A DNA stretch of 56,021 nucleotides from Streptosporangiaceae bacterium (GTDB lineage Bacteria > Actinomycetota > Actinomycetes > Streptosporangiales > JBOHCT01). The position numbers and the translations under genes are program-made. A model generated the notes under the pieces. That model saw nothing but the letters and a program-made list of their open reading frames with translations. It did not search any database and had not been told where the DNA came from. The stretch is taken from contig JBOHCT010000002.1 in NCBI GenBank assembly GCA_050699055.1, forward strand, positions 1 to 56,021, in the 5' to 3' direction. Shown here piece by piece: positions 1 through 56,021 of the stretch. The first letter of the stretch is position 1. Every line of letters starts with the position of its first letter.

Positions 1-847
1 GGCCAGGTGTGCACAGGTCGGAGGCGAAGATGTCGTCGAACCCGACGACGCTGATGTCCCCGGGCACCGCGACGCCGCGGTCGGCGAACCGGCGGAGCGC
101 GCCGATGGCGAGCAGGTCGTTGTACGCGACCACGGCGGTTGCCCCGCAGCCCAGTGCCGCGTCGGCGGCCGCTCCGCCGCTGGACACCGTCGGCGAGAAC
201 GGCCCTAGCTTGGTGGCTCGCATGCCGAGTCGCTTGGCCGCGCCGAAGATCGCCCGCCACCGGTGCAGGGCGAGCCAGGAGACGCGTGGACCAGCAAGGA
301 AGACCACGGACCGGTGGCCCAGGGACGCGAGATGCTGCACGATCTGCTGGCATCCTTCGACGTGGTCCACCTCGACGCTGGGGAGCCCGTCCAGTTCCCG
401 GCTTACCAAGGCGATGTTGTAGTCTGCCTGCAATCCCCTGATCGTTTCGTCGCTCATCCTGCTGGAGGCCAGGATGAAGCCGTCGACCGACCGGGAAAGC
501 CGTTCGATCTGGTTCCGCTCGGTCTGCGCAGACTCCTCGGTGTTGACCAGGATGAGTGTGAGCCCCGCGGCCTTGGCGCGCCGCTCTGCTCCGCGAATCA
601 TCTCGAAGTAGTGCGGGTTGGTGATGTCGGCAACGAGCAGCGCGACCGTTCTCGTCCGTCCCGACGGCAGGGAGCGGGCAAGCGGGTTGGGCCGGTAGCC
701 CAGGCGCTTGGCGACATCGAGCACGTGCTCCCGGGTGGTGGCGTTCACCCGGTCGGGATTGCTGAAAGCCCGGGACACGGTGGACGTGGCCACGCCAGCC
801 TGCTCGGCGACGTCGTAGATCGTCGGTCCCCGCCTGGGATTCTTCAC
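1..847 (-). CDS. LacI family transcriptional regulator (C-terminal end cut by window edge)
   Basis: Own reverse translation from GTG at 847 gives 'VKNPRRGPTIYDVAEQAGVATSTVSRAFSNPDRVNATTREHVLDVAKRLGYRPN...'. This is a LacI-type HTH followed by a sugar-binding fold. It is absent from the ORF track because it has no stop inside the window. Confidence 0.85.
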   Translation of the reverse strand, partial: MKNPRRGPTIYDVAEQAGVATSTVSRAFSNPDRVNATTREHVLDVAKRLGYRPNPLARSLPSGRTRTVALLVADITNPHYFEMIRGAERRAKAAGLTLILVNTEESAQTERNQIERLSRSVDGFILASSRMSDETIRGLQADYNIALVSRELDGLPSVEVDHVEGCQQIVQHLASLGHRSVVFLAGPRVSWLALHRWRAIFGAAKRLGMRATKLGPFSPTVSSGGAAADAALGCGATAVVAYNDLLAIGALRRFADRGVAVPGDISVVGFDDIFASDLCTPG

Positions 848-867
848 ATCCCCGTTCTACCGACTAC

Positions 868-898
868 GGCAACAATTGGCAACCGCTTGTCGTGCGTG
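868..898. promoter_or_regulatory. Operator-like motif GGCAACAATTGGCAACCGCTTG (copy 1) between the LacI gene and the shikimate dehydrogenase gene
   Basis: 21 of 22 nt are identical to a second copy at 4430-4451. It contains the imperfect dyad GCAAC-CG-CTTGC, typical of LacI-family operators. Confidence 0.5.
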
Positions 899-1073
899 CG
901 CGCCGAACCCTAATGTTGGCGACCGTGCGTGACAACGTTCTGGTCCTCAACGGCCCCCGGCGGCACTCCTACGTCTCCCTGGTCGCGGAGACCGTGATCG
1001 CGGGGGCCGGAGCCCACGGGTATGTCCTCGCACTGCGCTACGTCGCTCACCTTCTCCGAGAGGGGAAGCGCTG

Positions 1074-2003
1074 ATGGGCCGGCAGGGCTGCGCCGCCGAC
1101 CCAACGGGTCTGCGGAGCTACGTCGTCGGCCTGATCGGCTCCGGGGTGGGGTCCTCGCTCAGCCCGGCGTTGCACGAGCGGGAAGGCGCCCGGCAGGGAC
1201 TCAGCTACGCCTACCGGACCATCGACATCGCCACCTTGAACCTGGCCCCTGAGGCAGCCGGCGACCTGGTCGACGCGGCCAGAACGCTCGGGTTCGACGG
1301 GCTCAACATCACCCACCCCTGCAAGCAACTTGTGCTCGGCCACCTCGACGAACTCTCCGCCGACGCCGAGGCCATGGGCGCGGTGAATACGATCGTATTT
1401 ACCGACGGCACGGCGGTCGGCCACAACACCGACGTCACCGGGTTCGCGAGGTCGTTCGCGCAGGGTCTGCCGGATGCCCGTACCGGCACCGTCGTACAAC
1501 TCGGGGCCGGAGGCGCCGGTTCCGCGGTCGCCCACGCGCTGCTCAGGCTGGGAACGGACCGGCTGGTTCTCGCCGACGCGGACAGCAAACGGGCCGAGCG
1601 CCTCGCCCGGACGCTGCGGAAGCGCTCGGAGCCTGGTGAGGTCGAACACGCCGACCTCGCCCGGCTGCGGGAGGTGGTGGCCAACGCGGACGGCGTGGTG
1701 AACGCCACGCCGCTCGGGATGGCCGACCACCCGGGAAGCGCGGTGCCGCTGGAGCTGCTTCGACCGGACCTCTGGGTGGCCGACATCGTCTACCGCCCGC
1801 TGCGGACCGCACTCGTGCGCGCCGCCGAACAGGCAGGATGCCGGGTGCTGACAGGTGCCGGCATGAACATCTTCCAGGCCGTGGAGTCGTTCGCGCTGAT
1901 CACCGGGCGGCAGCCCGACCAGGAGGCGATGTTCGGCGACTTCGAGGACCTCGTCGCTTTGGAGACTGCCGAGGAGGACAGGCCTCAACAAGGGAACCGG
2001 TGA
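1074..2003 (+). CDS. aroE: Shikimate/quinate 5-dehydrogenase
   Basis: 309-aa ORF with motifs 'SYVVGLIGSGVGSSLSPALHE', 'NITHPCK', 'GAVNTIV', 'GHNTD' and 'GAGGAGSAV'. A GAGAGGGG Shine-Dalgarno lies upstream. The stop overlaps the next start (TGATG). Confidence 0.9.
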   Translation: MGRQGCAADPTGLRSYVVGLIGSGVGSSLSPALHEREGARQGLSYAYRTIDIATLNLAPEAAGDLVDAARTLGFDGLNITHPCKQLVLGHLDELSADAEAMGAVNTIVFTDGTAVGHNTDVTGFARSFAQGLPDARTGTVVQLGAGGAGSAVAHALLRLGTDRLVLADADSKRAERLARTLRKRSEPGEVEHADLARLREVVANADGVVNATPLGMADHPGSAVPLELLRPDLWVADIVYRPLRTALVRAAEQAGCRVLTGAGMNIFQAVESFALITGRQPDQEAMFGDFEDLVALETAEEDRPQQGNR

Positions 2004-3913
2004 TGCGAAAGTCCATCGCGACCGTCTGTCTCAGCGGCACACTCACCGAAAAGCTCGACGCGGTGACCGCGGCCGGCTTCGACGGCGTGGAGATCTTCGA
2101 GAACGATCTGCTCACCTCGCCGCTGCCGCCGGAGTCAGTGCGGGCACGGCTCACCGACCTCGGCCTGAAGCTCGAGCTCTACCAGCCGTTTCGTGACTTC
2201 GAGGGCGTGTCCACGGACCGGTTCAAAGCGAACCTTCGCCGCGCGCGGCACAAGTTCGCGCTGATGCGCCGGCTGGGCGCCACACAGCTGCTGGTCTGCT
2301 CGAACGTGGGAGGCGACCCCGTCGCGGACGACGAGCTGGCCGCCGCACAGCTCGCGGACATGGCCGAGCTGGCCGCCGAGCGCGGGATGCGCGTCGCCTA
2401 CGAGGCCCTCGCGTGGGGGCGACATGTCAACGACTACGAGCACGCCTGGCGGATCGTGGAGATGGCCGACCACCCCGCGTTGGGCGTGTGCCTGGACAGC
2501 TTCCACATCCTTTCGCGCGGCGGTGACCCCGCCGCCATCGAGCGGATTCCGGGCGAGAAGATCTTCTTCCTCCAGCTCTCCGACGCACCGGTGATGTCGC
2601 TGGACGTACTGAACTGGAGCCGACACTTCCGCAACTTTCCCGGCCAAGGGGGATTGGACGTGGCGGGACTGACCGCGCACGCGATCCGCGCGGGGTACGA
2701 AGGTCCGCTCTCGCTCGAGGTGTTCAACGACGTGTTCCGGCAGTCCCCCGCCGACCGGACCGCGGTGGACGCGTTCCGCTCGCTGGTCGCGCTCGAGGAG
2801 GCAACCGCCCGGCTGGTCTCGACCGAGACCCACGCCACCGCGGCGCGCGGGGAGCATTGGGAGCATGGGGAGCATGGGGAGCACGGCCCCGTTCTCGTGG
2901 CGCCACCCGCCCCCGTCGTACCGTCAGGATTCGCGTTCGTCGAGCTGTCGACGACGTCCGCGGACGAGCTCGACGGGCTCCTCTCCGCGCTCGGGTTCAC
3001 CCGTCTCGGCCAGCACCGGACGAAACCGGTCGCCTTGTGGGAGCAGGGCGCGGCACGAATCCTGATCAATGCTGGCCACGGGGCTGGCCACGGTGCCGAC
3101 CACCGGTTCGGCCTGACGCGGTTGTCGACGTTGGGGTTGGAAAGCGCGAACCCGGAGACGTCCGTGGCGCGCGCCGCGGCGCTGGGCTCGCCTGTCCTGC
3201 CGAGAAGCAAGGCAGCTGACGAGGTAGAGCTGAACTCGATCTCCGCCCCGGACGGCACGGAGATCTTCTTCTGCCGCACCGGCGAGCCCGACCACTCCAG
3301 CTGGACCGCCGACTTCGAGCCCACTGGCCACGCGGCGCGCCCCCCGGCCATCAGCCGCGTCGACCACGTGGCGCTGACCCAGCCGTGGCGGTACTTCGAC
3401 GAGGCGACGCTCTTCTACCGCAGCGTCCTCGGTCTGGAGCCGTACGACAGCCTGGACGTCCTCGACCCCCACGGTTTGCTGCGCAGCCGGGCCGTGAGCA
3501 GCGCCGACGGGCTGGTGCGACTCGCCCTCAACGTGCCGCCCGCGTCGGCAAGCGGCACGGACGCGCCGACCCAGCACGTCGCGTTCCGCACCGACGACAT
3601 CCTCACCACCGCCCACCGCCTGCACGAGGGCGGCGCCGAGCCGCTGCGGGTCTCCCCGAACTACTACGACGACCTCGAGGCACGCTACGAGCTCGACGCC
3701 GGGTTCGCGAACCAGTTGCGGGAGTTCGGGCTGCTCTACGACCGGTCGGGGGACGCGGAGTTCCTGCAGCTGTTCACGCTCACCCAGGGGGAGGTCTTCT
3801 TCGAGGTCGTGCAGCGCATCGGCGGCTACGACGGGTACGGCGCGGCCAACGCACCGTACCGGCTGGCCGCGCAGCACGCCGCTGCCGCGCGTTCTCGGGC
3901 CGGCGAGTCGTGA
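2003..3913 (+). CDS. qsuB: 3-dehydroshikimate dehydratase (sugar-phosphate isomerase/epimerase TIM barrel fused to a 4-hydroxyphenylpyruvate-dioxygenase-like C-terminal domain)
   Basis: The true start is probably the ATG at 2003 ('MRKSIATVCLSGTLTEKLDAVTAAGFDGVEIFENDL'). The C-terminal half is VOC/HPPD-like ('FFEVVQRIGGYDGYGAANAPYRLAAQ'). The ORF-track start at 1838 overlaps aroE and is rejected. Confidence 0.85.
   Translation: MRKSIATVCLSGTLTEKLDAVTAAGFDGVEIFENDLLTSPLPPESVRARLTDLGLKLELYQPFRDFEGVSTDRFKANLRRARHKFALMRRLGATQLLVCSNVGGDPVADDELAAAQLADMAELAAERGMRVAYEALAWGRHVNDYEHAWRIVEMADHPALGVCLDSFHILSRGGDPAAIERIPGEKIFFLQLSDAPVMSLDVLNWSRHFRNFPGQGGLDVAGLTAHAIRAGYEGPLSLEVFNDVFRQSPADRTAVDAFRSLVALEEATARLVSTETHATAARGEHWEHGEHGEHGPVLVAPPAPVVPSGFAFVELSTTSADELDGLLSALGFTRLGQHRTKPVALWEQGAARILINAGHGAGHGADHRFGLTRLSTLGLESANPETSVARAAALGSPVLPRSKAADEVELNSISAPDGTEIFFCRTGEPDHSSWTADFEPTGHAARPPAISRVDHVALTQPWRYFDEATLFYRSVLGLEPYDSLDVLDPHGLLRSRAVSSADGLVRLALNVPPASASGTDAPTQHVAFRTDDILTTAHRLHEGGAEPLRVSPNYYDDLEARYELDAGFANQLREFGLLYDRSGDAEFLQLFTLTQGEVFFEVVQRIGGYDGYGAANAPYRLAAQHAAAARSRAGES
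2850..2885 (+). repeat. 4 x 9-bp tandem repeat (GGGAGCATN) encoding EHWEHGEHGEHG in the interdomain linker
   Basis: Direct reading of gggagcatt gggagcatg gggagcatg gggagcacg. Confidence 0.8.
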
Positions 3914-3930
3914 CAGCGACGAGGTGAACC

Positions 3931-4357
3931 ATGACGTTGAGGGTCGCGCTCGTGGGGTGCGGCAAGATCTCTTCTTCGGCGGACCGGATGATCGCCGCCG
4001 GCGCGGACGCCGGCATCCAGATCGGCGTGCTGTTCCAGCGTCGCTACTGGCCGGCCGCGTGCCGGATTCGCGCGGCGATCGATGACGGCACGGTGGGCTC
4101 TCCAATGGTTCCTCGGACCGGCGCGCACGGTCAGCGGGCACATCGCGACGTTGCGGCACGGCAGCTACCTCGAGGTCGAGGACACGGCGGTTCTGCCGTA
4201 CCACCACAAGCAGGTGGAAGACTTCCTGGTCTCACTCGCCGAGGGGCGGGCACCTGAGGTGGACGCCGTCGAGGCCCGGAAGGCGCTGGAGCTCGTCCTT
4301 GCCATTTACGAGTCCTCCCGGACCGGCGAGAGCGTCCGGCTGCCACAGCGACGGTAG
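3931..4357 (+). pseudogene. Gfo/Idh/MocA-family oxidoreductase remnant (internal deletions plus frameshift)
   Basis: The N-terminus 'MTLRVALVGCGKIS' (Rossmann start) jumps directly to mid-protein sequence. The frame changes near 4085-4140. The C-terminal piece 'HHKQVEDFLVSLAEGRAPEVDAVEARKALELVLAIYESSRTGESV' is typical of the family. About 140 codons remain of an expected ~330 or more. Confidence 0.65.
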
Positions 4358-4429
4358 GACAACGCTCCCGAAGGAGCTGAACACCGACCCGCTCATCAGC
4401 GTCCATGCCCGCGAATGATCGCCCCAGCT

Positions 4430-4458
4430 GGCAACCATTGGCAACCGCTTGCTGCGTG
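4430..4458. promoter_or_regulatory. Operator-like motif GGCAACCATTGGCAACCGCTTG (copy 2) upstream of the ABC permease operon
   Basis: Near-identical to 868-889. It lies about 95 nt upstream of the permease start. Confidence 0.5.
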
Positions 4459-4551
4459 TTGCAAACCACTCTAGTGTCGTTGAGAACGACGTCGAGAGGA
4501 CCGGTACCCGCTTCCCGCGGCAGGACCTCGTTGGGACTCGAAGAGAGGGCC

Positions 4552-5421
4552 ATGACTACCGCCATCGCGAGGTCGGCGACCACGGCTGTGACGAAGCGCA
4601 AAACGCCCATGGCGGAGTGGGCTTTCATCTTCGCCATCCCCTACGTCGCCTTGTTCCTGCTCTTCATCGGCTACTCGGTGGTGTACGGCTTCTGGTTGGG
4701 CAGGGGGCCAGCCAACTACCTTCAGCTGTTCGCCAACGAGACCTACCGGACCGCCATTGTCAATACGCTCATCTACCTGGCGCTCGGCGTCAACGTGAAG
4801 ATGGTTCTCGCCCTGCTGCTGTCAGGGTTCTTCGCGATCCCCAGGTGGTGGGCGAAGGGGCTGCTGGTCGTGTTCATCCTGCCGTGGGCGATACCCGCGG
4901 TGCCGGCCTTCCTGTCGATCCACTGGATGTTGTCCGGCAACGGGATGATGAACGCGATTCTCCACGACATCGGCATCTCCCATACCCCGGAATGGTTGCT
5001 GACGAGGCCCTGGGCCATGGCCTCCGCACTAGGCGCGTACATCTGGAAATGGCTGCCCTTCTGGACGATAATCCTGCTGGCAGCGCGGATGGCCCTCCCG
5101 AAGGACGTGTACGAGGCCGCGGAGGTCGACGGCGCAACCAGCGTGAAGCGCTTCTTCCATGTGACGTTTCCCCTATTGCGAAACGTCTACCTCACCAGCA
5201 CACTGCTTTCCACCATCTGGACACTGAGTGACTACAACACAATCCACTTCGTCACCGGGGGTGGCCCGTTCGACGCGACCCAGGTGTTCGCGACGCTCGG
5301 CATCCAGTACGCCTTCGACATGGGGGACATCGGCCAGGGTATCGCGATAGCCCTGACAGCGCTGCCGGTGATCGTGCCCCTCGTGGCAATCCTCGTGGTT
5401 CGACTCAAGAGGGAGGGGTAG
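4552..5421 (+). CDS. Carbohydrate ABC transporter permease (MalF/CUT1-like)
   Basis: ATG at 4552 is preceded by GAAGAGAGGG. Multi-pass membrane protein with the EAA-type loop 'DVYEAAEVDGATSVKRFFHVTFPLL'. Confidence 0.85.
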   Translation: MTTAIARSATTAVTKRKTPMAEWAFIFAIPYVALFLLFIGYSVVYGFWLGRGPANYLQLFANETYRTAIVNTLIYLALGVNVKMVLALLLSGFFAIPRWWAKGLLVVFILPWAIPAVPAFLSIHWMLSGNGMMNAILHDIGISHTPEWLLTRPWAMASALGAYIWKWLPFWTIILLAARMALPKDVYEAAEVDGATSVKRFFHVTFPLLRNVYLTSTLLSTIWTLSDYNTIHFVTGGGPFDATQVFATLGIQYAFDMGDIGQGIAIALTALPVIVPLVAILVVRLKREG

Positions 5422-5423
5422 AG

Positions 5424-6275
5424 ATGCGAAGCCGTCGTTCTCCGCTCTCCAAGCGAGTCGGATGCGTCTTGCTCGGCGTGGTCCTGCTGATCTGGACCCT
5501 GCTGCCCATCTACCACATGTGCATGATGGCGGTGAGTCCGAACGCGGCGGTGTCGAAGGGGCACGTGTGGCCCGACAACCCGACCCTCACTAACTTCCTG
5601 ACAGTAATCAACGAGGGCGAGTACCACGTCTCGCACTTCTGGCGCCAGCTCTTCAACAGCGTCTTCGTCGCCTTCATGACGACGCTGGGGGTCCTGGCCG
5701 TCGGCACCATGTCGAGTTTCGCCATCGCGCGACTTCGGCCGCGGTGGGCTAACGCGCTCTCCAACGTCGCGCTGGCGACTTATGTGATTCCCTTGTCGTT
5801 CTTGGCGATCCCCATGTTCAAGGTGATGGCTGTCTATCACCTGCTGAACACGGAGTGGTCGCTGATCATCGCGCTGATCGCCTTCGCGTCCCCGTATGCG
5901 ATGTGGGTCTTCACGCAGTACGCCCGATCCAGCATTCCAGCGGAGCTGGACGAGGCGGCGCGCATCGACGGGGCGGACGCGTGGCGGCTCTTCGCGCGGA
6001 TCTTCGTCCCGCTGATGAGACCCGTGCTGGTCGCGATCGGCACCTACGCGATGCTGCTGGCCTGGAACGAGTACCTCCTGGCCTTCCTGTTCCTGAGCTC
6101 CAGCCAGACCATGACGCTGCCGGTCGCGCTGAGCGGGTTCGTCAGCGGCGACCTGGTGCCCTGGAACCTGTTGATGGCCACCTCTCTGTTCTATGCGGTA
6201 CCCCCGGTGGTCGTGTACTACCTGTTCCGGCGACATGTGACATCTGGCCTGACGGCGGGTGGGGTGAAGGCCTGA
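5424..6275 (+). CDS. Carbohydrate ABC transporter permease (MalG/CUT1-like)
   Basis: 283 aa with 'ELDEAARIDGADAWRLFARIFVPLMRP'. Starts 3 nt after the previous stop. Confidence 0.85.
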   Translation: MRSRRSPLSKRVGCVLLGVVLLIWTLLPIYHMCMMAVSPNAAVSKGHVWPDNPTLTNFLTVINEGEYHVSHFWRQLFNSVFVAFMTTLGVLAVGTMSSFAIARLRPRWANALSNVALATYVIPLSFLAIPMFKVMAVYHLLNTEWSLIIALIAFASPYAMWVFTQYARSSIPAELDEAARIDGADAWRLFARIFVPLMRPVLVAIGTYAMLLAWNEYLLAFLFLSSSQTMTLPVALSGFVSGDLVPWNLLMATSLFYAVPPVVVYYLFRRHVTSGLTAGGVKA

Positions 6276-6345
6276 CGGTGTCGACCCCGATTCTTGTGCG
6301 GAAGTGAACGGTGCTGTAACCAGCTGACAGACAAGGAGAAGACCG

Positions 6346-7767
6346 ATGGACGAGAGGCTGTTTGATCGAAACGGCTCGGCGCGGCAGGACACCAAGCCCT
6401 CGTACCGGCCGGCACGCCGCGACGTTCTGCGGGGGCTGGGACTGGCCGCGGCCGGCGCCTCCGTCGCGCCGTTGCTCAATGCCTGCGGTGGCGGCTCGAG
6501 CTCGAGCTCCGGAGGTTTGACGGTGTGGTGGGGCAAGGGCTTCTACGAAGCGGAGGACGAGGCCGTCAAGAAGGTGGTCGACGAATGGTCGTCGAAGACC
6601 GGCAAGAAGGTCAGCCTGCAGTTCTACAACACCGATGACATCGAGACCAAGGTGACGAGTGCCGTGACCGCCGGCCAGGGGCCGGACATCCTCTATCAGC
6701 AGAACACCCGAGCGCAGTACCTGGCCTACAAAGGGGAGCTCGCGGAGATCGGCGAGGTGGTGAAGTCAGCGCCGCTGACGGCCAACGCGCTCAAGGCGGC
6801 GCGGCACTACAACAGCAAGAAGGACGCCAGTGGTTACTACGCGGTCCCCATCATGGGGTGGACGACACCGCTGTTTCACTGGAAAGACATGCTGGCGAAG
6901 GTTGGCATGGACTACGCGGACGCGCCGAGCGACTGGCACGGATACTGGCGCTTCTTCGAGGACGCGCAGAAGAAGTACCGCGGTCAGGGGACCTCGAAGG
7001 TGTACGCGATCGGCTGGCCCATGAGCACCGCTGCGCCCGACACGCACGAGCACTTCCAGATAGTCATCCGCGCGTTCGGGGGCCAGCTGCTGAACGACGA
7101 CGGAACCCTGGCGACGGGTGCCGGCGCGAAGAAGGCGCTGACCGAGGCACTCGCGTGGGTCACGAACCTCTACCAGAAGCATTACACCCCGAAGGGTTGC
7201 ATCAGCTGGGACTCGGGTGGCAACAACACCGCCTTCTTGAACCAGCAGGTCCTGCTGACCCCGAACGGGAGCCTTTCGATTCCCGGAGCCGTGCAGCAGG
7301 ACAACCACGCCAAGTGGGAGAAGATCGTCACGACCAAGTGGCCTGACAGCCCAGCGGGCGGCCCGACGCCGACTCCGTGGAAGTTCGGCAAGATGGTCCT
7401 CTTCGCCAAGTCGGACAACCAGGACACGGCGAAGGACCTGATGAAGCACATCGTGCGGCCGAAGAGCATCCAGAAGTTCTTGTCGGGGGGAAGGGACCGG
7501 TGGTTCCCGACCCTTAAGCCCCTGATCAAGGACCCGTACTGGAGTCACAACGATGACCCAAACGTGGCCGCGATCGCCGCGATCCAGGCGGCCAACCCGG
7601 TCGTGGACTGGAGGGAGCTGAGCCTAGCGTGGTCCCGAGTCGAGGACGAGGACCTGGAGGGCAAGGCCATGGGGCGGGTTCTGCAACAGGGCCAGTCAGT
7701 ATCCGACTCGGCCAACCAACTCCTGGAGGCGACGAAGCATATATTCCAGCAGTACGAACACGCGTAG
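6346..7767 (+). CDS. ABC transporter extracellular solute-binding lipoprotein (sugar type)
   Basis: Tat-like 'RRDVLRGLGLAAAGASVAPLLNAC' plus lipobox Cys and a Gly/Ser linker. 473 aa, SBP family 1-like. Confidence 0.85.
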   Translation: MDERLFDRNGSARQDTKPSYRPARRDVLRGLGLAAAGASVAPLLNACGGGSSSSSGGLTVWWGKGFYEAEDEAVKKVVDEWSSKTGKKVSLQFYNTDDIETKVTSAVTAGQGPDILYQQNTRAQYLAYKGELAEIGEVVKSAPLTANALKAARHYNSKKDASGYYAVPIMGWTTPLFHWKDMLAKVGMDYADAPSDWHGYWRFFEDAQKKYRGQGTSKVYAIGWPMSTAAPDTHEHFQIVIRAFGGQLLNDDGTLATGAGAKKALTEALAWVTNLYQKHYTPKGCISWDSGGNNTAFLNQQVLLTPNGSLSIPGAVQQDNHAKWEKIVTTKWPDSPAGGPTPTPWKFGKMVLFAKSDNQDTAKDLMKHIVRPKSIQKFLSGGRDRWFPTLKPLIKDPYWSHNDDPNVAAIAAIQAANPVVDWRELSLAWSRVEDEDLEGKAMGRVLQQGQSVSDSANQLLEATKHIFQQYEHA

Positions 7768-7790
7768 ACTACTCGGTTAGTCTTTTCTGT
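7766..7790 (+). terminator. Putative intrinsic terminator after the SBP gene
   Basis: Hairpin AGACTA-CTCGGT-TAGTCT followed by TTTCTGT. It overlaps the stop codon, and the convergent MarR gene ends at 7840. Confidence 0.45.
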
Positions 7791-7839
7791 CTTCGCCCGC
7801 TCCTCCCGCACAGGCGACGGCGCGGTTGTGCCGAACAGG

Positions 7840-8382
7840 CTAAGGCCGCGGCTGGGCGAGTTTGGCGGCCGCTTCACGTTGACGGCGGGCGGCTTCGGTG
7901 AGGAACCCGGCGATCACTTTCAGCTGCTCGCCTGTGTAACCGGCGTACAGCTCGTCCATCGAGCGCAGGAAATCGGCGAACAGCGGCTCGAGGCCCGCGG
8001 CTCGTTCGGGATGGAGCTCGATCAGTACTCGCCGCCCATCCCGCGGGTGCTGCACCCGTCGGGCGAAGCCTTTGCCTTCTAGCCGGTTGACGAGTCCCGT
8101 CACGGATGCCGGTGCGAGCCCCGAGCGCTTGGACAGCTGGCCGGCGGTCAGGGGCCCGTCACGCTCGAGCAGGTCCAGCGCCTTCTCCTCGGTCACACTC
8201 AGGTGCTGGTGTGCCGCCACGGTGGTGTGGAACGTCACCGCTGCCGCCGCCACGTCTCGACCCGCCAGCGCGACGCGGGCGAGAAGCTTGGCTCGACGTT
8301 CTGCTCGCGACCCCTTTGACGCGACGGCCACGCCAGCATATCTTTCGTATAGTCGAGCGAAATAAAGCTCTCTGCGCTCCAT
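7840..8382 (-). CDS. MarR family transcriptional regulator
   Basis: Start taken at ATG 8382 ('MERRELYFARLYERY...'). Winged-helix region 'LTAGQLSKRSGLAPASVTGLVNRLEGKGFARRVQHPRDGRRVLIEL'. The longer ORF-track N-terminus looks non-coding. Confidence 0.85.
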   Translation of the reverse strand: MERRELYFARLYERYAGVAVASKGSRAERRAKLLARVALAGRDVAAAAVTFHTTVAAHQHLSVTEEKALDLLERDGPLTAGQLSKRSGLAPASVTGLVNRLEGKGFARRVQHPRDGRRVLIELHPERAAGLEPLFADFLRSMDELYAGYTGEQLKVIAGFLTEAARRQREAAAKLAQPRP

Positions 8383-8410
8383 GGGGCCCGCAGACCGAAG
8401 GGACACCACC

Positions 8411-8887
8411 GTGCAGCCCACCCGTAAGCGCGCGTTGTCCCGACCCCTCGAGAAGTACCTGCTCAACCCACAGATGCGACTGGGCCTGAGACTCGGTATC
8501 GCGCCACCCAACTTCGCGCTCCTAGAGACCACCGGCCGACGCACCGGGCTGCCGCGACGCACACCAGTCGGCAACGGGCTCCGGAAGGACACTTTCTGGC
8601 TGGTCGCCGAGCACGGGCGGCGTTGCGACTACGTGCGCAACCTGCTGGCGGATCCGAGAGTGCGGGTCAAGGTCGACCATGCCTGGCGTGCGGGGGTAGC
8701 GACCCTCATGCCAGACGACGATGGTCTCGCGCGTCGCCGACAGCTCGACGAAGCCCAGGGCCGCGGTGGCCGCATCGATGGAGCCATCTTCCGCGCCACC
8801 GCCACCGACCCGCTGACGATCCGGATCGACCTCGAACCGTCCACGACCGGTACATCCCACCACGACGCTTCGGTTCACGCTCCGTAA
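8411..8887 (+). CDS. Deazaflavin (F420)-dependent nitroreductase family protein (DDN-like)
   Basis: 'LLETTGRRTGLPRRTPVGNGL..FWLVAEHGRRCDYVRNLLADPRVRV' matches the family signature. The start is uncertain (GTG 8411 or ATG 8381). Divergent from the MarR gene. Confidence 0.75.
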   Translation: MQPTRKRALSRPLEKYLLNPQMRLGLRLGIAPPNFALLETTGRRTGLPRRTPVGNGLRKDTFWLVAEHGRRCDYVRNLLADPRVRVKVDHAWRAGVATLMPDDDGLARRRQLDEAQGRGGRIDGAIFRATATDPLTIRIDLEPSTTGTSHHDASVHAP

Positions 8888-9029
8888 ACCCGCGGCAGGC
8901 GAGCGCACGAGGGCTGGCGGTCGAAGGACGAGACGGTGCGACGGCTGATGGGCTGTTCGGCGATCCCGCCCCGGCAGAAGGTCATGTTCGCCACGATTCT
9001 TTGTCAGTGCCTCGCGCTAGAGTTCGAAC

Positions 9030-9400
9030 ATGTGTTCTGGTTGGGAAGATCTCCTTGGTCCGCTGGAGGCGGCCGCGGGGCAGCTGGCGGCCGATCCGGC
9101 GCCGTACGGGTCGGCGGCGATGGAAGAGACCGAGCGGCTGTCACGGGTGATCGACTTGGCGGAGGCGGCGGTCGCGGCCCGGGTGGACCACGTGGACGCG
9201 GAGAAGGCGGTCAGGGCGTTCGGGTGCGGGTGCACGTCGACGTGGCTTAAGGCAAGCCTGTGGCATGCGGTCCGGGCGAGCGTCCGAGCGTACGGCCTTG
9301 GCGCGGCAGCTGCGGCGGCTGCCGCAGGCGGCGAAGCTGTTCACGTCCGGGAGACTCGGGTACGGCAACTCGGCGGCAATCGCGCACGCGGCTGGAAGGC
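9030..9400 (+). pseudogene. DUF222 / HNH-endonuclease (13E12-repeat type) N-terminal remnant, frameshifted and truncated
   Basis: Frame 1 reads '...EETERLSRVIDLAEAAVAARVDHVDAEKAVRAFGCGCTSTWLKASL'. Near 9255 it shifts into '...RSGRASERTALARQLRRLPQAAKLFTSGRLGYGNSAAIAHAA', the classic DUF222 layout. No HNH domain follows. Confidence 0.6.
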
Positions 9401-9556
9401 ACCACTGCACCACCGGCTGCGGCGCGGGTTCGGGGGTGGTGAGCGTCCCCCATCGGTTTCGGCGGGGACCGCCGGTCGGTGGCATCATGGAAGCGAGGCA
9501 GAAGGGCACACCTTCCCCGTGACAGTCGAGCGTTTCCCTTCCCCGCCCCATCGGTC

Positions 9557-9733
9557 ATGGTCAACTGGCTACTCGCAGCGGTTCCGTCGGTCGTGTTCGG
9601 CGCCGCTCTGGTGTACCTCTTGTGGTCGGTGCTCATTCGTCCCGAGCTCGGCCGCCGGCCCGACGCGCGCTCGGATGACGCGGACACGGACCGATCCGCG
9701 GACGGCGGCTCCGAGCCTCCGGTGGGGGGCTAG
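9557..9733 (+). CDS. Hypothetical small membrane protein (58 aa)
   Basis: 'MVNWLLAAVPSVVFGAALVYLLWSVLI' forms one TM helix, followed by an acidic tail. High third-position GC. No recognisable family. Confidence 0.3.
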   Translation: MVNWLLAAVPSVVFGAALVYLLWSVLIRPELGRRPDARSDDADTDRSADGGSEPPVGG

Positions 9734-9815
9734 TCACGCCCCGGGCCCAAGCGGGAGGCCGGCCAGCCTGGAGAGCCGGTGCGGAGTCCGACGGAGTTAC
9801 ATCATGCATCGCAGA

Positions 9816-9825
9816 ATGATATCAT
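9816..9825. promoter_or_regulatory. Perfect 10-bp palindrome ATGATATCAT just upstream of vapB (likely antitoxin operator)
   Basis: Seen directly. It sits in a locally AT-rich stretch 7 nt before the vapB ATG. Confidence 0.4.
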
Positions 9826-9831
9826 CGAGGT

Positions 9832-10071
9832 ATGATTCGCACCCAGATCTCACTCACAGAAGGCCAGATGACACGTGCGCAGCAGGAAGCACGCAGGCGG
9901 GGCACGTCTGTCGCCGCGCTGCTGCGCGACGCGCTGGATCGGCTGCTGGACGAGACAGGGGAGGCCGCCGTTCGGGATCGCGCGAAGCTCGCCGTCGGCG
10001 GTTTCCGCTCGGGCGCGTCTGACATCAGCTCTCGCCATGACGAGGTGTTGGCCGAGGCGCGGCGTTGGTGA
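9832..10071 (+). CDS. vapB: Ribbon-helix-helix (CopG/VapB-type) antitoxin
   Basis: 'MIRTQISLTEGQMTRAQQEARRRGTSVAALLRDALDRLL' is an RHH fold. The stop overlaps the PIN gene start (GTGA). Confidence 0.8.
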   Translation: MIRTQISLTEGQMTRAQQEARRRGTSVAALLRDALDRLLDETGEAAVRDRAKLAVGGFRSGASDISSRHDEVLAEARRW

Positions 10072-10505
10072 GCGTTTTCGTCGACACGTCCGCCCTCTAC
10101 GCCCTGCTCGACGAGGATGACGCCAACCACAAGCGAGCGGCTGCCAGTTGGCAGCGACTCGTTGACACGTCCACGCTCACCACCCATGCCTACGTAGTCG
10201 TCGAACTCTCCGCCCTGACGCAGCGGCGACTGGGCATGGACGCGGTCGCGCGGCTGCACCGTGCTCTTCTGCCAGTCGTACGGCAGTGGACAGTGGACGC
10301 GCACACCCACGGACGAGCCGTGGAACGATGGCTCGCCCAGAGTCGCCGTGGCCTGTCCCTTGTCGACATGACCAGCTTCGTCATGATGGGCGACCGCCGC
10401 CTGTTCTGGGCGTTCGCCTACGACGAGGACTTCGACTCCGCGGGCTTTGACACCCGTGTCGAGCGGTGGGTCCACTCCGCCGGCCAGGAGGGCGGGAAGC
10501 AGTAA
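10068..10505 (+). CDS. vapC: PIN-domain ribonuclease toxin
   Basis: 'VSVFVDTSALYALLDEDDANH...' contains the acidic PIN residues, with 'LSLVDMTSFVMM' and 'FAYDEDF' later. Start is GTG 10068 (TTG 10065 is an alternative). Confidence 0.8.
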   Translation: MSVFVDTSALYALLDEDDANHKRAAASWQRLVDTSTLTTHAYVVVELSALTQRRLGMDAVARLHRALLPVVRQWTVDAHTHGRAVERWLAQSRRGLSLVDMTSFVMMGDRRLFWAFAYDEDFDSAGFDTRVERWVHSAGQEGGKQ

Positions 10506-10558
10506 GGGGCAGGCCCGGCGCCGGTACGGCAGATCCCCGAGGATTTCGGAGCGGTAGG

Positions 10559-11104
10559 TCACGACTGGTCATTGCGAGGTGTCCTCGCCCGCAGCCGCTG
10601 GGCGGCCAAGTTACACCAGGCGACGTTCTCCCGTTCGTAGGCGATGCCGCGTGCGAGCGTCAGGCTGGGGCCAAGATCGGCGCCGTCGGGATCGGCGAGG
10701 GCGTCGGCCTGCCGTTGATAACGCTCGAGCTTGGCCGCTGACTGGGCGGCGCGCTCCTCGAGCGCTGTGACCAGCGCCTGGGGATCGGCGACGCCGGCCG
10801 AGTAGACCTTGACGGCCAGGTCCTCCTTGAGCGCCCCGGGCCTGGTCGGGGCGGCAGCGAAATCGCGCAGCGCCTCGCGGCCGGCCTGGGTGATCGCGAA
10901 CACGCGCTTGTTAGGCCGCCCCTGCTGGCGCACCGTACGGCCGCGAACCAAGCGCTGGTCCTCCAAACGATGCAGTTCCGTGTAGAGCTGCTGGGGCAAC
11001 GCGTGCCAGAAGTTGGCCACCGAAGCGTCAAAGCGCTTGGCCAGCTCGTAGCCCGACGCCTCTCGGTCGAGCAAGACCGCAAGCACGGCGTGCCGAAGTG
11101 CCAT
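10559..11104 (-). CDS. PadR family transcriptional regulator
   Basis: Start ATG 11104, 'MALRHAVLAVLLDREASGYELAKRFDASVANFWHALPQQLYTELHRLEDQRLV'. Confidence 0.85.
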   Translation of the reverse strand: MALRHAVLAVLLDREASGYELAKRFDASVANFWHALPQQLYTELHRLEDQRLVRGRTVRQQGRPNKRVFAITQAGREALRDFAAAPTRPGALKEDLAVKVYSAGVADPQALVTALEERAAQSAAKLERYQRQADALADPDGADLGPSLTLARGIAYERENVAWCNLAAQRLRARTPRNDQS

Positions 11105-11148
11105 CAGACCGCAGCATAGACAGCCTTGCAATACTCAATTATTTGTGT

Positions 11149-11577
11149 ATGCTTGCGACCATGAGCGCTTCTGGACCCGTCCACCCGTTCCGCGCGGCGG
11201 CCGAAGCTCGCGACATCGACGCTCTGCTAAGCACGCTCGCCTCCGACGTCGTCCTGCATAGTCCCGTAACTTTCCACCCCTACGTCGGACGAGAGACAGT
11301 CGGTGGACTGCTGCGGCTGGTTTCCGAGGCCTTCGAAGGCTGGCACTGCACCGAGGAACTCCACGGGCCCAACGGCACCGTCGAGTTCGTGTTCCGCACG
11401 CGTGTGAATCAGCGTGAGCTCGAGGGCGTCGACTTGCTTCGACTCGACCCCGACGGGCTCGTATCCGACCTGACCGTGATGATCAGACCGCTGTCGGGCC
11501 TCGTCGCGCTCGCCCAGGCCATCGGCCCCAAGGTCGACGCCGCCGGCCTGAAGCCGTCGAACGGCGCGGCGGCGTGA
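11149..11577 (+). CDS. SnoaL-like / NTF2-family protein
   Basis: 'HPFRAAAEARDIDALLSTLASDVVLHSPVTFHPYVGRETVGGLLRLV'. Divergent from PadR. Start is 11149 or 11161. Confidence 0.65.
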   Translation: MLATMSASGPVHPFRAAAEARDIDALLSTLASDVVLHSPVTFHPYVGRETVGGLLRLVSEAFEGWHCTEELHGPNGTVEFVFRTRVNQRELEGVDLLRLDPDGLVSDLTVMIRPLSGLVALAQAIGPKVDAAGLKPSNGAAA

Positions 11578-11733
11578 GCCGATAACTCCGCAGGCTCCGA
11601 TAGCGGATCCTCTTCCGGGACACCGGCGTGCCCGCCACGTGCCGTAGCCGGGGCACGCATCGGTCACCAATGGTCGCTAGCAGGCGCAGCTGAATGTGTC
11701 CTGAACTGCGGCGACGGCGGCAGCCGACGGCCT

Positions 11734-11758
11734 CGGGGTTCGAATCCCTCCGAGCGCG
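11734..11758 (+). other. tRNA 3'-end-like fragment (T-arm plus acceptor 3' strand), possible att-site relic
   Basis: CGGGG-TTCGAAT-CCCTC-CGAGCGC-G contains the canonical GGTTCGAATCC T-loop. No matching 5' acceptor strand, D-arm or anticodon arm was found in the 80 nt upstream. Confidence 0.35.
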
Positions 11759-11879
11759 CAACGTAAGCCCAGGTCACAGTCTTGATGACGTGTCCCACCA
11801 CGAGCCGTGGCTCCCGAAGCGACTGCTGGCCAGCCGGGTCTGCTTCGTTCGTAGGCAGGCGAGGACTATAATTCAGACC

Positions 11880-12170
11880 ATGACGTTGACGGCTCTATCG
11901 GTGAGCGAGGCGAAGGCACACCTCAACGAGTTGGCCCACCGTGTGTACGCACAGCATGAGCGTGTGACGCTGACGCGCAACGGAACCCCGGAGGTGGTCC
12001 TGCTCTCCGTGGACGACTTGGAAGGTCTGGAAACCACGCTGGAGACGCTGGCTGACTCCGGCTCACTCGCTCGTATCAAGGAGTCCCTGGAGGAACTGGA
12101 GCGCGGCGAGGAGGGCGTCGACGTTGCGGAGGTCCGGAAGCAGCTACGCCGCCGTGTCGCCGGCGAATGA
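11880..12170 (+). CDS. Phd/YefM family antitoxin
   Basis: Start ATG 11880 after a TATAAT-like box. 'MTLTALSVSEAKAHLNELAHRVYAQHERVTLTRNGTPEVVLLSVDDLEGLETTLE'. Confidence 0.85.
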   Translation: MTLTALSVSEAKAHLNELAHRVYAQHERVTLTRNGTPEVVLLSVDDLEGLETTLETLADSGSLARIKESLEELERGEEGVDVAEVRKQLRRRVAGE

Positions 12171-12448
12171 CGGGAGGCCGGCCCTACCGGGTACGTCTCA
12201 TGGGTCCCGCGCGGCGTGCGATCGCGGAGAAGCTACCGGAAGCCGTGGCCGCAGCCGTCCTCGAGTTTTGCGAGGGAGACCTCGCCGTGAATCCCCGCCG
12301 CGTGGGTAAGGAGTTGTTCGGCCCGTTCTCCGGCTGCCATGGCGCGCGTCGTGGCACGTACCGGGTCGTCTACCGCATCGACGAAGCGCGGCGCGTCGTG
12401 CACGTAGTCGACGTTGCTCACCGCAGAGATGCATACCGCCGGCGGTAA
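12167..12448 (+). CDS. RelE/ParE family toxin
   Basis: 4-nt overlap with the antitoxin stop. 'YRVRL...ARRAIAEKLPEAVAAAVLEF..GDLAVNPRRVGKEL..GARRGTYRVVYRIDEARRVVHVVDVAHRRDAY'. Confidence 0.8.
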   Translation: MTGGRPYRVRLMGPARRAIAEKLPEAVAAAVLEFCEGDLAVNPRRVGKELFGPFSGCHGARRGTYRVVYRIDEARRVVHVVDVAHRRDAYRRR

Positions 12449-12499
12449 GTCGTCCGGTACAGAGACGCCGAAATATCGCGCACACGGCTCCGGAGCGTG

Positions 12500-13041
12500 A
12501 TCGTGTGTAGAGGGCGACGTACGCTATGACCTGCTTCGATGGACCTGACAAGATTGCTTTCCTTGGCCCCGTGTCCAAGGCGTCGATGAAATCGTAGCTG
12601 GTCGGTATGTCGCCCGCGCTGGTGAACATCTCCCGTTCGGCCTGCATGCGCGCACGGGTGTAGGCAGTGGTGGGTCCGGCACTGGAGATCAAGACGGCCC
12701 GGTCGACTAGCTGTGGTCGGGTGCGGCATAGCTCCTCGGCGATGAAGCCGCCGAGAGACACTCCGATCAGGTGACAGCGTTCCAGGCCAAGATGGGCGAT
12801 CAGGTGTGCGGTGTCGGCGGCCATTGCCGCGATCGTGTACGGCGCCGGTGGGCCGTCGGAGGGGTCCACTCCTCTGCTGGCGAACGTGACCACTTGATAC
12901 CAGGCCTGGGTGAGGGCCGGGACAAGCAGATAGTCCCAGACGACGGGAGACATGCCGGCGCCGCCGATGAGTACGACCGGTGTGCCTGCGCCGTGGGGTT
13001 TGAAGGGCCAGCCGTACCCCGTCCGCTTCGACCGTGTCCAT
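12500..13041 (-). pseudogene. Alpha/beta-hydrolase, frameshifted near the 5' end and truncated at the 3' end
   Basis: 'MDTVEADGVRLA' (frame A) continues as 'FKPHGAGTPVVLIGGAGMSPVVWDY...GVSLGGFIAEE' (frame B) after a 1-nt shift near 13003-13010. Homology decays after about 12560 and the reading frame runs into the relE gene. Confidence 0.6.
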
Positions 13042-13206
13042 CAGCCGCCTTCTACGTTTGTCGAGTCATGCGGGTGCCGCGGCCGACGAAACTCGTTGCA
13101 ACTCGCGGCAGCCACAGTCGGGCCGTCGCCGCCACCTACCACCAGGTGTGGTGGCCCCACACCGACAACCCGGAGGCGCGTCGCCTGCGGCTGTCCGTCA
13201 CCGGCG

Positions 13207-13785
13207 CTAGAGCGTATTCGCGCGGCGGACCGCCTCGGCGGCGTCCTCGGCCCGCTGCCGGGCTTCGACGGTGAAACGCTCATCGAGGTCGCCTAGCTCC
13301 ACGTCGATCCGGACGAGCTCGGCGGCGGACCGCGCCGCCGCCTCCGCGAGAAGCACGGCGGTCCGCGCGTCGCCCACGAGGTTGGGGTTGCCCTCCCGGG
13401 CCAGCCGGGCGCCGAGCTCGGCCACCTCAGCGGCCACGCCCGCGATGCGCAGCGGGACCTCGGCCGCGCGTTCCAGGGACTCGCGAATGCGTGCGCCGGG
13501 TCCCGACCCACTCTCGCGGGGCAGCGCGTACGCGGCGAGGACGGCGCCGTACGCGTCGGCGTCGGCGTCGGCGAGCGGTCCCGCGGCGGCGCGCAGCTCG
13601 TCCGCGCGCCCGGCGACGTCCGCGGCGTCCCCGAGCCGCCCCTCGGAGTAGCGGGCCGCCATCGCGACCAGCCCGGCCGCCATCGCCGTGACGACCGCCG
13701 CGACGCACCCACCGCCGGGCGCCGGCTCCCGCGCGGCGACCGCGTCCAGGAACTCGCCGACGGTGGAGTCCAGGTACGACGTCAC
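13207..13785 (-). CDS. fchA: Cyclodeaminase/cyclohydrolase family protein (methenyl-THF cyclohydrolase-like, FTCD C-terminal type)
   Basis: 'VGEFLDAVAAREPAPGGGCVAAVVTAMAAGLVAMAARYS' is the family signature. It immediately follows fhs. Confidence 0.8.
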   Translation of the reverse strand: MTSYLDSTVGEFLDAVAAREPAPGGGCVAAVVTAMAAGLVAMAARYSEGRLGDAADVAGRADELRAAAGPLADADADAYGAVLAAYALPRESGSGPGARIRESLERAAEVPLRIAGVAAEVAELGARLAREGNPNLVGDARTAVLLAEAAARSAAELVRIDVELGDLDERFTVEARQRAEDAAEAVRRANTL

Positions 13786-15483
13786 TCAGAACAGCCCCAC
13801 GGTCTCCCCGTCGGCGTCGATGTCGACGTGCGCCGCCGCCGGGTCGCTGCCGAGCCCCGGCATCGTGCGCATGTCGCCGCAGATCGGGTACACGAATCCG
13901 GCGCCGGCCGCCGCGCGGACCTCACGGACCGGCAGCGTCCAGCCGGTCGGCGCGCCCTTGAGCGCCGGGTCGGCCGACAGCGACAGGTGGTTCTTGGCCA
14001 TGCAGATCGGCAGCCGGCCGAACCCGGCGCGCTCGTAGGTGTCCAGCGACCGTGCCGCCTCCGCCGAGTACTCGACGCCGTCCGCGCCGTAGATCTTCGT
14101 CGCGATAGCCTCGATCTTCTCCCGCAGCGAGGCGTCGTCCGGGTAGAGCAGCCGAAAGTCCGTCGGTTCGTCCACGGCCTCGGCCACCGCCTCGGCGAGC
14201 TCGGTCGCACCCCGTCCCCCGTCGGTGAAATGCGTCGACACCGCGCAGCGCGCCCCTTCCTCCTCGGCGATCTCGCGGATCACCTGGTACTCCGAGGGGT
14301 GGTCGGTAGGGAAGGCGTTGACCGCCACCACCGGGGTGACGCCGTGCACGCGGACGTTCTCGATCTGCTTGCGCAGGTTCGCCGCCCCGGCGGCCACGTC
14401 GTCCGGGTTCTCCGCGAGCAGCTCGTCCGGCAGCGGCCGGCCGGCCACGATCGTGTACTTGCCGGAGTGCGACTTGAGCGCCCGCACGGTGGCGACCAGC
14501 ACCGCGGCGTCGGGCCGTTCACCTGAGACCCGGCACTTGATGTTGAAGAACCGCTCAGCCCCCATGTCGGCGCCGAACCCGGCCTCGGTGATGTGCACGT
14601 CGCCGGTACGCAGCCCGATGAGGTCCGCCGTCACCGACGAGTTGCCCGTGGCGATGTTGCCGAACGGGCCGCAGTGCACGAGCGCGGGGGTGTTCTCGTA
14701 CGTCTGCAGCAAGTTCGGCTTGATCGCCTCGCGCAACAGGACCGTCATCGTCCCCGCGGCCTGCAGCTGCTCGGCGGTCACCGGCTCCCCGTCGCGCGTG
14801 TAGCCCACGACGATCCGCCCGAGCCGCTCGCGGAGGTCCCGCAGCGACGTCACGAGCGCCAGGGTGGCCATGACCTCGGACGCGGCGGTGATGTCGAAGC
14901 CGGTCTGCCGCGGCACGCCGTCGACCCGGCCGCCGAGGCCGACGACGAGGTTGCGCAACGCCCGGTCGTTGACGTCGAGTACCCGGCGCCAGGTGATGTT
15001 GTGCAGGTCGAGCCCGAGCGCGTTGCCCCGGTACAGGTGGTTGTCCACCATCGCGGCCAGCTGGTTGTGCGCCGCCGCGACCGCGTGCATGTCGCCGGTG
15101 AGGTGGAGGTTGAGCTTCTCCATCGGCACGACCTGGCTGTAGCCGCCGCCCGCCGCGCCGCCCTTGATGCCCAGGGCGGGGCCCATGGAGGCTTCCCTGA
15201 CCGCGATGGTCGCCTTGCGGCCGAGCTGGGTCATGCCCTGCCCGAGCCCGACGGTGGTCGTGGTCTTGCCCTCCCCCAGCGGCGTCGGGGTGATGCCGGT
15301 CACCACGACGTACTTGGCCCGCGGGCGACTGGCGAGCTCGTCGATCGCGTCCAGACTGATCTTCATCACGTCGCGCCCGTACGGCTCCAGCAGGTGGCTG
15401 CCCAGGCCCATCTCGCCCGCGACGTCCTCGATCGGCTTGAGCGCGGCGCTCCGCGCGATCTCCAGGTTGCTCGGAACCGTCAT
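13786..15483 (-). CDS. fhs: Formate--tetrahydrofolate ligase
   Basis: Start ATG 15483, 'MTVPSNLEIARSAALKPIEDVA...VVVTGITPTPLGEGKTTTTVGL'. Full-length, about 565 aa. Confidence 0.95.
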   Translation of the reverse strand: MTVPSNLEIARSAALKPIEDVAGEMGLGSHLLEPYGRDVMKISLDAIDELASRPRAKYVVVTGITPTPLGEGKTTTTVGLGQGMTQLGRKATIAVREASMGPALGIKGGAAGGGYSQVVPMEKLNLHLTGDMHAVAAAHNQLAAMVDNHLYRGNALGLDLHNITWRRVLDVNDRALRNLVVGLGGRVDGVPRQTGFDITAASEVMATLALVTSLRDLRERLGRIVVGYTRDGEPVTAEQLQAAGTMTVLLREAIKPNLLQTYENTPALVHCGPFGNIATGNSSVTADLIGLRTGDVHITEAGFGADMGAERFFNIKCRVSGERPDAAVLVATVRALKSHSGKYTIVAGRPLPDELLAENPDDVAAGAANLRKQIENVRVHGVTPVVAVNAFPTDHPSEYQVIREIAEEEGARCAVSTHFTDGGRGATELAEAVAEAVDEPTDFRLLYPDDASLREKIEAIATKIYGADGVEYSAEAARSLDTYERAGFGRLPICMAKNHLSLSADPALKGAPTGWTLPVREVRAAAGAGFVYPICGDMRTMPGLGSDPAAAHVDIDADGETVGLF

Positions 15484-15597
15484 CCTTGCCCTCCTCAGCC
15501 GCCGAGTGCTCGACATCCCGACCATCCACTCTCGCACCCGGGAGAATCTGTTCGCGAACCGTCCAGGGCAACGGGCACGCTGCCAGCGGAGCGTCCC

Positions 15598-16830
15598 TTA
15601 CCCGGACACGTCCAGCCCGGCCTCGGCACGCAGGATGTCGGTCTTGTCGGTCCGCTCCCAGGTGAAATCGTGCTCGGTGCGCCCGAAGTGGCCGTACGCG
15701 GCGGTCCGCCGATAGATCGGCCGATGCAGGTCGAGGTACTGGCGGAAGGCCGCGGGACGCAGGTCGAAATGCTTCTCCACGAGAGCGGCGATCGCGGAGC
15801 GCGGGATCCTCTCCGTGCCGAACGTCTCGATCAGCGTCGACAGCGGCCGCGCGACCCCGATGGCGTACGCGAGCTGGAGCTCGAGCCGGTCCGCGACGCC
15901 GGCGGCCACGAGGTTCTTCGCGACGTACCGGGCCGCGTACGAGGCCGACCTGTCGACCTTGGAGGGGTCCTTGCCGGAGAACGCGCCGCCCCCGTGGCGC
16001 GCCATCCCCCCGTAGGTGTCGACGATGATCTTGCGACCGGTGAGACCGGAGTCGCCCACCGGCCCTCCGATGACGAAACGGCCGGTCGGGTTGACGAAGA
16101 AGCTGTCCCGCAGCGTCCGCGGGTCGTAGAGATCCGTGGGGAGCACCGGAACGACCACGTGCTCCCACAGCGCGTCGGCCAGCTTGTCCTCCACACCCTC
16201 CTCGTGCTGGGTGGAGATCAACACCTTCTCGACCGCGACCGGTACCCAGTCGCGGTAACGCACGGTCACCTGCGACTTGCCATCCGGGCGCAGGTACGGC
16301 ATGACCCCGCTCCTGCGCATATCGGCCATCCGGTGAGCCAGTCGATGGGCGAGCGCGACCGGCGCCGGCATCAGCTCCGGCGTCTCGCGCGTCGCGTAGC
16401 CGAACATCATCCCCTGATCGCCCGCTCCAACGCGGTCGTAGTCGTTGGTCACGTCTCCGTGTCCCTGGTGCTCCCGCCACTCCTGCGCGGCGTCGACCCC
16501 TCGAGCGATGTCGGGCGACTGCTTGTCCAAGGCGGTGAGGACGGCGCAGCACTTCCCGTCGAAACCGTAGACGCCGTCGTTGTAGCCGATCTCGCAGATC
16601 GTGTCGCGGGCGATCTGGGCGAAGTCGAGCACCGCGCTCGTCGTGATCTCCCCGGCCACGAGAACCAGACCGGTCGTGAGGAGGGTCTCACAGGCGACCC
16701 GCGAGCAGGGGTCCTCCCGCAGGGCGGCGTCCACGACCGCGTCGGAGATCTGGTCCGCGATCTTGTCCGGATGCCCCTCGGTGACCGACTCCGAGGTGAA
16801 CAGGAAGTCGTCGTCTTCGTGCCTGCCCAT
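15598..16830 (-). CDS. metK: S-adenosylmethionine synthetase
   Basis: '[27 protein letters not shown]', '[12 protein letters not shown]' and '[19 protein letters not shown]'. Confidence 0.97.
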
Positions 16831-17987
16831 CAGGGTGCTCCCTTCTCCGCCCGCCCCACGCCGGCGCCCTCGATGCCTGTTCCTGAACTTCGTCGGCGTC
16901 GGCCCGGTGCCCTGCCGTGAGGACCGCCCTTCGCCGCTCCGTCGCCCGCGCCGCCTCGGCCGATCTCACGCCGTACGCTCGAGGTGCCCGCGACCATCGC
17001 GCGCAGCTTGGCGCGCGCGATGGCGGGCGGGAGGTGACGCAGGCCGCAGTCGGGGTTGATCACCAGCCGCTCGGCGGGAATCACCGCCAGCGCCCGCCTG
17101 ACCCGGTCGGCGACGACGTCGGCGGTTTCCACGCCCTCGCTCTTCACGTCGATCACCCCGAGTCCGAGGGCCCGGTCCCAGGGGTAGCGGCGGAACAGCT
17201 TGAGGTCGTCGTAGCCCTTGCGCGCGAACTCCAGCACGAGCTGATCCACCCGAGCGTCCAAGACCGCGGGGAAGAGGAAGTCGTAGTGCCCCTCCCAGGA
17301 GGGCCGGGCGTAGCGGTTGCCGTAGCAGACGTGCAGTGCCCAGGTCGCGTCCACGTCACGGGTCACGATGTTGACGGCCTCGACGGCGAGCGCGATCTGC
17401 TCCGGGTACCCGGCGAGGAAAGGCTCGTCGATCTGCAGCAGCCGCGCCCCCGCCCTCGCGAGCTGTCTCGCCTCGGCGTTCAGGACCGCGGCGAGGGCCC
17501 TGACCAGGTCGGCCCTGTCGGAGTAGGCCTCGTTCCCGATCCTCCTGGACAGCGAGAAGGGCCCGGTGAAGGAGAACTTGATCGGCCGGTCGGTGCTCTC
17601 ACGGGTGAAGCGGTAATCGGCGGCCAACCCCAGGGGCATGTCCTCGCTCTCGGGGAGCGGACTGCTGACCACCGCGTCGTAGTAGTCGTAGTAGTACGAC
17701 TTCGCCCCCCGGGGGATACCGAGGCCGGGGATCTTCACGAGCAGGTAGTCGATGTCGTTGTCGCGCCGGAGCTCGCCGTCGGAGACGATATCGATCCCCG
17801 CGCGCTCCTGATCCTTGACGGCCGCCTTGATCGCGACGTCGTGGATCTCCCGCAGGTAGTCGCCGCTGATGCGCCGCTGGTGGTAGTCCGTCTTGAGGCG
17901 CTCCAGCCACTCGGGCACGGAGTACGAGCCGACCACAGTGGTCGGCAGCAGCGGCACGCCAGAGGCCTTCAACCGGCGCGGAGACAT
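16830..17987 (-). CDS. Short (core) MetE-like cobalamin-independent methyltransferase, C-terminal-domain-only type
   Basis: '[15 protein letters not shown]', '[13 protein letters not shown]', '[10 protein letters not shown]', 'HVCYGN' and '[13 protein letters not shown]' are Meth_synt_2-like motifs. A ~45-aa low-complexity tail follows. The stop overlaps the metK start (ATGA). Confidence 0.8.
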
Positions 17988-17997
17988 ACGGTTCCCG

Positions 17998-19500
17998 TCA
18001 CTCTCGCACCTGGGCGGTCAGGGTCACGATGTTGGACGCCGTCCGGTGCGCGAACGGCGCGCAGCGGACGTCGAAACCCCGCCTGGTCCCGATGTTCTCC
18101 AGGAGCGGGCCGTTGACCCAGTTGACCACGGACCCGTCGTACTTCCCCGGTCCACGGAACCCCGTCTGGTACTGGTGGAGGTCGGTGACGAACAGGTCAT
18201 GGCACTGGAGTCGGCCGTAGGGATGCAGCAGCGGGAGGGTGTCGTCGAAGCTCGCCACCGCCCCGTTGTTCACGTGCATCCGTACGTCGCCGTCGGCCTC
18301 GAGCAGAGGTCGCAGCGCCTCGCCCGTCACCCGAGGGGCTACCTCGTACAGGTCGAGGCCCTCCAGCGGGACGTACCGCTCCTCCAGGCGCAGCGCCAGC
18401 CAGGCCTGCCGCCAGAAGCGGACGGCAGCCCCCACCGCCGGGAACCTGTCGGGCAGGGCCTCGCTCATCAGCTCGGGTCCGAGCCTGAGCAGCTTCGCGA
18501 CAAGCCCGGGGACCTCGTGGGACTGGACCGACACCTGCTCCGCGATCTCTTGGGCGGCCGTGGGAGAAAGGTAGGCCCGCACGTCGATTCGGTACGCCCG
18601 CCCGCCGATGTAGGCGATCTCGTCGCTCGGCAGGTTGTCGTAGACGTTGGAGATGTAGACGAGGAACGCCTTGTACCGCAGGAACCCCAGCGACGTGGTC
18701 GGCCGGGTCGCGTCGAGCACCAGCGAGCTGACGTGGGCGGCGTGGTGGGCGACCGCGGTCTGCGCCTTGCTGAGGACGTGCGGTGAGTAGTCGCCCATGA
18801 GGTAGTGCAGGCGCCGGTAGTAGTCGGCGCCGTGCGCGCGGTCGAGGGCGACGAACTCGTCCAGCCATGTCCTGGCCTGGTTGCCGTTGCCGACGCCGAG
18901 CTCCACCACGTAGAGCTCGGCCGGCAGCGCGTCACGGGCCGCCAGGTCGTCCCAGACCCGGAACAGGTCGAGGATGAGCTCGCGTACGGCGTCCCTGTTC
19001 CTGGCGTCGCTCTCGCCGCCGGGCAGCGCCTGTTCGTACCGCTGGCCGGTCGCCTCCTCCCACAGCGACAGCGCCTGCCAGTACAGGGCGTTGAACCCCC
19101 AGACGCAGCTGTCCACGCCCGGCCGCCACGTCTCCAGGTAGCGCCGCCCGAGGGCGTCGGGACTCTGGTTCCCCCGCAACACCTCCTGGGTCACGGCCTT
19201 GATGTCCACCTCCCCGCAGCGCCGAAGGTCGACGGCGACCTCCACCCCGTCCTCATGACCCGCCGCGTCCGTGCCGAGTTCCGGGGCCGCGCCGGGCGCG
19301 AGGATGCGGCGCAGGTCGATGACCGCACGGAAGTTGTTCTTGTACTGAATCCAGTCGCACACCACACGGAGGCGGGAAAGGTCGACGGCGTCCTCGCAAG
19401 GGTCCTCGCAGAGGGCCTGGACCACCGGCCCCAGCGAGGCGGTCACGTCCATCGGCTGGGATCCGCGCAGCCGCTTGGTAGGACGGACGTCAACGTGCAC
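17998..19500 (-). CDS. Large atypical class I SAM-dependent methyltransferase (500 aa)
   Basis: GTG start with a GGAGGGAG Shine-Dalgarno. Motif I 'VVELGVGNGNQ' and later 'VYISNVYDNLPSDE'. To my eye it distantly resembles the MidA/NDUFAF7 (DUF185) layout. Confidence 0.6.
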   Translation of the reverse strand: MHVDVRPTKRLRGSQPMDVTASLGPVVQALCEDPCEDAVDLSRLRVVCDWIQYKNNFRAVIDLRRILAPGAAPELGTDAAGHEDGVEVAVDLRRCGEVDIKAVTQEVLRGNQSPDALGRRYLETWRPGVDSCVWGFNALYWQALSLWEEATGQRYEQALPGGESDARNRDAVRELILDLFRVWDDLAARDALPAELYVVELGVGNGNQARTWLDEFVALDRAHGADYYRRLHYLMGDYSPHVLSKAQTAVAHHAAHVSSLVLDATRPTTSLGFLRYKAFLVYISNVYDNLPSDEIAYIGGRAYRIDVRAYLSPTAAQEIAEQVSVQSHEVPGLVAKLLRLGPELMSEALPDRFPAVGAAVRFWRQAWLALRLEERYVPLEGLDLYEVAPRVTGEALRPLLEADGDVRMHVNNGAVASFDDTLPLLHPYGRLQCHDLFVTDLHQYQTGFRGPGKYDGSVVNWVNGPLLENIGTRRGFDVRCAPFAHRTASNIVTLTAQVRE

Positions 19501-20527
19501 GGCTGCTCCCTCCGGCCGTGACGGCCTCGCCGGCCTCTCCCGCGCCTCCGGCGGCTTCGACCCGGGCGCGCCGGAGGATCTCGGGGACGGCCGTCTCGTG
19601 GCCGAACGACATCACGTGGATACCCGCGACGCCCGGGATCGCCTTCAGGCGCTCGATGGTCTCGACGCAGACGCGCATGCCCTCCTCGGCGACACGGTCG
19701 GCGGGCACGCCGCGGAGGCGACGGGCGACGCTGTCGGGGACGTACAGACCCGCGACCTTGGTGCTCATGTGGTCCAGCGCCCGAAGCGAACGGATCGGGC
19801 CCACCCCGGCGAGGATTCCGCAGCGTTCGTGCAGCCCGAGGTCGCGGACCTCGGCCATCCAGCGCTCGAACGCGTCCACGTCGAAGACGAACTGGGTCTG
19901 GGCGAACCGCGCCCCCGCCGCGACCTTCTTGGCCAGGCGCCGGGCACGGAAATGTACGGGCGGGGCGAACGGGTTCTCGACGGCGCCGACGAACACTTGC
20001 GGCGGTGGCCGGAGTCGGCTCCCCGACAGCAGCCTGCCCTGGTCCCGCATCGTGCGCGCCGCCCACACCAGCTGAACGCTGTCGAGGTCGAAGACCGGCT
20101 TCGCCCCAGGGTGGTCGCCGAACCGTGGATGGTCACCGGTGAGCAGCAGCGCGTTGGGGATGCCGAGGGCCGCGGCGGACAGCAGGTCGGACTGGAGTGC
20201 CAGCCTGTTCCTGTCGCGGCAGGTGAGCTGCATGACCGGCTCGACGCCCACCTCCAGCGCCAGCAGGCTGCCGGCCCAGCTTGACAGGCGCACGAACGCG
20301 CTCTGGTTGTCGGTGACGTTCGCGGCGTCCACCCACCCGCGGAGCGCCGCGGCCTTGCGGCGGATCACCTCGGCGTCCGAGCCGCGCGGGGGGCCGATCT
20401 CCGCGGTCACGACGAACCGTCCGGAGTCGAGGGCGGCGCGGAGCCGACCTGGCCCAGATGATCGCCCGGCACCGCCCGAGCCGTTACCGGGGGACCGCCC
20501 GTCGACCTCGTCCGGCACCAGCGTCAT
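19490..20527 (-). CDS. metF: Methylenetetrahydrofolate reductase (MetF)
   Basis: 'FVVTAEIGPPRG', 'ANVTDNQSAFVRLSS' and 'VMQLTCRDRNRLALQSDLLSAAALGIPNALLLTGDHP'. Confidence 0.9.
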   Translation of the reverse strand: MTLVPDEVDGRSPGNGSGGAGRSSGPGRLRAALDSGRFVVTAEIGPPRGSDAEVIRRKAAALRGWVDAANVTDNQSAFVRLSSWAGSLLALEVGVEPVMQLTCRDRNRLALQSDLLSAAALGIPNALLLTGDHPRFGDHPGAKPVFDLDSVQLVWAARTMRDQGRLLSGSRLRPPPQVFVGAVENPFAPPVHFRARRLAKKVAAGARFAQTQFVFDVDAFERWMAEVRDLGLHERCGILAGVGPIRSLRALDHMSTKVAGLYVPDSVARRLRGVPADRVAEEGMRVCVETIERLKAIPGVAGIHVMSFGHETAVPEILRRARVEAAGGAGEAGEAVTAGGSSRAR

Positions 20528-21102
20528 CGCGCCGCGACCTCGTCGTCGCGGAGGATGCTCGGAGGCGCCGCGAGGCCGCCGTCATCCGTCCACAGGCCCT
20601 CGTCCCTGCCCTGCCAGTAGTTCACCCAGGAACTCTGGCCCCACTGCCGGTGATCGATGGGACGCTGCAGCAGTGCCAGGTCGCCCGCGTGCCCTTCCGC
20701 CTCGGCGCGCTCGTAGGCGACCAGCCACACGCAGCGCATCTCCGGGTAGACCTCGCACGCCCCCGACTGCGACACGCCCCCACACGGTCCGTTGCGCAGC
20801 TGCTTCGGGCAGCTCATCGGACACGCGTATCCCGTCGCGGGCAGAGCGCACTGACCGCACATCTCGCAGCCGAACGCGGCGCCTTTGACGCCTTCCTCGG
20901 CTCTGGTAAAGATCTTGTACAGCCAAGGGGTCGCCTCGAGTCGCGCGGCCAGCTTCGCGTACAGCGCATTGGGCTCGAGAAAGCGATGCAGGCGGTACAT
21001 CGCGCGGGCGGACAAGGACGGCGTCCTCGGCCGCGGCCACGCCTGGCCGCCGGCGTCCTTGGCCCCCGGCTCGTCCGACCTCTGACGCCCGCGCTTCTTC
21101 AC
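20524..21102 (-). CDS. metV: MTHFR C-terminal-domain (MetV-like) Cys-rich subunit
   Basis: 'FGCEMCGQCALPATGYACPMSCPKQLRNGPCGG' is the signature of the MetV/MTHFR_C family. 4-nt overlaps on both sides. Confidence 0.85.
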   Translation of the reverse strand: MKKRGRQRSDEPGAKDAGGQAWPRPRTPSLSARAMYRLHRFLEPNALYAKLAARLEATPWLYKIFTRAEEGVKGAAFGCEMCGQCALPATGYACPMSCPKQLRNGPCGGVSQSGACEVYPEMRCVWLVAYERAEAEGHAGDLALLQRPIDHRQWGQSSWVNYWQGRDEGLWTDDGGLAAPPSILRDDEVAAR

Positions 21103-21377
21103 CGTCGACCCTCAGGAACGCGGGCCGGTCCGTCGGGGACGCTGAGGAACGACGAGCCGCGCAGGCGCGCGACGGTCTCGCGGAGCTGTCGGACCTCGCT
21201 GGTCAGCGCGTCGATGGTCTCCGTCTCGGCCCGGCTGCTCCTGCGCGCAGCCACCTCGCGCAAGAGCTCGACCTCCCGGGACAGCCCGTCCATGCCGTCC
21301 ATGCCCGCCGCCTCCGCACCGCCCGCCGGCGATCCGCAGTAAGGACACCTTGGCGCGCCGTTGCTCATGCTGTTCAT
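21099..21377 (-). CDS. Small CxxC zinc-ribbon-like / coiled-coil protein (about 92 aa), first gene of the C1/SAM operon
   Basis: 'MNSMSNGAPRCPYCGSP...' followed by heptad-like 'LSREVELLREVAARRSSRAETETIDALTSEVRQLRETVARL'. The stop overlaps the metV start. Start is 21377 or 21368. Confidence 0.5.
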   Translation of the reverse strand: MNSMSNGAPRCPYCGSPAGGAEAAGMDGMDGLSREVELLREVAARRSSRAETETIDALTSEVRQLRETVARLRGSSFLSVPDGPARVPEGRR

Positions 21378-21576
21378 GCCAACCCACTTCGACGACGTCC
21401 ATTGGGGACCGAACGAGACCGAACGAACGATCTGTCTCTCATCCTCCGCGACGGGCCGTCCGTGGTCATCGGGCCGGCCCACGAAGTTCGACGGACGTTC
21501 TTTGTGTTCGCGCCACAATTGGCCACGTCACAAACGCCGAAGGGCAACGGCTCAGAAAGCGAGTCGGATTATGGCG

Positions 21577-22632
21577 TCATTCAATCGAAACTGTCACCGG
21601 CCTGCTCTGCCACGTCCATCCCGGACAGACCGAGGAGAAACGCCCGACCGGTCCGCCGGCCGCTATCACCAAGAGGTCGTCCTCGCTCGTGACCGCCCGC
21701 ACAGGCCCGGCCACCGAGCCTGCCGACTTTTCGAGGACCTCGGCGGGAACGCGGGCGCCATCGGCGATGAACTTCTTCACCTCGGCCTTCGTCCACGACG
21801 CCTCCCGGAGGATGTCCCGATGCTCCTTGGCGAACGCGACCAGCTGCGGGGCGTTCCTCCGGCCCTCGACGCCGCTGCCGACCGCCGCGCTCGCGACGGT
21901 ATACGCCACCGCGGAAAGGATGGCCTCGGGGCTGCTGTCCTGCACACTGACCTGGCGCGGCGCCTCACAGCCCAGCATCGTGACCGCGCTCTGACCGGCG
22001 GTCATGCCGCGCTCGACATGCAGCGGCTCCCACGGAGAGTCCTCCTCGTCCTCCGCGATGCAGTACGAGTACTTTCCGGGATGGCCCAACGTCGCACGAT
22101 CCAAGACACCCGGCACGGCTTTCGCCACATTCTGGAGAATCAGCCGCAACGCCCTACCAATGGTGGCGTTGGCCCTTACGCCATGGCCGAAGACGTTGCC
22201 TCTCGCGTTCATTCCGATGCGCTCGCGAATCGGGCCACTCACGATCGCCAACGGCGCCGCTCCCTTCGTACTGCACGCCACGCCGTACAGCGCGAAGCGA
22301 TCGGCCAGCATCGCCTCGACCGCCGCGAGCACCACCGGGCCGTACTCCGGGCGGCATCCGGCCAGCACCGCGTTCGCGGCGACGTGACCGACCGTCGCCT
22401 CGACGTCGCCCGGCGGGACCGTCCCGACCACCGTGTCCGACGTCCTGCCCATGGCGGCCACCATCGCCGCCACGTTCTCAGCCGTCGGAGGCAGCACGGG
22501 CAATCCGTCGCAGAGATCCGACGCGAGGTATTCCTCCACAATCGCCGCCGCGTCAGTGCGCCGCGCGTCGCTCGCTCCGTCCACGGTCGGATCACCGTCA
22601 CTTTCATGATCGCGAACACTTTTCCACCCCAC
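21577..22632 (-). CDS. Uncharacterised conserved protein, paralog P1 of 3
   Basis: Shares 'DGLPVLPPT', 'LAGCRPEYGPVVLAA', 'STKGAAPL..VSGPIR', 'RANATIGRALRL', 'HPGKYSYC', 'EDEEDSPWEPLHV' with 22698-23756 and 25805-26929. Start is GTG 22632 or GTG 22584. Confidence 0.75.
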   Translation of the reverse strand: MGWKSVRDHESDGDPTVDGASDARRTDAAAIVEEYLASDLCDGLPVLPPTAENVAAMVAAMGRTSDTVVGTVPPGDVEATVGHVAANAVLAGCRPEYGPVVLAAVEAMLADRFALYGVACSTKGAAPLAIVSGPIRERIGMNARGNVFGHGVRANATIGRALRLILQNVAKAVPGVLDRATLGHPGKYSYCIAEDEEDSPWEPLHVERGMTAGQSAVTMLGCEAPRQVSVQDSSPEAILSAVAYTVASAAVGSGVEGRRNAPQLVAFAKEHRDILREASWTKAEVKKFIADGARVPAEVLEKSAGSVAGPVRAVTSEDDLLVIAAGGPVGRFSSVCPGWTWQSRPVTVSIE

Positions 22633-22656
22633 GGCGCTGAAAAGTGTTCGCGATCA
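22607..22656. repeat. Perfect 18-bp inverted repeat TGATCGCGAACACTTTTC-N14-GAAAAGTGTTCGCGATCA
   Basis: Read directly. It spans the P2-P1 intercistronic junction, and the annotated P1 GTG start lies in the loop. Confidence 0.9.
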
Positions 22657-22697
22657 CGGGAGGGGCCACCAGATGCACCGAGAGAGGGGGCGCGGTG

Positions 22698-23756
22698 TCA
22701 GGGGGCGCGGGCCTGGATCTGGCGCTGCCCGTGGCGCCCGTACTCGAGCGAAGGGGAGCCGTAGCACACCATGGACACGATCCCCGCGCCGCCGGCCGCC
22801 ACGATGGTGACGTCGTCCGCCGACCCGAAGAGGGGCACCCAGTCGTCCGGCTGATAGCCGTCGCGCTCGCGCAGGTGGGGGAGGCTGTCGGCACGGCCGG
22901 GCGGCTGGCCGGCTTCGAGGTCCACGGCGGGCCGGCCCGCGCGTTCGTACAGGAAGTCGCGAACGTCGGACTTGCTCCAACCGGCCTCCGCGACGGCGGC
23001 GCGATGGTCGGGGCCGAGGAGCACGAAAGCCTCGGACCGGCCCGTCATGCCGAAGCTCGCCAGCGTGCTCATGACGTCAGCGATGCGGGTGAGCGCGACC
23101 TCGGGATACTTGGGGCTGGCGACCGCGCTCACGTAACGGGGCGCCTCCGAGCCCATGACCGTGACCGTGCTGTCCTCCGGTGAATATCCCGACGAGACGT
23201 GCAGCGGCTCCCAGGGGCTGCCCTCCTCGTCCTCGCCGACCGTGTAGGTGTACTTGCCGGCGTGGCCGAAGCAGGAGTGGTCGGTCACCCCGGGCACCGA
23301 GTTGCCGACGTTGATCAACAGCAGCCTGATCGCCCGCCCGATCGTGGCGTTCGCGCGGGTGCCCGGGCCCAACACGTTCTTGCCGCAGTTCAGCACGATC
23401 CGCTGACGGATGGGCCCATTGACGACGACGAGTGGAGCGTTCCCCTTCGTGCTCGTCGCCAGATGGTCGAGGTGGAAACTCGACTCGAGCATGACCTCCA
23501 CGGCGGCCAGGACCACCGGCATGTACTCCGGCAGGCAGCCCGCCATCGTCGCGTTGACCGCGACATCACGCACGGCCGCTTCCTCGTACGTCGGAGGAAG
23601 CAGACCCACGGCCTCGTCCGCGTCCCTGCCGGAGGCGGCGATCATGGCCTCGGCGCGTTCCACGCTCGGTGGGACGACAGGAAGCCCGTCTGTCGCGCCC
23701 TGTTCGATGTAGCCGTCCACCATGGAGATGAAGTCACTCAAAGAGCCAGCAGCCAT
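22698..23756 (-). CDS. Uncharacterised conserved protein, paralog P2 of 3
   Basis: 352 aa with 'DGLPVVPPS', 'MAGCLPEYMPVVLAA', 'STKGNAPLVVVNGPIR', 'RANATIGRAIRL' and 'EDEEGSPWEPLHV'. Confidence 0.8.
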   Translation of the reverse strand: MAAGSLSDFISMVDGYIEQGATDGLPVVPPSVERAEAMIAASGRDADEAVGLLPPTYEEAAVRDVAVNATMAGCLPEYMPVVLAAVEVMLESSFHLDHLATSTKGNAPLVVVNGPIRQRIVLNCGKNVLGPGTRANATIGRAIRLLLINVGNSVPGVTDHSCFGHAGKYTYTVGEDEEGSPWEPLHVSSGYSPEDSTVTVMGSEAPRYVSAVASPKYPEVALTRIADVMSTLASFGMTGRSEAFVLLGPDHRAAVAEAGWSKSDVRDFLYERAGRPAVDLEAGQPPGRADSLPHLRERDGYQPDDWVPLFGSADDVTIVAAGGAGIVSMVCYGSPSLEYGRHGQRQIQARAP

Positions 23757-23828
23757 CCGCCTGTCGCTCCTTCTCCGCCTCTTGACCCCCCGTCGCGAGG
23801 CCGCGGGCGGGTCTTTACGCCCGGTGTC

Positions 23829-24362
23829 CTACTCGGCCCCGGTCGCGATCGACACCACCTGCGGCAGCGCCTCCTCGGCACGGGCCCACAGGCCGTCGTC
23901 GTCCAGCGACCCCAGCGGATGCTTGACCACCGCGAACCTGAACCCCTCGGCACCGCGCATCGTGGCGAGCTGCGCGGCGCCATGGCTGAACGGCTCCGTG
24001 CAGACGGCCACCCCGGGGATGCCGTGCCGCTCGATCTCTATCGCGTCGTGCAAACTGCACGCACTGCAGGAGCCTCAGTCACCGATGCCCGTCACGATCA
24101 GACGCGAGCGGGCCGCCAATCCCGCGATCAGTTCCGCCGGCGCCGGCTTCGACAGTGCCTCCTTGCCCATGGGTGCCAGCTCGCCTATCCCGTGCCGCTC
24201 CTTCAGCAACGTCCCGAGAAAGTCGAGAAAACGCGCGGCGTTCGGCTTGTAGTTGTCGAGCAGACCGACGGTGACACCCCGCAGGGAGTCCAGCCGAGGA
24301 GCGGACGTGACAGCGACCGCCTTCTTCGGCTTCGGACTGAAAAGCTCCTCATCCCATACCAT
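23829..24362 (-). CDS. UGSC-motif protein, putative selenoprotein (in-frame TGA at 24075-24077)
   Basis: Two same-frame ORFs (24075-24362 and 23829-24053) are joined through TGA plus 7 codons. The joined product aligns over its full length with the CGSC paralog at 26929-27477, and the TGA falls on that paralog's Cys. An AAGGA Shine-Dalgarno precedes the ATG at 24362. Confidence 0.6.
24043..24064 (-). promoter_or_regulatory. Candidate SECIS-like hairpin downstream of the TGA
   Basis: The mRNA reads GUG-CGUGC-AGUUU-GCACG-A-CGC. It starts 11 nt after the UGA and forms 8 bp with one bulged A and a G-U-containing apical loop. Confidence 0.4.
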
Positions 24363-24409
24363 GAGTTATCCTTCGGGTTTTCCTCAACCATTCCCACAGC
24401 CGCAGCTGC

Positions 24410-24631
24410 CTACTCGTCCGGATATGTCAGGTCGATGGAGTGCTCCGGCACCCCGAGAGCCTGCTGGAAGAACCTGCGCATCAGGTCCTTCGGCACCAGG
24501 CAGTCCGGGCATGCCTCGGATGTCGCGGAGATGCGGACGCCGACCCGCCCGCCGCCCTCGTCGACCTCGACCACGTAGCCGTCCGCGCCCAAGGATGACC
24601 GCAGCTCCCGCAGACCCGCCTCGTCGACCAT
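24410..24631 (-). CDS. Small NifU-like / CxxC protein (73 aa)
   Basis: Start ATG 24631 with a GGGAG Shine-Dalgarno. 'DGYVVEVDEGGGRVGVRISATSEACPDCLVPKDLM' resembles the NifU C-terminal (Nfu) layout. Confidence 0.45.
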   Translation of the reverse strand: MVDEAGLRELRSSLGADGYVVEVDEGGGRVGVRISATSEACPDCLVPKDLMRRFFQQALGVPEHSIDLTYPDE

Positions 24632-24683
24632 CGTCAGCTCCCTACCTCTCCGTGGCGGTCCCATCGCCAGGAGACCTCAACCC

Positions 24684-25808
24684 TCAACCCATGCCGTCAC
24701 CACTCTCGTGGATGACGACACCGCGGATGTTCTTCCCCTCCCGCATGTCGCGATAGCCGTCGTTGACCTGGTCGAGCCGGTACCGCCGGGTAATCAGCTC
24801 ATCGAGCTTGAGGTCACCGGATCGGTACAGACCCAGAAGCCTCGGGATGTCGTAGAGCGGGTTCGCCGCGCCGAAAAGAGCGCCCTGGACCCGCTTCTGC
24901 CAACCGGTCAGGGGACCGCCCGGCAGCTGTACGACCATCTCGCCCCGACTGCCGACCCCGGTGACGGTCACCTGGCTCGTCTTGCCGACGATGTCCACCC
25001 CGCGCCGCACGACCTCCGCGTTCATCTCGCCCACGGTCAGGATCGCGTGATCGGCGAGCTGTCCACGGGTGAGCTCGACGACCAGCTCGTGAGCCTCGTC
25101 GGGGTCGGACGTGGCGTGCGTGGCACCGAACTTCTGCGCCGACTCCAGCTTGAACGCCACCGGATCGACCGCGACGATGTTCTTCGCGCCCGCGTAGCTC
25201 GCTCCCTGAACGGCGTTGATGCCGACGCCCCCGACACCGAAGACCACGACGGTGTCGCCGGGCCGCACGCCCGCCGCGTAGACGGCGGAGCCCCACCCCG
25301 TCGTCACGCCGCAGCCGACCAGGGCAGCCACGTCGAACGGGATGTCCTCGCCCACCTTCACGCACGACCACTCGGAGAGCACGGCATACCGCGAGAACGT
25401 CCCGAGCACACAGAAGGCACCCAGATCCCGATCGCCTTCATGGAAGCGGTACGTGCCGTCGGTCAGACAGCCCACGGCGGCGTTCAGCCCCGCGTCGCAC
25501 ATGTTCTGATGGCCGGTCGAGCAGTAACGGCAGGTCCCGCAGACAGGGACGAACGAGCACACGATGTGGTCGCCCACCCCCACCCGCGTGACACCCGGAC
25601 CGACCGCCTCGACAACGCCGGCACCCTCGTGCCCGCCGACCATGGGCAGCCGGACCGGCGCGGCCCCGGTCCGCGCGTGCTCGTCGGAGTGGCACAGGCC
25701 GGCGGCCGCGAACCGAACGAGCACCTCCCGTGCCTTCGGCGGATCGAGGGACAGCTCGGTCACGTCCCACTGGCCAGGTCGGTGCAGGACCGCCGCCCGA
25801 GTCTTCAC
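24684..25808 (-). CDS. Zn-dependent alcohol dehydrogenase (class III / NDMA-dependent-ADH-like), paralog 1
   Basis: GTG start at 25808 overlaps the P3 stop (GTGA). 'GLCHSDEH', 'GHEGAGVVEAVG', 'CGTCRYCSTGHQNMC', 'VFGVGGVGINAVQGA' and the C-terminal 'GYRDMREGKNIRGVVIH'. Confidence 0.9.
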   Translation of the reverse strand: MKTRAAVLHRPGQWDVTELSLDPPKAREVLVRFAAAGLCHSDEHARTGAAPVRLPMVGGHEGAGVVEAVGPGVTRVGVGDHIVCSFVPVCGTCRYCSTGHQNMCDAGLNAAVGCLTDGTYRFHEGDRDLGAFCVLGTFSRYAVLSEWSCVKVGEDIPFDVAALVGCGVTTGWGSAVYAAGVRPGDTVVVFGVGGVGINAVQGASYAGAKNIVAVDPVAFKLESAQKFGATHATSDPDEAHELVVELTRGQLADHAILTVGEMNAEVVRRGVDIVGKTSQVTVTGVGSRGEMVVQLPGGPLTGWQKRVQGALFGAANPLYDIPRLLGLYRSGDLKLDELITRRYRLDQVNDGYRDMREGKNIRGVVIHESGDGMG

Positions 25809-26929
25809 GTCGCCACTCCCCAATCTGCGGATCCCGCCGCGGTTCCCGCTGCTCGGGCCGCGGCACGGTCGCTCGAGACCTCCTCCACGGGGATCGCGGT
25901 CCCCGACCACTCACCGAAGACCCGCACGACCATCGAGATGGCCGCGTTCTTGGCCCCGGCGACGACGATCGGCACGTGCCGGGGCGAGGGGAGAATGGGC
26001 GAGAAATCGTCCGCGTCGACGTCCGACGGCTCGCCGGCGTCCGTACCGGTCGCTTTCTTGTGCTGTGCGGCCTTACCGGCCCGTTCGAGGGCGGTGAAGG
26101 TGCATCCGCAGTGCTCCATGAACCAGGCCTGGACGTCGGCCTTGGCGTACCCGGCGCCGGCGAGAAGCTGGGCATGCTCGGGGCTCAGGACCACCGCACA
26201 CGAGGTGTCCCGGAAGATCAGCGCGCCCGTGCGCGAGATCGTGTCAGCGAAGTCCCACAGAACCTGCTCGGCGTCGTGGGTGTGCCGGTTGTCGACGAAC
26301 TCACAGGTACGGGTCAGCGTCGCCGACACCGCGCTCGAGCCCGACGGCTGCCCCCCGTCCACGCACAGCGGCTCCCACGGACTCTCCTCCTCGTTCTCGG
26401 CGACACAGACCGACCAACGCCCAGGGAGACCCTGTGTGGCCTGCTCGAAGACGTGCGGACGGACGCCGAAGGCGTTGCGGACGATGAGCCCGACGGCGCG
26501 GGCGACGGTGGCGTTCGCCCGGAACCCCGGCCCGAACACCCCGCCGCGGCTGTTGAACCCGAGGCCGGCGCGGATCGGACCGTTCACCACGATGAGCGGC
26601 GACGGGCCGCTGGTACTCTGCCACCCACCTCCCTCCGCCGCCCGCTCGCGCATCAGCGCCTCGAACGCGGCCAACACCACAGGGAAGTACTCGGGCCGAC
26701 AGCCCGCCATCGCGGCGTTGATGGCCGCCAGCTCGACCGTGCACTCGCCGTTCAGATGTGTGAGACGGCCGATGACCTCGTCGGGAGCGCGGCTCGTGCG
26801 ACCCAGGAAGCGGTCGACGAGCGGCTGTGAGGCGGGGGCGAGCGGCAGCCCGTCCGACCAGTCCTGCTCGTAGCAGTATTCGATCACTCGCTGGGCGGCG
26901 TCCGGGTCGAGGTCGGAAGCCTCCGCCAT
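25805..26929 (-). CDS. Uncharacterised conserved protein, paralog P3 of 3
   Basis: Start ATG 26929 overlaps the CGSC gene stop (ATGA). 'SDGLPLAPAS', 'MAGCRPEYFPVVLAA', 'PLIVVNGPIR', 'RANATVARAVGL' and 'ENEEESPWEPLCV'. The ORF-track N-terminal extension is rejected. Confidence 0.8.
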   Translation of the reverse strand: MAEASDLDPDAAQRVIEYCYEQDWSDGLPLAPASQPLVDRFLGRTSRAPDEVIGRLTHLNGECTVELAAINAAMAGCRPEYFPVVLAAFEALMRERAAEGGGWQSTSGPSPLIVVNGPIRAGLGFNSRGGVFGPGFRANATVARAVGLIVRNAFGVRPHVFEQATQGLPGRWSVCVAENEEESPWEPLCVDGGQPSGSSAVSATLTRTCEFVDNRHTHDAEQVLWDFADTISRTGALIFRDTSCAVVLSPEHAQLLAGAGYAKADVQAWFMEHCGCTFTALERAGKAAQHKKATGTDAGEPSDVDADDFSPILPSPRHVPIVVAGAKNAAISMVVRVFGEWSGTAIPVEEVSSDRAAARAAGTAAGSADWGVAT

Positions 26930-27477
26930 CAGGCAGCCCCTCGCTGCTCCACGGCGACCATGAGGGATACGACGTCGGGCAGGGCACGCCCGGCACGCTC
27001 GCGCACCTCGTCCGGGGTGAGCACGGCGACCGGGTGTGGCGTCGTAGCGTAGCGGTAGCCTGGCGCGCCCTGGACGCGGGCCATCGCGTCGCTGGTCGCC
27101 GTGAAGGCATCGCTGCAGACCACCGCGCTGGGGATGCCGCGCCCTTCGAAGAGCAGACCGTCCGCGACCGCCGCCGCGCTGCACGACCCGCAGTCGCCCA
27201 CACCCGTGACGACGACATCACACTGGCCAGCCATCTCCTCGACGACCTCGTCGGGGGCGGGGGCGGTGATCGGGCCCGTCTTCCTCCGGGTCACCACGTC
27301 CGCGGCGCCCTCGCGGTCCACCAGCAGCCGACCCAGCTCCTCGAGAAAGAGATCGGCGTTCCGTTTGGTGTTGACCAGCAGCCCCACCGTCGCTCCGCGA
27401 AGGTCCGGGCGCCGCGACGCCTGCACCGCCCGCTTGCTGCTGACCTTTCCCGTTGGATCCAGAACCGCGTTCGCCAT
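26929..27477 (-). CDS. CGSC-motif protein (Cys paralog of the UGSC protein)
   Basis: Start ATG 27477 lies 9 nt after a perfect AAGGAG. '...RGATVGLLVNTKRNADLFLEELG...CDVVVTGVGDCGSCSAAAV...GRGIPSAVVCSDAF'. Confidence 0.8.
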   Translation of the reverse strand: MANAVLDPTGKVSSKRAVQASRRPDLRGATVGLLVNTKRNADLFLEELGRLLVDREGAADVVTRRKTGPITAPAPDEVVEEMAGQCDVVVTGVGDCGSCSAAAVADGLLFEGRGIPSAVVCSDAFTATSDAMARVQGAPGYRYATTPHPVAVLTPDEVRERAGRALPDVVSLMVAVEQRGAA

Positions 27478-27530
27478 CTCGGGCTTCTCCTTACCTAGAG
27501 CGCCCATCCGTACGGACGATCCGTTGGACC

Positions 27531-27567
27531 CCCACCAGTATTCGACTTTAATATGACGACCGTCAAG
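27531..27567 (-). promoter_or_regulatory. Conserved promoter/operator-like element, copy a (CCCACCAGTATTCGAC-N8-GACGACCGTCAAG on the + strand)
   Basis: Near-identical to 34666-34702 with identical spacing. Read on the minus strand it gives TTGACG-N18-AATACT upstream of the CGSC operon. Confidence 0.55.
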
Positions 27568-27613
27568 ACTTGAGACCTGGTTTTAGGGGCTGCGGGGTAC
27601 TCGTTTCAAGCTC

Positions 27614-28540
27614 TCAGCTCACCTGGGGAAGCACCTCGCGGCCGAGCAGGCGGATGTGCTCCAGGTCGGCGACGTCGTAGATGTGAAAGTAGACGGTGTC
27701 GATGCCCAGTGAGGAAAGCTTGCCGAGGTGGCCGACCACGTCCTCTGGCACGCCGACCACGCCCTGGCGCAGGAGCCTGGCGGCTGGTTCCCCGACCGCG
27801 GTGGCGCGCCGCTCGGCCTCGGCCCGTGTCGCGCCAAGGCAGACCGGGAGCAGGGTCGACAGTCTGACGGTGGCGGGGTCCCGCCCGACCTCCGCGCAGA
27901 TACGAAGGAAGCCCGCGATGTGCTTCCCCCGATCTTCGCCGAAGGCCGCGTTGAACTCATCGGCGAACCGGGCGGCGAGCGTGGGTGTCCGACGCGGGCC
28001 CGAGCCCCCGATGACCAGCGGCGGGCGGGGCTGCTGGGCGGGCCTCGGGAAGTTGGCGCACCCGTCGATGCGGTAGTGCTCGCCCTCGAAGGTGAAACGC
28101 TCGCCCGGAGACGTCGCCCACAGCCCCGAGATGACGGCCAGCTGCTCCTCGAGGCGGTCGAAGCGCTCACCCGTGGGCGGAAAGGGCATGCCGAAGGACT
28201 CGTGCTCGCGCGCATACCAGCCCGCGCCGATGCCGAGCTCGACGCGTCCGCCGCTCATCGCGTCGACTGTGGCGACGCTCACGGCGAGCGGGCCGGGGTG
28301 CCGGAAGGTCGCGGCGGTCACCAAGGTGCCGAGCCGCACCCGTGTGGTCTCTCTCGCCAGCCCGGCGAGCGTCGTCCAGGAGTCGGTCGGCAGGTAGGAG
28401 GTGTCCGCGGCGTCGACACCAAGATAGTGGTCGGAGCGGAAGAAGGCGTCGAAGCCGGCCTCCTCGGTGGCCCGCGCCAGGGCCAGGACCTGCTCGTAGG
28501 TCGCCCCGTGGCGCGGCTCCATCAGTACCCGTAGCCTCAT
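27614..28540 (-). CDS. LLM-class F420-dependent oxidoreductase (luciferase-like)
   Basis: Start ATG 28540, 'MRLRVLMEPRHGATYEQVLALARATEEAGFDAFFRSDHY' and 'GRVELGIGAGW'. Confidence 0.85.
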   Translation of the reverse strand: MRLRVLMEPRHGATYEQVLALARATEEAGFDAFFRSDHYLGVDAADTSYLPTDSWTTLAGLARETTRVRLGTLVTAATFRHPGPLAVSVATVDAMSGGRVELGIGAGWYAREHESFGMPFPPTGERFDRLEEQLAVISGLWATSPGERFTFEGEHYRIDGCANFPRPAQQPRPPLVIGGSGPRRTPTLAARFADEFNAAFGEDRGKHIAGFLRICAEVGRDPATVRLSTLLPVCLGATRAEAERRATAVGEPAARLLRQGVVGVPEDVVGHLGKLSSLGIDTVYFHIYDVADLEHIRLLGREVLPQVS

Positions 28541-28606
28541 GCTGGACTCCTCGTCGTCGCTGGCGGGTAGCCGGTCGCCGACCGCCATGCCGTTACTCGG
28601 TGGCGC

Positions 28607-29713
28607 TTAGCGCGCGCTGGTGGTGGCCCGGGTGGGCTCGTGGTCTTCCTCCTGCCCCGCAGGAAAATGACACGCCACGGCATGGTCGTCCCCGAGGATG
28701 CGCAGCGGCGGCTCCTCGACCGCGCAGCGCTCCTGCGCGCGGGGGCAACGGGTGCGAAATCGGCACCCGCTCGGCGGGTCGATCGGGGAGGGGGGCTCCC
28801 CACTGATCGCCCCCTCCGCTCTCGCCCTCGACGAGGTGGGGTCGGGATCGGGGATGGAGGCGAGGAGCGCCAGCGTGTAGGGGTGCAGGGGTCCCCGGTA
28901 GAGAGACTCGGCGGGACCGATCTCGCAGAGCTTGCCGAGGTACATGACCGCGACCCGGTCGCTCACCTGCTTGACGAGCGTGAGGTCGTGCGCGATGAAC
29001 AGGTAGGCGAGACCGAGTTCGGTACGTAGCTCCTCGAAGAGGTTGAGCACCTGCGCCTGGATCAGGACGTCGAGCGACGAGACCGGCTCGTCGCAGACGA
29101 TGAGGTCCGGGCCGAGGGTGAGCGCGCGGGCGATGGCGACCCGTTGGCACTGGCCACCCGAGAGCGCCCGAGGCCGGCGGCTGCCGTAGGTGCGCGGGTC
29201 GAGGCCGACGAGGTCGAGCACCGTGTCCACCCGGCGCCGGCGTTCCGCCCTGCTACCCACCTTGTAGGCGACAAGCGGCTCCTCGACGATCTGCGACACC
29301 CGCCACTTCGGGTTGAGCGAACCGAACGGGTCCTGAAAGACCATCTGCATGTGACGACGGGCCTCGAGGAGCTGACGCCGGCCCAGTTTGACGAGGTCCT
29401 TTCCACGGAAGAACACCTCACCCGACTTCGGCTTCGGAGCCTGCAACAACGACCTCGCCAGCGTCGACTTCCCGGAGCCCGTCTCGCCGACGACGCCCAC
29501 GGTCTCGCCGGACCGTACGTCGAAGGACACGTCGGAGACGGCCTGCACGACGCCGCCCTTGACGCCTCCGCTGCCGCGGACGACGAACTCCTGCACGACG
29601 TGCCGGGCTTCGAGCAAGGCCTCGCCCCGCAGCGCCGGGTGAGCGGCGGCGCCTCGCTCTTTGTCGGGCTCTCTCTCGCCCCGCTCGTTCTCGTTGGACG
29701 CTCTAGGCTTCAC
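28607..29713 (-). CDS. Peptide/nickel ABC transporter ATP-binding protein (DppF/OppF-like)
   Basis: Walker A 'GETGSGKST', signature 'LSGGQCQR', Walker B 'LIVCDEPVSSLD', and an oligopeptide C-terminal domain with 'PPSGCRFRTRCP'. The GTG start overlaps the dppD-like stop. Confidence 0.85.
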   Translation of the reverse strand: MKPRASNENERGEREPDKERGAAAHPALRGEALLEARHVVQEFVVRGSGGVKGGVVQAVSDVSFDVRSGETVGVVGETGSGKSTLARSLLQAPKPKSGEVFFRGKDLVKLGRRQLLEARRHMQMVFQDPFGSLNPKWRVSQIVEEPLVAYKVGSRAERRRRVDTVLDLVGLDPRTYGSRRPRALSGGQCQRVAIARALTLGPDLIVCDEPVSSLDVLIQAQVLNLFEELRTELGLAYLFIAHDLTLVKQVSDRVAVMYLGKLCEIGPAESLYRGPLHPYTLALLASIPDPDPTSSRARAEGAISGEPPSPIDPPSGCRFRTRCPRAQERCAVEEPPLRILGDDHAVACHFPAGQEEDHEPTRATTSAR

Positions 29714-30858
29714 TGCGGCTCTCCGTCTTCGCAGGGGTACCAGCAAGCCCACCAGTGGGCTGGTTCGTGCTCTTCGAAGGGCGGGGACGCCTCCTGACAG
29801 GTGTCGCGTGCGCTCGGGCAGCGGGGGGCGAACGGGCAGCCGACCGCGAGCGTCGTGAGGTCGGGAGGCCGACCGTGGACGACGGGGAGGGGGGAATGCG
29901 GGGGCCGCTCGATCCGTGGAACCGCTTCGAGGAGGACCTTGGTATAGGGCATTCGGACGTGCGCGAAGAGCTGCCGTGTCGGCGCGCGTTCCACGGCCCG
30001 CCCGGCGTACATCACGACGATCTCGTCGGCGTAGCTGGCCGCCAGCCCGAGGTCGTGACTGATCATGATGAGACCCATGCCGAGTCGCCCCTGAAGCTCG
30101 AGGAGCAGGTCCATGATCTGCGCCTGCGTCGTGACGTCAAGCGCGGTGGTGGCTTCGTCGGCGATGAGCAGCCGCGGACGTGAGGCGAGCGCGATCGCGA
30201 TCACCACGCGCTGCCGCATTCCTCCGGAGAGCTGATGGGGGTACTCAGCGAACCGCTGCTCGGGGGCGGGCAAGCGAACGAGCCGGAGCAGCTCGACGGC
30301 CCGCTCCTGTGCCGCTCGCCTGCCAGCGGCAGCAGCGGTACCAGCGGTACCAGCGGCACCAGCGGCACCAGCGGCACCAGCGGCACCAGCGGCACCAGCG
30401 GCACCAGCGGCACCAGCGGCACCAGCGGCACCAGCGGCACCAGCGGCACCGGTGGCACTGTGCGCGCGGATCGCCTCGGTGATCTGTGCCCCGACCCGCA
30501 TGGTCGGGTTGAGTGAGCGGGCAGGGTCCTGAAACACCATCGCGAGGTCGGCTCCGCGGTGCCGCCGCATCTCCTTGTCGGACAGCCCGAGCAGCTCCTC
30601 GTCATCGAAGCGGGCGGAACCGGTGACCGAAGCGGTCTCCGGCAGCAGCCCCATCAAGGCGCGGGCGCCCACGGTCTTCCCCGACCCCGACTCGCCGACG
30701 ATCGCGAGTGTCTGCCCGTCGAGGAGCTCGTAGCTGAGCCCGTTCACGGCCCACACCTGCCGGTCACGCAGGCGGAAGCGGACCCAGAGGTCACGAACCT
30801 TGAGCAGCGGCGCCGTGGGTGAGCCTGAGTAACCCCGACCCTCATCCGACAACGACAT
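29710..30858 (-). CDS. Peptide/nickel ABC transporter ATP-binding protein (DppD/OppD-like) with an internal (GAA)11(GTA)2 repeat insertion
   Basis: 'GESGSGKTV', 'LSGGMRQR', '[12 protein letters not shown]' and 'GCPFAPRCP'. Start is ATG 30858 (GGGGAG Shine-Dalgarno) or 30886. Confidence 0.85.
30334..30450. repeat. 13 x 9-bp perfect/near-perfect tandem repeat (AGCGGYACC) inside the dppD-like CDS
   Basis: Counted directly: 2 x agcggtacc followed by 11 x agcggcacc. In frame, encoding Gly-Ala-Ala / Gly-Thr-Ala triplets. Confidence 0.95.
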
Positions 30859-30920
30859 GGCACGGCTCCCCGACATCCCGAGGGTCGACTCGGCCGAAGG
30901 TTTCCGCGAACGGTTGATAC

Positions 30921-31814
30921 TCACTGGACGTTCCACCGCGCACGCAGGCCGTCCCCGAGAAGGTTGAACGCGACGACGGCGACGAAAAGGAAGGCGCTGG
31001 GGAAGAGCACCAGCCTCGGACTGGCAGAGAGGCTCTGCTGCCCCTGGTAGATCATGTTGCCCCAACTCGGGTGCGGAGGTGGGATACCGAGGCCGAGAAA
31101 GCTGAGCGCGCCTTCGAGAACGATGATGATGCCCATCCCGAGCAGGCCGAACGTCAAGAGCTGGGGAGCGATGTTGGGGGCGATGTGGCGGAAAAGGACG
31201 CGCCGAGTCCTCGTTCCCGACAGCTTCGCCGCCACCATGAACGTCTGCTCGCGCAGCCGGAGCGTGGCGGCCCGGGAGACGCGGGCGTTCGCCGGCACGC
31301 TGAAGAATACGAGAGCGAAGATCGTGTGACTCTTGCTCGGCCCGAGGCCCTGGGCGATCGCCAGCGCGAGGACGAGGGAGGGGAAGGCGATCAGCACGTC
31401 GAAGACCCGCATGATGATCGGGTCGACCTTCCCTCCCCAGTAGGCGGCGAAGGCCCCGAGGGAGCCCCCGATCAGGAGGCCGATCACTTGCACGGCGAGC
31501 GCGATCTCGAGCGAGGCACGGCCGCCGTACAGCAGGCGCGACCATATGTCGTTGCCGACCGGGCCGGTCCCGAGAAAATGCCCCGGTGACAGTGGCGGGA
31601 GGTTGGCGTCGATGACGTTTCCGCCGATCGGCTTCGGTACGGGGTAGACGACCGGCCAGAGGAAGCACGCCCCGAAGACCAGGACCAGGACACCCGCTGG
31701 AACCGCGGTCTCCAGCGACCGCGTCCATCCGCGCGCGCGGCGCGCCGGCCTCGCGGCCGCCGCCTCCATCTCGAGACTCGACGGTATGCGGGCGTCAGGC
31801 GGAACGCTGGCCAT
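30921..31814 (-). CDS. Peptide ABC transporter permease (DppC/OppC-like)
   Basis: 'HFLGTGPVGNDIWSRLLYGGRASL' and 'AAKLSGTRTRRVLFRHIAPNI'. Confidence 0.85.
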   Translation of the reverse strand: MASVPPDARIPSSLEMEAAAARPARRARGWTRSLETAVPAGVLVLVFGACFLWPVVYPVPKPIGGNVIDANLPPLSPGHFLGTGPVGNDIWSRLLYGGRASLEIALAVQVIGLLIGGSLGAFAAYWGGKVDPIIMRVFDVLIAFPSLVLALAIAQGLGPSKSHTIFALVFFSVPANARVSRAATLRLREQTFMVAAKLSGTRTRRVLFRHIAPNIAPQLLTFGLLGMGIIIVLEGALSFLGLGIPPPHPSWGNMIYQGQQSLSASPRLVLFPSAFLFVAVVAFNLLGDGLRARWNVQ

Positions 31815-32838
31815 AGCGAATCCTTGGATCCAAGACCGCGTACAGGATATCGGTGAGGAGGTTCGCGAGGACGACGATAAGGGCGAAGACGAGCACGATC
31901 GCCTCGACCACGACGACGTCGCGGTTGTCGATCGCCTGCAGGAGCTCCTGACCGATCCCGGGAAGCGCGAAGATCTGTTCGATGATGACCGTCGCTCCGA
32001 TCAGCGTGCCGAGGTTCAGCCCGACGACGGTCAAGAGCCCGAAGAGCGAGTTGCGCAGCGCGTGGCGTACGAGTACACGCCACGGGCCGATTCCCTTCGC
32101 CTTCGCCGTCACCACGTAGTCCTCGCCCTGCATCTGCTCGAGGATGTCGCCGCGCAGCAGGCGAGTGTAGAAACAGAACAGCGGGAAACCGATCGCGACC
32201 GCTGGCAGCGTGAGAGACCGGATGTTCTCCGCGAGACCCTCGCTCGGAGGCACGAAGCCGATCGCCGGCAGGATCGGCAGGTAAACCGCGAACACGATGA
32301 CGAGGACGAGCGCGAGCACGTAGTTCGCGATCGACAAGCCCATCGTGCTGACAGCCATGCTCAGCCGGTCCGCCAGGCCGCCGGGCTTGCGCGCCGCCAC
32401 CACGGCGACGGGCACGGTGAAAGCGACGGAAACGACGAAAGCGTAGAGCACCAGCTCGAATGTCACGGGCAGGCGCTGGCCCAGGATGGTCGACACCGAC
32501 TGACCGCTCGACAAGGAGGAACCGAGGTCGCCTGTCACCACGCCGTGGAGCCAGTCTCCGTAACGCACCAGGAACGGCTTGTTCAGACCGAGCTTGATCG
32601 CCAGCTGGTGCACTTGTTGCGGGGTGGCGTTGGCGCCGAGGAGCTGCCTGGCGGCGTTACCCGGCATCAGGTTCATCACCGTGAACGTGAGGAGCGTGAC
32701 ACCCCAGAGAACCGGGACCGCCGCCGCGAGACGTCTCCCGATGAGGCGGAGGCTCGGCGAGCGGGCCGCCCTCGCCACCCCGCGGATCAGCCGCTGGTCG
32801 CCGCGCAGGGCCGCGGGGGCGGGGGCGGACGTGCTCAT
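31795..32838 (-). CDS. Peptide ABC transporter permease (DppB/OppB-like)
   Basis: 'LLTFTVMNLMPGNAA', 'YVVTAKAKGIGPWRVLVRHALRNSL' and 'DILYAVLDPRIRY'. Confidence 0.85.
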   Translation of the reverse strand: MSTSAPAPAALRGDQRLIRGVARAARSPSLRLIGRRLAAAVPVLWGVTLLTFTVMNLMPGNAARQLLGANATPQQVHQLAIKLGLNKPFLVRYGDWLHGVVTGDLGSSLSSGQSVSTILGQRLPVTFELVLYAFVVSVAFTVPVAVVAARKPGGLADRLSMAVSTMGLSIANYVLALVLVIVFAVYLPILPAIGFVPPSEGLAENIRSLTLPAVAIGFPLFCFYTRLLRGDILEQMQGEDYVVTAKAKGIGPWRVLVRHALRNSLFGLLTVVGLNLGTLIGATVIIEQIFALPGIGQELLQAIDNRDVVVVEAIVLVFALIVVLANLLTDILYAVLDPRIRYGQRSA

Positions 32839-32872
32839 CCCCGCCCCCGCCGCGGCCCCGACTTCGTATCGC

Positions 32873-34498
32873 TCACCTGGCTTCCTTCGGGATCCACACG
32901 CTGTCCCACATGACGGTGGGGTTCACGACGACCGCCGGGATCTTCGTCGTGAGCCCGGGACCGTGCGCCCCCTTGGTCACGACGTTGGCGGGGGCGAAGG
33001 CGAACAGGAACGGCGCGTAGGCGTGGTCGCTGATGTACTTGGCCGCCTGCGCGTACAGCTTGCCCCGCTTGTCCTTGTCCAGCGTCGCCGCGGCCCGCTG
33101 GAGGAGCTTGTCGAGCTTCGGGTCATGGATACCGCTGAACGGCGAGCTCGAGGAGAAGCGGAAGCCCACGCCGACGCCGGCCGCCGGATCCCAGGAGCCA
33201 GCGGTCTGCAGGCTCGCCTCCCAGTTGCCCTGAAACTCCTTGATGAGCTGCGCGAGGTCGTAGGAGTGGATGGTGGTCTTGATCCCCGCCTTGGACCACT
33301 GGCTCTGCAGAACCTTGTCGACCTGCTCGGCGATATAGTTCTTGATCGTGAAGAGATCCACCTGCAACCCGCCGAGCCGCTTGACGATCTGCTTCGCCTT
33401 GGCGAGGTCGTAGGTCCGGTACCCGGGCACCTTCGGCTTGAAGAACAGCCCGCCGGGCCCGGTGAACGACTGGGTCACCGGGTACAGGCCGTTGAACAGG
33501 TGGGTGCGGATCGCCTCGGTGTTCGTCGCGTAGTAGATCGCCTCCCGGGCCCGCTTGTTGTCGAACGGCGGGGCCTTGGTGTTGAGCTGGATGACATACG
33601 GCGACGTGGGCGGCTCCATCGTCACCGTCAGCCGGTCGTTCTTCTGGGCCTGCTGGATCAGCGGGGTGGTGTTCATGCCCTCGTAGGCTTGGGCTTGGCC
33701 GGCCAGCAGCGCCTGGTAGGCGGGCTGGTCACCGCCGATGGACTTGAACGTGAGCTTGTCGAGATAGGGGTGGCCCTTCTTCCAGTAGCCGTCGTAGCGC
33801 TTCAGCACGAGCTGCGAGCTCAACGTGTCGCTGACCACCTCGAAGGGGCCGGCACCCACCGGCTTGATCTTGAACTTCTTCTCCCCCATCTTCGCGAGCG
33901 CGGCCGGGGACGCGATCCAGTTCGCGTTCGAGTCGATGAACGCGTGGATGACTGCCGCGAACGGCCGCTTGAAGTGCAGTACGACCGTGTGGTCGTCGGG
34001 TGTGGTGATGCCCTGCGAGGCGAGCGGCGGCCACAGCCGCTTGGGGCTGCAGGTGCACGGGGACTTCAGGTCACGTTTGAAGTTCCACGCCACCGCCTTG
34101 GCATTGAACGCGGTGCCGTCCTGGAACTTCACGCCCTTACGGAGGGAGATGCTGACGGTCTTGCCGCCGTCGGAGAACTTGTAGCCGGTCGCGAGGTCGG
34201 GAACGATCTTGCCTCCCTCGCCGAGCTGGAACAGCTGACCGTAGATGGCGCTCATGTAGCTCTGGTTCGCGGCGCCGTTCGTGTTCGTGGCGGGATCGAG
34301 ACCGGTGGGCCATGCGCCCGCGTATCCGGACCCCTCGAGGACTGTTATCTCGCCGCCGCGCTGTGGTCCGCTCGTCGCGTTGTTCGAGCCGCCGCTCCCG
34401 CTCGTCTTCGCGGCGCCCCCACCGCACGCGGCAAGAAGAACCGACGACACCACGAGAAGGAAGAGCATGGCCATGAGCGGCCTCGCCCGATGCCTCAT
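32873..34498 (-). CDS. ABC transporter substrate-binding lipoprotein, family 5 (peptide/nickel type)
   Basis: Start ATG 34498 with a GGAGGA Shine-Dalgarno. 'MRHRARPLMAMLFLLVVSSVLLAACGG' is a lipobox. The ORF-track upstream extension is rejected. Confidence 0.85.
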   Translation of the reverse strand: MRHRARPLMAMLFLLVVSSVLLAACGGGAAKTSGSGGSNNATSGPQRGGEITVLEGSGYAGAWPTGLDPATNTNGAANQSYMSAIYGQLFQLGEGGKIVPDLATGYKFSDGGKTVSISLRKGVKFQDGTAFNAKAVAWNFKRDLKSPCTCSPKRLWPPLASQGITTPDDHTVVLHFKRPFAAVIHAFIDSNANWIASPAALAKMGEKKFKIKPVGAGPFEVVSDTLSSQLVLKRYDGYWKKGHPYLDKLTFKSIGGDQPAYQALLAGQAQAYEGMNTTPLIQQAQKNDRLTVTMEPPTSPYVIQLNTKAPPFDNKRAREAIYYATNTEAIRTHLFNGLYPVTQSFTGPGGLFFKPKVPGYRTYDLAKAKQIVKRLGGLQVDLFTIKNYIAEQVDKVLQSQWSKAGIKTTIHSYDLAQLIKEFQGNWEASLQTAGSWDPAAGVGVGFRFSSSSPFSGIHDPKLDKLLQRAAATLDKDKRGKLYAQAAKYISDHAYAPFLFAFAPANVVTKGAHGPGLTTKIPAVVVNPTVMWDSVWIPKEAR

Positions 34499-34665
34499 GG
34501 GAATCCTCCATTCTGCCCCGGGGGTCGTGCCGCCGGGAAGGTATTCGACGCGAATGTCCCGCTCGCATGCCCGCGAGAAGGGCGTGAGACACGGTCGGCC
34601 ACGAGTAACCTCCCGGAGCAGAGGTCTCAACCAAGACTCGTCCCATACCAACGGTCCACCGGACG

Positions 34666-34702
34666 CCCACCAGTATTCGACGCTCCCGTGACGACCGTCA
34701 AG
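34666..34702 (-). promoter_or_regulatory. Conserved promoter/operator-like element, copy b
   Basis: CCCACCAGTATTCGAC-N8-GACGACCGTCAAG. On the minus strand it reads TTGACG-N18-AATACT, about 170 nt upstream of the SBP start. Confidence 0.55.
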
Positions 34703-34822
34703 TATCCAGGCTTGGTTCGTTCGGCCCTTCTCGGACCTGCTTCGGGTCCGGGACCGCGGGCGTGGTGCCGCCGCCATCCGATGCCGGTTCGCGCGGGCCC
34801 GCGCCCCCCTGGTGGAGCGGAC

Positions 34823-35746
34823 TCAGGCGAACACGATCGTCTTGTTCTGGTGCACGATGACCCTGTCCTCCAGGTGCCACGACACGGCCCGCGCGAGCAC
34901 CACCCGCTCGACGTACCGTCCCATGCGGCGCAGGTCGTCCGTGGAATGCCGATGATCGACACGGACCACGTCCTGCTCGATGATCGGCCCGGCGTCGAGC
35001 TCCTCCGTCACATAGTGGGCGGTCGCACCGATCAGCTTCACGCCACGCTCCGCCGCGGCGCCGTAGGGGTTCGCGCCCACAAACGCCGGCAGGAAACTGT
35101 GGTGAATGTTGATGACCTGGCTGGGGAACTCCTGGAGAAAGCTCCCGGACAGCACCCGCATGTACCGGGCCAACACGATGAGATCGACCTCCCCGACCAG
35201 CAGCTTCAGCTGCTCGGCCGCCGCGGCGGCCTTGTTCTCCTTGGCGACGGGGACGTGTCGGAAGTCGATCCCCCAGCCCCGCACCTTCTCCTCGAGGTCC
35301 GGGTGGTTCGAGATGACCATACGGACATCGGCGCGCAGCTCACCAGAACGCCAGCGCCAGAGGATCTCTTGGAGGGCGTGATCGGCCTTGGAAGCCAGGA
35401 TCGCGACGCGCTTCCGCCTGCCGGCCTGAGCGAGCCGCCAGCTCATATCGAAGCTGGTGGCAAGCGCCGCGCATTCGTACTCCAGCTCGGTGAACTGTTC
35501 GGCGAGACCGGGCAGATAGAACTCGAGGCGAAGAAAGAATGTCCCGCCGAAGGGATCGGTGGAGTACTGCTGCGACTCCAGGATATTCGCTCCCCTACGG
35601 TACAGGAACTGAGAGACCTCGAACACGATCCCCGGCCGGTCCGGGCATCTGATCAACAGCCGACCGACGTCCCGGTAGCGGTCCTCGTCCCGTTCGCTGG
35701 ACTTTGCCGCGGTCCTGGGTCCCTGAGCCGTGGGACTGTGGTCCAT
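34823..35746 (-). CDS. purU: Formyltetrahydrofolate deformylase
   Basis: N-terminal ACT domain '[28 protein letters not shown]'. Formyltransferase core '[17 protein letters not shown]' and '[17 protein letters not shown]'. Start ATG 35746 with a GGGAGG Shine-Dalgarno. Confidence 0.92.
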
Positions 35747-36032
35747 CCGGTCGCCTCCCGCGTACAAGTCGCCCGTAATCGGCGAGGTCGCCGGTTACAT
35801 ACTCCACACCAGTCGACACACGATGCTCTCCGCGTCAAGGATTCATTACGCCTGGTTCAGTGGACAACGTGACGCTCACAGTGTTTACGCCTGTCCGGTT
35901 GTGCCATCGCCACAAACCGCGTCGAAGATCGCCGCACGTAGACACGGGGCCGAGCGACAACTCGTCGGAGCTCTCCCGCTCGCACCGTCCGTACCGGCAC
36001 TATCGGCACCTGCCGCGGCTCCGGCCGGCGAC

Positions 36033-37871
36033 TCAGATCGCCCCGAGCAAGCGGTCGAGGGCGGCGGGATCGCCGCCTGGGGGTGTGAGGACAACTCCGT
36101 CGACCAGCGGTCGGGCCGTACGCAGGAGATCGATCGCCACGTCGAGTCCGACGCGGGCGCCGTCCTGTCCCGCCTGTTCCATCGTGGCCAGTGTGGCCTC
36201 GGGAATCCGCAGGTCGGGAACCTCATGAGCGAGATAGTCGGCCTCGGCGAAACTGCGCAGCGGGACGATGGACGCGAAGATGGGCACCCTCTCGTCGCCC
36301 AGCGCGTCGATCATTCTCCGGAGAGTATCGACGTCGTACACCGGCCGCGTGATGAGGAACTGTGTCCCGGCCTGGACCTTGCGGCGGGTCCGTGCGATCT
36401 CCGCCTCGACGTCCTGCGCACCAGGGTTGAAACGCGCCCCGATGTGGAAGGAGGTCTTGGTCGCGAGGGACAGCCCGTTGCAGTCGCGACCCTCGTTGAG
36501 GCCGACCAGCAGGTCGACAAGACCGATGGAGTCGACCTCCCAGATGCCGTCGGCGTTGGGGTAGTCGCCGAGGAGCGGAGGGTTGCCGGTCTCGCAGACC
36601 ACGTTGACGACTCCGAGGGCGTGCGCGCCTAGGAGGTCCGCCTGCAGGGTCATGATGGTCTTGTCCCAGGTTGTCGCCGTCGCGATCGTCTCCACGCCGA
36701 CCCGTTGTTGGAGGTGGAGAGCGAGGTTGATGGAGCCGAGCTGGGCCCTCGGAGTCTGTCGGGTGGTCACGCACACCAGGTCGATACCACGCTCGCGCAG
36801 CCCTGCCACCTGGTGGGTCGCCTCATCGGCGACGCCGCCGAGCGGCGGGACGATCTGCGCGGCGACCACGAACCTTCTGTCGGCCAGGCGCTCCGCCGCC
36901 GTCCCGCCGCTGCCCACCATGCCGCCCACCATGGGCGATGTGGGAGGCTGCTCCGCATGGGCCGCCGGCGGCCCGCTGCGGACGGGTACGCGCGTCAGCT
37001 CCGCCGTCGCGGCCCGAAGATGGGTGGGCGTCGTGCCGCAGCATCCCCCGATCAACGTCACACCCGCGTCGGCGAGCCGCCGCGCGTAGCGCGCGAAGTA
37101 TGCCCCGTCGACGTTGTACTCGAACCGCCGGCCGTCGACCCGGCGCGGAAGTCCGGCGTTGGGCAGGGCGCTCACCGGCAGCGTGGTGTGTGTGCGCAGC
37201 GCCTCGACCACGGCGAGCGTTCTCTGTGGACCGAGCGTGCAGTTGGTGCCGAGCGCGGCGACGGGCAGCTCGCCGAGGGCCCTCGCCACCTCCAAAGGGC
37301 TTTCCCCCCCGAGGGTGTTGCCGTCGTCGGCGAAGGTCGCCTGGGCGACGACCGGCACATCGCTGATCTCTGTCGCCGCCCCTGCCGCCTCCACGAGCTC
37401 CTCGAGATAGCCGAAAGTCTCCAGGATCACCAGGTCGACCTCCGCGTCCACGAGGGCCTCGACCTGCTCGCGGACCGCCGCGACGCGGTGAGCCGCTTCG
37501 ACGCGACGCCGCTGGTGTACCGTCACCGCCGGCGATACCGAGCCGGCGACGAACACCGCCCGGTCCGCCGTCCGTTTCGCCTCATGAGCGACGCGGACGC
37601 CCGCGGCGTTGATGTCCCTGACCATGTCGGCGTAGCCGTGGGCGGCGAGCCGCAGCCGGCTCGCGCCGAACGTGTTGGTCTGGATGACGTCGACGCCCGC
37701 GCTGATGTAGCTCTCGTGGATCGTGCTGACCAGTGCGGGATCGGAGATGTTGAGCTCGGGCAGCGCCCGGTCGAGCGAGTTGCCCGCGGCGTGCAGCATC
37801 GTGCCCATGGCTCCGTCGCAGACGAGCATGCGACGGCCCAGTGCGTCGGTGAAACTGTTGCCCATAGTCAT
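36033..37871 (-). CDS. Bifunctional homocysteine S-methyltransferase / methylenetetrahydrofolate reductase (YitJ-like fusion)
   Basis: N-terminal 'LVCDGAMGTML', 'IQTNTFGA' and 'GGCCGTTPTH' form the Hcy-binding S-methyltransferase domain. The C-terminal half is MTHFR-like ('FLITRPVYD'). The start ATG overlaps the PucR stop (ATGA). Confidence 0.85.
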   Translation of the reverse strand: MTMGNSFTDALGRRMLVCDGAMGTMLHAAGNSLDRALPELNISDPALVSTIHESYISAGVDVIQTNTFGASRLRLAAHGYADMVRDINAAGVRVAHEAKRTADRAVFVAGSVSPAVTVHQRRRVEAAHRVAAVREQVEALVDAEVDLVILETFGYLEELVEAAGAATEISDVPVVAQATFADDGNTLGGESPLEVARALGELPVAALGTNCTLGPQRTLAVVEALRTHTTLPVSALPNAGLPRRVDGRRFEYNVDGAYFARYARRLADAGVTLIGGCCGTTPTHLRAATAELTRVPVRSGPPAAHAEQPPTSPMVGGMVGSGGTAAERLADRRFVVAAQIVPPLGGVADEATHQVAGLRERGIDLVCVTTRQTPRAQLGSINLALHLQQRVGVETIATATTWDKTIMTLQADLLGAHALGVVNVVCETGNPPLLGDYPNADGIWEVDSIGLVDLLVGLNEGRDCNGLSLATKTSFHIGARFNPGAQDVEAEIARTRRKVQAGTQFLITRPVYDVDTLRRMIDALGDERVPIFASIVPLRSFAEADYLAHEVPDLRIPEATLATMEQAGQDGARVGLDVAIDLLRTARPLVDGVVLTPPGGDPAALDRLLGAI

Positions 37872-39241
37872 GACCCTTCCCCCAGGGCGTCCAGGATCTC
37901 GAGGGCGACCTGTGCCATCAGCCGGTCGCGGTAACGGTCGAAGGTGAGACCCGTGATCTCCTCGCTGCGCCTGACCCGGTAGGCGACGGTGTTGGGGTGC
38001 ACATGCAGCCTCCGCGAGACCCGCTGTGGACTGTTGTTCTCGCGGAAGTACCACGACAGCGTCATCAGGTACTCAGAGTTGTGCTCGCGCTCGTAGGCGC
38101 TGAGCCTACCGAGCACCTCCTCCGCGAATCGCCGCAGCTCGCCGAGCTCGGGAACCTGCAGCAACAGGCGATGGATGCCGAGGTCCTCGAAGGCGACGGT
38201 CTGCCCCAGCCGGCCCAGGCGCCGAGCGGCGTCGACCGTACGCCGCGCCTCGGCGTAGGAGCGCGCGATCTCGCCGGGCTCACGGCAGGTGTCGCCGATA
38301 CCGACCGTCATCACCGTACCGGGCAACTGCTCGGCCACCCGCGCCGCACACGCCTCGGCGAGCCGACGCGGCTCCAACAGGGGCGTACTCCTCCCGACGG
38401 GCTCGGGGACCACGACGACGACCTCCGAGTCGCGGACCGACGTGATCGTCTCGGGTTCGCGCGTGGCGAAGAAGCGCTCGACCGCGCTGACTCTCCGGTG
38501 ACGCGAGCTATCGACGTCCCCAGTGTCGCGCTCAGGGCCGCCCTCGGCACCGTCCCCGGCACGGTTCTTGGGGCCCCCGAAGGCCACTGATAGCACGCGG
38601 TGGTCACGGCCCGAGTCGTATCCCAGGTGCCTGGCCCAGCGGTCCGCCTCGCCGTTCTCGCGGCCGCGCCCGAGCAGCAGGCCCTCGACCAGGTCGCTGC
38701 GCACCCGGCCGGCCGCCGCGGCCACGACACGCTCGCGGCTGAGAATCACCCCACAGATCGTGGCGGCATGCTCGCTGACCAGGAGGCTGATGTCGTCCGC
38801 CCGCCCCTCGCCGGTGTCGACGGCCATGAGATAGGCGGGGACCTCCTCCCCGACCAGGATCGGCGCCACCACGACGGACATGTTCTGGCTGGGGTCGGGG
38901 AGCCGCAGCGACCGCCGCGTCTGCGCGGTGGCGCTCAGCGCCCTGCTCAGCCGCGGGTTGAGGACGACGTCCCGGACGAAGTCGCCGGCGTCCTCGGCCG
39001 CCGCCCGAGGTGCGGCGGCGGCCCATACCTCCATCGTCCGGCTGACGACCGCCACTGTGGAGGAGGTTCGTTCCGCGAGCAACCGCGTGACTGTCGAGAT
39101 CTCGGCGTTCTGCAGCGCGAGTCCGGACAGGTGCCGGTAGATGGTGACGAGCTCGCGAAGCACGCTGGTCTCGCGACTCACGGCGTTCTGGCCCGCGACC
39201 TCTTCGGCGGGCCCATCCGCTGCTGGCCGTCTGTCCGCCAC
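37868..39241 (-). CDS. PucR/CdaR family transcriptional regulator
   Basis: C-terminal 'SPQRVSRRLHVHPNTVAYRVRRSEEITG' is the PucR HTH. The N-terminal sensor region is GAF-like. The start is uncertain (GTG 39241 or 39181). The ORF-track start at 39673 is rejected on codon usage. Confidence 0.8.
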   Translation of the reverse strand: MADRRPAADGPAEEVAGQNAVSRETSVLRELVTIYRHLSGLALQNAEISTVTRLLAERTSSTVAVVSRTMEVWAAAAPRAAAEDAGDFVRDVVLNPRLSRALSATAQTRRSLRLPDPSQNMSVVVAPILVGEEVPAYLMAVDTGEGRADDISLLVSEHAATICGVILSRERVVAAAAGRVRSDLVEGLLLGRGRENGEADRWARHLGYDSGRDHRVLSVAFGGPKNRAGDGAEGGPERDTGDVDSSRHRRVSAVERFFATREPETITSVRDSEVVVVVPEPVGRSTPLLEPRRLAEACAARVAEQLPGTVMTVGIGDTCREPGEIARSYAEARRTVDAARRLGRLGQTVAFEDLGIHRLLLQVPELGELRRFAEEVLGRLSAYEREHNSEYLMTLSWYFRENNSPQRVSRRLHVHPNTVAYRVRRSEEITGLTFDRYRDRLMAQVALEILDALGEGS

Positions 39242-39426
39242 ACCCTCAACATAGCGGCGCGGCTCCCCCGGGAGCTTGTGGCGGACAACAAAACGGCTGG
39301 GTCCGGAGTTGTTGGACCCATGATGCTCGCGACGGGCCGGTCGCCGCATCGACGGCGCGGACCGAGGGATCCTTGCCGCGTGTGTTTCGGCGTACGGAAT
39401 AAGTGACCGCGACGCCCAATCTTGGC

Positions 39427-39438
39427 GACGACCGTCAA
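39427..39438 (-). promoter_or_regulatory. Core 12-mer GACGACCGTCAA (TTGACGGTCGTC on the minus strand), copy d, upstream of the PucR gene
   Basis: Exact 12-mer shared with 27555-27566, 34690-34701 and 44221-44232. Confidence 0.45.
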
Positions 39439-39600
39439 CGCGATATCTTCCGAGTGTCCGGTCGCGTGCGGGGAGTTCTTTGCCGCCGCGGCGATCCAGG
39501 CGGATGGATCGCAAGACGGAGGAGGAGCGCGTAGTGATGTCCGCGCCCACCTGGTAGAGCCGTCCCGGGTCATTACCGGGCCTCCCGATAGACTTGCACC

Positions 39601-40533
39601 ATGGCGCAGCCGGGTATGACCTCACCCGGGCAGGGCGAGGAGGCGGGACTCGAGACCCGGGGGTCGCGGGCACAGACGCAGCACACGCTGCTGACCATCC
39701 TCGGTGACTATTGGTACGAGCGAGACGAGTACCTCCCCTCCGCGGCCCTCGTCGAACTCCTCGCCGAGTTCGACGTGACGGCGTTCAGCGCCCGCGCCGC
39801 GTTGACCAGGTTGACCCGTCGGGCGCTACTGCGCTGGGAGAAGCGCGGACGGCGTACCTTTTACGCGCTCACCGGCCGGGCGGCCGCCGTCCTTACCGAG
39901 GGCGGCCGCAGGATCGTTTCCTTCGGCGCGCACGATGCTCCTTGGGACGGTCAGTGGGCCTTCGTCGCGTTCTCTGTTCCGGAGTCCCGACGACCGATTC
40001 GACACATACTCAGAGAACGGCTGCGATGGCTCGGGTACGCGCCGCTCTACGACGCCCTGTGGGTCTCCCCACGGGACAGGTCCGCGGAGGTGCGTCGGGT
40101 CCTCGACGACCTCGACCTGCGAACCGCGACCCTGTTCACCGGCTCCATGCATACGGCCTCCCCCACCTGCGGAAGCCCGCTGGTCGCCTGGGATCTCGAG
40201 GAACTACGTCGCTACTACGAGACTTTCGCCGCCGAGTGGCGGCCGTGGGCGGAACGTACCCGCAGCGGCTCTGTCACACCGGCGCAGGCCCTTGTCGCCC
40301 GTACCGAGGTCATGGACAAGTGGCGTACCTTCCCCAGACTGGATCCCGAACTTCCCCGCACGCTCCTGCCCCAGGGGGGGCTCCGGACCGAGGCCAGGCA
40401 ACTGTTCGTCGACATCTACGACGGACTCGGCCCGCTCGCCGAGCTGCGTGTACGTCAGCTTCTCACCCGCTACAACCCGCGACTCGCCGAGCTCGCCACG
40501 CACCATACGACCGGCCAACTGCTGCGGATCTGA
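39601..40533 (+). CDS. PaaX family transcriptional regulator
   Basis: 'LLTILGDYWYERDEYLPSAALVELLAEFDVTAFSARAALTRLTRRALL' and 'LRWLGYAPLYDALWVSP'. Confidence 0.85.
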   Translation: MAQPGMTSPGQGEEAGLETRGSRAQTQHTLLTILGDYWYERDEYLPSAALVELLAEFDVTAFSARAALTRLTRRALLRWEKRGRRTFYALTGRAAAVLTEGGRRIVSFGAHDAPWDGQWAFVAFSVPESRRPIRHILRERLRWLGYAPLYDALWVSPRDRSAEVRRVLDDLDLRTATLFTGSMHTASPTCGSPLVAWDLEELRRYYETFAAEWRPWAERTRSGSVTPAQALVARTEVMDKWRTFPRLDPELPRTLLPQGGLRTEARQLFVDIYDGLGPLAELRVRQLLTRYNPRLAELATHHTTGQLLRI

Positions 40534-40588
40534 CGCGGAGTAGCAGAACACGCGCACGGCAACGGGAACTGCTGGACACGCGGTTCAG

Positions 40589-41248
40589 TTATCGCTGGGG
40601 CGTTCCCAACACAGAGAAATCCAACTCCGCTTCGGTGTTCTTGCGTAGGTCATCCGTTGATACTCCGGGCGCGAGCTCGCGTACCCGCAACGGTCCCCCC
40701 GTCACATCGAGGATTCCACAGTCGGAGTAGACCCGATCGACCACCGACTTCGCGGTGAGCGGCAGGCGGCACTCGCGGGCGATCTTCGGCCGCCCGTCCG
40801 CTGTGACGTGTCTGATCATCACCCAGAGCCGCCGCGCGCCGACCGCGATGTCCGCCGCACCGCCGACTCCGCCGATGCGGCCGGCGATGCTGTCCGACTC
40901 GTTCCGCCAACTCGCGATGTCTCCCGTGGCGCTCACCTCGTAGGCGCCGAGAACAGCGGCGTCGAGACGGCCACCGCGGATCATGGTGAACGACGTGACG
41001 CTGTCGAAGAAGGACCCGCCCGGGCTGATGCTCACCGCGCTCTTACCTGCGTGGACGAGGTCGTCATCGGGCTCGCCCTCCAGCGGCGTCACGCCGAGGA
41101 TGCCGTTCTCGCTCTGCAGCACCACCTCGCGGTCCTTTGGGATTCTCCCGACAATGGCGGTGGGCAGGCCGATGCCGAGGTTGACGTACCAGCCCTCCCG
41201 CAGGTCCATCGCGACCCGTTCCGCCAGCTGCTCCTTACTCCACGGCAT
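40589..41248 (-). CDS. 3-oxoacid CoA-transferase subunit B
   Basis: Start ATG 41248. 'LREGWYVNLGIGLPT' and 'LQSENGILG' are B-subunit signatures. Confidence 0.9.
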   Translation of the reverse strand: MPWSKEQLAERVAMDLREGWYVNLGIGLPTAIVGRIPKDREVVLQSENGILGVTPLEGEPDDDLVHAGKSAVSISPGGSFFDSVTSFTMIRGGRLDAAVLGAYEVSATGDIASWRNESDSIAGRIGGVGGAADIAVGARRLWVMIRHVTADGRPKIARECRLPLTAKSVVDRVYSDCGILDVTGGPLRVRELAPGVSTDDLRKNTEAELDFSVLGTPQR

Positions 41249-41942
41249 CTCGGTCCCCCTGCCCCCGGTGGGCTGCGGAGCCAACCTCGCCCGGGGTCAC
41301 CGCGTCCACGAAGATCCCGGGCAGGTGGACCGACTCCGGATCCATCTCCCCCAGGGCACGTCGCCGCCGCACCTCCGCGATGGTCCAGCGTGCCGCCATG
41401 GCCATGGGGATGTTGAAGTTCCTCGACGCGAGCCGGAAGCGCAGGTTCCCCCATCTATCCGCCTCCTCGGCCCTGACGAGGGCGACGTCGGGCGCGATCG
41501 GCCGTTCGAGGACGAACTCACGCCCGTCGACCATGAGGGACCGCTTGCCCTCCGTGAAGGACGTGCCGACACCGGTCGGGCTGAGGATGCCGCCAAGGCC
41601 CGCGCCCGCGGCCCGCAGCCGCTCGGCGATCATGCCCTGCGGGGTCAGCTCGACCGTGACGTCGCCGGTGAGCAGCACCTCGCCGACCCCATCCGACGTC
41701 GGGCCCACAGGAAAGGAGCAGATGACCTTCCGCACGCATCCGTCGATGATCAGGCCCGCGAGTCCGGTGGTTCCACCGCCCGCGCCGTTGGCGACGACGA
41801 CGAGGTCCCGGAGGCCTCGGTTCCTGAGCCCGTCCGTGAGCGGCACGGGCATGCCGGGCGTGCCGAAACCGCCGATGGCGATGGTCATCCCACTCTCGAC
41901 CACGTCGAGTGCGGGATCCGCCTCCGCGAACTTGTTGATCAC
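41235..41942 (-). CDS. 3-oxoacid CoA-transferase subunit A
   Basis: 'GMTIAIGGFGTPGMPVPL' and 'ELTPQGMIAERLRAAGAGLGG'. Confidence 0.9.
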   Translation of the reverse strand: MINKFAEADPALDVVESGMTIAIGGFGTPGMPVPLTDGLRNRGLRDLVVVANGAGGGTTGLAGLIIDGCVRKVICSFPVGPTSDGVGEVLLTGDVTVELTPQGMIAERLRAAGAGLGGILSPTGVGTSFTEGKRSLMVDGREFVLERPIAPDVALVRAEEADRWGNLRFRLASRNFNIPMAMAARWTIAEVRRRRALGEMDPESVHLPGIFVDAVTPGEVGSAAHRGQGDRDAVE

Positions 41943-41949
41943 GGCGCGG

Positions 41950-42798
41950 TTACCCGCCGTCGAGACCGAAGAGGCGGGCGGCGTTCCGCCACAGGATCTT
42001 GGGCCGGACCTCTTCCCGGATGGGGAGGTCAGCGAACTCCCGGAGCCAGCGATCGGGGCTGATCATCGGGTAGTCCGAGCCGAAGAGGCACTTGTCCCGC
42101 AACAATGTGTCCGCGTAGTGCACCACGCTCTGCGGGAAGTATTTCGGCGCCCATCCAGACAGGTCGATGTAGACGTTCTCCTTGTGCCGCGCGACGGCGA
42201 GCATCTCGTTCTCCCACGGCCATGACGGATGGGCGCCGATGATCCTCAGGTCAGGGAAGTCGGCCGCGACGTCGTCGACGTAGGGAATGGGCCTCGCGTA
42301 TTTCAGCTTCAGCCCGCCGCCGCCCGGCTTGCCCTGCTCCACGGCGGTCGTCCCGGTGTGCAGGGTGACAACGAGCCCGAGCCCCTGACACGCCTCATAG
42401 ATCGGGTACACCCGCCGGTCGTTCGGCTCGAACTCCTGCGCGATCGACTGGAACTTCACACCGCGCAGCCCAAGCTCGCCCGCCGCGCGCTCCACCTCCT
42501 TGACAGAACGCCTGCCACCCAATGGATCGACTGAGCAGAAACCCAGGAGCACGTCGGGCGCCGACGCCACAGCCTTGGCGACCTCATCGTTCGAGATACC
42601 CTCTCCCGTCCGCCTGGAAGTGTCGACGTCGAAGATGACCGCACGAAGCCCGCGGGCGCGGTAGTAGTCGGCGACGGACTCCGGAGAACCGTCCGGTCTG
42701 CGGGCCTGCGACGCGGTCAGGTTCGACTCCCGGCCTTGTCCCGCGGTGCGATAGTGGACGTGCACATCGATCGCGACCAGATCCTCGGTAAGCTGCAC
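41950..42798 (-). CDS. Amidohydrolase-2 family metal-dependent hydrolase/decarboxylase
   Basis: 'IDVHVH', 'GVKF', 'VTLHTG', 'IIGAHPSWPW' and 'LFGSDYP'. Confidence 0.8.
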   Translation of the reverse strand: MQLTEDLVAIDVHVHYRTAGQGRESNLTASQARRPDGSPESVADYYRARGLRAVIFDVDTSRRTGEGISNDEVAKAVASAPDVLLGFCSVDPLGGRRSVKEVERAAGELGLRGVKFQSIAQEFEPNDRRVYPIYEACQGLGLVVTLHTGTTAVEQGKPGGGGLKLKYARPIPYVDDVAADFPDLRIIGAHPSWPWENEMLAVARHKENVYIDLSGWAPKYFPQSVVHYADTLLRDKCLFGSDYPMISPDRWLREFADLPIREEVRPKILWRNAARLFGLDGG

Positions 42799-42887
42799 TC
42801 CCGCACTCCTCGCCGCATTAAGAGATCGTTTGTGAACCGCTCTCCCGGGCCCCTCGCGAACAGGTTCTCGGCACCAAGGGTCCGCAC

Positions 42888-44024
42888 TCAGTCGTGCTCG
42901 TGAATGAGCACACCGCGAATGTTCTTGCCGTCCAACAGGTCCCGATAGCCATCGTTGAGCTGGTCCAGCCGGTACCGACGGGTGATCAGCTCGTCGAGCT
43001 TGACATCGCCGGACCGGTACAGCCCGAGCAGCTTCGGGATGTCGCGCAGCGGGTTCGACGCACCGAAAAGCGCGCCCTGGACGCGTTTCTGCCAGCCGGT
43101 CAGCGGGCTGCCAGGGAGCTGGATCGTCATCTCCCCTGGATCGCCGACCGCGGTGATGATCACCTTGCTGGTCTTGCCGACCATGTCCACCGCCTGCCGC
43201 ACGACCTGCGCGTCGAGCACCCCTACGGTGAGGATCGCGTGGTCGGCGAGCTGCCCGCGGGTGAGCTCCACCACCAGCTCCTGGGCCTGGGCCGGGTCAG
43301 AGGCGACATGTGTGGCGCCGAACTTCTGCGCCGTCTCCAGCTTGAACTCGACCGGGTCGATCGCGACCACGTTCTTCGCCCCCGCGTAACGCGCCCCCTG
43401 TACCGCGTTCATGCCGACACCGCCGATACCGAACACCACGACCGTGTCGCCCGCACGCACGCCGGCCGCGTTCACCGCGGAGCCCCAGCCGGTGGGCACG
43501 CCACAGCCCACCAGGGCGGCCACGTCGAACGGAATGTCGTTCTCGATCCTGACACATGACCATTCGGAGACGACCGCACGCCGGGAGAACGTCCCGAGCA
43601 TGCAGAAGCCACCGAGATCCCGGCCGTTTTCGTGGAAACGGAACGTGCCGTCCGGCATACAGCCGACCCCGACGTTCTTTCCCTCGTCACAAAGGTTCTG
43701 ATGGCCCGTCGAACAGTAGCGGCACGTCCCGCAGACCGGCACGTACGAGCAGACGACATGGTCGCCCTCCGCGACTCGGGTGACACCGGGCCCGACGGCC
43801 AGCACCACGCCGGATCCCTCGTGTCCGCCGACGAAAGGGACTCGTACGTGGCCGCTGGCGGCCCGCACGTGCTCGTCGGAATGGCACAACCCGGCCGCCA
43901 TGAAGCGGATGAGGACCTCGTTCGCCTTCGGCGCGTCCAGGTCGAGCTCGGCGAGCTCCCACGACTGACCCGGCTTACGCAGAACCGCCGCCTCGGTGGT
44001 GTACGCACTCATTGTCTTCAGCAC
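42888..44024 (-). CDS. Zn-dependent alcohol dehydrogenase, paralog 2 (roughly 75% identical by eye to 24684-25808)
   Basis: 'GLCHSDEH', 'GHEGSGVVLAVG', 'CGTCRYCSTGHQNLC' and 'GYRDLLDGKNIRGVLIH'. Start is 44024 or 44012. Confidence 0.9.
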   Translation of the reverse strand: MLKTMSAYTTEAAVLRKPGQSWELAELDLDAPKANEVLIRFMAAGLCHSDEHVRAASGHVRVPFVGGHEGSGVVLAVGPGVTRVAEGDHVVCSYVPVCGTCRYCSTGHQNLCDEGKNVGVGCMPDGTFRFHENGRDLGGFCMLGTFSRRAVVSEWSCVRIENDIPFDVAALVGCGVPTGWGSAVNAAGVRAGDTVVVFGIGGVGMNAVQGARYAGAKNVVAIDPVEFKLETAQKFGATHVASDPAQAQELVVELTRGQLADHAILTVGVLDAQVVRQAVDMVGKTSKVIITAVGDPGEMTIQLPGSPLTGWQKRVQGALFGASNPLRDIPKLLGLYRSGDVKLDELITRRYRLDQLNDGYRDLLDGKNIRGVLIHEHD

Positions 44025-44220
44025 CCTTTCGGCCTCGTCACATACCGCCCTTGATGATGACCCTCTTCAGCTGGGTGTACTCCACGATCGAGTCGGCGCT
44101 CGACGATGACGCTGGCGCTGCCTCCTCCCGTCTCGTGCGGCTCACTGGTCGGGCGGGGTAGGGACACGTATCGGGGTCGCTTCACAGCGGGCCATTGGTA
44201 GGTCCCACGACTCGGAAATA

Positions 44221-44232
44221 GACGACCGTCAA
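44221..44232 (-). promoter_or_regulatory. Core 12-mer GACGACCGTCAA, copy c, upstream of ADH paralog 2
   Basis: Exact 12-mer. Flanked by a shortened version of the CCCAC..CGAC half (44204-44211). Confidence 0.45.
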
Positions 44233-44590
44233 CGAAGTCGTACCGCATTCGGTTCAGCGGCGTCAAGGGGGGAGGCGGTGCCTTCCAGCCGCGCACGCAG
44301 GTGGCCGCCTCGCGGCCAGTCCACGACAGCACCGTGTGCTCCGACGGGACGCACCAGACCGTCCGCTGGGCGGTTGAGATCCACTAATGGGAGACTGTGA
44401 CGGCCGTCATCAATTCGTCGCGTAAGGGGCCTCCGGTATGGGCAGGCCGGTACCCCTCCGCGGGACCCTTCCGAGGCAACCACCTCGCAGATGGGTCCCC
44501 CTGCCGCCCACATGGTCACCGCGTGCGGTCAGGACGGGCAGAATACCGGCCGCCCGGACCACTGTGACGGATCTCGGGGGCGAGCTCCGA

Positions 44591-45472
44591 TCAGGACGTC
44601 GGTTGGAGAACGAAGTCGTACCTGGCATCGAGATAAGGCTCCGCGGACTCACCGCCGGCGGGGGTCGTTCCCGGCTCCCTCGGCTCGAACGGGACCACCA
44701 GCGCGTCCTTGGTACCGAAGACGACGTCGCTGTCGAGGTACTCCGCGCCCTCGCGGAAGAGGTGCGTGGTGAGCGGCTCGTAGCCGGGCACGTCGATGCG
44801 GAAGTGCACGTGGGCGGGGCGGAACTGGCTGATCGCCGTGCGCCTCATCAAGCCGCCGACAGTGCCGTCCATCGGGATCGAGTAGCCGCAGGGGGCGATC
44901 GTCCGCACGCAGTAGCCGCCGTCGCCGCGGCTGGCGTACTTGGCACGCAGCCTGGCCTCGTCGACCTCCGGAATCTGCGACTCGTAGAACCCCTCGGCGT
45001 TCGCCTGCCAGACGTCGAGCACGGCGTCTGGCACCGGGTTGCCGTCGAGGTCCCGCACCGTCCCGCTGACGAACAGCCGCTGTCCCGGCGCTCCTTGGGA
45101 CATGTCGCCGCCGTAGGGCAGCGGGGGCGAGCCGTCGATGTGGAACGGCCCGAGGACGGTGGCCGGAGTGGCCCTCTCGCTCAGGCGGTGGTTCATCTGA
45201 ACCACTAGCATGCTGAGCCCGAGGACGTCGGACGCCAGGATGAACTCCTGCCGCTTGTCGTCGCACAGCTGACCCGTGGCCGTCAGCCACTCGATGGCGG
45301 CCGACCACTCATCCTCGCTGAGCTGAACCTCGCGCGCGAAGGCGTGCAGGTGCCGCACGAGCGAGGTCATGATCTCGGCCAGCCGTCGGGGGTCGGCGGT
45401 CGCCCACCGCTCCGCGGCGAAGTCGGTAATGTTCTCCTCGGTGACCAGTCTCATGGGTCCTCCCGGCGACAT
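44591..45472 (-). CDS. Intradiol ring-cleavage dioxygenase (hydroxyquinol/catechol 1,2-dioxygenase type)
   Basis: An N-terminal dioxygenase_N helix region, plus 'GTVRDLDGNPVPDAVLDVWQANAEGFY' and 'RPAHVHF'. Confidence 0.88.
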   Translation of the reverse strand: MSPGGPMRLVTEENITDFAAERWATADPRRLAEIMTSLVRHLHAFAREVQLSEDEWSAAIEWLTATGQLCDDKRQEFILASDVLGLSMLVVQMNHRLSERATPATVLGPFHIDGSPPLPYGGDMSQGAPGQRLFVSGTVRDLDGNPVPDAVLDVWQANAEGFYESQIPEVDEARLRAKYASRGDGGYCVRTIAPCGYSIPMDGTVGGLMRRTAISQFRPAHVHFRIDVPGYEPLTTHLFREGAEYLDSDVVFGTKDALVVPFEPREPGTTPAGGESAEPYLDARYDFVLQPTS

Positions 45473-45497
45473 CCTGTCCCTCGGGCGGCGTCGCGGT

Positions 45498-46640
45498 CTA
45501 CCCCCACACCTCCCGCGCGGTCTCGACGATCAGTCGGAGCTTGGCGACCTCCTCGTCGTAGGTGAGCCGGTTGCCCTCGACGGTGGAGGAGAACCCGCAC
45601 TGCGGCGAGAGACACAGCTGCTCGAGCGGAATGTAGCGGCTGGCCTCGTCGATCCGGCGCTTCAGCTCGTCCTTGCTCTCGAGCTCGCCGCGCTTGGTCG
45701 TGACCAGCCCGAGGACGACCACCTTGTCCTTGGGCACGAAGCGCAGCGGCTCGAAGCCTCCGGAGCGCGGGTCGTCGTACTCGAGGAAGAAGCCGTCGAC
45801 GTTCAGCTCGCTGAAAACCGCCTCCGCCACAAAGTCGTATCCGCCTTCCGCCACCCACGACGACTGGAAGTTGCCGCGGCACATGTGCGTGGTGACGGTC
45901 ATGTCCTTCGGCTTGTCCGCGAGGGCGGCGTTGATCTGTCGTATGTAGCGCAGATGTTGGTGTTCGGCGTCGCCCCCCAACTTCGCCACCTGCTCGCGCT
46001 GCCGTGGGTCGTTCAGGTAGGCGAGACTCGTGTCGTCGAACTGCAGATAGGCGCAGCCGAGATCGTGCAGCCTCGCCACCTCCGCCGCGTACGCGGCGCT
46101 GAGGTCGTCCCAGAACCCGTCGAGCGTCGGGTAGAGGTCAGGATCGACGGCCGCGCGCCCACCCCGGTAGTGGACCATGCTCGGGGAGGGGATGGTCAGC
46201 TTGGGCGTGACGCCGCGCCCCGTGTCGCGGAGCAGGTCGCGAAGGAACGTGAAAGCGTCGCCGAAGATGGTCTTGCTGAGCCCGACCCTGCCGTCGACCT
46301 TGAGCGACGCGGGAGTGAACTCCAACGTGCCGTCCGCGTTGCGGAACTCCACCGTGAGGGTCTCGTCGGACTTGGTGACCCCGTCGAGCTGGTAGATGAA
46401 GTCCATGTGCCACGAGGCGCGGCGGAACTCGCCGTCGGTGGCGGACCGCAGGCCGACATCCTCCTGCATCGCGACGACGGACCGGATGGCGTCGTCTTCC
46501 GCGGCCCGCAGGGCATCGGCGCTGATCTGGCCGGCGTCGTAGTCGTCGCGGGCACCCCGCAGATCCTTGGGGCGCAGCAGGCTCCCCACGTGGTCGGCGC
46601 GAAACGGTGGTGTGTTTCTGCTGGGCATGGCACTCCCCAT
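45498..46640 (-). CDS. Cobalamin-independent methionine synthase II family protein (MetE C-terminal-domain-like, YxjG/YxjH type)
   Basis: 'PPFRADHVGSLLRP', 'LQFDDTSLAYL', 'HMCRGN' and 'LCLSPQCGFSS'. Confidence 0.85.
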   Translation of the reverse strand: MGSAMPSRNTPPFRADHVGSLLRPKDLRGARDDYDAGQISADALRAAEDDAIRSVVAMQEDVGLRSATDGEFRRASWHMDFIYQLDGVTKSDETLTVEFRNADGTLEFTPASLKVDGRVGLSKTIFGDAFTFLRDLLRDTGRGVTPKLTIPSPSMVHYRGGRAAVDPDLYPTLDGFWDDLSAAYAAEVARLHDLGCAYLQFDDTSLAYLNDPRQREQVAKLGGDAEHQHLRYIRQINAALADKPKDMTVTTHMCRGNFQSSWVAEGGYDFVAEAVFSELNVDGFFLEYDDPRSGGFEPLRFVPKDKVVVLGLVTTKRGELESKDELKRRIDEASRYIPLEQLCLSPQCGFSSTVEGNRLTYDEEVAKLRLIVETAREVWG

Positions 46641-46656
46641 GTGACGGTACGTGACG

Positions 46657-47877
46657 TCAGTCAGACAGCGACGAGAGCCGCCGTTTCTGCCAGTTGGTGG
46701 GCACGAAATCGCCGTCCTTCACCTTGTCGACGGCGATGTCGTCGTAGGTGAGCCCCGAGTGGTCCTCGGGTGTGTAGTTGTACTCGCCATTCGGCGTGAG
46801 CAACGTCAGATGCTCCAACGCGGCCTGGACTTTCTCGGGGTCGGTGCTTCCCGCCTTCTTCATCGCCCCGGCGAGCAGCATGACCGCGCTGTAGCCGTCC
46901 ATGCCGAACTGGGGAGGGTAGTAGTCGTACTTCTTCTCGAACGGCTTGGCGAGCCGCATGACCGTCTTCTTCAGGTCGCCGTCCGGCAGGTCGGGCCCGA
47001 TGACGCCGATCGAGCTGTTGAGGATGACGCCCTCGGCGGCCTTACCCGCCGGCCGCGTGTACAGCGTGCTCGCCTCGGCGCCGGTCATGATCAACGGCAT
47101 CGGCATGTCGGCCGCGCCGAACTGCTTGGTGATGATCACCGCCGGCGTGCCCGTCGCCCACACCAACAGCCCGTCAGCCCCACTGTCACGAATGTGGGTG
47201 AGCACCGAGCTGAAGTCGGTCGTGGTCGTCTCGAACCGCTCCGTGTCCACGAGGTCGACGCCGTACCGACCAGCCATCTTCTTCGTCGCCTTGTAACCGG
47301 TTGTCGCGTAGGAGCTCTTCTCGTCGTAGGCCATGGCGATCTTGGTCTTGCCCGTGGCCTTGAAGTAGCGCAGCAGGCTCTCAGCGTAGGCCGCCGAGGT
47401 CGCGGGCGCCATGAACACGTACGGACGGACCGGGTGTACCTGCTGGTCGGACGCGGCGGTCGAGAGGTACGGGATCTTCTCGCGCTGCGCCAGCGGGATC
47501 GTCGCCAGCGCCGAGTTGGAGAACGACGAACCCACGACCGCGTCGGCGCCCCGGCCCACGAGGTCCTTGAAGGCGATGACCGACTGGTCGGGCTCGGTCT
47601 TGTCGTCCCTGACGACGATCTTCAGCTTCCGGCCGAGAACGCCGCCGGCGTCGTTGATCTGCTTCACCGCCAGCGCGGCGGCCTTGCGGTCGTTGGTGCC
47701 CAGCGGCGTGTAGTTACCCGTGAGAGACGCGATCTGGCCCAGCACGATCGGCTCGCTGTTCTTGGACCCTCCGCCGCCACCCGCCGCGCCTCCGCAGGCG
47801 ACAGGGAGGGCAAGGGTCACCGTCAGGACGACGACGCCAAACGGCTTGCCGAGGAGCCTGCCGACGGGCTTACGCAT
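46657..47877 (-). CDS. ABC transporter substrate-binding lipoprotein (LivJ / branched-chain amino-acid type)
   Basis: Lipobox 'LALPVACGG'. 'IVLGQIASLTGNYTPLGTNDRKAAALAVKQINDAGGVLGRKLKIVVRDD'. Confidence 0.85.
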   Translation of the reverse strand: MRKPVGRLLGKPFGVVVLTVTLALPVACGGAAGGGGGSKNSEPIVLGQIASLTGNYTPLGTNDRKAAALAVKQINDAGGVLGRKLKIVVRDDKTEPDQSVIAFKDLVGRGADAVVGSSFSNSALATIPLAQREKIPYLSTAASDQQVHPVRPYVFMAPATSAAYAESLLRYFKATGKTKIAMAYDEKSSYATTGYKATKKMAGRYGVDLVDTERFETTTTDFSSVLTHIRDSGADGLLVWATGTPAVIITKQFGAADMPMPLIMTGAEASTLYTRPAGKAAEGVILNSSIGVIGPDLPDGDLKKTVMRLAKPFEKKYDYYPPQFGMDGYSAVMLLAGAMKKAGSTDPEKVQAALEHLTLLTPNGEYNYTPEDHSGLTYDDIAVDKVKDGDFVPTNWQKRRLSSLSD

Positions 47878-47948
47878 GGCTGCCTCCTCGGTCCGTCACC
47901 CACGACGCGGCACGACCGCAAACCATGTGGGCCATGCATGACTCCAAC

Positions 47949-47983
47949 CTGACGGTCGACGCAGAAATAGTCGTACTTGGTAG
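47949..47983 (+). promoter_or_regulatory. Variant copy e of the conserved element, opposite orientation (CTGACGGTCGAC-N9-GTCGTACTTGGTAG)
   Basis: Lies in the divergent region between the LivJ-type SBP and LysR genes. It matches the minus-strand reading of copies a and b, with 2 mismatches in the 12-mer. Confidence 0.35.
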
Positions 47984-48152
47984 CTCGTATGCCTGTCAAG
48001 GACGGGGTGACGGTGCCGGTGGCGCGTCCGACACAGCCGGGCGACCGCCTTGTCTCCCATGCCGGGTGTGGACACGAGCGATCATAGACGCGACCCCTCG
48101 ACGGGGTCACCGCGATCTCGAGCGGTTGTCACGGGCGAGGACCTGCCATTGG

Positions 48153-49103
48153 ATGAGTCGGGTGGATCGTCCTACCGCGCGTCTCGCGAACCTCGACCTC
48201 AACCTGCTCGTCGCGCTGCGGGAACTCATCCGCGAGCGAAACGTCACCCGGGCCGCCGAGTGTCTCGGCGTCACGCAGCCCGCGGCCAGCGCTGCACTGG
48301 CCCGCCTGCGCAGACACTTCGGAGACGAGCTGCTGGTGCGCGGGAAGGGCGGGTACGTGCTCACCCCGCTCGCGAAGCAACTGGGGGAGCAGGTCGAAAC
48401 GGTGTGCGGGGCGGCAGAACGCCTCTTCGCCACGAGTAGGTGCTTCGATCCCGCCACCTCGGGCCGCGAGTTCACCCTCCTCATGGCCGACTACACGATC
48501 GCCGTCATGGGAGAGCGACTGTCGCAGCTGGTCCACGAGACGGCACCACGGCTGCGCCTGCACGTCAGGCTGGTCAGGGAGTCACTCGCGGCCGAGTACA
48601 CCGAGATCATCCGTTTCATCGACGGCATCGTGTCGCCGCCGATGAGTCGCTTCCGGATGCCGAACATCAGGTCTGTCGAGCTCTTCCGCGACAGGTGGGT
48701 CTGCGTCGTGTCCGCCACGAACCGGACGCTTTCCACCGACTCTCTCCGCCTGGACGACCTCGACCGCTTGTCCTGGGTCGCGCCTTACCACCAGGATCCT
48801 GGTCATCCTTCGGCCGCCCCCATCACGCGCCAGCTCACGCTGCTCGGCATCCGGCCTCGCGTGGCGGTGCGCGTGGAGAGCTACCTGGCGGTGCCCCACT
48901 TCGTCGCGGGCACCGACCGGATCGCGCTGATGCAGGAACGCCTCGCCGTGAAGTTCGCCGACCCGATGGGCCTGCGAGTCCTGGAGTGTCCGGGCGAGCC
49001 GGAGCCCATCGTCGAGGCGCTGTGGTGGCACGACTACTACGAGGACGACGCGGCCCATGCCTGGCTGCGGCAACTCGCCGTGCGGGCTACGCGGGGGCTG
49101 TGA
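48153..49103 (+). CDS. LysR family transcriptional regulator
   Basis: Start ATG 48153, 'LDLNLLVALRELIRERNVTRAAECLGVTQPAASAALARLRRHFGDELLVR'. Confidence 0.88.
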   Translation: MSRVDRPTARLANLDLNLLVALRELIRERNVTRAAECLGVTQPAASAALARLRRHFGDELLVRGKGGYVLTPLAKQLGEQVETVCGAAERLFATSRCFDPATSGREFTLLMADYTIAVMGERLSQLVHETAPRLRLHVRLVRESLAAEYTEIIRFIDGIVSPPMSRFRMPNIRSVELFRDRWVCVVSATNRTLSTDSLRLDDLDRLSWVAPYHQDPGHPSAAPITRQLTLLGIRPRVAVRVESYLAVPHFVAGTDRIALMQERLAVKFADPMGLRVLECPGEPEPIVEALWWHDYYEDDAAHAWLRQLAVRATRGL

Positions 49104-49158
49104 GCCCCCGCGACGGGGGCCGAGACGCACAGCAATCAATCACATTTATACGGAGCAG

Positions 49159-49171
49159 ACAAATTGTTTGT
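49159..49171. promoter_or_regulatory. Palindrome ACAAA-TTG-TTTGT (LysR-box-like) upstream of the FAD oxidoreductase operon
   Basis: Seen directly in a locally AT-rich spacer. Confidence 0.35.
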
Positions 49172-49268
49172 TTCCATGCGCGACGGGGCCGTTTCTATTG
49201 TACGAGCAGGCGCGACGAAGCGTACGCGGCAGGCAACACGGAGTCACAGTCGAGCACCGGGAACGGCG

Positions 49269-50555
49269 ATGCCTCATCCGCTGACCGAGGTGAAGGTCAA
49301 CACCGTCACCAAGCCTGCCGCCGCACCCACACGCGAGGTCGAGGCCGACGTGTGCGTCGTCGGCGCGGGCGTCGCCGGCGTATCGGCCGCGGTCGAGTCC
49401 GCGCGCCTCGGACATGACGTCGTCCTGGTGGACGCGCTCCCCGTGCTCGGCGGGCAGATGGTCAACTCGCTGATCGGGCTCTTCTGCGGCGTCTTCGGGA
49501 ACGCCCCCGAGCACCGGCAGCTCACGCACGGGATCTTCGACGGCGTCTTCCGTGACCTCGGCGCGACCGGAGACCTGCACTTCCACCGCGGCCACACCAC
49601 GACGGTGCAGTACGACGAGGTGGCGCTCGGCCGGTGGGTGGAGACGACGATCCGCGGGCTGGGCGTGCAGGTCGTCTTGGGCACGGTCATCCAACGCGTC
49701 GACGTCTTCGACTCTCGCGTCCAGTCGATCTCGCTGGCCTCGCGCTACGGCGATGTCACGATCTCCGCCACGGGTTTCGTCGACGCCACCGGCGACGCAT
49801 CGCTCACCTGGGAGGCAGGGCTACCGTGCCGGGTCCCCGAACAGCCGATCTACGGCTCCCAGCAGGTCATCGTGGAGCATCTCGATGAGACCCACACGCC
49901 CGCCGCCGACGAGCTGGCCACCCGTCTCGGCGCGAAGGTCACGGAGTACGGGCTGGTGCGTCGTGACGGGCTGGCTTTCTTCTTCCCCACCCGGGCCACC
50001 GCGGTCTTGAACATGACCCACGTCGAGGCGCCCCTGGACCCCCTCCGGGCGTCTGAGGCGCAGCTCGCCGGGAAGGCGCAGGCCGACCGTGCCGTCGCGT
50101 TCCTGCGTTCGGAGTACCCGAAGGCGTTCGGCAACGTGCGGGTCCGGGCGTACGGGTATCCCGGTCGCCGCCAGACCCGGTGGATCAAGGGTCTGCACCA
50201 GCTCACCGTCGACGAGGTGCGGTCGGGTGCCCGGTTCGACGACGCCGTCGCACGCACGGCCTGGCCGATCGAGTTGCACGACCGCGCCGACGGCTACGTG
50301 TGGGAGATGTTCGACGCCGACCACGTGCACTACGTGCCGCTGCGCAGCATGATCCCGCCAGGCGTCCACAACCTCGTCGCCGCGGGACGCTGCGTCGACG
50401 GTGACGCCGCCGCGTTGTCCAGCGTCCGCGTCATGGGTCCGTGCGCCGCCATGGGCGCCGGAGCGGCCCACGCGCTCGACCTCGCCGGGAAGGAAAGCGT
50501 CCGCGACGTCGACGCTACCCGGCTGCACGAGCGGCTGCGGGCGAACCTCGAATGA
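49269..50555 (+). CDS. FAD-dependent oxidoreductase
   Basis: Start ATG 49269. Dinucleotide-binding motif 'DVCVVGAGVAGVSAAVESARLGHDVVLVDALPVLGGQM' and a late 'AAGRCVDGD' motif. Confidence 0.8.
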   Translation: MPHPLTEVKVNTVTKPAAAPTREVEADVCVVGAGVAGVSAAVESARLGHDVVLVDALPVLGGQMVNSLIGLFCGVFGNAPEHRQLTHGIFDGVFRDLGATGDLHFHRGHTTTVQYDEVALGRWVETTIRGLGVQVVLGTVIQRVDVFDSRVQSISLASRYGDVTISATGFVDATGDASLTWEAGLPCRVPEQPIYGSQQVIVEHLDETHTPAADELATRLGAKVTEYGLVRRDGLAFFFPTRATAVLNMTHVEAPLDPLRASEAQLAGKAQADRAVAFLRSEYPKAFGNVRVRAYGYPGRRQTRWIKGLHQLTVDEVRSGARFDDAVARTAWPIELHDRADGYVWEMFDADHVHYVPLRSMIPPGVHNLVAAGRCVDGDAAALSSVRVMGPCAAMGAGAAHALDLAGKESVRDVDATRLHERLRANLE

Positions 50556-50584
50556 GCGTCGCTGCCCGGTGAGGAGGAGTCGAG

Positions 50585-51940
50585 ATGCAGCTCGCCGACG
50601 ACGAGAGGGCCATGCTCGACGGGGCGGAAGGCCCCGCCGTGGCCGCGGCGATGAACCTGCTCGTCCGCTACGGCGAGGCGCTCGACTGCGAGCGCCTCTG
50701 CGAGGTGCGCAATGTGGCCGGGACGATGACGCAGCCGTCGCCGGCGAAGGTCAGGCTGGTGCGGCAGGGCGGGTGGCAGAAGGCGTATGCGGTCATCAAC
50801 CTCGACTGCGCCGACGACATCGAGATCCCTGACATGCGGGTGCCCACCTGTCAGCTCCAGCACGGCTTCGGGCCCGACGCGGAAGGCGTGGTGCCCTACC
50901 CGAAGGAGCTGATCCAGCTCCAGGACGACGCCGAGGCATTCTACGGGCGTCGCGGGGTGAGCATCCTGGCCACCTGCACGCCGTACCAGGTGGGCAACAT
51001 CCCGGTTCGGGACGAGCACTGCGCGTGGATGGAGTCGTCCGCGGTCGTGTACGCCAACTCGGTACTCGGCGCCCGGACGAACTGCGAGGGGACGGCGTCC
51101 ACCGGGGCCGCGGGCCTGACCGGCAAGATCCCCTGCTGGGGCAACCACCTGCCGGAGAACCGGCACGGCACCCACCTGGTGGACGTCCGCATTCCGGTCG
51201 ACGACTTCATGGAATGGGGGATGCTCGGCTACTTCGTCGGTGACCTGGTGCAGGAGGAGCGCCCCGTCGTCGTCGGCGACATCGCCCGGCCCGAGCTCGC
51301 CGACCTGAAGCACTTGGGCGCCGCGGCGGCGACGTCCGGCGGTGTCGAGCTGTACCACATACCCGGCGTCACGCCGGAGGCTCCGACACTGGAGTCGGCG
51401 TTCGGGGGTGGACCGATCCCGACGGCCGTCCCTTACGGTCCCCGCGAACGCCAAGCCGTCTACGCGGATCTCAACTCGCAGGGCTCGAGTACGGACGTCG
51501 ACTTCGTCCTCGCGGTGATCACGCTGCGTGGAAGGAAGGTGGTCCCCGGGGTCGCCGAAGGCGAGGCGCTCGTGTCGCACGAGACGATCTCCGGTTGGGG
51601 CGGCATCGCCCCGGAGAAGGGCACGATCATCGAGCGGCGGCACGAGCTGTTCGGCCAGTCCTTCGCCGGGAGGATCCTCGTGTTCCCCGGCGCCAAGGGC
51701 TCCTCCGGATGGTCCGGGTTCTTCCAGAGCACCCGGCTGATGGGTACCGCGCCACTCGGCATGATCTTCACGACCCTGAGCACGAAGGCAGCGCTCGGCG
51801 CTGTGGTCACCCGCGTTCCGACCGTAACGGCTCTCGATCATGACCCGATCGAGGTGATCGCGACCGGGGACTGGGTCCGTGTCGACGCCGACAGCGGCAC
51901 CGTCGAGGTCAAGCGGCCCAGTGGAGGTGGCGACCGATGA
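50585..51940 (+). CDS. Aconitase-X-like protein: DUF521-type catalytic domain fused to a DUF126-type swivel domain
   Basis: N-terminal 'ERAMLDGAEGPAVAAAMNLLVRYGEAL' is DUF521-like. C-terminal 'GRKVVPGVAEGEALVSHETISGWGGI...GRILVFPGAKGSSGWS' is DUF126-like. Confidence 0.6.
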   Translation: MQLADDERAMLDGAEGPAVAAAMNLLVRYGEALDCERLCEVRNVAGTMTQPSPAKVRLVRQGGWQKAYAVINLDCADDIEIPDMRVPTCQLQHGFGPDAEGVVPYPKELIQLQDDAEAFYGRRGVSILATCTPYQVGNIPVRDEHCAWMESSAVVYANSVLGARTNCEGTASTGAAGLTGKIPCWGNHLPENRHGTHLVDVRIPVDDFMEWGMLGYFVGDLVQEERPVVVGDIARPELADLKHLGAAAATSGGVELYHIPGVTPEAPTLESAFGGGPIPTAVPYGPRERQAVYADLNSQGSSTDVDFVLAVITLRGRKVVPGVAEGEALVSHETISGWGGIAPEKGTIIERRHELFGQSFAGRILVFPGAKGSSGWSGFFQSTRLMGTAPLGMIFTTLSTKAALGAVVTRVPTVTALDHDPIEVIATGDWVRVDADSGTVEVKRPSGGGDR

Positions 51941-52440
51941 AGGTCGTCGTGGCCAGGTTGCGGGATTTCAAGCCGGGAGAGCGGCGGATCGTCGAGGCCG
52001 GCCGCCGGTCCATCGGCGTCTTCCGGGTCGGCGACCGTTTCTACGCGATCAACAACCGCTGTCCGCACCAGGGCGGTCCCCTGTGCCTGGGCCGCACGCT
52101 GCCGTGGGTGCTGTCCGACGGGCCGGGCGAGTTCAACTTGGCGGACGGGGACGTGCTCCTGGCGTGCCCGTGGCACGGCTGGGAGTACGACCTGGCGACC
52201 GGACAGTCCTTCCTCGGGCCGGGTGAGGCGCCGGTGCGCGGTTACGAGGTGTCCGTCGAGTCGGGAGACGCCCTCGACACGGGCCCGGAGGTGGAGCGTC
52301 ACGGCCGGGTCCCCGGCCCGTACGTGGCCGAGACGTTCCCCGTGCGCGTGGCGGCGGAGAACGAGGAGGAGTACGTGGTCGTCGATACCCGATCGAACAC
52401 CCGCGAGCGGCAGCCGGGGCGGACAAGGGGGAACGCGTGA
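51937..52440 (+). CDS. Rieske [2Fe-2S] domain protein
   Basis: 'CPHQGGPL' and 'CPWHGWEYD'. ATGA overlap with the upstream gene. Confidence 0.88.
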   Translation: MKVVVARLRDFKPGERRIVEAGRRSIGVFRVGDRFYAINNRCPHQGGPLCLGRTLPWVLSDGPGEFNLADGDVLLACPWHGWEYDLATGQSFLGPGEAPVRGYEVSVESGDALDTGPEVERHGRVPGPYVAETFPVRVAAENEEEYVVVDTRSNTRERQPGRTRGNA

Positions 52441-53546
52441 CGGTGCGGACGGCAAGCGAGGGAACCGCGGTCGAGCGGCCACCCCAGACGACCGGCGTGG
52501 TCGACACCGACATCCATCCGGTGGTCCTGCCGAAGGCGATCACCTCACGGCTGAACGAGCCGTGGCGGTCGCGCTTCGAACGCTTCGGCCACCGCGTCGC
52601 CAGCCCGCCGATGATCTATCCGCGGACACGCAATGGCGGCATGCGCCTGGACTCGTGGCCGGAAGGGGGGGTACCGGGCAGCGACCTGGGACTCGTACGC
52701 GCGCAGCTGCTCGACGAGTTCGGGATCGTGCGCGGCATTCTCATCCCCTTGCAGAGCCACGGCTACGGCGCCGTGGATCCGGAGTTCTCCCTTGCCCTCT
52801 GTCACGCGCTGAACGAATGCGTCCGCGAGGAGTGGCTCGACCCCGAGCCGCGGCTCTCCACCAGCATCTGCGTACCCCACGAGTCGCCGGAGGCGGCCGC
52901 CGGCGAGATCGAGCACTACGCGGCCGACCCCCGGTTCGTCCAGGTCCTGCTCCCCACGGGCGGCGAGACCTCCCTCGGCCGGGCGAAGTACTGGCCGCTG
53001 TACGCCGCCGCCGCCGACGCCGGCCTGCCGATCGCCGTCCACACCGGCGGCATCGAGCGGCACCGCGGTGACGGCTGGCCTTCCTTCTACCTCGAGCAGC
53101 ACATCTGGTACAGCAACGTGATGGCCGGAGTGGTGATCAGCCTCATCTGCGAGGGCGTCTTCGAACGGTTCCCGACCCTGCGGGTCGTGCTCGTCGAGGG
53201 CGGAGTCTCCTGGGCCGGTCCGCTGATGTGGGCGATGGACGCCGGCTGGTCGAAGCTGCGCGAGGACGTACCACACCTGCGGCGTCCGCCCTCGGAGTAC
53301 CTTCGCGAGCACTTCTGGTTCACGACCCAGCCGATCGAGGAGCCGGAGAACCCGCGGCACCTGGCGGCGGCGATCGAGCATACCGGGATGACCGACAGAA
53401 TCCTTTTCGCCTCCGACTACCCGCATTGGGACTTCGACTCTCCGGCCACGGCACTCCGCGACCTGCCGCGACACCTGCGGAGACAGGTCATGGCCGGCAA
53501 CGCGCGCCGGCTCTACGGTCTCGCCGACGACGGGCGGGGGCGGTAG
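52437..53546 (+). CDS. Amidohydrolase-2 family protein (decarboxylase/hydrolase type)
   Basis: 'VVDTDIHP', 'IAVHTGG' and 'LFASDYPHWDFD'. Confidence 0.8.
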   Translation: MTVRTASEGTAVERPPQTTGVVDTDIHPVVLPKAITSRLNEPWRSRFERFGHRVASPPMIYPRTRNGGMRLDSWPEGGVPGSDLGLVRAQLLDEFGIVRGILIPLQSHGYGAVDPEFSLALCHALNECVREEWLDPEPRLSTSICVPHESPEAAAGEIEHYAADPRFVQVLLPTGGETSLGRAKYWPLYAAAADAGLPIAVHTGGIERHRGDGWPSFYLEQHIWYSNVMAGVVISLICEGVFERFPTLRVVLVEGGVSWAGPLMWAMDAGWSKLREDVPHLRRPPSEYLREHFWFTTQPIEEPENPRHLAAAIEHTGMTDRILFASDYPHWDFDSPATALRDLPRHLRRQVMAGNARRLYGLADDGRGR

Positions 53547-53548
53547 GC

Positions 53549-54685
53549 GTGATCGAGATCGGCCGGCATGCCATCGACACCGACGTGCATTGTGCACCCG
53601 CGTCCTTCGAGGCGCTTCTCCCCTACATGGACGAGTACTGGCGCGAGTACATCGTCGACACCAACCTGCAGCTCTCTCCTTCGCTCGCCGGGGCATACCC
53701 GGTGGGGGCCGCGACCACGGCCACGCCCGAGGCCCGGCGCGGCGGGACGTCCCCGCCCGACAACGTCGAGGCGCTGCGCCGACAGGTCCTCGACCGCTCG
53801 GACCCGCGGTACGTGATCCTCAACTGTCTCAGCTCCTTCGACGTCAGTCGGAACCCGTACTTCGAAGCGGCCCTCACGCGGGCCGTCAACGACTGGCTGC
53901 GGGCGGAATGGCTGAGCCGCGACGAGCGGCTGCGGGCCAGCATGGTGGTCCCGACCGTGGACCCCGAGGCCGCCGTCGCGGAGATCGACCGCCTCGGCGA
54001 GGACCACGGCTTCGTCCAGGTCCTTCTCCCCGTCAGAGGCACCGACGCCCGCTACGGGAACAGGCGCTACCACCCCGTCCTGGAGGCGGCGGCCCGACAC
54101 GACCTGGTGGTCGGTCTGCACGCGTGGGGGCGGGCGGGCAGCGCGCAGTCGGCGACCGGATTCACCCACACCTACCTGGAGGACTACCTGAGTAACTCGC
54201 AGAGCATGGTGCAGGCCCAGGTCGTGAGCCTGGTGACGGAGGGCGTGTTCGAGCGGATCCCGGCGCTTCGGGTGTGCCTGGCAGAGTGCGGGTTCTCGTG
54301 GCTCCCCGCCCTGCTGTGGCGGTGGGACAAGGACTGGAAGGCGCTCTGGCGGGAGGTCCCGTGGGTGCGGACCAAACCCTCGGAGTACGTGTACTGGCAT
54401 TTTCGGGCGACGACCGAGCCCGCCCACCTCCCGAGCGACGCAGGCCAAGCGGCCGAGGTGGTGGAGATGACCAGGGCCCGCGACTTCCTGATGTACGCGA
54501 GCGACTATCCACACGATCACGGCGACGGCGCCGAACCCCTGTTCGCGGCGATGGACACGGACGCGCTGGAAAGCGTGACGCGTCGCAACGCCGCGGAGTT
54601 CTACTCACTCGACGGGCCGCGGGGTCGCGCCAGAGCGCCCGCGTCGCGCGGCCGTGGAGGCGCCGGATTTCAGGCCCAGAGATAA
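53549..54685 (+). CDS. Amidohydrolase-2 family protein, second copy
   Basis: GTG start 3 nt after the previous stop. 'AIDTDVHC', 'VGLHAWG' and 'MYASDYPHDHGD'. Confidence 0.8.
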   Translation: MIEIGRHAIDTDVHCAPASFEALLPYMDEYWREYIVDTNLQLSPSLAGAYPVGAATTATPEARRGGTSPPDNVEALRRQVLDRSDPRYVILNCLSSFDVSRNPYFEAALTRAVNDWLRAEWLSRDERLRASMVVPTVDPEAAVAEIDRLGEDHGFVQVLLPVRGTDARYGNRRYHPVLEAAARHDLVVGLHAWGRAGSAQSATGFTHTYLEDYLSNSQSMVQAQVVSLVTEGVFERIPALRVCLAECGFSWLPALLWRWDKDWKALWREVPWVRTKPSEYVYWHFRATTEPAHLPSDAGQAAEVVEMTRARDFLMYASDYPHDHGDGAEPLFAAMDTDALESVTRRNAAEFYSLDGPRGRARAPASRGRGGAGFQAQR

Positions 54686-54704
54686 AGGCCATGAGGGAGG
54701 ACCC

Positions 54705-55799
54705 ATGGAGAGTCGAATGGCAGGGCGTTGGGGACGTCAGGGTTCCCCAGGGCTGACGCGACGCGCGTTTCTCGGCCGCGCGACCGGGGCGCTCGCCGCG
54801 TCCGGGACGGCCGCGTTGGTCGGTGGGTGCGGCGGGAGCACGCAGTCGACGGCTGGGAAGGGGTCCGGTGGCTCCGGCGGTTTGGAGCCGGTCACCTTTC
54901 TCTCCGTCATCCCGCTCAACCTCAGCTTTATCGACCTGATCCTCGGTAAGCTCAACGGCCACTTCAAGAAAGCGGGCATGGACGTGTCCGTCAAGGCGAC
55001 ACGTGGGTCTGCGTCGGCGCTGCAGGCGGTCCTGCAGGGCTCCGCTCTCGTCACCGCGGCGGGGTCCATCGAGACGGTCCAGCACATCGCGACGAAGGAC
55101 GCGCCGCTGATGGGGATCGGCATGCGGACCCACAAGTCTCCGCTCGGCTTCGTCTCCTGGAAGAAGCATCCGCTGACCGAACCCGAGGACTGGATAGGCA
55201 AGCGGATGGGGGTTCCCTCTGAAGGCGGTACGAGCGAGCTCACCTTCGACCTGTTCCTGGCCTCCGCCGGTGTCTCGCCCGACAAGGTGAACGTGCAGGT
55301 CACCGGCTTCTCGCCGGGTACCTTCCAGCTCGTCAAGAAGGGCCGGATCGATGGCTACGTGATCGGTACGAGCGTGAAGGTCATCTTCAAGCAGAAGATC
55401 CACGACGCGGTGGTGATCGACCCTTCCAAGTACATCCAGGAGGGTTTCGGCTACATCACCTCACGACGGTCGTTGCAGGAGAAACACGACCTGCTCGAGG
55501 GTTACATGAAGGCTACCCATGCCGGCATGGAGGACGTCCTCGACGATCGCGACAAGGACTACAAGAACGTCATCAAGCTGGCGCGCACCAAGTACGACTT
55601 CCCTGAGCTGAAGGAGGACAGCATCGCCAGGGGCGTGCTCGACGAGACGGTGACAGGCTGGCTCTACGCGGGTAAGGACAATCTGCTCAGGACCGTGCCC
55701 AAGAAATGGCAAAAGGTCTACGACGAGCTGGTCGGCGTGCACGAGGTACCAGGGGACAAGGACCCGAGTAAGTGGTTCACGAACGAGCTGGTGCGCTAG
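54705..55799 (+). CDS. ABC transporter substrate-binding protein (NMT1/THI5, NitT/TauT-like), Tat/lipoprotein signal
   Basis: Start ATG 54705 with a GAGGGAGGA Shine-Dalgarno. 'TRRAFLGRATGALAASGTAALVGGCGG'. Confidence 0.8.
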   Translation: MESRMAGRWGRQGSPGLTRRAFLGRATGALAASGTAALVGGCGGSTQSTAGKGSGGSGGLEPVTFLSVIPLNLSFIDLILGKLNGHFKKAGMDVSVKATRGSASALQAVLQGSALVTAAGSIETVQHIATKDAPLMGIGMRTHKSPLGFVSWKKHPLTEPEDWIGKRMGVPSEGGTSELTFDLFLASAGVSPDKVNVQVTGFSPGTFQLVKKGRIDGYVIGTSVKVIFKQKIHDAVVIDPSKYIQEGFGYITSRRSLQEKHDLLEGYMKATHAGMEDVLDDRDKDYKNVIKLARTKYDFPELKEDSIARGVLDETVTGWLYAGKDNLLRTVPKKWQKVYDELVGVHEVPGDKDPSKWFTNELVR

Positions 55800-55942
55800 C
55801 GCCAGCGCGGCCCGACCCAGACGCTGCGCGATCGTGCGGAGTGGATGAATGAGGGATATGAGAGAGATCTGGGCCACCACCGGCGCCCACGGCACCGACG
55901 CACGGCGATGCGCAAAGTCGTTCTCGGGTGTGTCATGACTGG

Positions 55943-56021
55943 TCAGGCGGGTTGCCCGAGGATCTCCAGTGCCCGGATTGGCTGGCGTGACACCCATCGC
56001 AGTGCCGGGGCGATCTTGGTG
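55943..56021 (-). CDS. Possible 3' end of a minus-strand gene running off the window
   Basis: My reverse translation gives '...TKIAPALRWVSRQPIRALEILGQPA*' with mostly GC-rich third positions. It is too short to assign. Confidence 0.2.
   Translation of the reverse strand, partial: TKIAPALRWVSRQPIRALEILGQPA

What the first reader, a model, noticed from the sequence alone, without database searches (positions are those of the whole stretch)
27531..34702. Two near-identical 37-bp elements in front of the xGSC operon and the peptide-type binding-protein gene
The + strand at 27531-27567 reads CCCACCAGTATTCGAC-tttaatat-GACGACCGTCAAG. The + strand at 34666-34702 reads CCCACCAGTATTCGAC-gctcccgt-GACGACCGTCAAG. 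Both halves are identical and both spacers are 8 nt. Each element lies in a short gap between two minus-strand genes. Read in the gene direction, each gives TTGACG-N18-AATACT, a plausible -35/-10 pair. Conservation extends well beyond the hexamers (TTGACGGTCGTC and GTCGAATACTGGTGGG), which argues for a shared regulator or specialised sigma-factor site rather than chance. This links the unknown redox module to the upstream transporter block.
Basis: seen in the sequence. Interest (0 to 1): 0.65.

Follow-up and report, generated by a model that had tools for sequence, protein, structure and literature searches.

The report
Duplicated promoter with PaaX-type repressor site
The two near-identical 37-bp elements are real and are most likely two copies of one promoter carrying a binding site for a PaaX-family repressor, an ordinary kind of regulatory signal that puts a transporter operon and a function-unknown UGSC (seleno)protein operon under one control.

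Summary
Both elements read CTTGACGGTCGTC-N8-GTCGAATACTGGTGGG in the gene direction: 29 of 29 block positions are identical, the spacer matches at 2 of 8, and the flanks are 63% identical.

Each element is the only sigma-70-like site in its intergenic region (TTGACG-N18-AATACT). It is not a dispersed repeat. Public genome and metagenome scans gave one genuine extra copy, in a Streptosporangiales MAG, 61 nt upstream of an ortholog of a gene in this window.

The left block contains the palindrome TGACGGTCGTCA. Exact TGACGNNCGTCA occurs 3 times in the window (0.11 expected), always between genes. One-mismatch copies lie upstream of an ADH/amidohydrolase/CoA-transferase operon and in the divergent region of a PaaX-like regulator gene (39601-40533).

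The same palindrome flanks PaaX-family genes on Arthrobacter plasmid pAL1, on Rhodococcus plasmid pDF01, and in diverged form in another Streptosporangiaceae MAG. One pAL1 promoter has the same layout (TTGACGTGCGTCA, 18-nt spacer, CATACT).

Best reading: duplicated promoters repressed by the PaaX-like protein and probably induced by a CoA thioester. No transcription or binding data exist. This is a new member of a known kind, of modest interest.

The parts
27531..27567 (-). Element 1 (E1): CTTGACGGTCGTC-atattaaa-GTCGAATACTGGTGGG. It lies 54 nt upstream of the UGSC start codon (27477), in the 136-nt gap after the F420-type LLM gene.
27561..27566 (-). E1 predicted -35 hexamer TTGACG
   Evidence: only sigma-70-like site in 27300-27800
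27554..27565 (.). E1 operator core: palindrome TGACGGTCGTCA (TGACG-NN-CGTCA). It overlaps the -35 hexamer and the first part of the spacer.
27537..27542 (-). E1 predicted -10 hexamer AATACT (18-nt spacer). The inferred transcription start is near 27530.
   Evidence: start site is inference only
34666..34702 (-). Element 2 (E2): CTTGACGGTCGTC-acgggagc-GTCGAATACTGGTGGG. It lies 168 nt upstream of the SBP_bac_5 lipoprotein start (34498), in the 324-nt gap after purU.
34696..34701 (-). E2 predicted -35 hexamer TTGACG
34689..34700 (.). E2 operator core: palindrome TGACGGTCGTCA
34672..34677 (-). E2 predicted -10 hexamer AATACT. The inferred transcription start is near 34665, giving a leader of about 167 nt.
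   Evidence: start site is inference only
27508..27582 (-). Extended homologous promoter region, copy 1 (73% identical to copy 2). This is the signature of a duplication of the whole promoter region.
   Evidence: (D5)
34643..34717 (-). Extended homologous promoter region, copy 2
   Evidence: (D5)
34541..34549 (-). Third exact copy of GTCGAATAC (context cgcGTCGAATACc, part of ATTCG-CGT-CGAAT), inside the predicted SBP leader. It is a possible auxiliary site; its role is unknown.
   Evidence: the only 3 exact copies in the window are all in these two intergenic regions
44208..44232 (-). E3: TTGACGGTCGTC-tatttccga-GTCG (left block 12/12, palindrome with 1 mismatch, no -10 partner). It lies about 190-200 nt upstream of the ADH/amidohydrolase/CoA-transferase operon.
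44398..44409 (.). Perfect palindrome TGACGGCCGTCA, followed on the + strand by N8-GTCG, in the same 566-nt intergenic region as E3
39426..39438 (-). E4: gTTGACGGTCGTCg (left block 12/12) in the divergent region between the PaaX-like gene (ATG 39601) and the PucR-like gene (start about 39241). It lies 163 nt upstream of the PaaX-like start and is a candidate autoregulatory site.
39601..40533 (+). PaaX-family regulator gene (PaaX, PaaX_M and PaaX_C domains). It is the proposed repressor acting on E1-E4.
   Evidence: 27-32% identical to PaaX-likes that carry the same palindrome beside them
27614..34498 (-). Operon proposed to be driven by E2: SBP_bac_5, two permeases, two Opp-type ATPases and an F420-type luciferase-like oxidoreductase
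24684..27477 (-). First genes of the operon proposed to be driven by E1: UGSC family protein (CGSC form), a 374-aa protein of unknown family, and an NDMA-dependent-type Zn alcohol dehydrogenase. The minus-strand gene block continues further downstream.
40589..44024 (-). ADH / Amidohydro_2 / two CoA-transferase subunits. This operon lies downstream of E3 and the perfect palindrome, and is a plausible source of a CoA-thioester effector.

Best explanation
E1 and E2 are two copies of one housekeeping-sigma (sigma-70/HrdB-type) promoter, TTGACG-N18-AATACT. An operator for a PaaX-family repressor is built into it: the palindrome TGACGGTCGTCA, which overlaps the -35 hexamer and the start of the spacer. 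The proposed repressor is the PaaX-like protein encoded 5 kb upstream (39601-40533). When bound it would block RNA polymerase at both promoters. It would also bind the related sites upstream of the ADH/amidohydrolase/CoA-transferase operon (E3 plus a perfect palindrome) and in front of its own gene (E4). By analogy with characterised PaaX-type repressors, a CoA thioester made by the pathway would release it, so the transporter-LLM operon and the UGSC operon are switched on together. In evolutionary terms, E1 looks like a copy of the operon's own promoter region (about 75 nt) placed inside an ancestral single operon. Since then only the two functional blocks have been held constant. What is shown: the sequence conservation pattern, the promoter-like geometry, the recurrence of the palindrome in intergenic regions, its association with PaaX-family genes in three other actinobacterial replicons, and the conserved synteny. 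What is inferred: that transcription starts here, that the PaaX-like protein binds, that it represses, and the nature of the effector.
For: (1) Selective constraint. Blocks match 29/29, spacer 2/8, flanks 24/38, background 26%. A third copy in a Streptosporangiales MAG (L009) keeps TTGACGGTCGTC-N8-GTCGAATACTG with yet another spacer, 61 nt upstream of a Meth_synt_2 gene that is 72% identical to window gene 45498-46640.
(2) Promoter geometry. It is the only sigma-70-like hit in each intergenic region, in the gene's orientation, with an RBS-bearing leader. Only 11 such hits occur in the whole window.
(3) Operator. Exact TGACGNNCGTCA occurs 3 times in the window against 0.11 expected, all intergenic. 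TTGACGGTCGTC occurs 4 times, all on the minus strand, intergenic and upstream of minus-strand genes. The bipartite GACGGYCGTS-N8/9-GTCG has 4 matches against 0.08 expected.
(4) Link to PaaX.
- E4 lies in the PaaX-like gene's own upstream region.
- In Streptosporangiaceae MAG locus L018, TTGACTGTCGTCGACAATAC lies in the divergent region between a PaaX gene and an Amidohydro_2 gene.
- On Rhodococcus sp. p52 pDF01, TTGACGGTCGAC lies 46 nt upstream of a PaaX-family gene, and TTGACGCTCGTC lies between it and the next operon.
- On Arthrobacter sp. Rue61a pAL1, 5 of 6 palindrome hits in 37 kb are intergenic, at the catabolic operon promoters and beside a PaaX-family gene.
- The background rate of 12-mer hits with at most 1 mismatch is 7 per 229 kb.
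- PMC3534580 states that the two PaaX-related regulators of pAL1 control quinaldine degradation.
(5) Same layout in pAL1. There the sequence is TTGACGTGCGTCA, 18-nt spacer, CATACT, in the same register as E1/E2.
(6) PaaX-type repressors act by occluding RNA polymerase, autoregulate, and are released by a CoA thioester (review PMC9493321).
(7) The rival local regulator PucR has its own, different conserved palindrome, TTGTGG-N4-CCACAA. It lies just upstream of its gene here (39276-39291) and in two orthologs.
Against: No transcript or binding data exist; the only runs holding this DNA are cave-metagenome DNA runs. The published operator consensus of the pAL1 repressor MeqR2 (TGACGNNCGTcA, Niewerth et al. 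2013, J Bacteriol 195:1068) is quoted from my memory. The paper could not be retrieved, so I could only verify where the palindromes lie on pAL1. The window's PaaX-like protein is only 27-32% identical to the PaaX-likes that have the palindrome nearby. Eight other PaaX-like loci checked (L024-L026, L028-L031, L033) have no such site beside the gene; L030's single 1-mismatch hit lies 2.2 kb from it. The L009 copy has no PaaX gene within the 8 kb held; a TetR gene lies just upstream. The right block (GTCGAATACTG, plus GGTGGG in E1/E2) is conserved well beyond a -10 hexamer, and this model does not explain that. Orthologous UGSC, PucR and Meth_synt_2 loci in relatives at 60-80% protein identity lack the element, so conservation is confined to a narrow lineage.
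Confidence: 0.65

Rival explanations
1. The elements are the same duplicated sigma-70-type promoter, but the conserved blocks are bound by a different trans-acting factor encoded outside the window or not recognised here. Candidates are a TetR like the one next to the L009 copy, the LysR or PadR of the window, or an activator.
For: L009 has a TetR gene 52 nt upstream of the element and no PaaX gene in the 8 kb held. The PaaX-likes are only 27-32% identical to each other, and most PaaX-like loci checked lack the palindrome. The right block GTCGAATACTG and its third copy at 34541-34549 hint at a second binding specificity.
Against: The palindrome was found beside PaaX-family genes in four independent replicons, including the window, against a low background. 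No TetR gene is present in the 56-kb window. PucR has its own, different conserved palindrome.
Confidence: 0.2
2. The two blocks are the -35 and -10 elements of a promoter read by a specialised (ECF or other alternative) sigma factor.
For: Conservation extends beyond the canonical hexamers.
Against: The -35 region is a near-consensus housekeeping TTGACG and lacks the AAC core typical of ECF promoters (established knowledge). The left block occurs on its own, with no right block or -10 at the proper distance, at E3 and E4. It is a dyad-symmetric sequence, as expected for a dimeric regulator. No sigma or anti-sigma gene was found among the window genes scanned.
Confidence: 0.05
3. The elements are a functionless remnant of a recent segmental duplication or gene conversion. 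The identity reflects youth, not selection.
For: The flanks are also homologous (63%), so a duplication did occur.
Against: The spacer has decayed to background (2/8) and the flanks to 63%, while 29/29 block positions are intact (p about 2e-6). The same blocks with a third spacer occur in another genome.
Confidence: 0.03
4. The elements are a mobile-DNA or recombination signal: a REP-like dispersed repeat, transposon end, or tyrosine-recombinase core site (arm - 8-nt spacer - arm) flanking the 7.1-kb transporter block.
For: The 13-8-16 layout superficially resembles lox/FRT-type sites. The two copies are direct repeats bracketing the transporter-LLM block.
Against: The two blocks are not inverted copies of each other, and the two spacers differ at 6 of 8 positions, which would block strand exchange (sequence). 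No integrase or transposase lies nearby. The source metagenome run holds only the two contigs carrying E1 and E2, the public genome scan found 1 copy elsewhere, and the viral scan found 0.
Confidence: 0.02
5. The elements act at the RNA level, as a conserved leader, riboswitch or small RNA, rather than as a DNA signal.
For: About 30 nt downstream of the -10 are still 60-70% identical between the two copies and can form small hairpins.
Against: There was no Rfam match at gathering threshold for the window, nor at E<=1 for the E2 region. Folding energies are no better than shuffles (z between -0.6 and +0.8). Most of the conserved blocks lie upstream of any plausible start site. The L009 leader is unrelated.
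Confidence: 0.02

Closest known systems
PaaX-type repressor-controlled 'meq' promoters of Arthrobacter sp. Rue61a plasmid pAL1 (MeqR1/MeqR2; Niewerth et al. 2013, quoted from memory; regulators mentioned in PMC3534580)
   Same: The palindrome TGACGNNCGTCA lies in the intergenic promoter regions of catabolic operons and beside the PaaX-family gene. One pAL1 promoter reads TTGACGTGCGTCA, 18-nt spacer, CATACT, the same register and almost the same hexamers as E1/E2 (TTGACGGTCGTCA, 18-nt spacer, AATACT). Several operators occur per gene cluster. CoA-ligase or CoA-transferase genes lie in the regulated clusters.
   Different: The regulator proteins are only 27-30% identical. The regulated genes differ: an Opp-type transporter, an F420-type LLM and a UGSC module here, against quinaldine/anthranilate catabolism there. 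E1/E2/L009 share an additional conserved right block, GTCGAATACTG, that pAL1 matches only at ATACT. The effector here is unknown.
Escherichia coli PaaX and the Pa, Pz and Px promoters of the phenylacetate catabolon
   Same: The regulator family is the same (PaaX, PaaX_M and PaaX_C domains). Repression works by competing with RNA polymerase, the regulator controls its own promoter, and a CoA thioester is the inducer (PMC9493321).
   Different: The E. coli operator is TGATTC-N27-GAATCA (PMC9493321). No such widely spaced inverted hexamers are present at E1/E2 (checked by eye on the sequences). Here the site is a compact 12-bp palindrome.
PaaX-family loci on Rhodococcus sp. p52 plasmid pDF01 and in a Streptosporangiaceae MAG (GCA_033854715.1)
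   Same: TTGACGGTCGAC, TTGACGCTCGTC and TTGACTGTCGTC boxes (11/12 to the left block) lie in the intergenic regions directly flanking the PaaX-family gene. They precede a monooxygenase/CoA-ligase operon and an amidohydrolase/CoA-ligase operon.
   Different: The palindrome is less perfect. In the MAG the left- and right-block-like sequences overlap (TTGACTGTCGTCGACAATAC) instead of being separated by 8 nt. Neither has been studied experimentally, to my knowledge.
Internal (secondary) operon promoters created by promoter duplication
   Same: Relatives have SBP...LLM-ADH-UGSC-unknown as one tightly spaced operon. Here a 136-nt gap carrying a copy of the upstream promoter separates LLM from UGSC.
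   Different: This is a generic evolutionary pattern, not a defined family. The direction of copying (E2 to E1) is inferred only from the ancestral gene order.

Membership tests
Sigma-70 / HrdB-type promoter | -35 hexamer close to TTGACA | tested here: met
   TTGACG (5/6) at 27566-27561 and 34701-34696
Sigma-70 / HrdB-type promoter | -10 hexamer with A at position 2 and T at position 6, 16-18 nt after the -35 | tested here: met
   AATACT after an 18-nt spacer in both copies and in L009. It is the only such site in each intergenic region.
Sigma-70 / HrdB-type promoter | Located upstream of a gene, in its orientation, at a plausible leader distance | tested here: met
   54 nt (UGSC), 168 nt (SBP) and 61 nt (L009 Meth_synt_2 gene) before start codons with RBS
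Sigma-70 / HrdB-type promoter | Mapped transcription start site | not testable with these tools
   Only DNA runs of a cave metagenome hold this sequence; there are no RNA runs
Actinobacterial PaaX-type (MeqR-like) operator | 12-bp palindrome TGACGNNCGTCA (consensus recalled from Niewerth et al. 2013, not retrievable here) | tested here: met
   Exact in E1, E2 and at 44398; 1 mismatch in E3, E4 and L009. On pAL1 itself the palindrome lies in the meq promoter regions.
Actinobacterial PaaX-type (MeqR-like) operator | Operator overlaps the core promoter of the regulated operon | tested here: met
   It overlaps the predicted -35 and spacer in E1/E2. A pAL1 promoter has the identical layout. This is a positional argument only.
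Actinobacterial PaaX-type (MeqR-like) operator | PaaX-family regulator gene in the same cluster, with a site in its own upstream region | tested here: met
   PaaX-like gene 39601-40533; E4 lies 163 nt upstream of it
Actinobacterial PaaX-type (MeqR-like) operator | Specific binding by the PaaX-type protein, relieved by a CoA thioester | not testable with these tools
   Needs EMSA or footprinting with purified protein
E. coli-type PaaX box | Inverted hexamers TGATTC ... GAATCA separated by about 27 bp (PMC9493321) | tested here: not met
   No inverted partner of GAATAC 25-29 nt away in E1, E2 or L009 (sequences)
ECF / alternative sigma promoter | -35 with conserved AAC core, short CGT-type -10, and a cognate sigma/anti-sigma gene nearby | tested here: not met
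   The -35 is TTGACG. The left block occurs without the right block at E3 and E4. No sigma gene was found among the scanned genes of the window.
REP-like / dispersed intergenic repeat | Many copies per genome | tested here: not met
   2 copies in the window. Only the two corresponding contigs appear in the source run, though sensitivity is limited. 1 copy in species-representative genomes. 0 genuine copies in metagenomes and viral contigs.
Tyrosine-recombinase core site | Inverted-repeat arms around an identical 6-8 bp overlap region, with a recombinase gene nearby | tested here: not met
   The two blocks are not inverted copies of each other, the spacers match at only 2/8, and no recombinase domain lies in the neighbourhood
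Known cis-regulatory RNA (Rfam) | Match to a covariance model, or a significantly stable conserved fold | tested here: not met
   No hit at gathering threshold for the window, nor at E<=1 for 34450-34830. Fold z-scores range from -0.6 to +0.8.

The most novel reading that the evidence does not exclude
E1-E4 define a lineage-specific regulon controlled by a PaaX-type repressor that senses a CoA thioester. The regulon would join an Opp-type transporter, an F420-type oxidoreductase, the function-unknown UGSC Cys/Sec protein module with its unknown partner proteins, core-MetE-like methyltransferases, and a CoA-transferase/amidohydrolase operon into one previously undescribed catabolic pathway. This would be the first regulatory handle on what UGSC selenoproteins do.
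Probability: 0.3. Interest if true: 0.55.

Novelty: new member of a known kind. Interest (0 to 1): 0.33.

Why it matters
As a DNA signal it is ordinary: a repressor-controlled promoter, duplicated so that two operons answer to the same regulator.

Its value is practical. UGSC proteins have been known since marine metagenome surveys only as a selenoprotein family of unknown function (e.g. PMC2398784, listed). Here the UGSC module shares a promoter/operator with a transporter-oxidoreductase operon. Its operator also occurs in front of a CoA-transferase operon and a PaaX-like gene.

That gives three testable predictions:
- The module is induced by a (probably aromatic or heterocyclic) acyl-CoA.
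- The PaaX-like protein is its repressor.
- The transported substrate feeds this pathway.

It also extends the compact TGACGNNCGTCA operator type of actinobacterial PaaX-like regulators from Micrococcales and Mycobacteriales plasmids to Streptosporangiales chromosomal DNA.

Tried and rejected
1. Dispersed repeat. The genome-contig scan with TTGACGGTCGTC-N7-9-GTCGAATAC gave one hit. The metagenome scan with a looser pattern gave three hits in low-GC DNA without the conserved flanks. Two lie inside long ORFs; the third, on a 1-kb contig, could not be placed. I judged all three to be chance. The viral scan gave none.

2. Copy number in the source run by read laying. Only the E1 and E2 contigs were found. 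A bait made from the L009 copy found nothing, not even E1/E2. The method therefore misses copies with different spacers and flanks, and it only excludes a family conserved over the whole 40-nt stretch or more.

3. Conservation upstream of orthologs. UGSC clusters (L002-L008, L020-L023), PucR orthologs (L013, L014) and Meth_synt_2 orthologs (L015-L019) at 60-80% protein identity lack the element. The only echo is GAGACGGTCGTG-N9-GTCGTGTAAT upstream of the SBP gene in L005. It is suggestive but stands alone.

4. PucR as the regulator. Rejected, because PucR orthologs and the window share a different palindrome, TTGTGG-N4-CCACAA, directly upstream of the gene.

5. E. coli-style PaaX box. Not present.

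6. Other motifs recalled from memory: BldD box, LexA SOS box, CsoR/RcnR G-tract sites, MerR-type spacer dyads, LTTR T-N11-A. None fits on inspection.

7. RNA element. No Rfam match and no significant fold.

8. Intrinsic terminator between LLM and E1. None found.

9. Literature. Searching for the literal motif strings returned only unrelated primer sequences. The MeqR2 paper could not be retrieved.

10. Function of the unknown partner proteins. There were no Pfam, NCBIfam or PDB sequence hits.

Full report
OBSERVATION. The two elements are exactly as described. Read in the direction of the genes (minus strand), both are CTTGACGGTCGTC-N8-GTCGAATACTGGTGGG. No other match exists in the window even with three mismatches, and none appeared in 100 shuffles.

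The similarity is wider than 37 nt. A stretch of 75 nt (27508-27582 vs 34643-34717) aligns without gaps at 73%. Within it the two blocks match 29/29, the 8-nt spacer 2/8 and the remaining flanks 24/38 (63%). Random registers of the two intergenic regions match at 26%.

So the whole promoter region was duplicated and has since drifted. The spacer has drifted to background level and changed from AT-rich (ATATTAAA) to GC-rich (ACGGGAGC). The two blocks have been held constant (p about 2e-6 under the flank rate).

GENE CONTEXT. The window is about 69% G+C. Its closest protein relatives are Streptosporangiaceae/Streptosporangiales MAGs. The DNA comes from a cave metagenome.

A GC3-based gene call plus Pfam and NCBIfam gives one long minus-strand block:
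- a PucR-like regulator
- a homocysteine S-methyltransferase/MTHFR fusion
- PurU
- [E2]
- an SBP_bac_5 lipoprotein, two permeases, two Opp-type ATPases and an F420-type luciferase-like oxidoreductase
- [E1]
- the UGSC protein (CGSC form), a 374-aa unknown protein, an NDMA-type Zn-ADH and a small protein
- a second UGSC gene and two paralogs of the unknown protein
- MetV/MetF-type MTHFR, a 500-aa unknown protein, a MetE-like protein, MetK, formate-THF ligase and an FTCD_C-type protein

The binding-protein gene starts at ATG 34498, not at the far upstream ATG of the open frame. E2 is therefore 168 nt upstream of it in a 324-nt gap. E1 is 54 nt upstream of the UGSC start in a 136-nt gap.

In relatives at 64-69% UGSC identity, the genes SBP-permeases-ATPases-LLM-ADH-UGSC-unknown form one tightly packed operon. 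UGSC, the unknown protein and a roughly 74-aa protein travel together. It also suggests that E1 is a copy of the operon's own promoter, inserted into what used to be a single transcription unit.

PROMOTER-LIKE GEOMETRY. A consensus scan finds exactly one sigma-70-type site in each intergenic region, TTGACG-N18-AATACT, on the gene strand. Only 11 such sites occur on both strands of the 56 kb. Predicted start sites (about 27530 and about 34665) are inference only. No RNA data exist.

NOT A DISPERSED REPEAT, AND CONSERVED ELSEWHERE. A scan of one genome from each of 185,579 species found a single further copy. It lies in a Streptosporangiales MAG (WHSR01000063.1) and reads aTTGACGGTCGTC-gcaggaga-GTCGAATACTGaggtc. 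It is intergenic and 61 nt upstream of a Meth_synt_2 ('core MetE'-like) gene. That gene is 72% identical to window gene 45498-46640.

This makes three copies with three unrelated spacers and a fixed spacing of 8. A looser scan of JGI metagenomes gave three low-GC hits without the flanking conservation. Two of them lie inside long ORFs, and I regard all three as chance. Viral contigs gave none.

In the source run only the two contigs carrying E1 and E2 match. This test is insensitive to copies with other spacers.

THE LEFT BLOCK IS A REGULATOR SITE. The 12-mer TTGACGGTCGTC occurs four times in the window. All four are on the minus strand, between genes, and upstream of minus-strand genes:
- E1
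- E2
- E3 (44221-44232), in the 566-nt gap upstream of the ADH/Amidohydro_2/CoA-transferase operon
- E4 (39427-39438), in the divergent region between the PaaX-like gene (ATG 39601) and the PucR-like gene, whose real start is about 39241

E3 and E4 have no -10 hexamer at the proper distance. The 12-mer is therefore not simply a -35 element.

Its core is the dyad TGACG-GT-CGTCA. Exact TGACGNNCGTCA occurs three times (E1, E2 and a perfect palindrome TGACGGCCGTCA at 44398-44409) against 0.11 expected, always between genes. The bipartite pattern GACGGYCGTS-N8/9-GTCG has four matches against 0.08 expected.

WHICH REGULATOR. PucR is unlikely. Its orthologs (about 60% identity, always followed by the S-methyltransferase/MTHFR gene) carry a different palindrome, TTGTGG-N4-CCACAA, just upstream of the gene. 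The window has the same thing at 39276-39291.

The PaaX-like protein is the better candidate, on five observations.
- E4 is in its own upstream region. E3 and the perfect palindrome precede an operon with CoA-transferases, which could make a CoA-thioester effector.
- In a Streptosporangiaceae MAG (L018), the divergent region between a PaaX gene and an Amidohydro_2/CoA-ligase operon contains TTGACTGTCGTCGACAATAC.
- On Rhodococcus sp. p52 plasmid pDF01, TTGACGGTCGAC lies 46 nt upstream of a PaaX-family gene. TTGACGCTCGTC lies between that gene and a monooxygenase/CoA-ligase operon.
- On Arthrobacter sp. Rue61a plasmid pAL1, five of six palindrome hits in 37 kb are intergenic. They lie in the divergent region between the xanthine-dehydrogenase-type and monooxygenase/meqE operons (two exact copies), beside one PaaX-family gene (ATGACGGTCGTCAT, the very same 12-mer core as E1/E2), and upstream of the CoA-ligase operon.
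- The background frequency of 12-mer hits with at most 1 mismatch in unrelated loci is 7 per 229 kb, mostly in coding DNA.

PMC3534580 states that the two PaaX-related regulators of pAL1 control quinaldine degradation. From memory, Niewerth et al. 2013 (J Bacteriol 195:1068) showed that one of them, MeqR2, binds the palindrome TGACGNNCGTcA and is released by anthraniloyl-CoA. I could not retrieve that paper, so this remains a lead. It is checked here only through the positions of the palindromes on pAL1.

The pAL1 promoter facing the xanthine-dehydrogenase-type operon reads TTGACGTGCGTCA-cataagc-GCGACATACT. That is TTGACG, an 18-nt spacer and CATACT, in the same register as E1/E2.

For E. coli PaaX, the review PMC9493321 reports repression by competition with RNA polymerase, autoregulation, and release by phenylacetyl-CoA. 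Its operator, however, is a different, widely spaced one (TGATTC-N27-GAATCA), which is not present here.

CAVEATS. The PaaX-like proteins compared are only 27-32% identical. Eight other PaaX-like loci have no palindrome beside the gene; L030's single 1-mismatch hit lies 2.2 kb away. The 8 kb held around the L009 copy contains a TetR gene but no PaaX gene.

The right block is conserved far beyond a -10 hexamer in E1, E2 and L009. A third exact GTCGAATAC sits in the SBP leader at 34541-34549. I have no tested explanation for this. It could be a second contact for the same protein or a site for another factor.

REJECTED ALTERNATIVES.
- Alternative sigma factor: there is a housekeeping-type -35, and the left block occurs alone.
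- Neutral duplication remnant: the conservation pattern and L009 argue against it.
- Recombination site or mobile repeat: the two blocks are not inverted copies of each other, the spacers differ, no recombinase lies nearby, and the copy number is low.
- RNA element: there is no Rfam hit and no significant fold.

VERDICT. E1 and E2 are duplicated copies of a sigma-70-type promoter with an embedded PaaX-type operator, part of a small local regulon (E1-E4 plus a perfect palindrome).

Confidence is about 0.65 for this full statement. It is higher, about 0.85, for 'promoter region with a shared trans-factor site'. This is a new member of a known kind of element. Its interest lies mainly in giving an experimental entry point to the unknown UGSC module.

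Noticed in passing
window 23829-24362 (-), TGA at 24075-24077: A second UGSC-family gene has an in-frame TGA exactly at the U of the UGSC motif (TGIGD-U-GSCSACS, aligned with TGVGDCGSCSAAA of the first copy). A hairpin (GUGCGUGCAGUUUGCACGACGC) starts about 13 nt downstream. It is very likely a true selenocysteine-containing paralog with a bacterial SECIS. Gene callers split it into two ORFs (95 and 74 aa in L001).
   Followed up: partly
window 30296-30484 (-), inside the first Opp-type ATPase gene: A 9-nt tandem repeat (about 15-21 copies, CCAGCGGCA on the + strand) encodes a run of Gly-Ala-Ala, (GAA)n, inserted in the ATPase domain. Pfam reports it as a weak collagen-repeat hit. The orthologous ATPases in L002 and L005 show no such Pfam hit.
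   Followed up: partly
window 21577-22632, 22698-23756, 25805-26929 (all -): Three paralogous proteins (351, 352 and 374 aa) have no Pfam, NCBIfam or PDB sequence match. One follows each UGSC gene, and a 356-384-aa protein with no recorded Pfam family follows UGSC in the related loci fetched. This is an uncharacterised partner family of UGSC.
   Followed up: partly
window 13207-21102 and 34823-38054 (-): There is a dense set of one-carbon/methyl-cycle genes around the elements: FTCD_C-type protein, formate-THF ligase, MetK, MetE-like protein, MetF plus MetV-type MTHFR, PurU, and a homocysteine S-methyltransferase/MTHFR fusion. This suggests the pathway releases or consumes methyl groups via tetrahydrofolate.
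   Followed up: no
window 39276-39291; L013 about 9950; L014 about 9960: A palindrome TTGTGG-N4-CCACAA is conserved 35-50 nt upstream of the PucR-like gene here and in two 60%-identical orthologs. In the loci fetched, the homocysteine S-methyltransferase/MTHFR gene directly follows the PucR gene. It is probably the PucR-like regulator's own operator.
   Followed up: partly
window 44231-44242 and 44609-44620: An exact 12-mer repeat (TACGACTTCGTT on the minus strand) occurs 378 nt apart. One copy abuts E3 and the other lies at the 3' end of the intradiol dioxygenase gene. Its significance is unknown.
   Followed up: no
window 24705-25004 vs 42897-43196: The two Zn-alcohol-dehydrogenase genes (one in the UGSC operon, one downstream of E3) share a 300-nt stretch at 81% DNA identity. 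They are recent paralogs placed under the same putative regulon.
   Followed up: no
window 44038-44145 (-): A 35-codon ORF (...SIVEYTQLKRVIIKGGM) preceded by GGGAGGAGG lies just upstream of the ADH gene in the E3 intergenic region. It may be a small protein or a leader peptide.
   Followed up: no
L005 974-1005: Upstream of the SBP gene of a related cluster (UGSC 67% identical) lies GAGACGGTCGTG-acaataggt-GTCGTGTAATG. This may be a diverged homolog of E2, with spacing +1 and a poor -35.
   Followed up: partly
L010 270-296, L011 152-178, L012 9075-9101: The three chance metagenome hits all share two extra bases beyond the search pattern (TGACGGTCGTCA-N7-GTCGAATAG). Two are inside long ORFs of low-GC organisms. 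I treated them as coincidence and did not explain them.
   Followed up: partly
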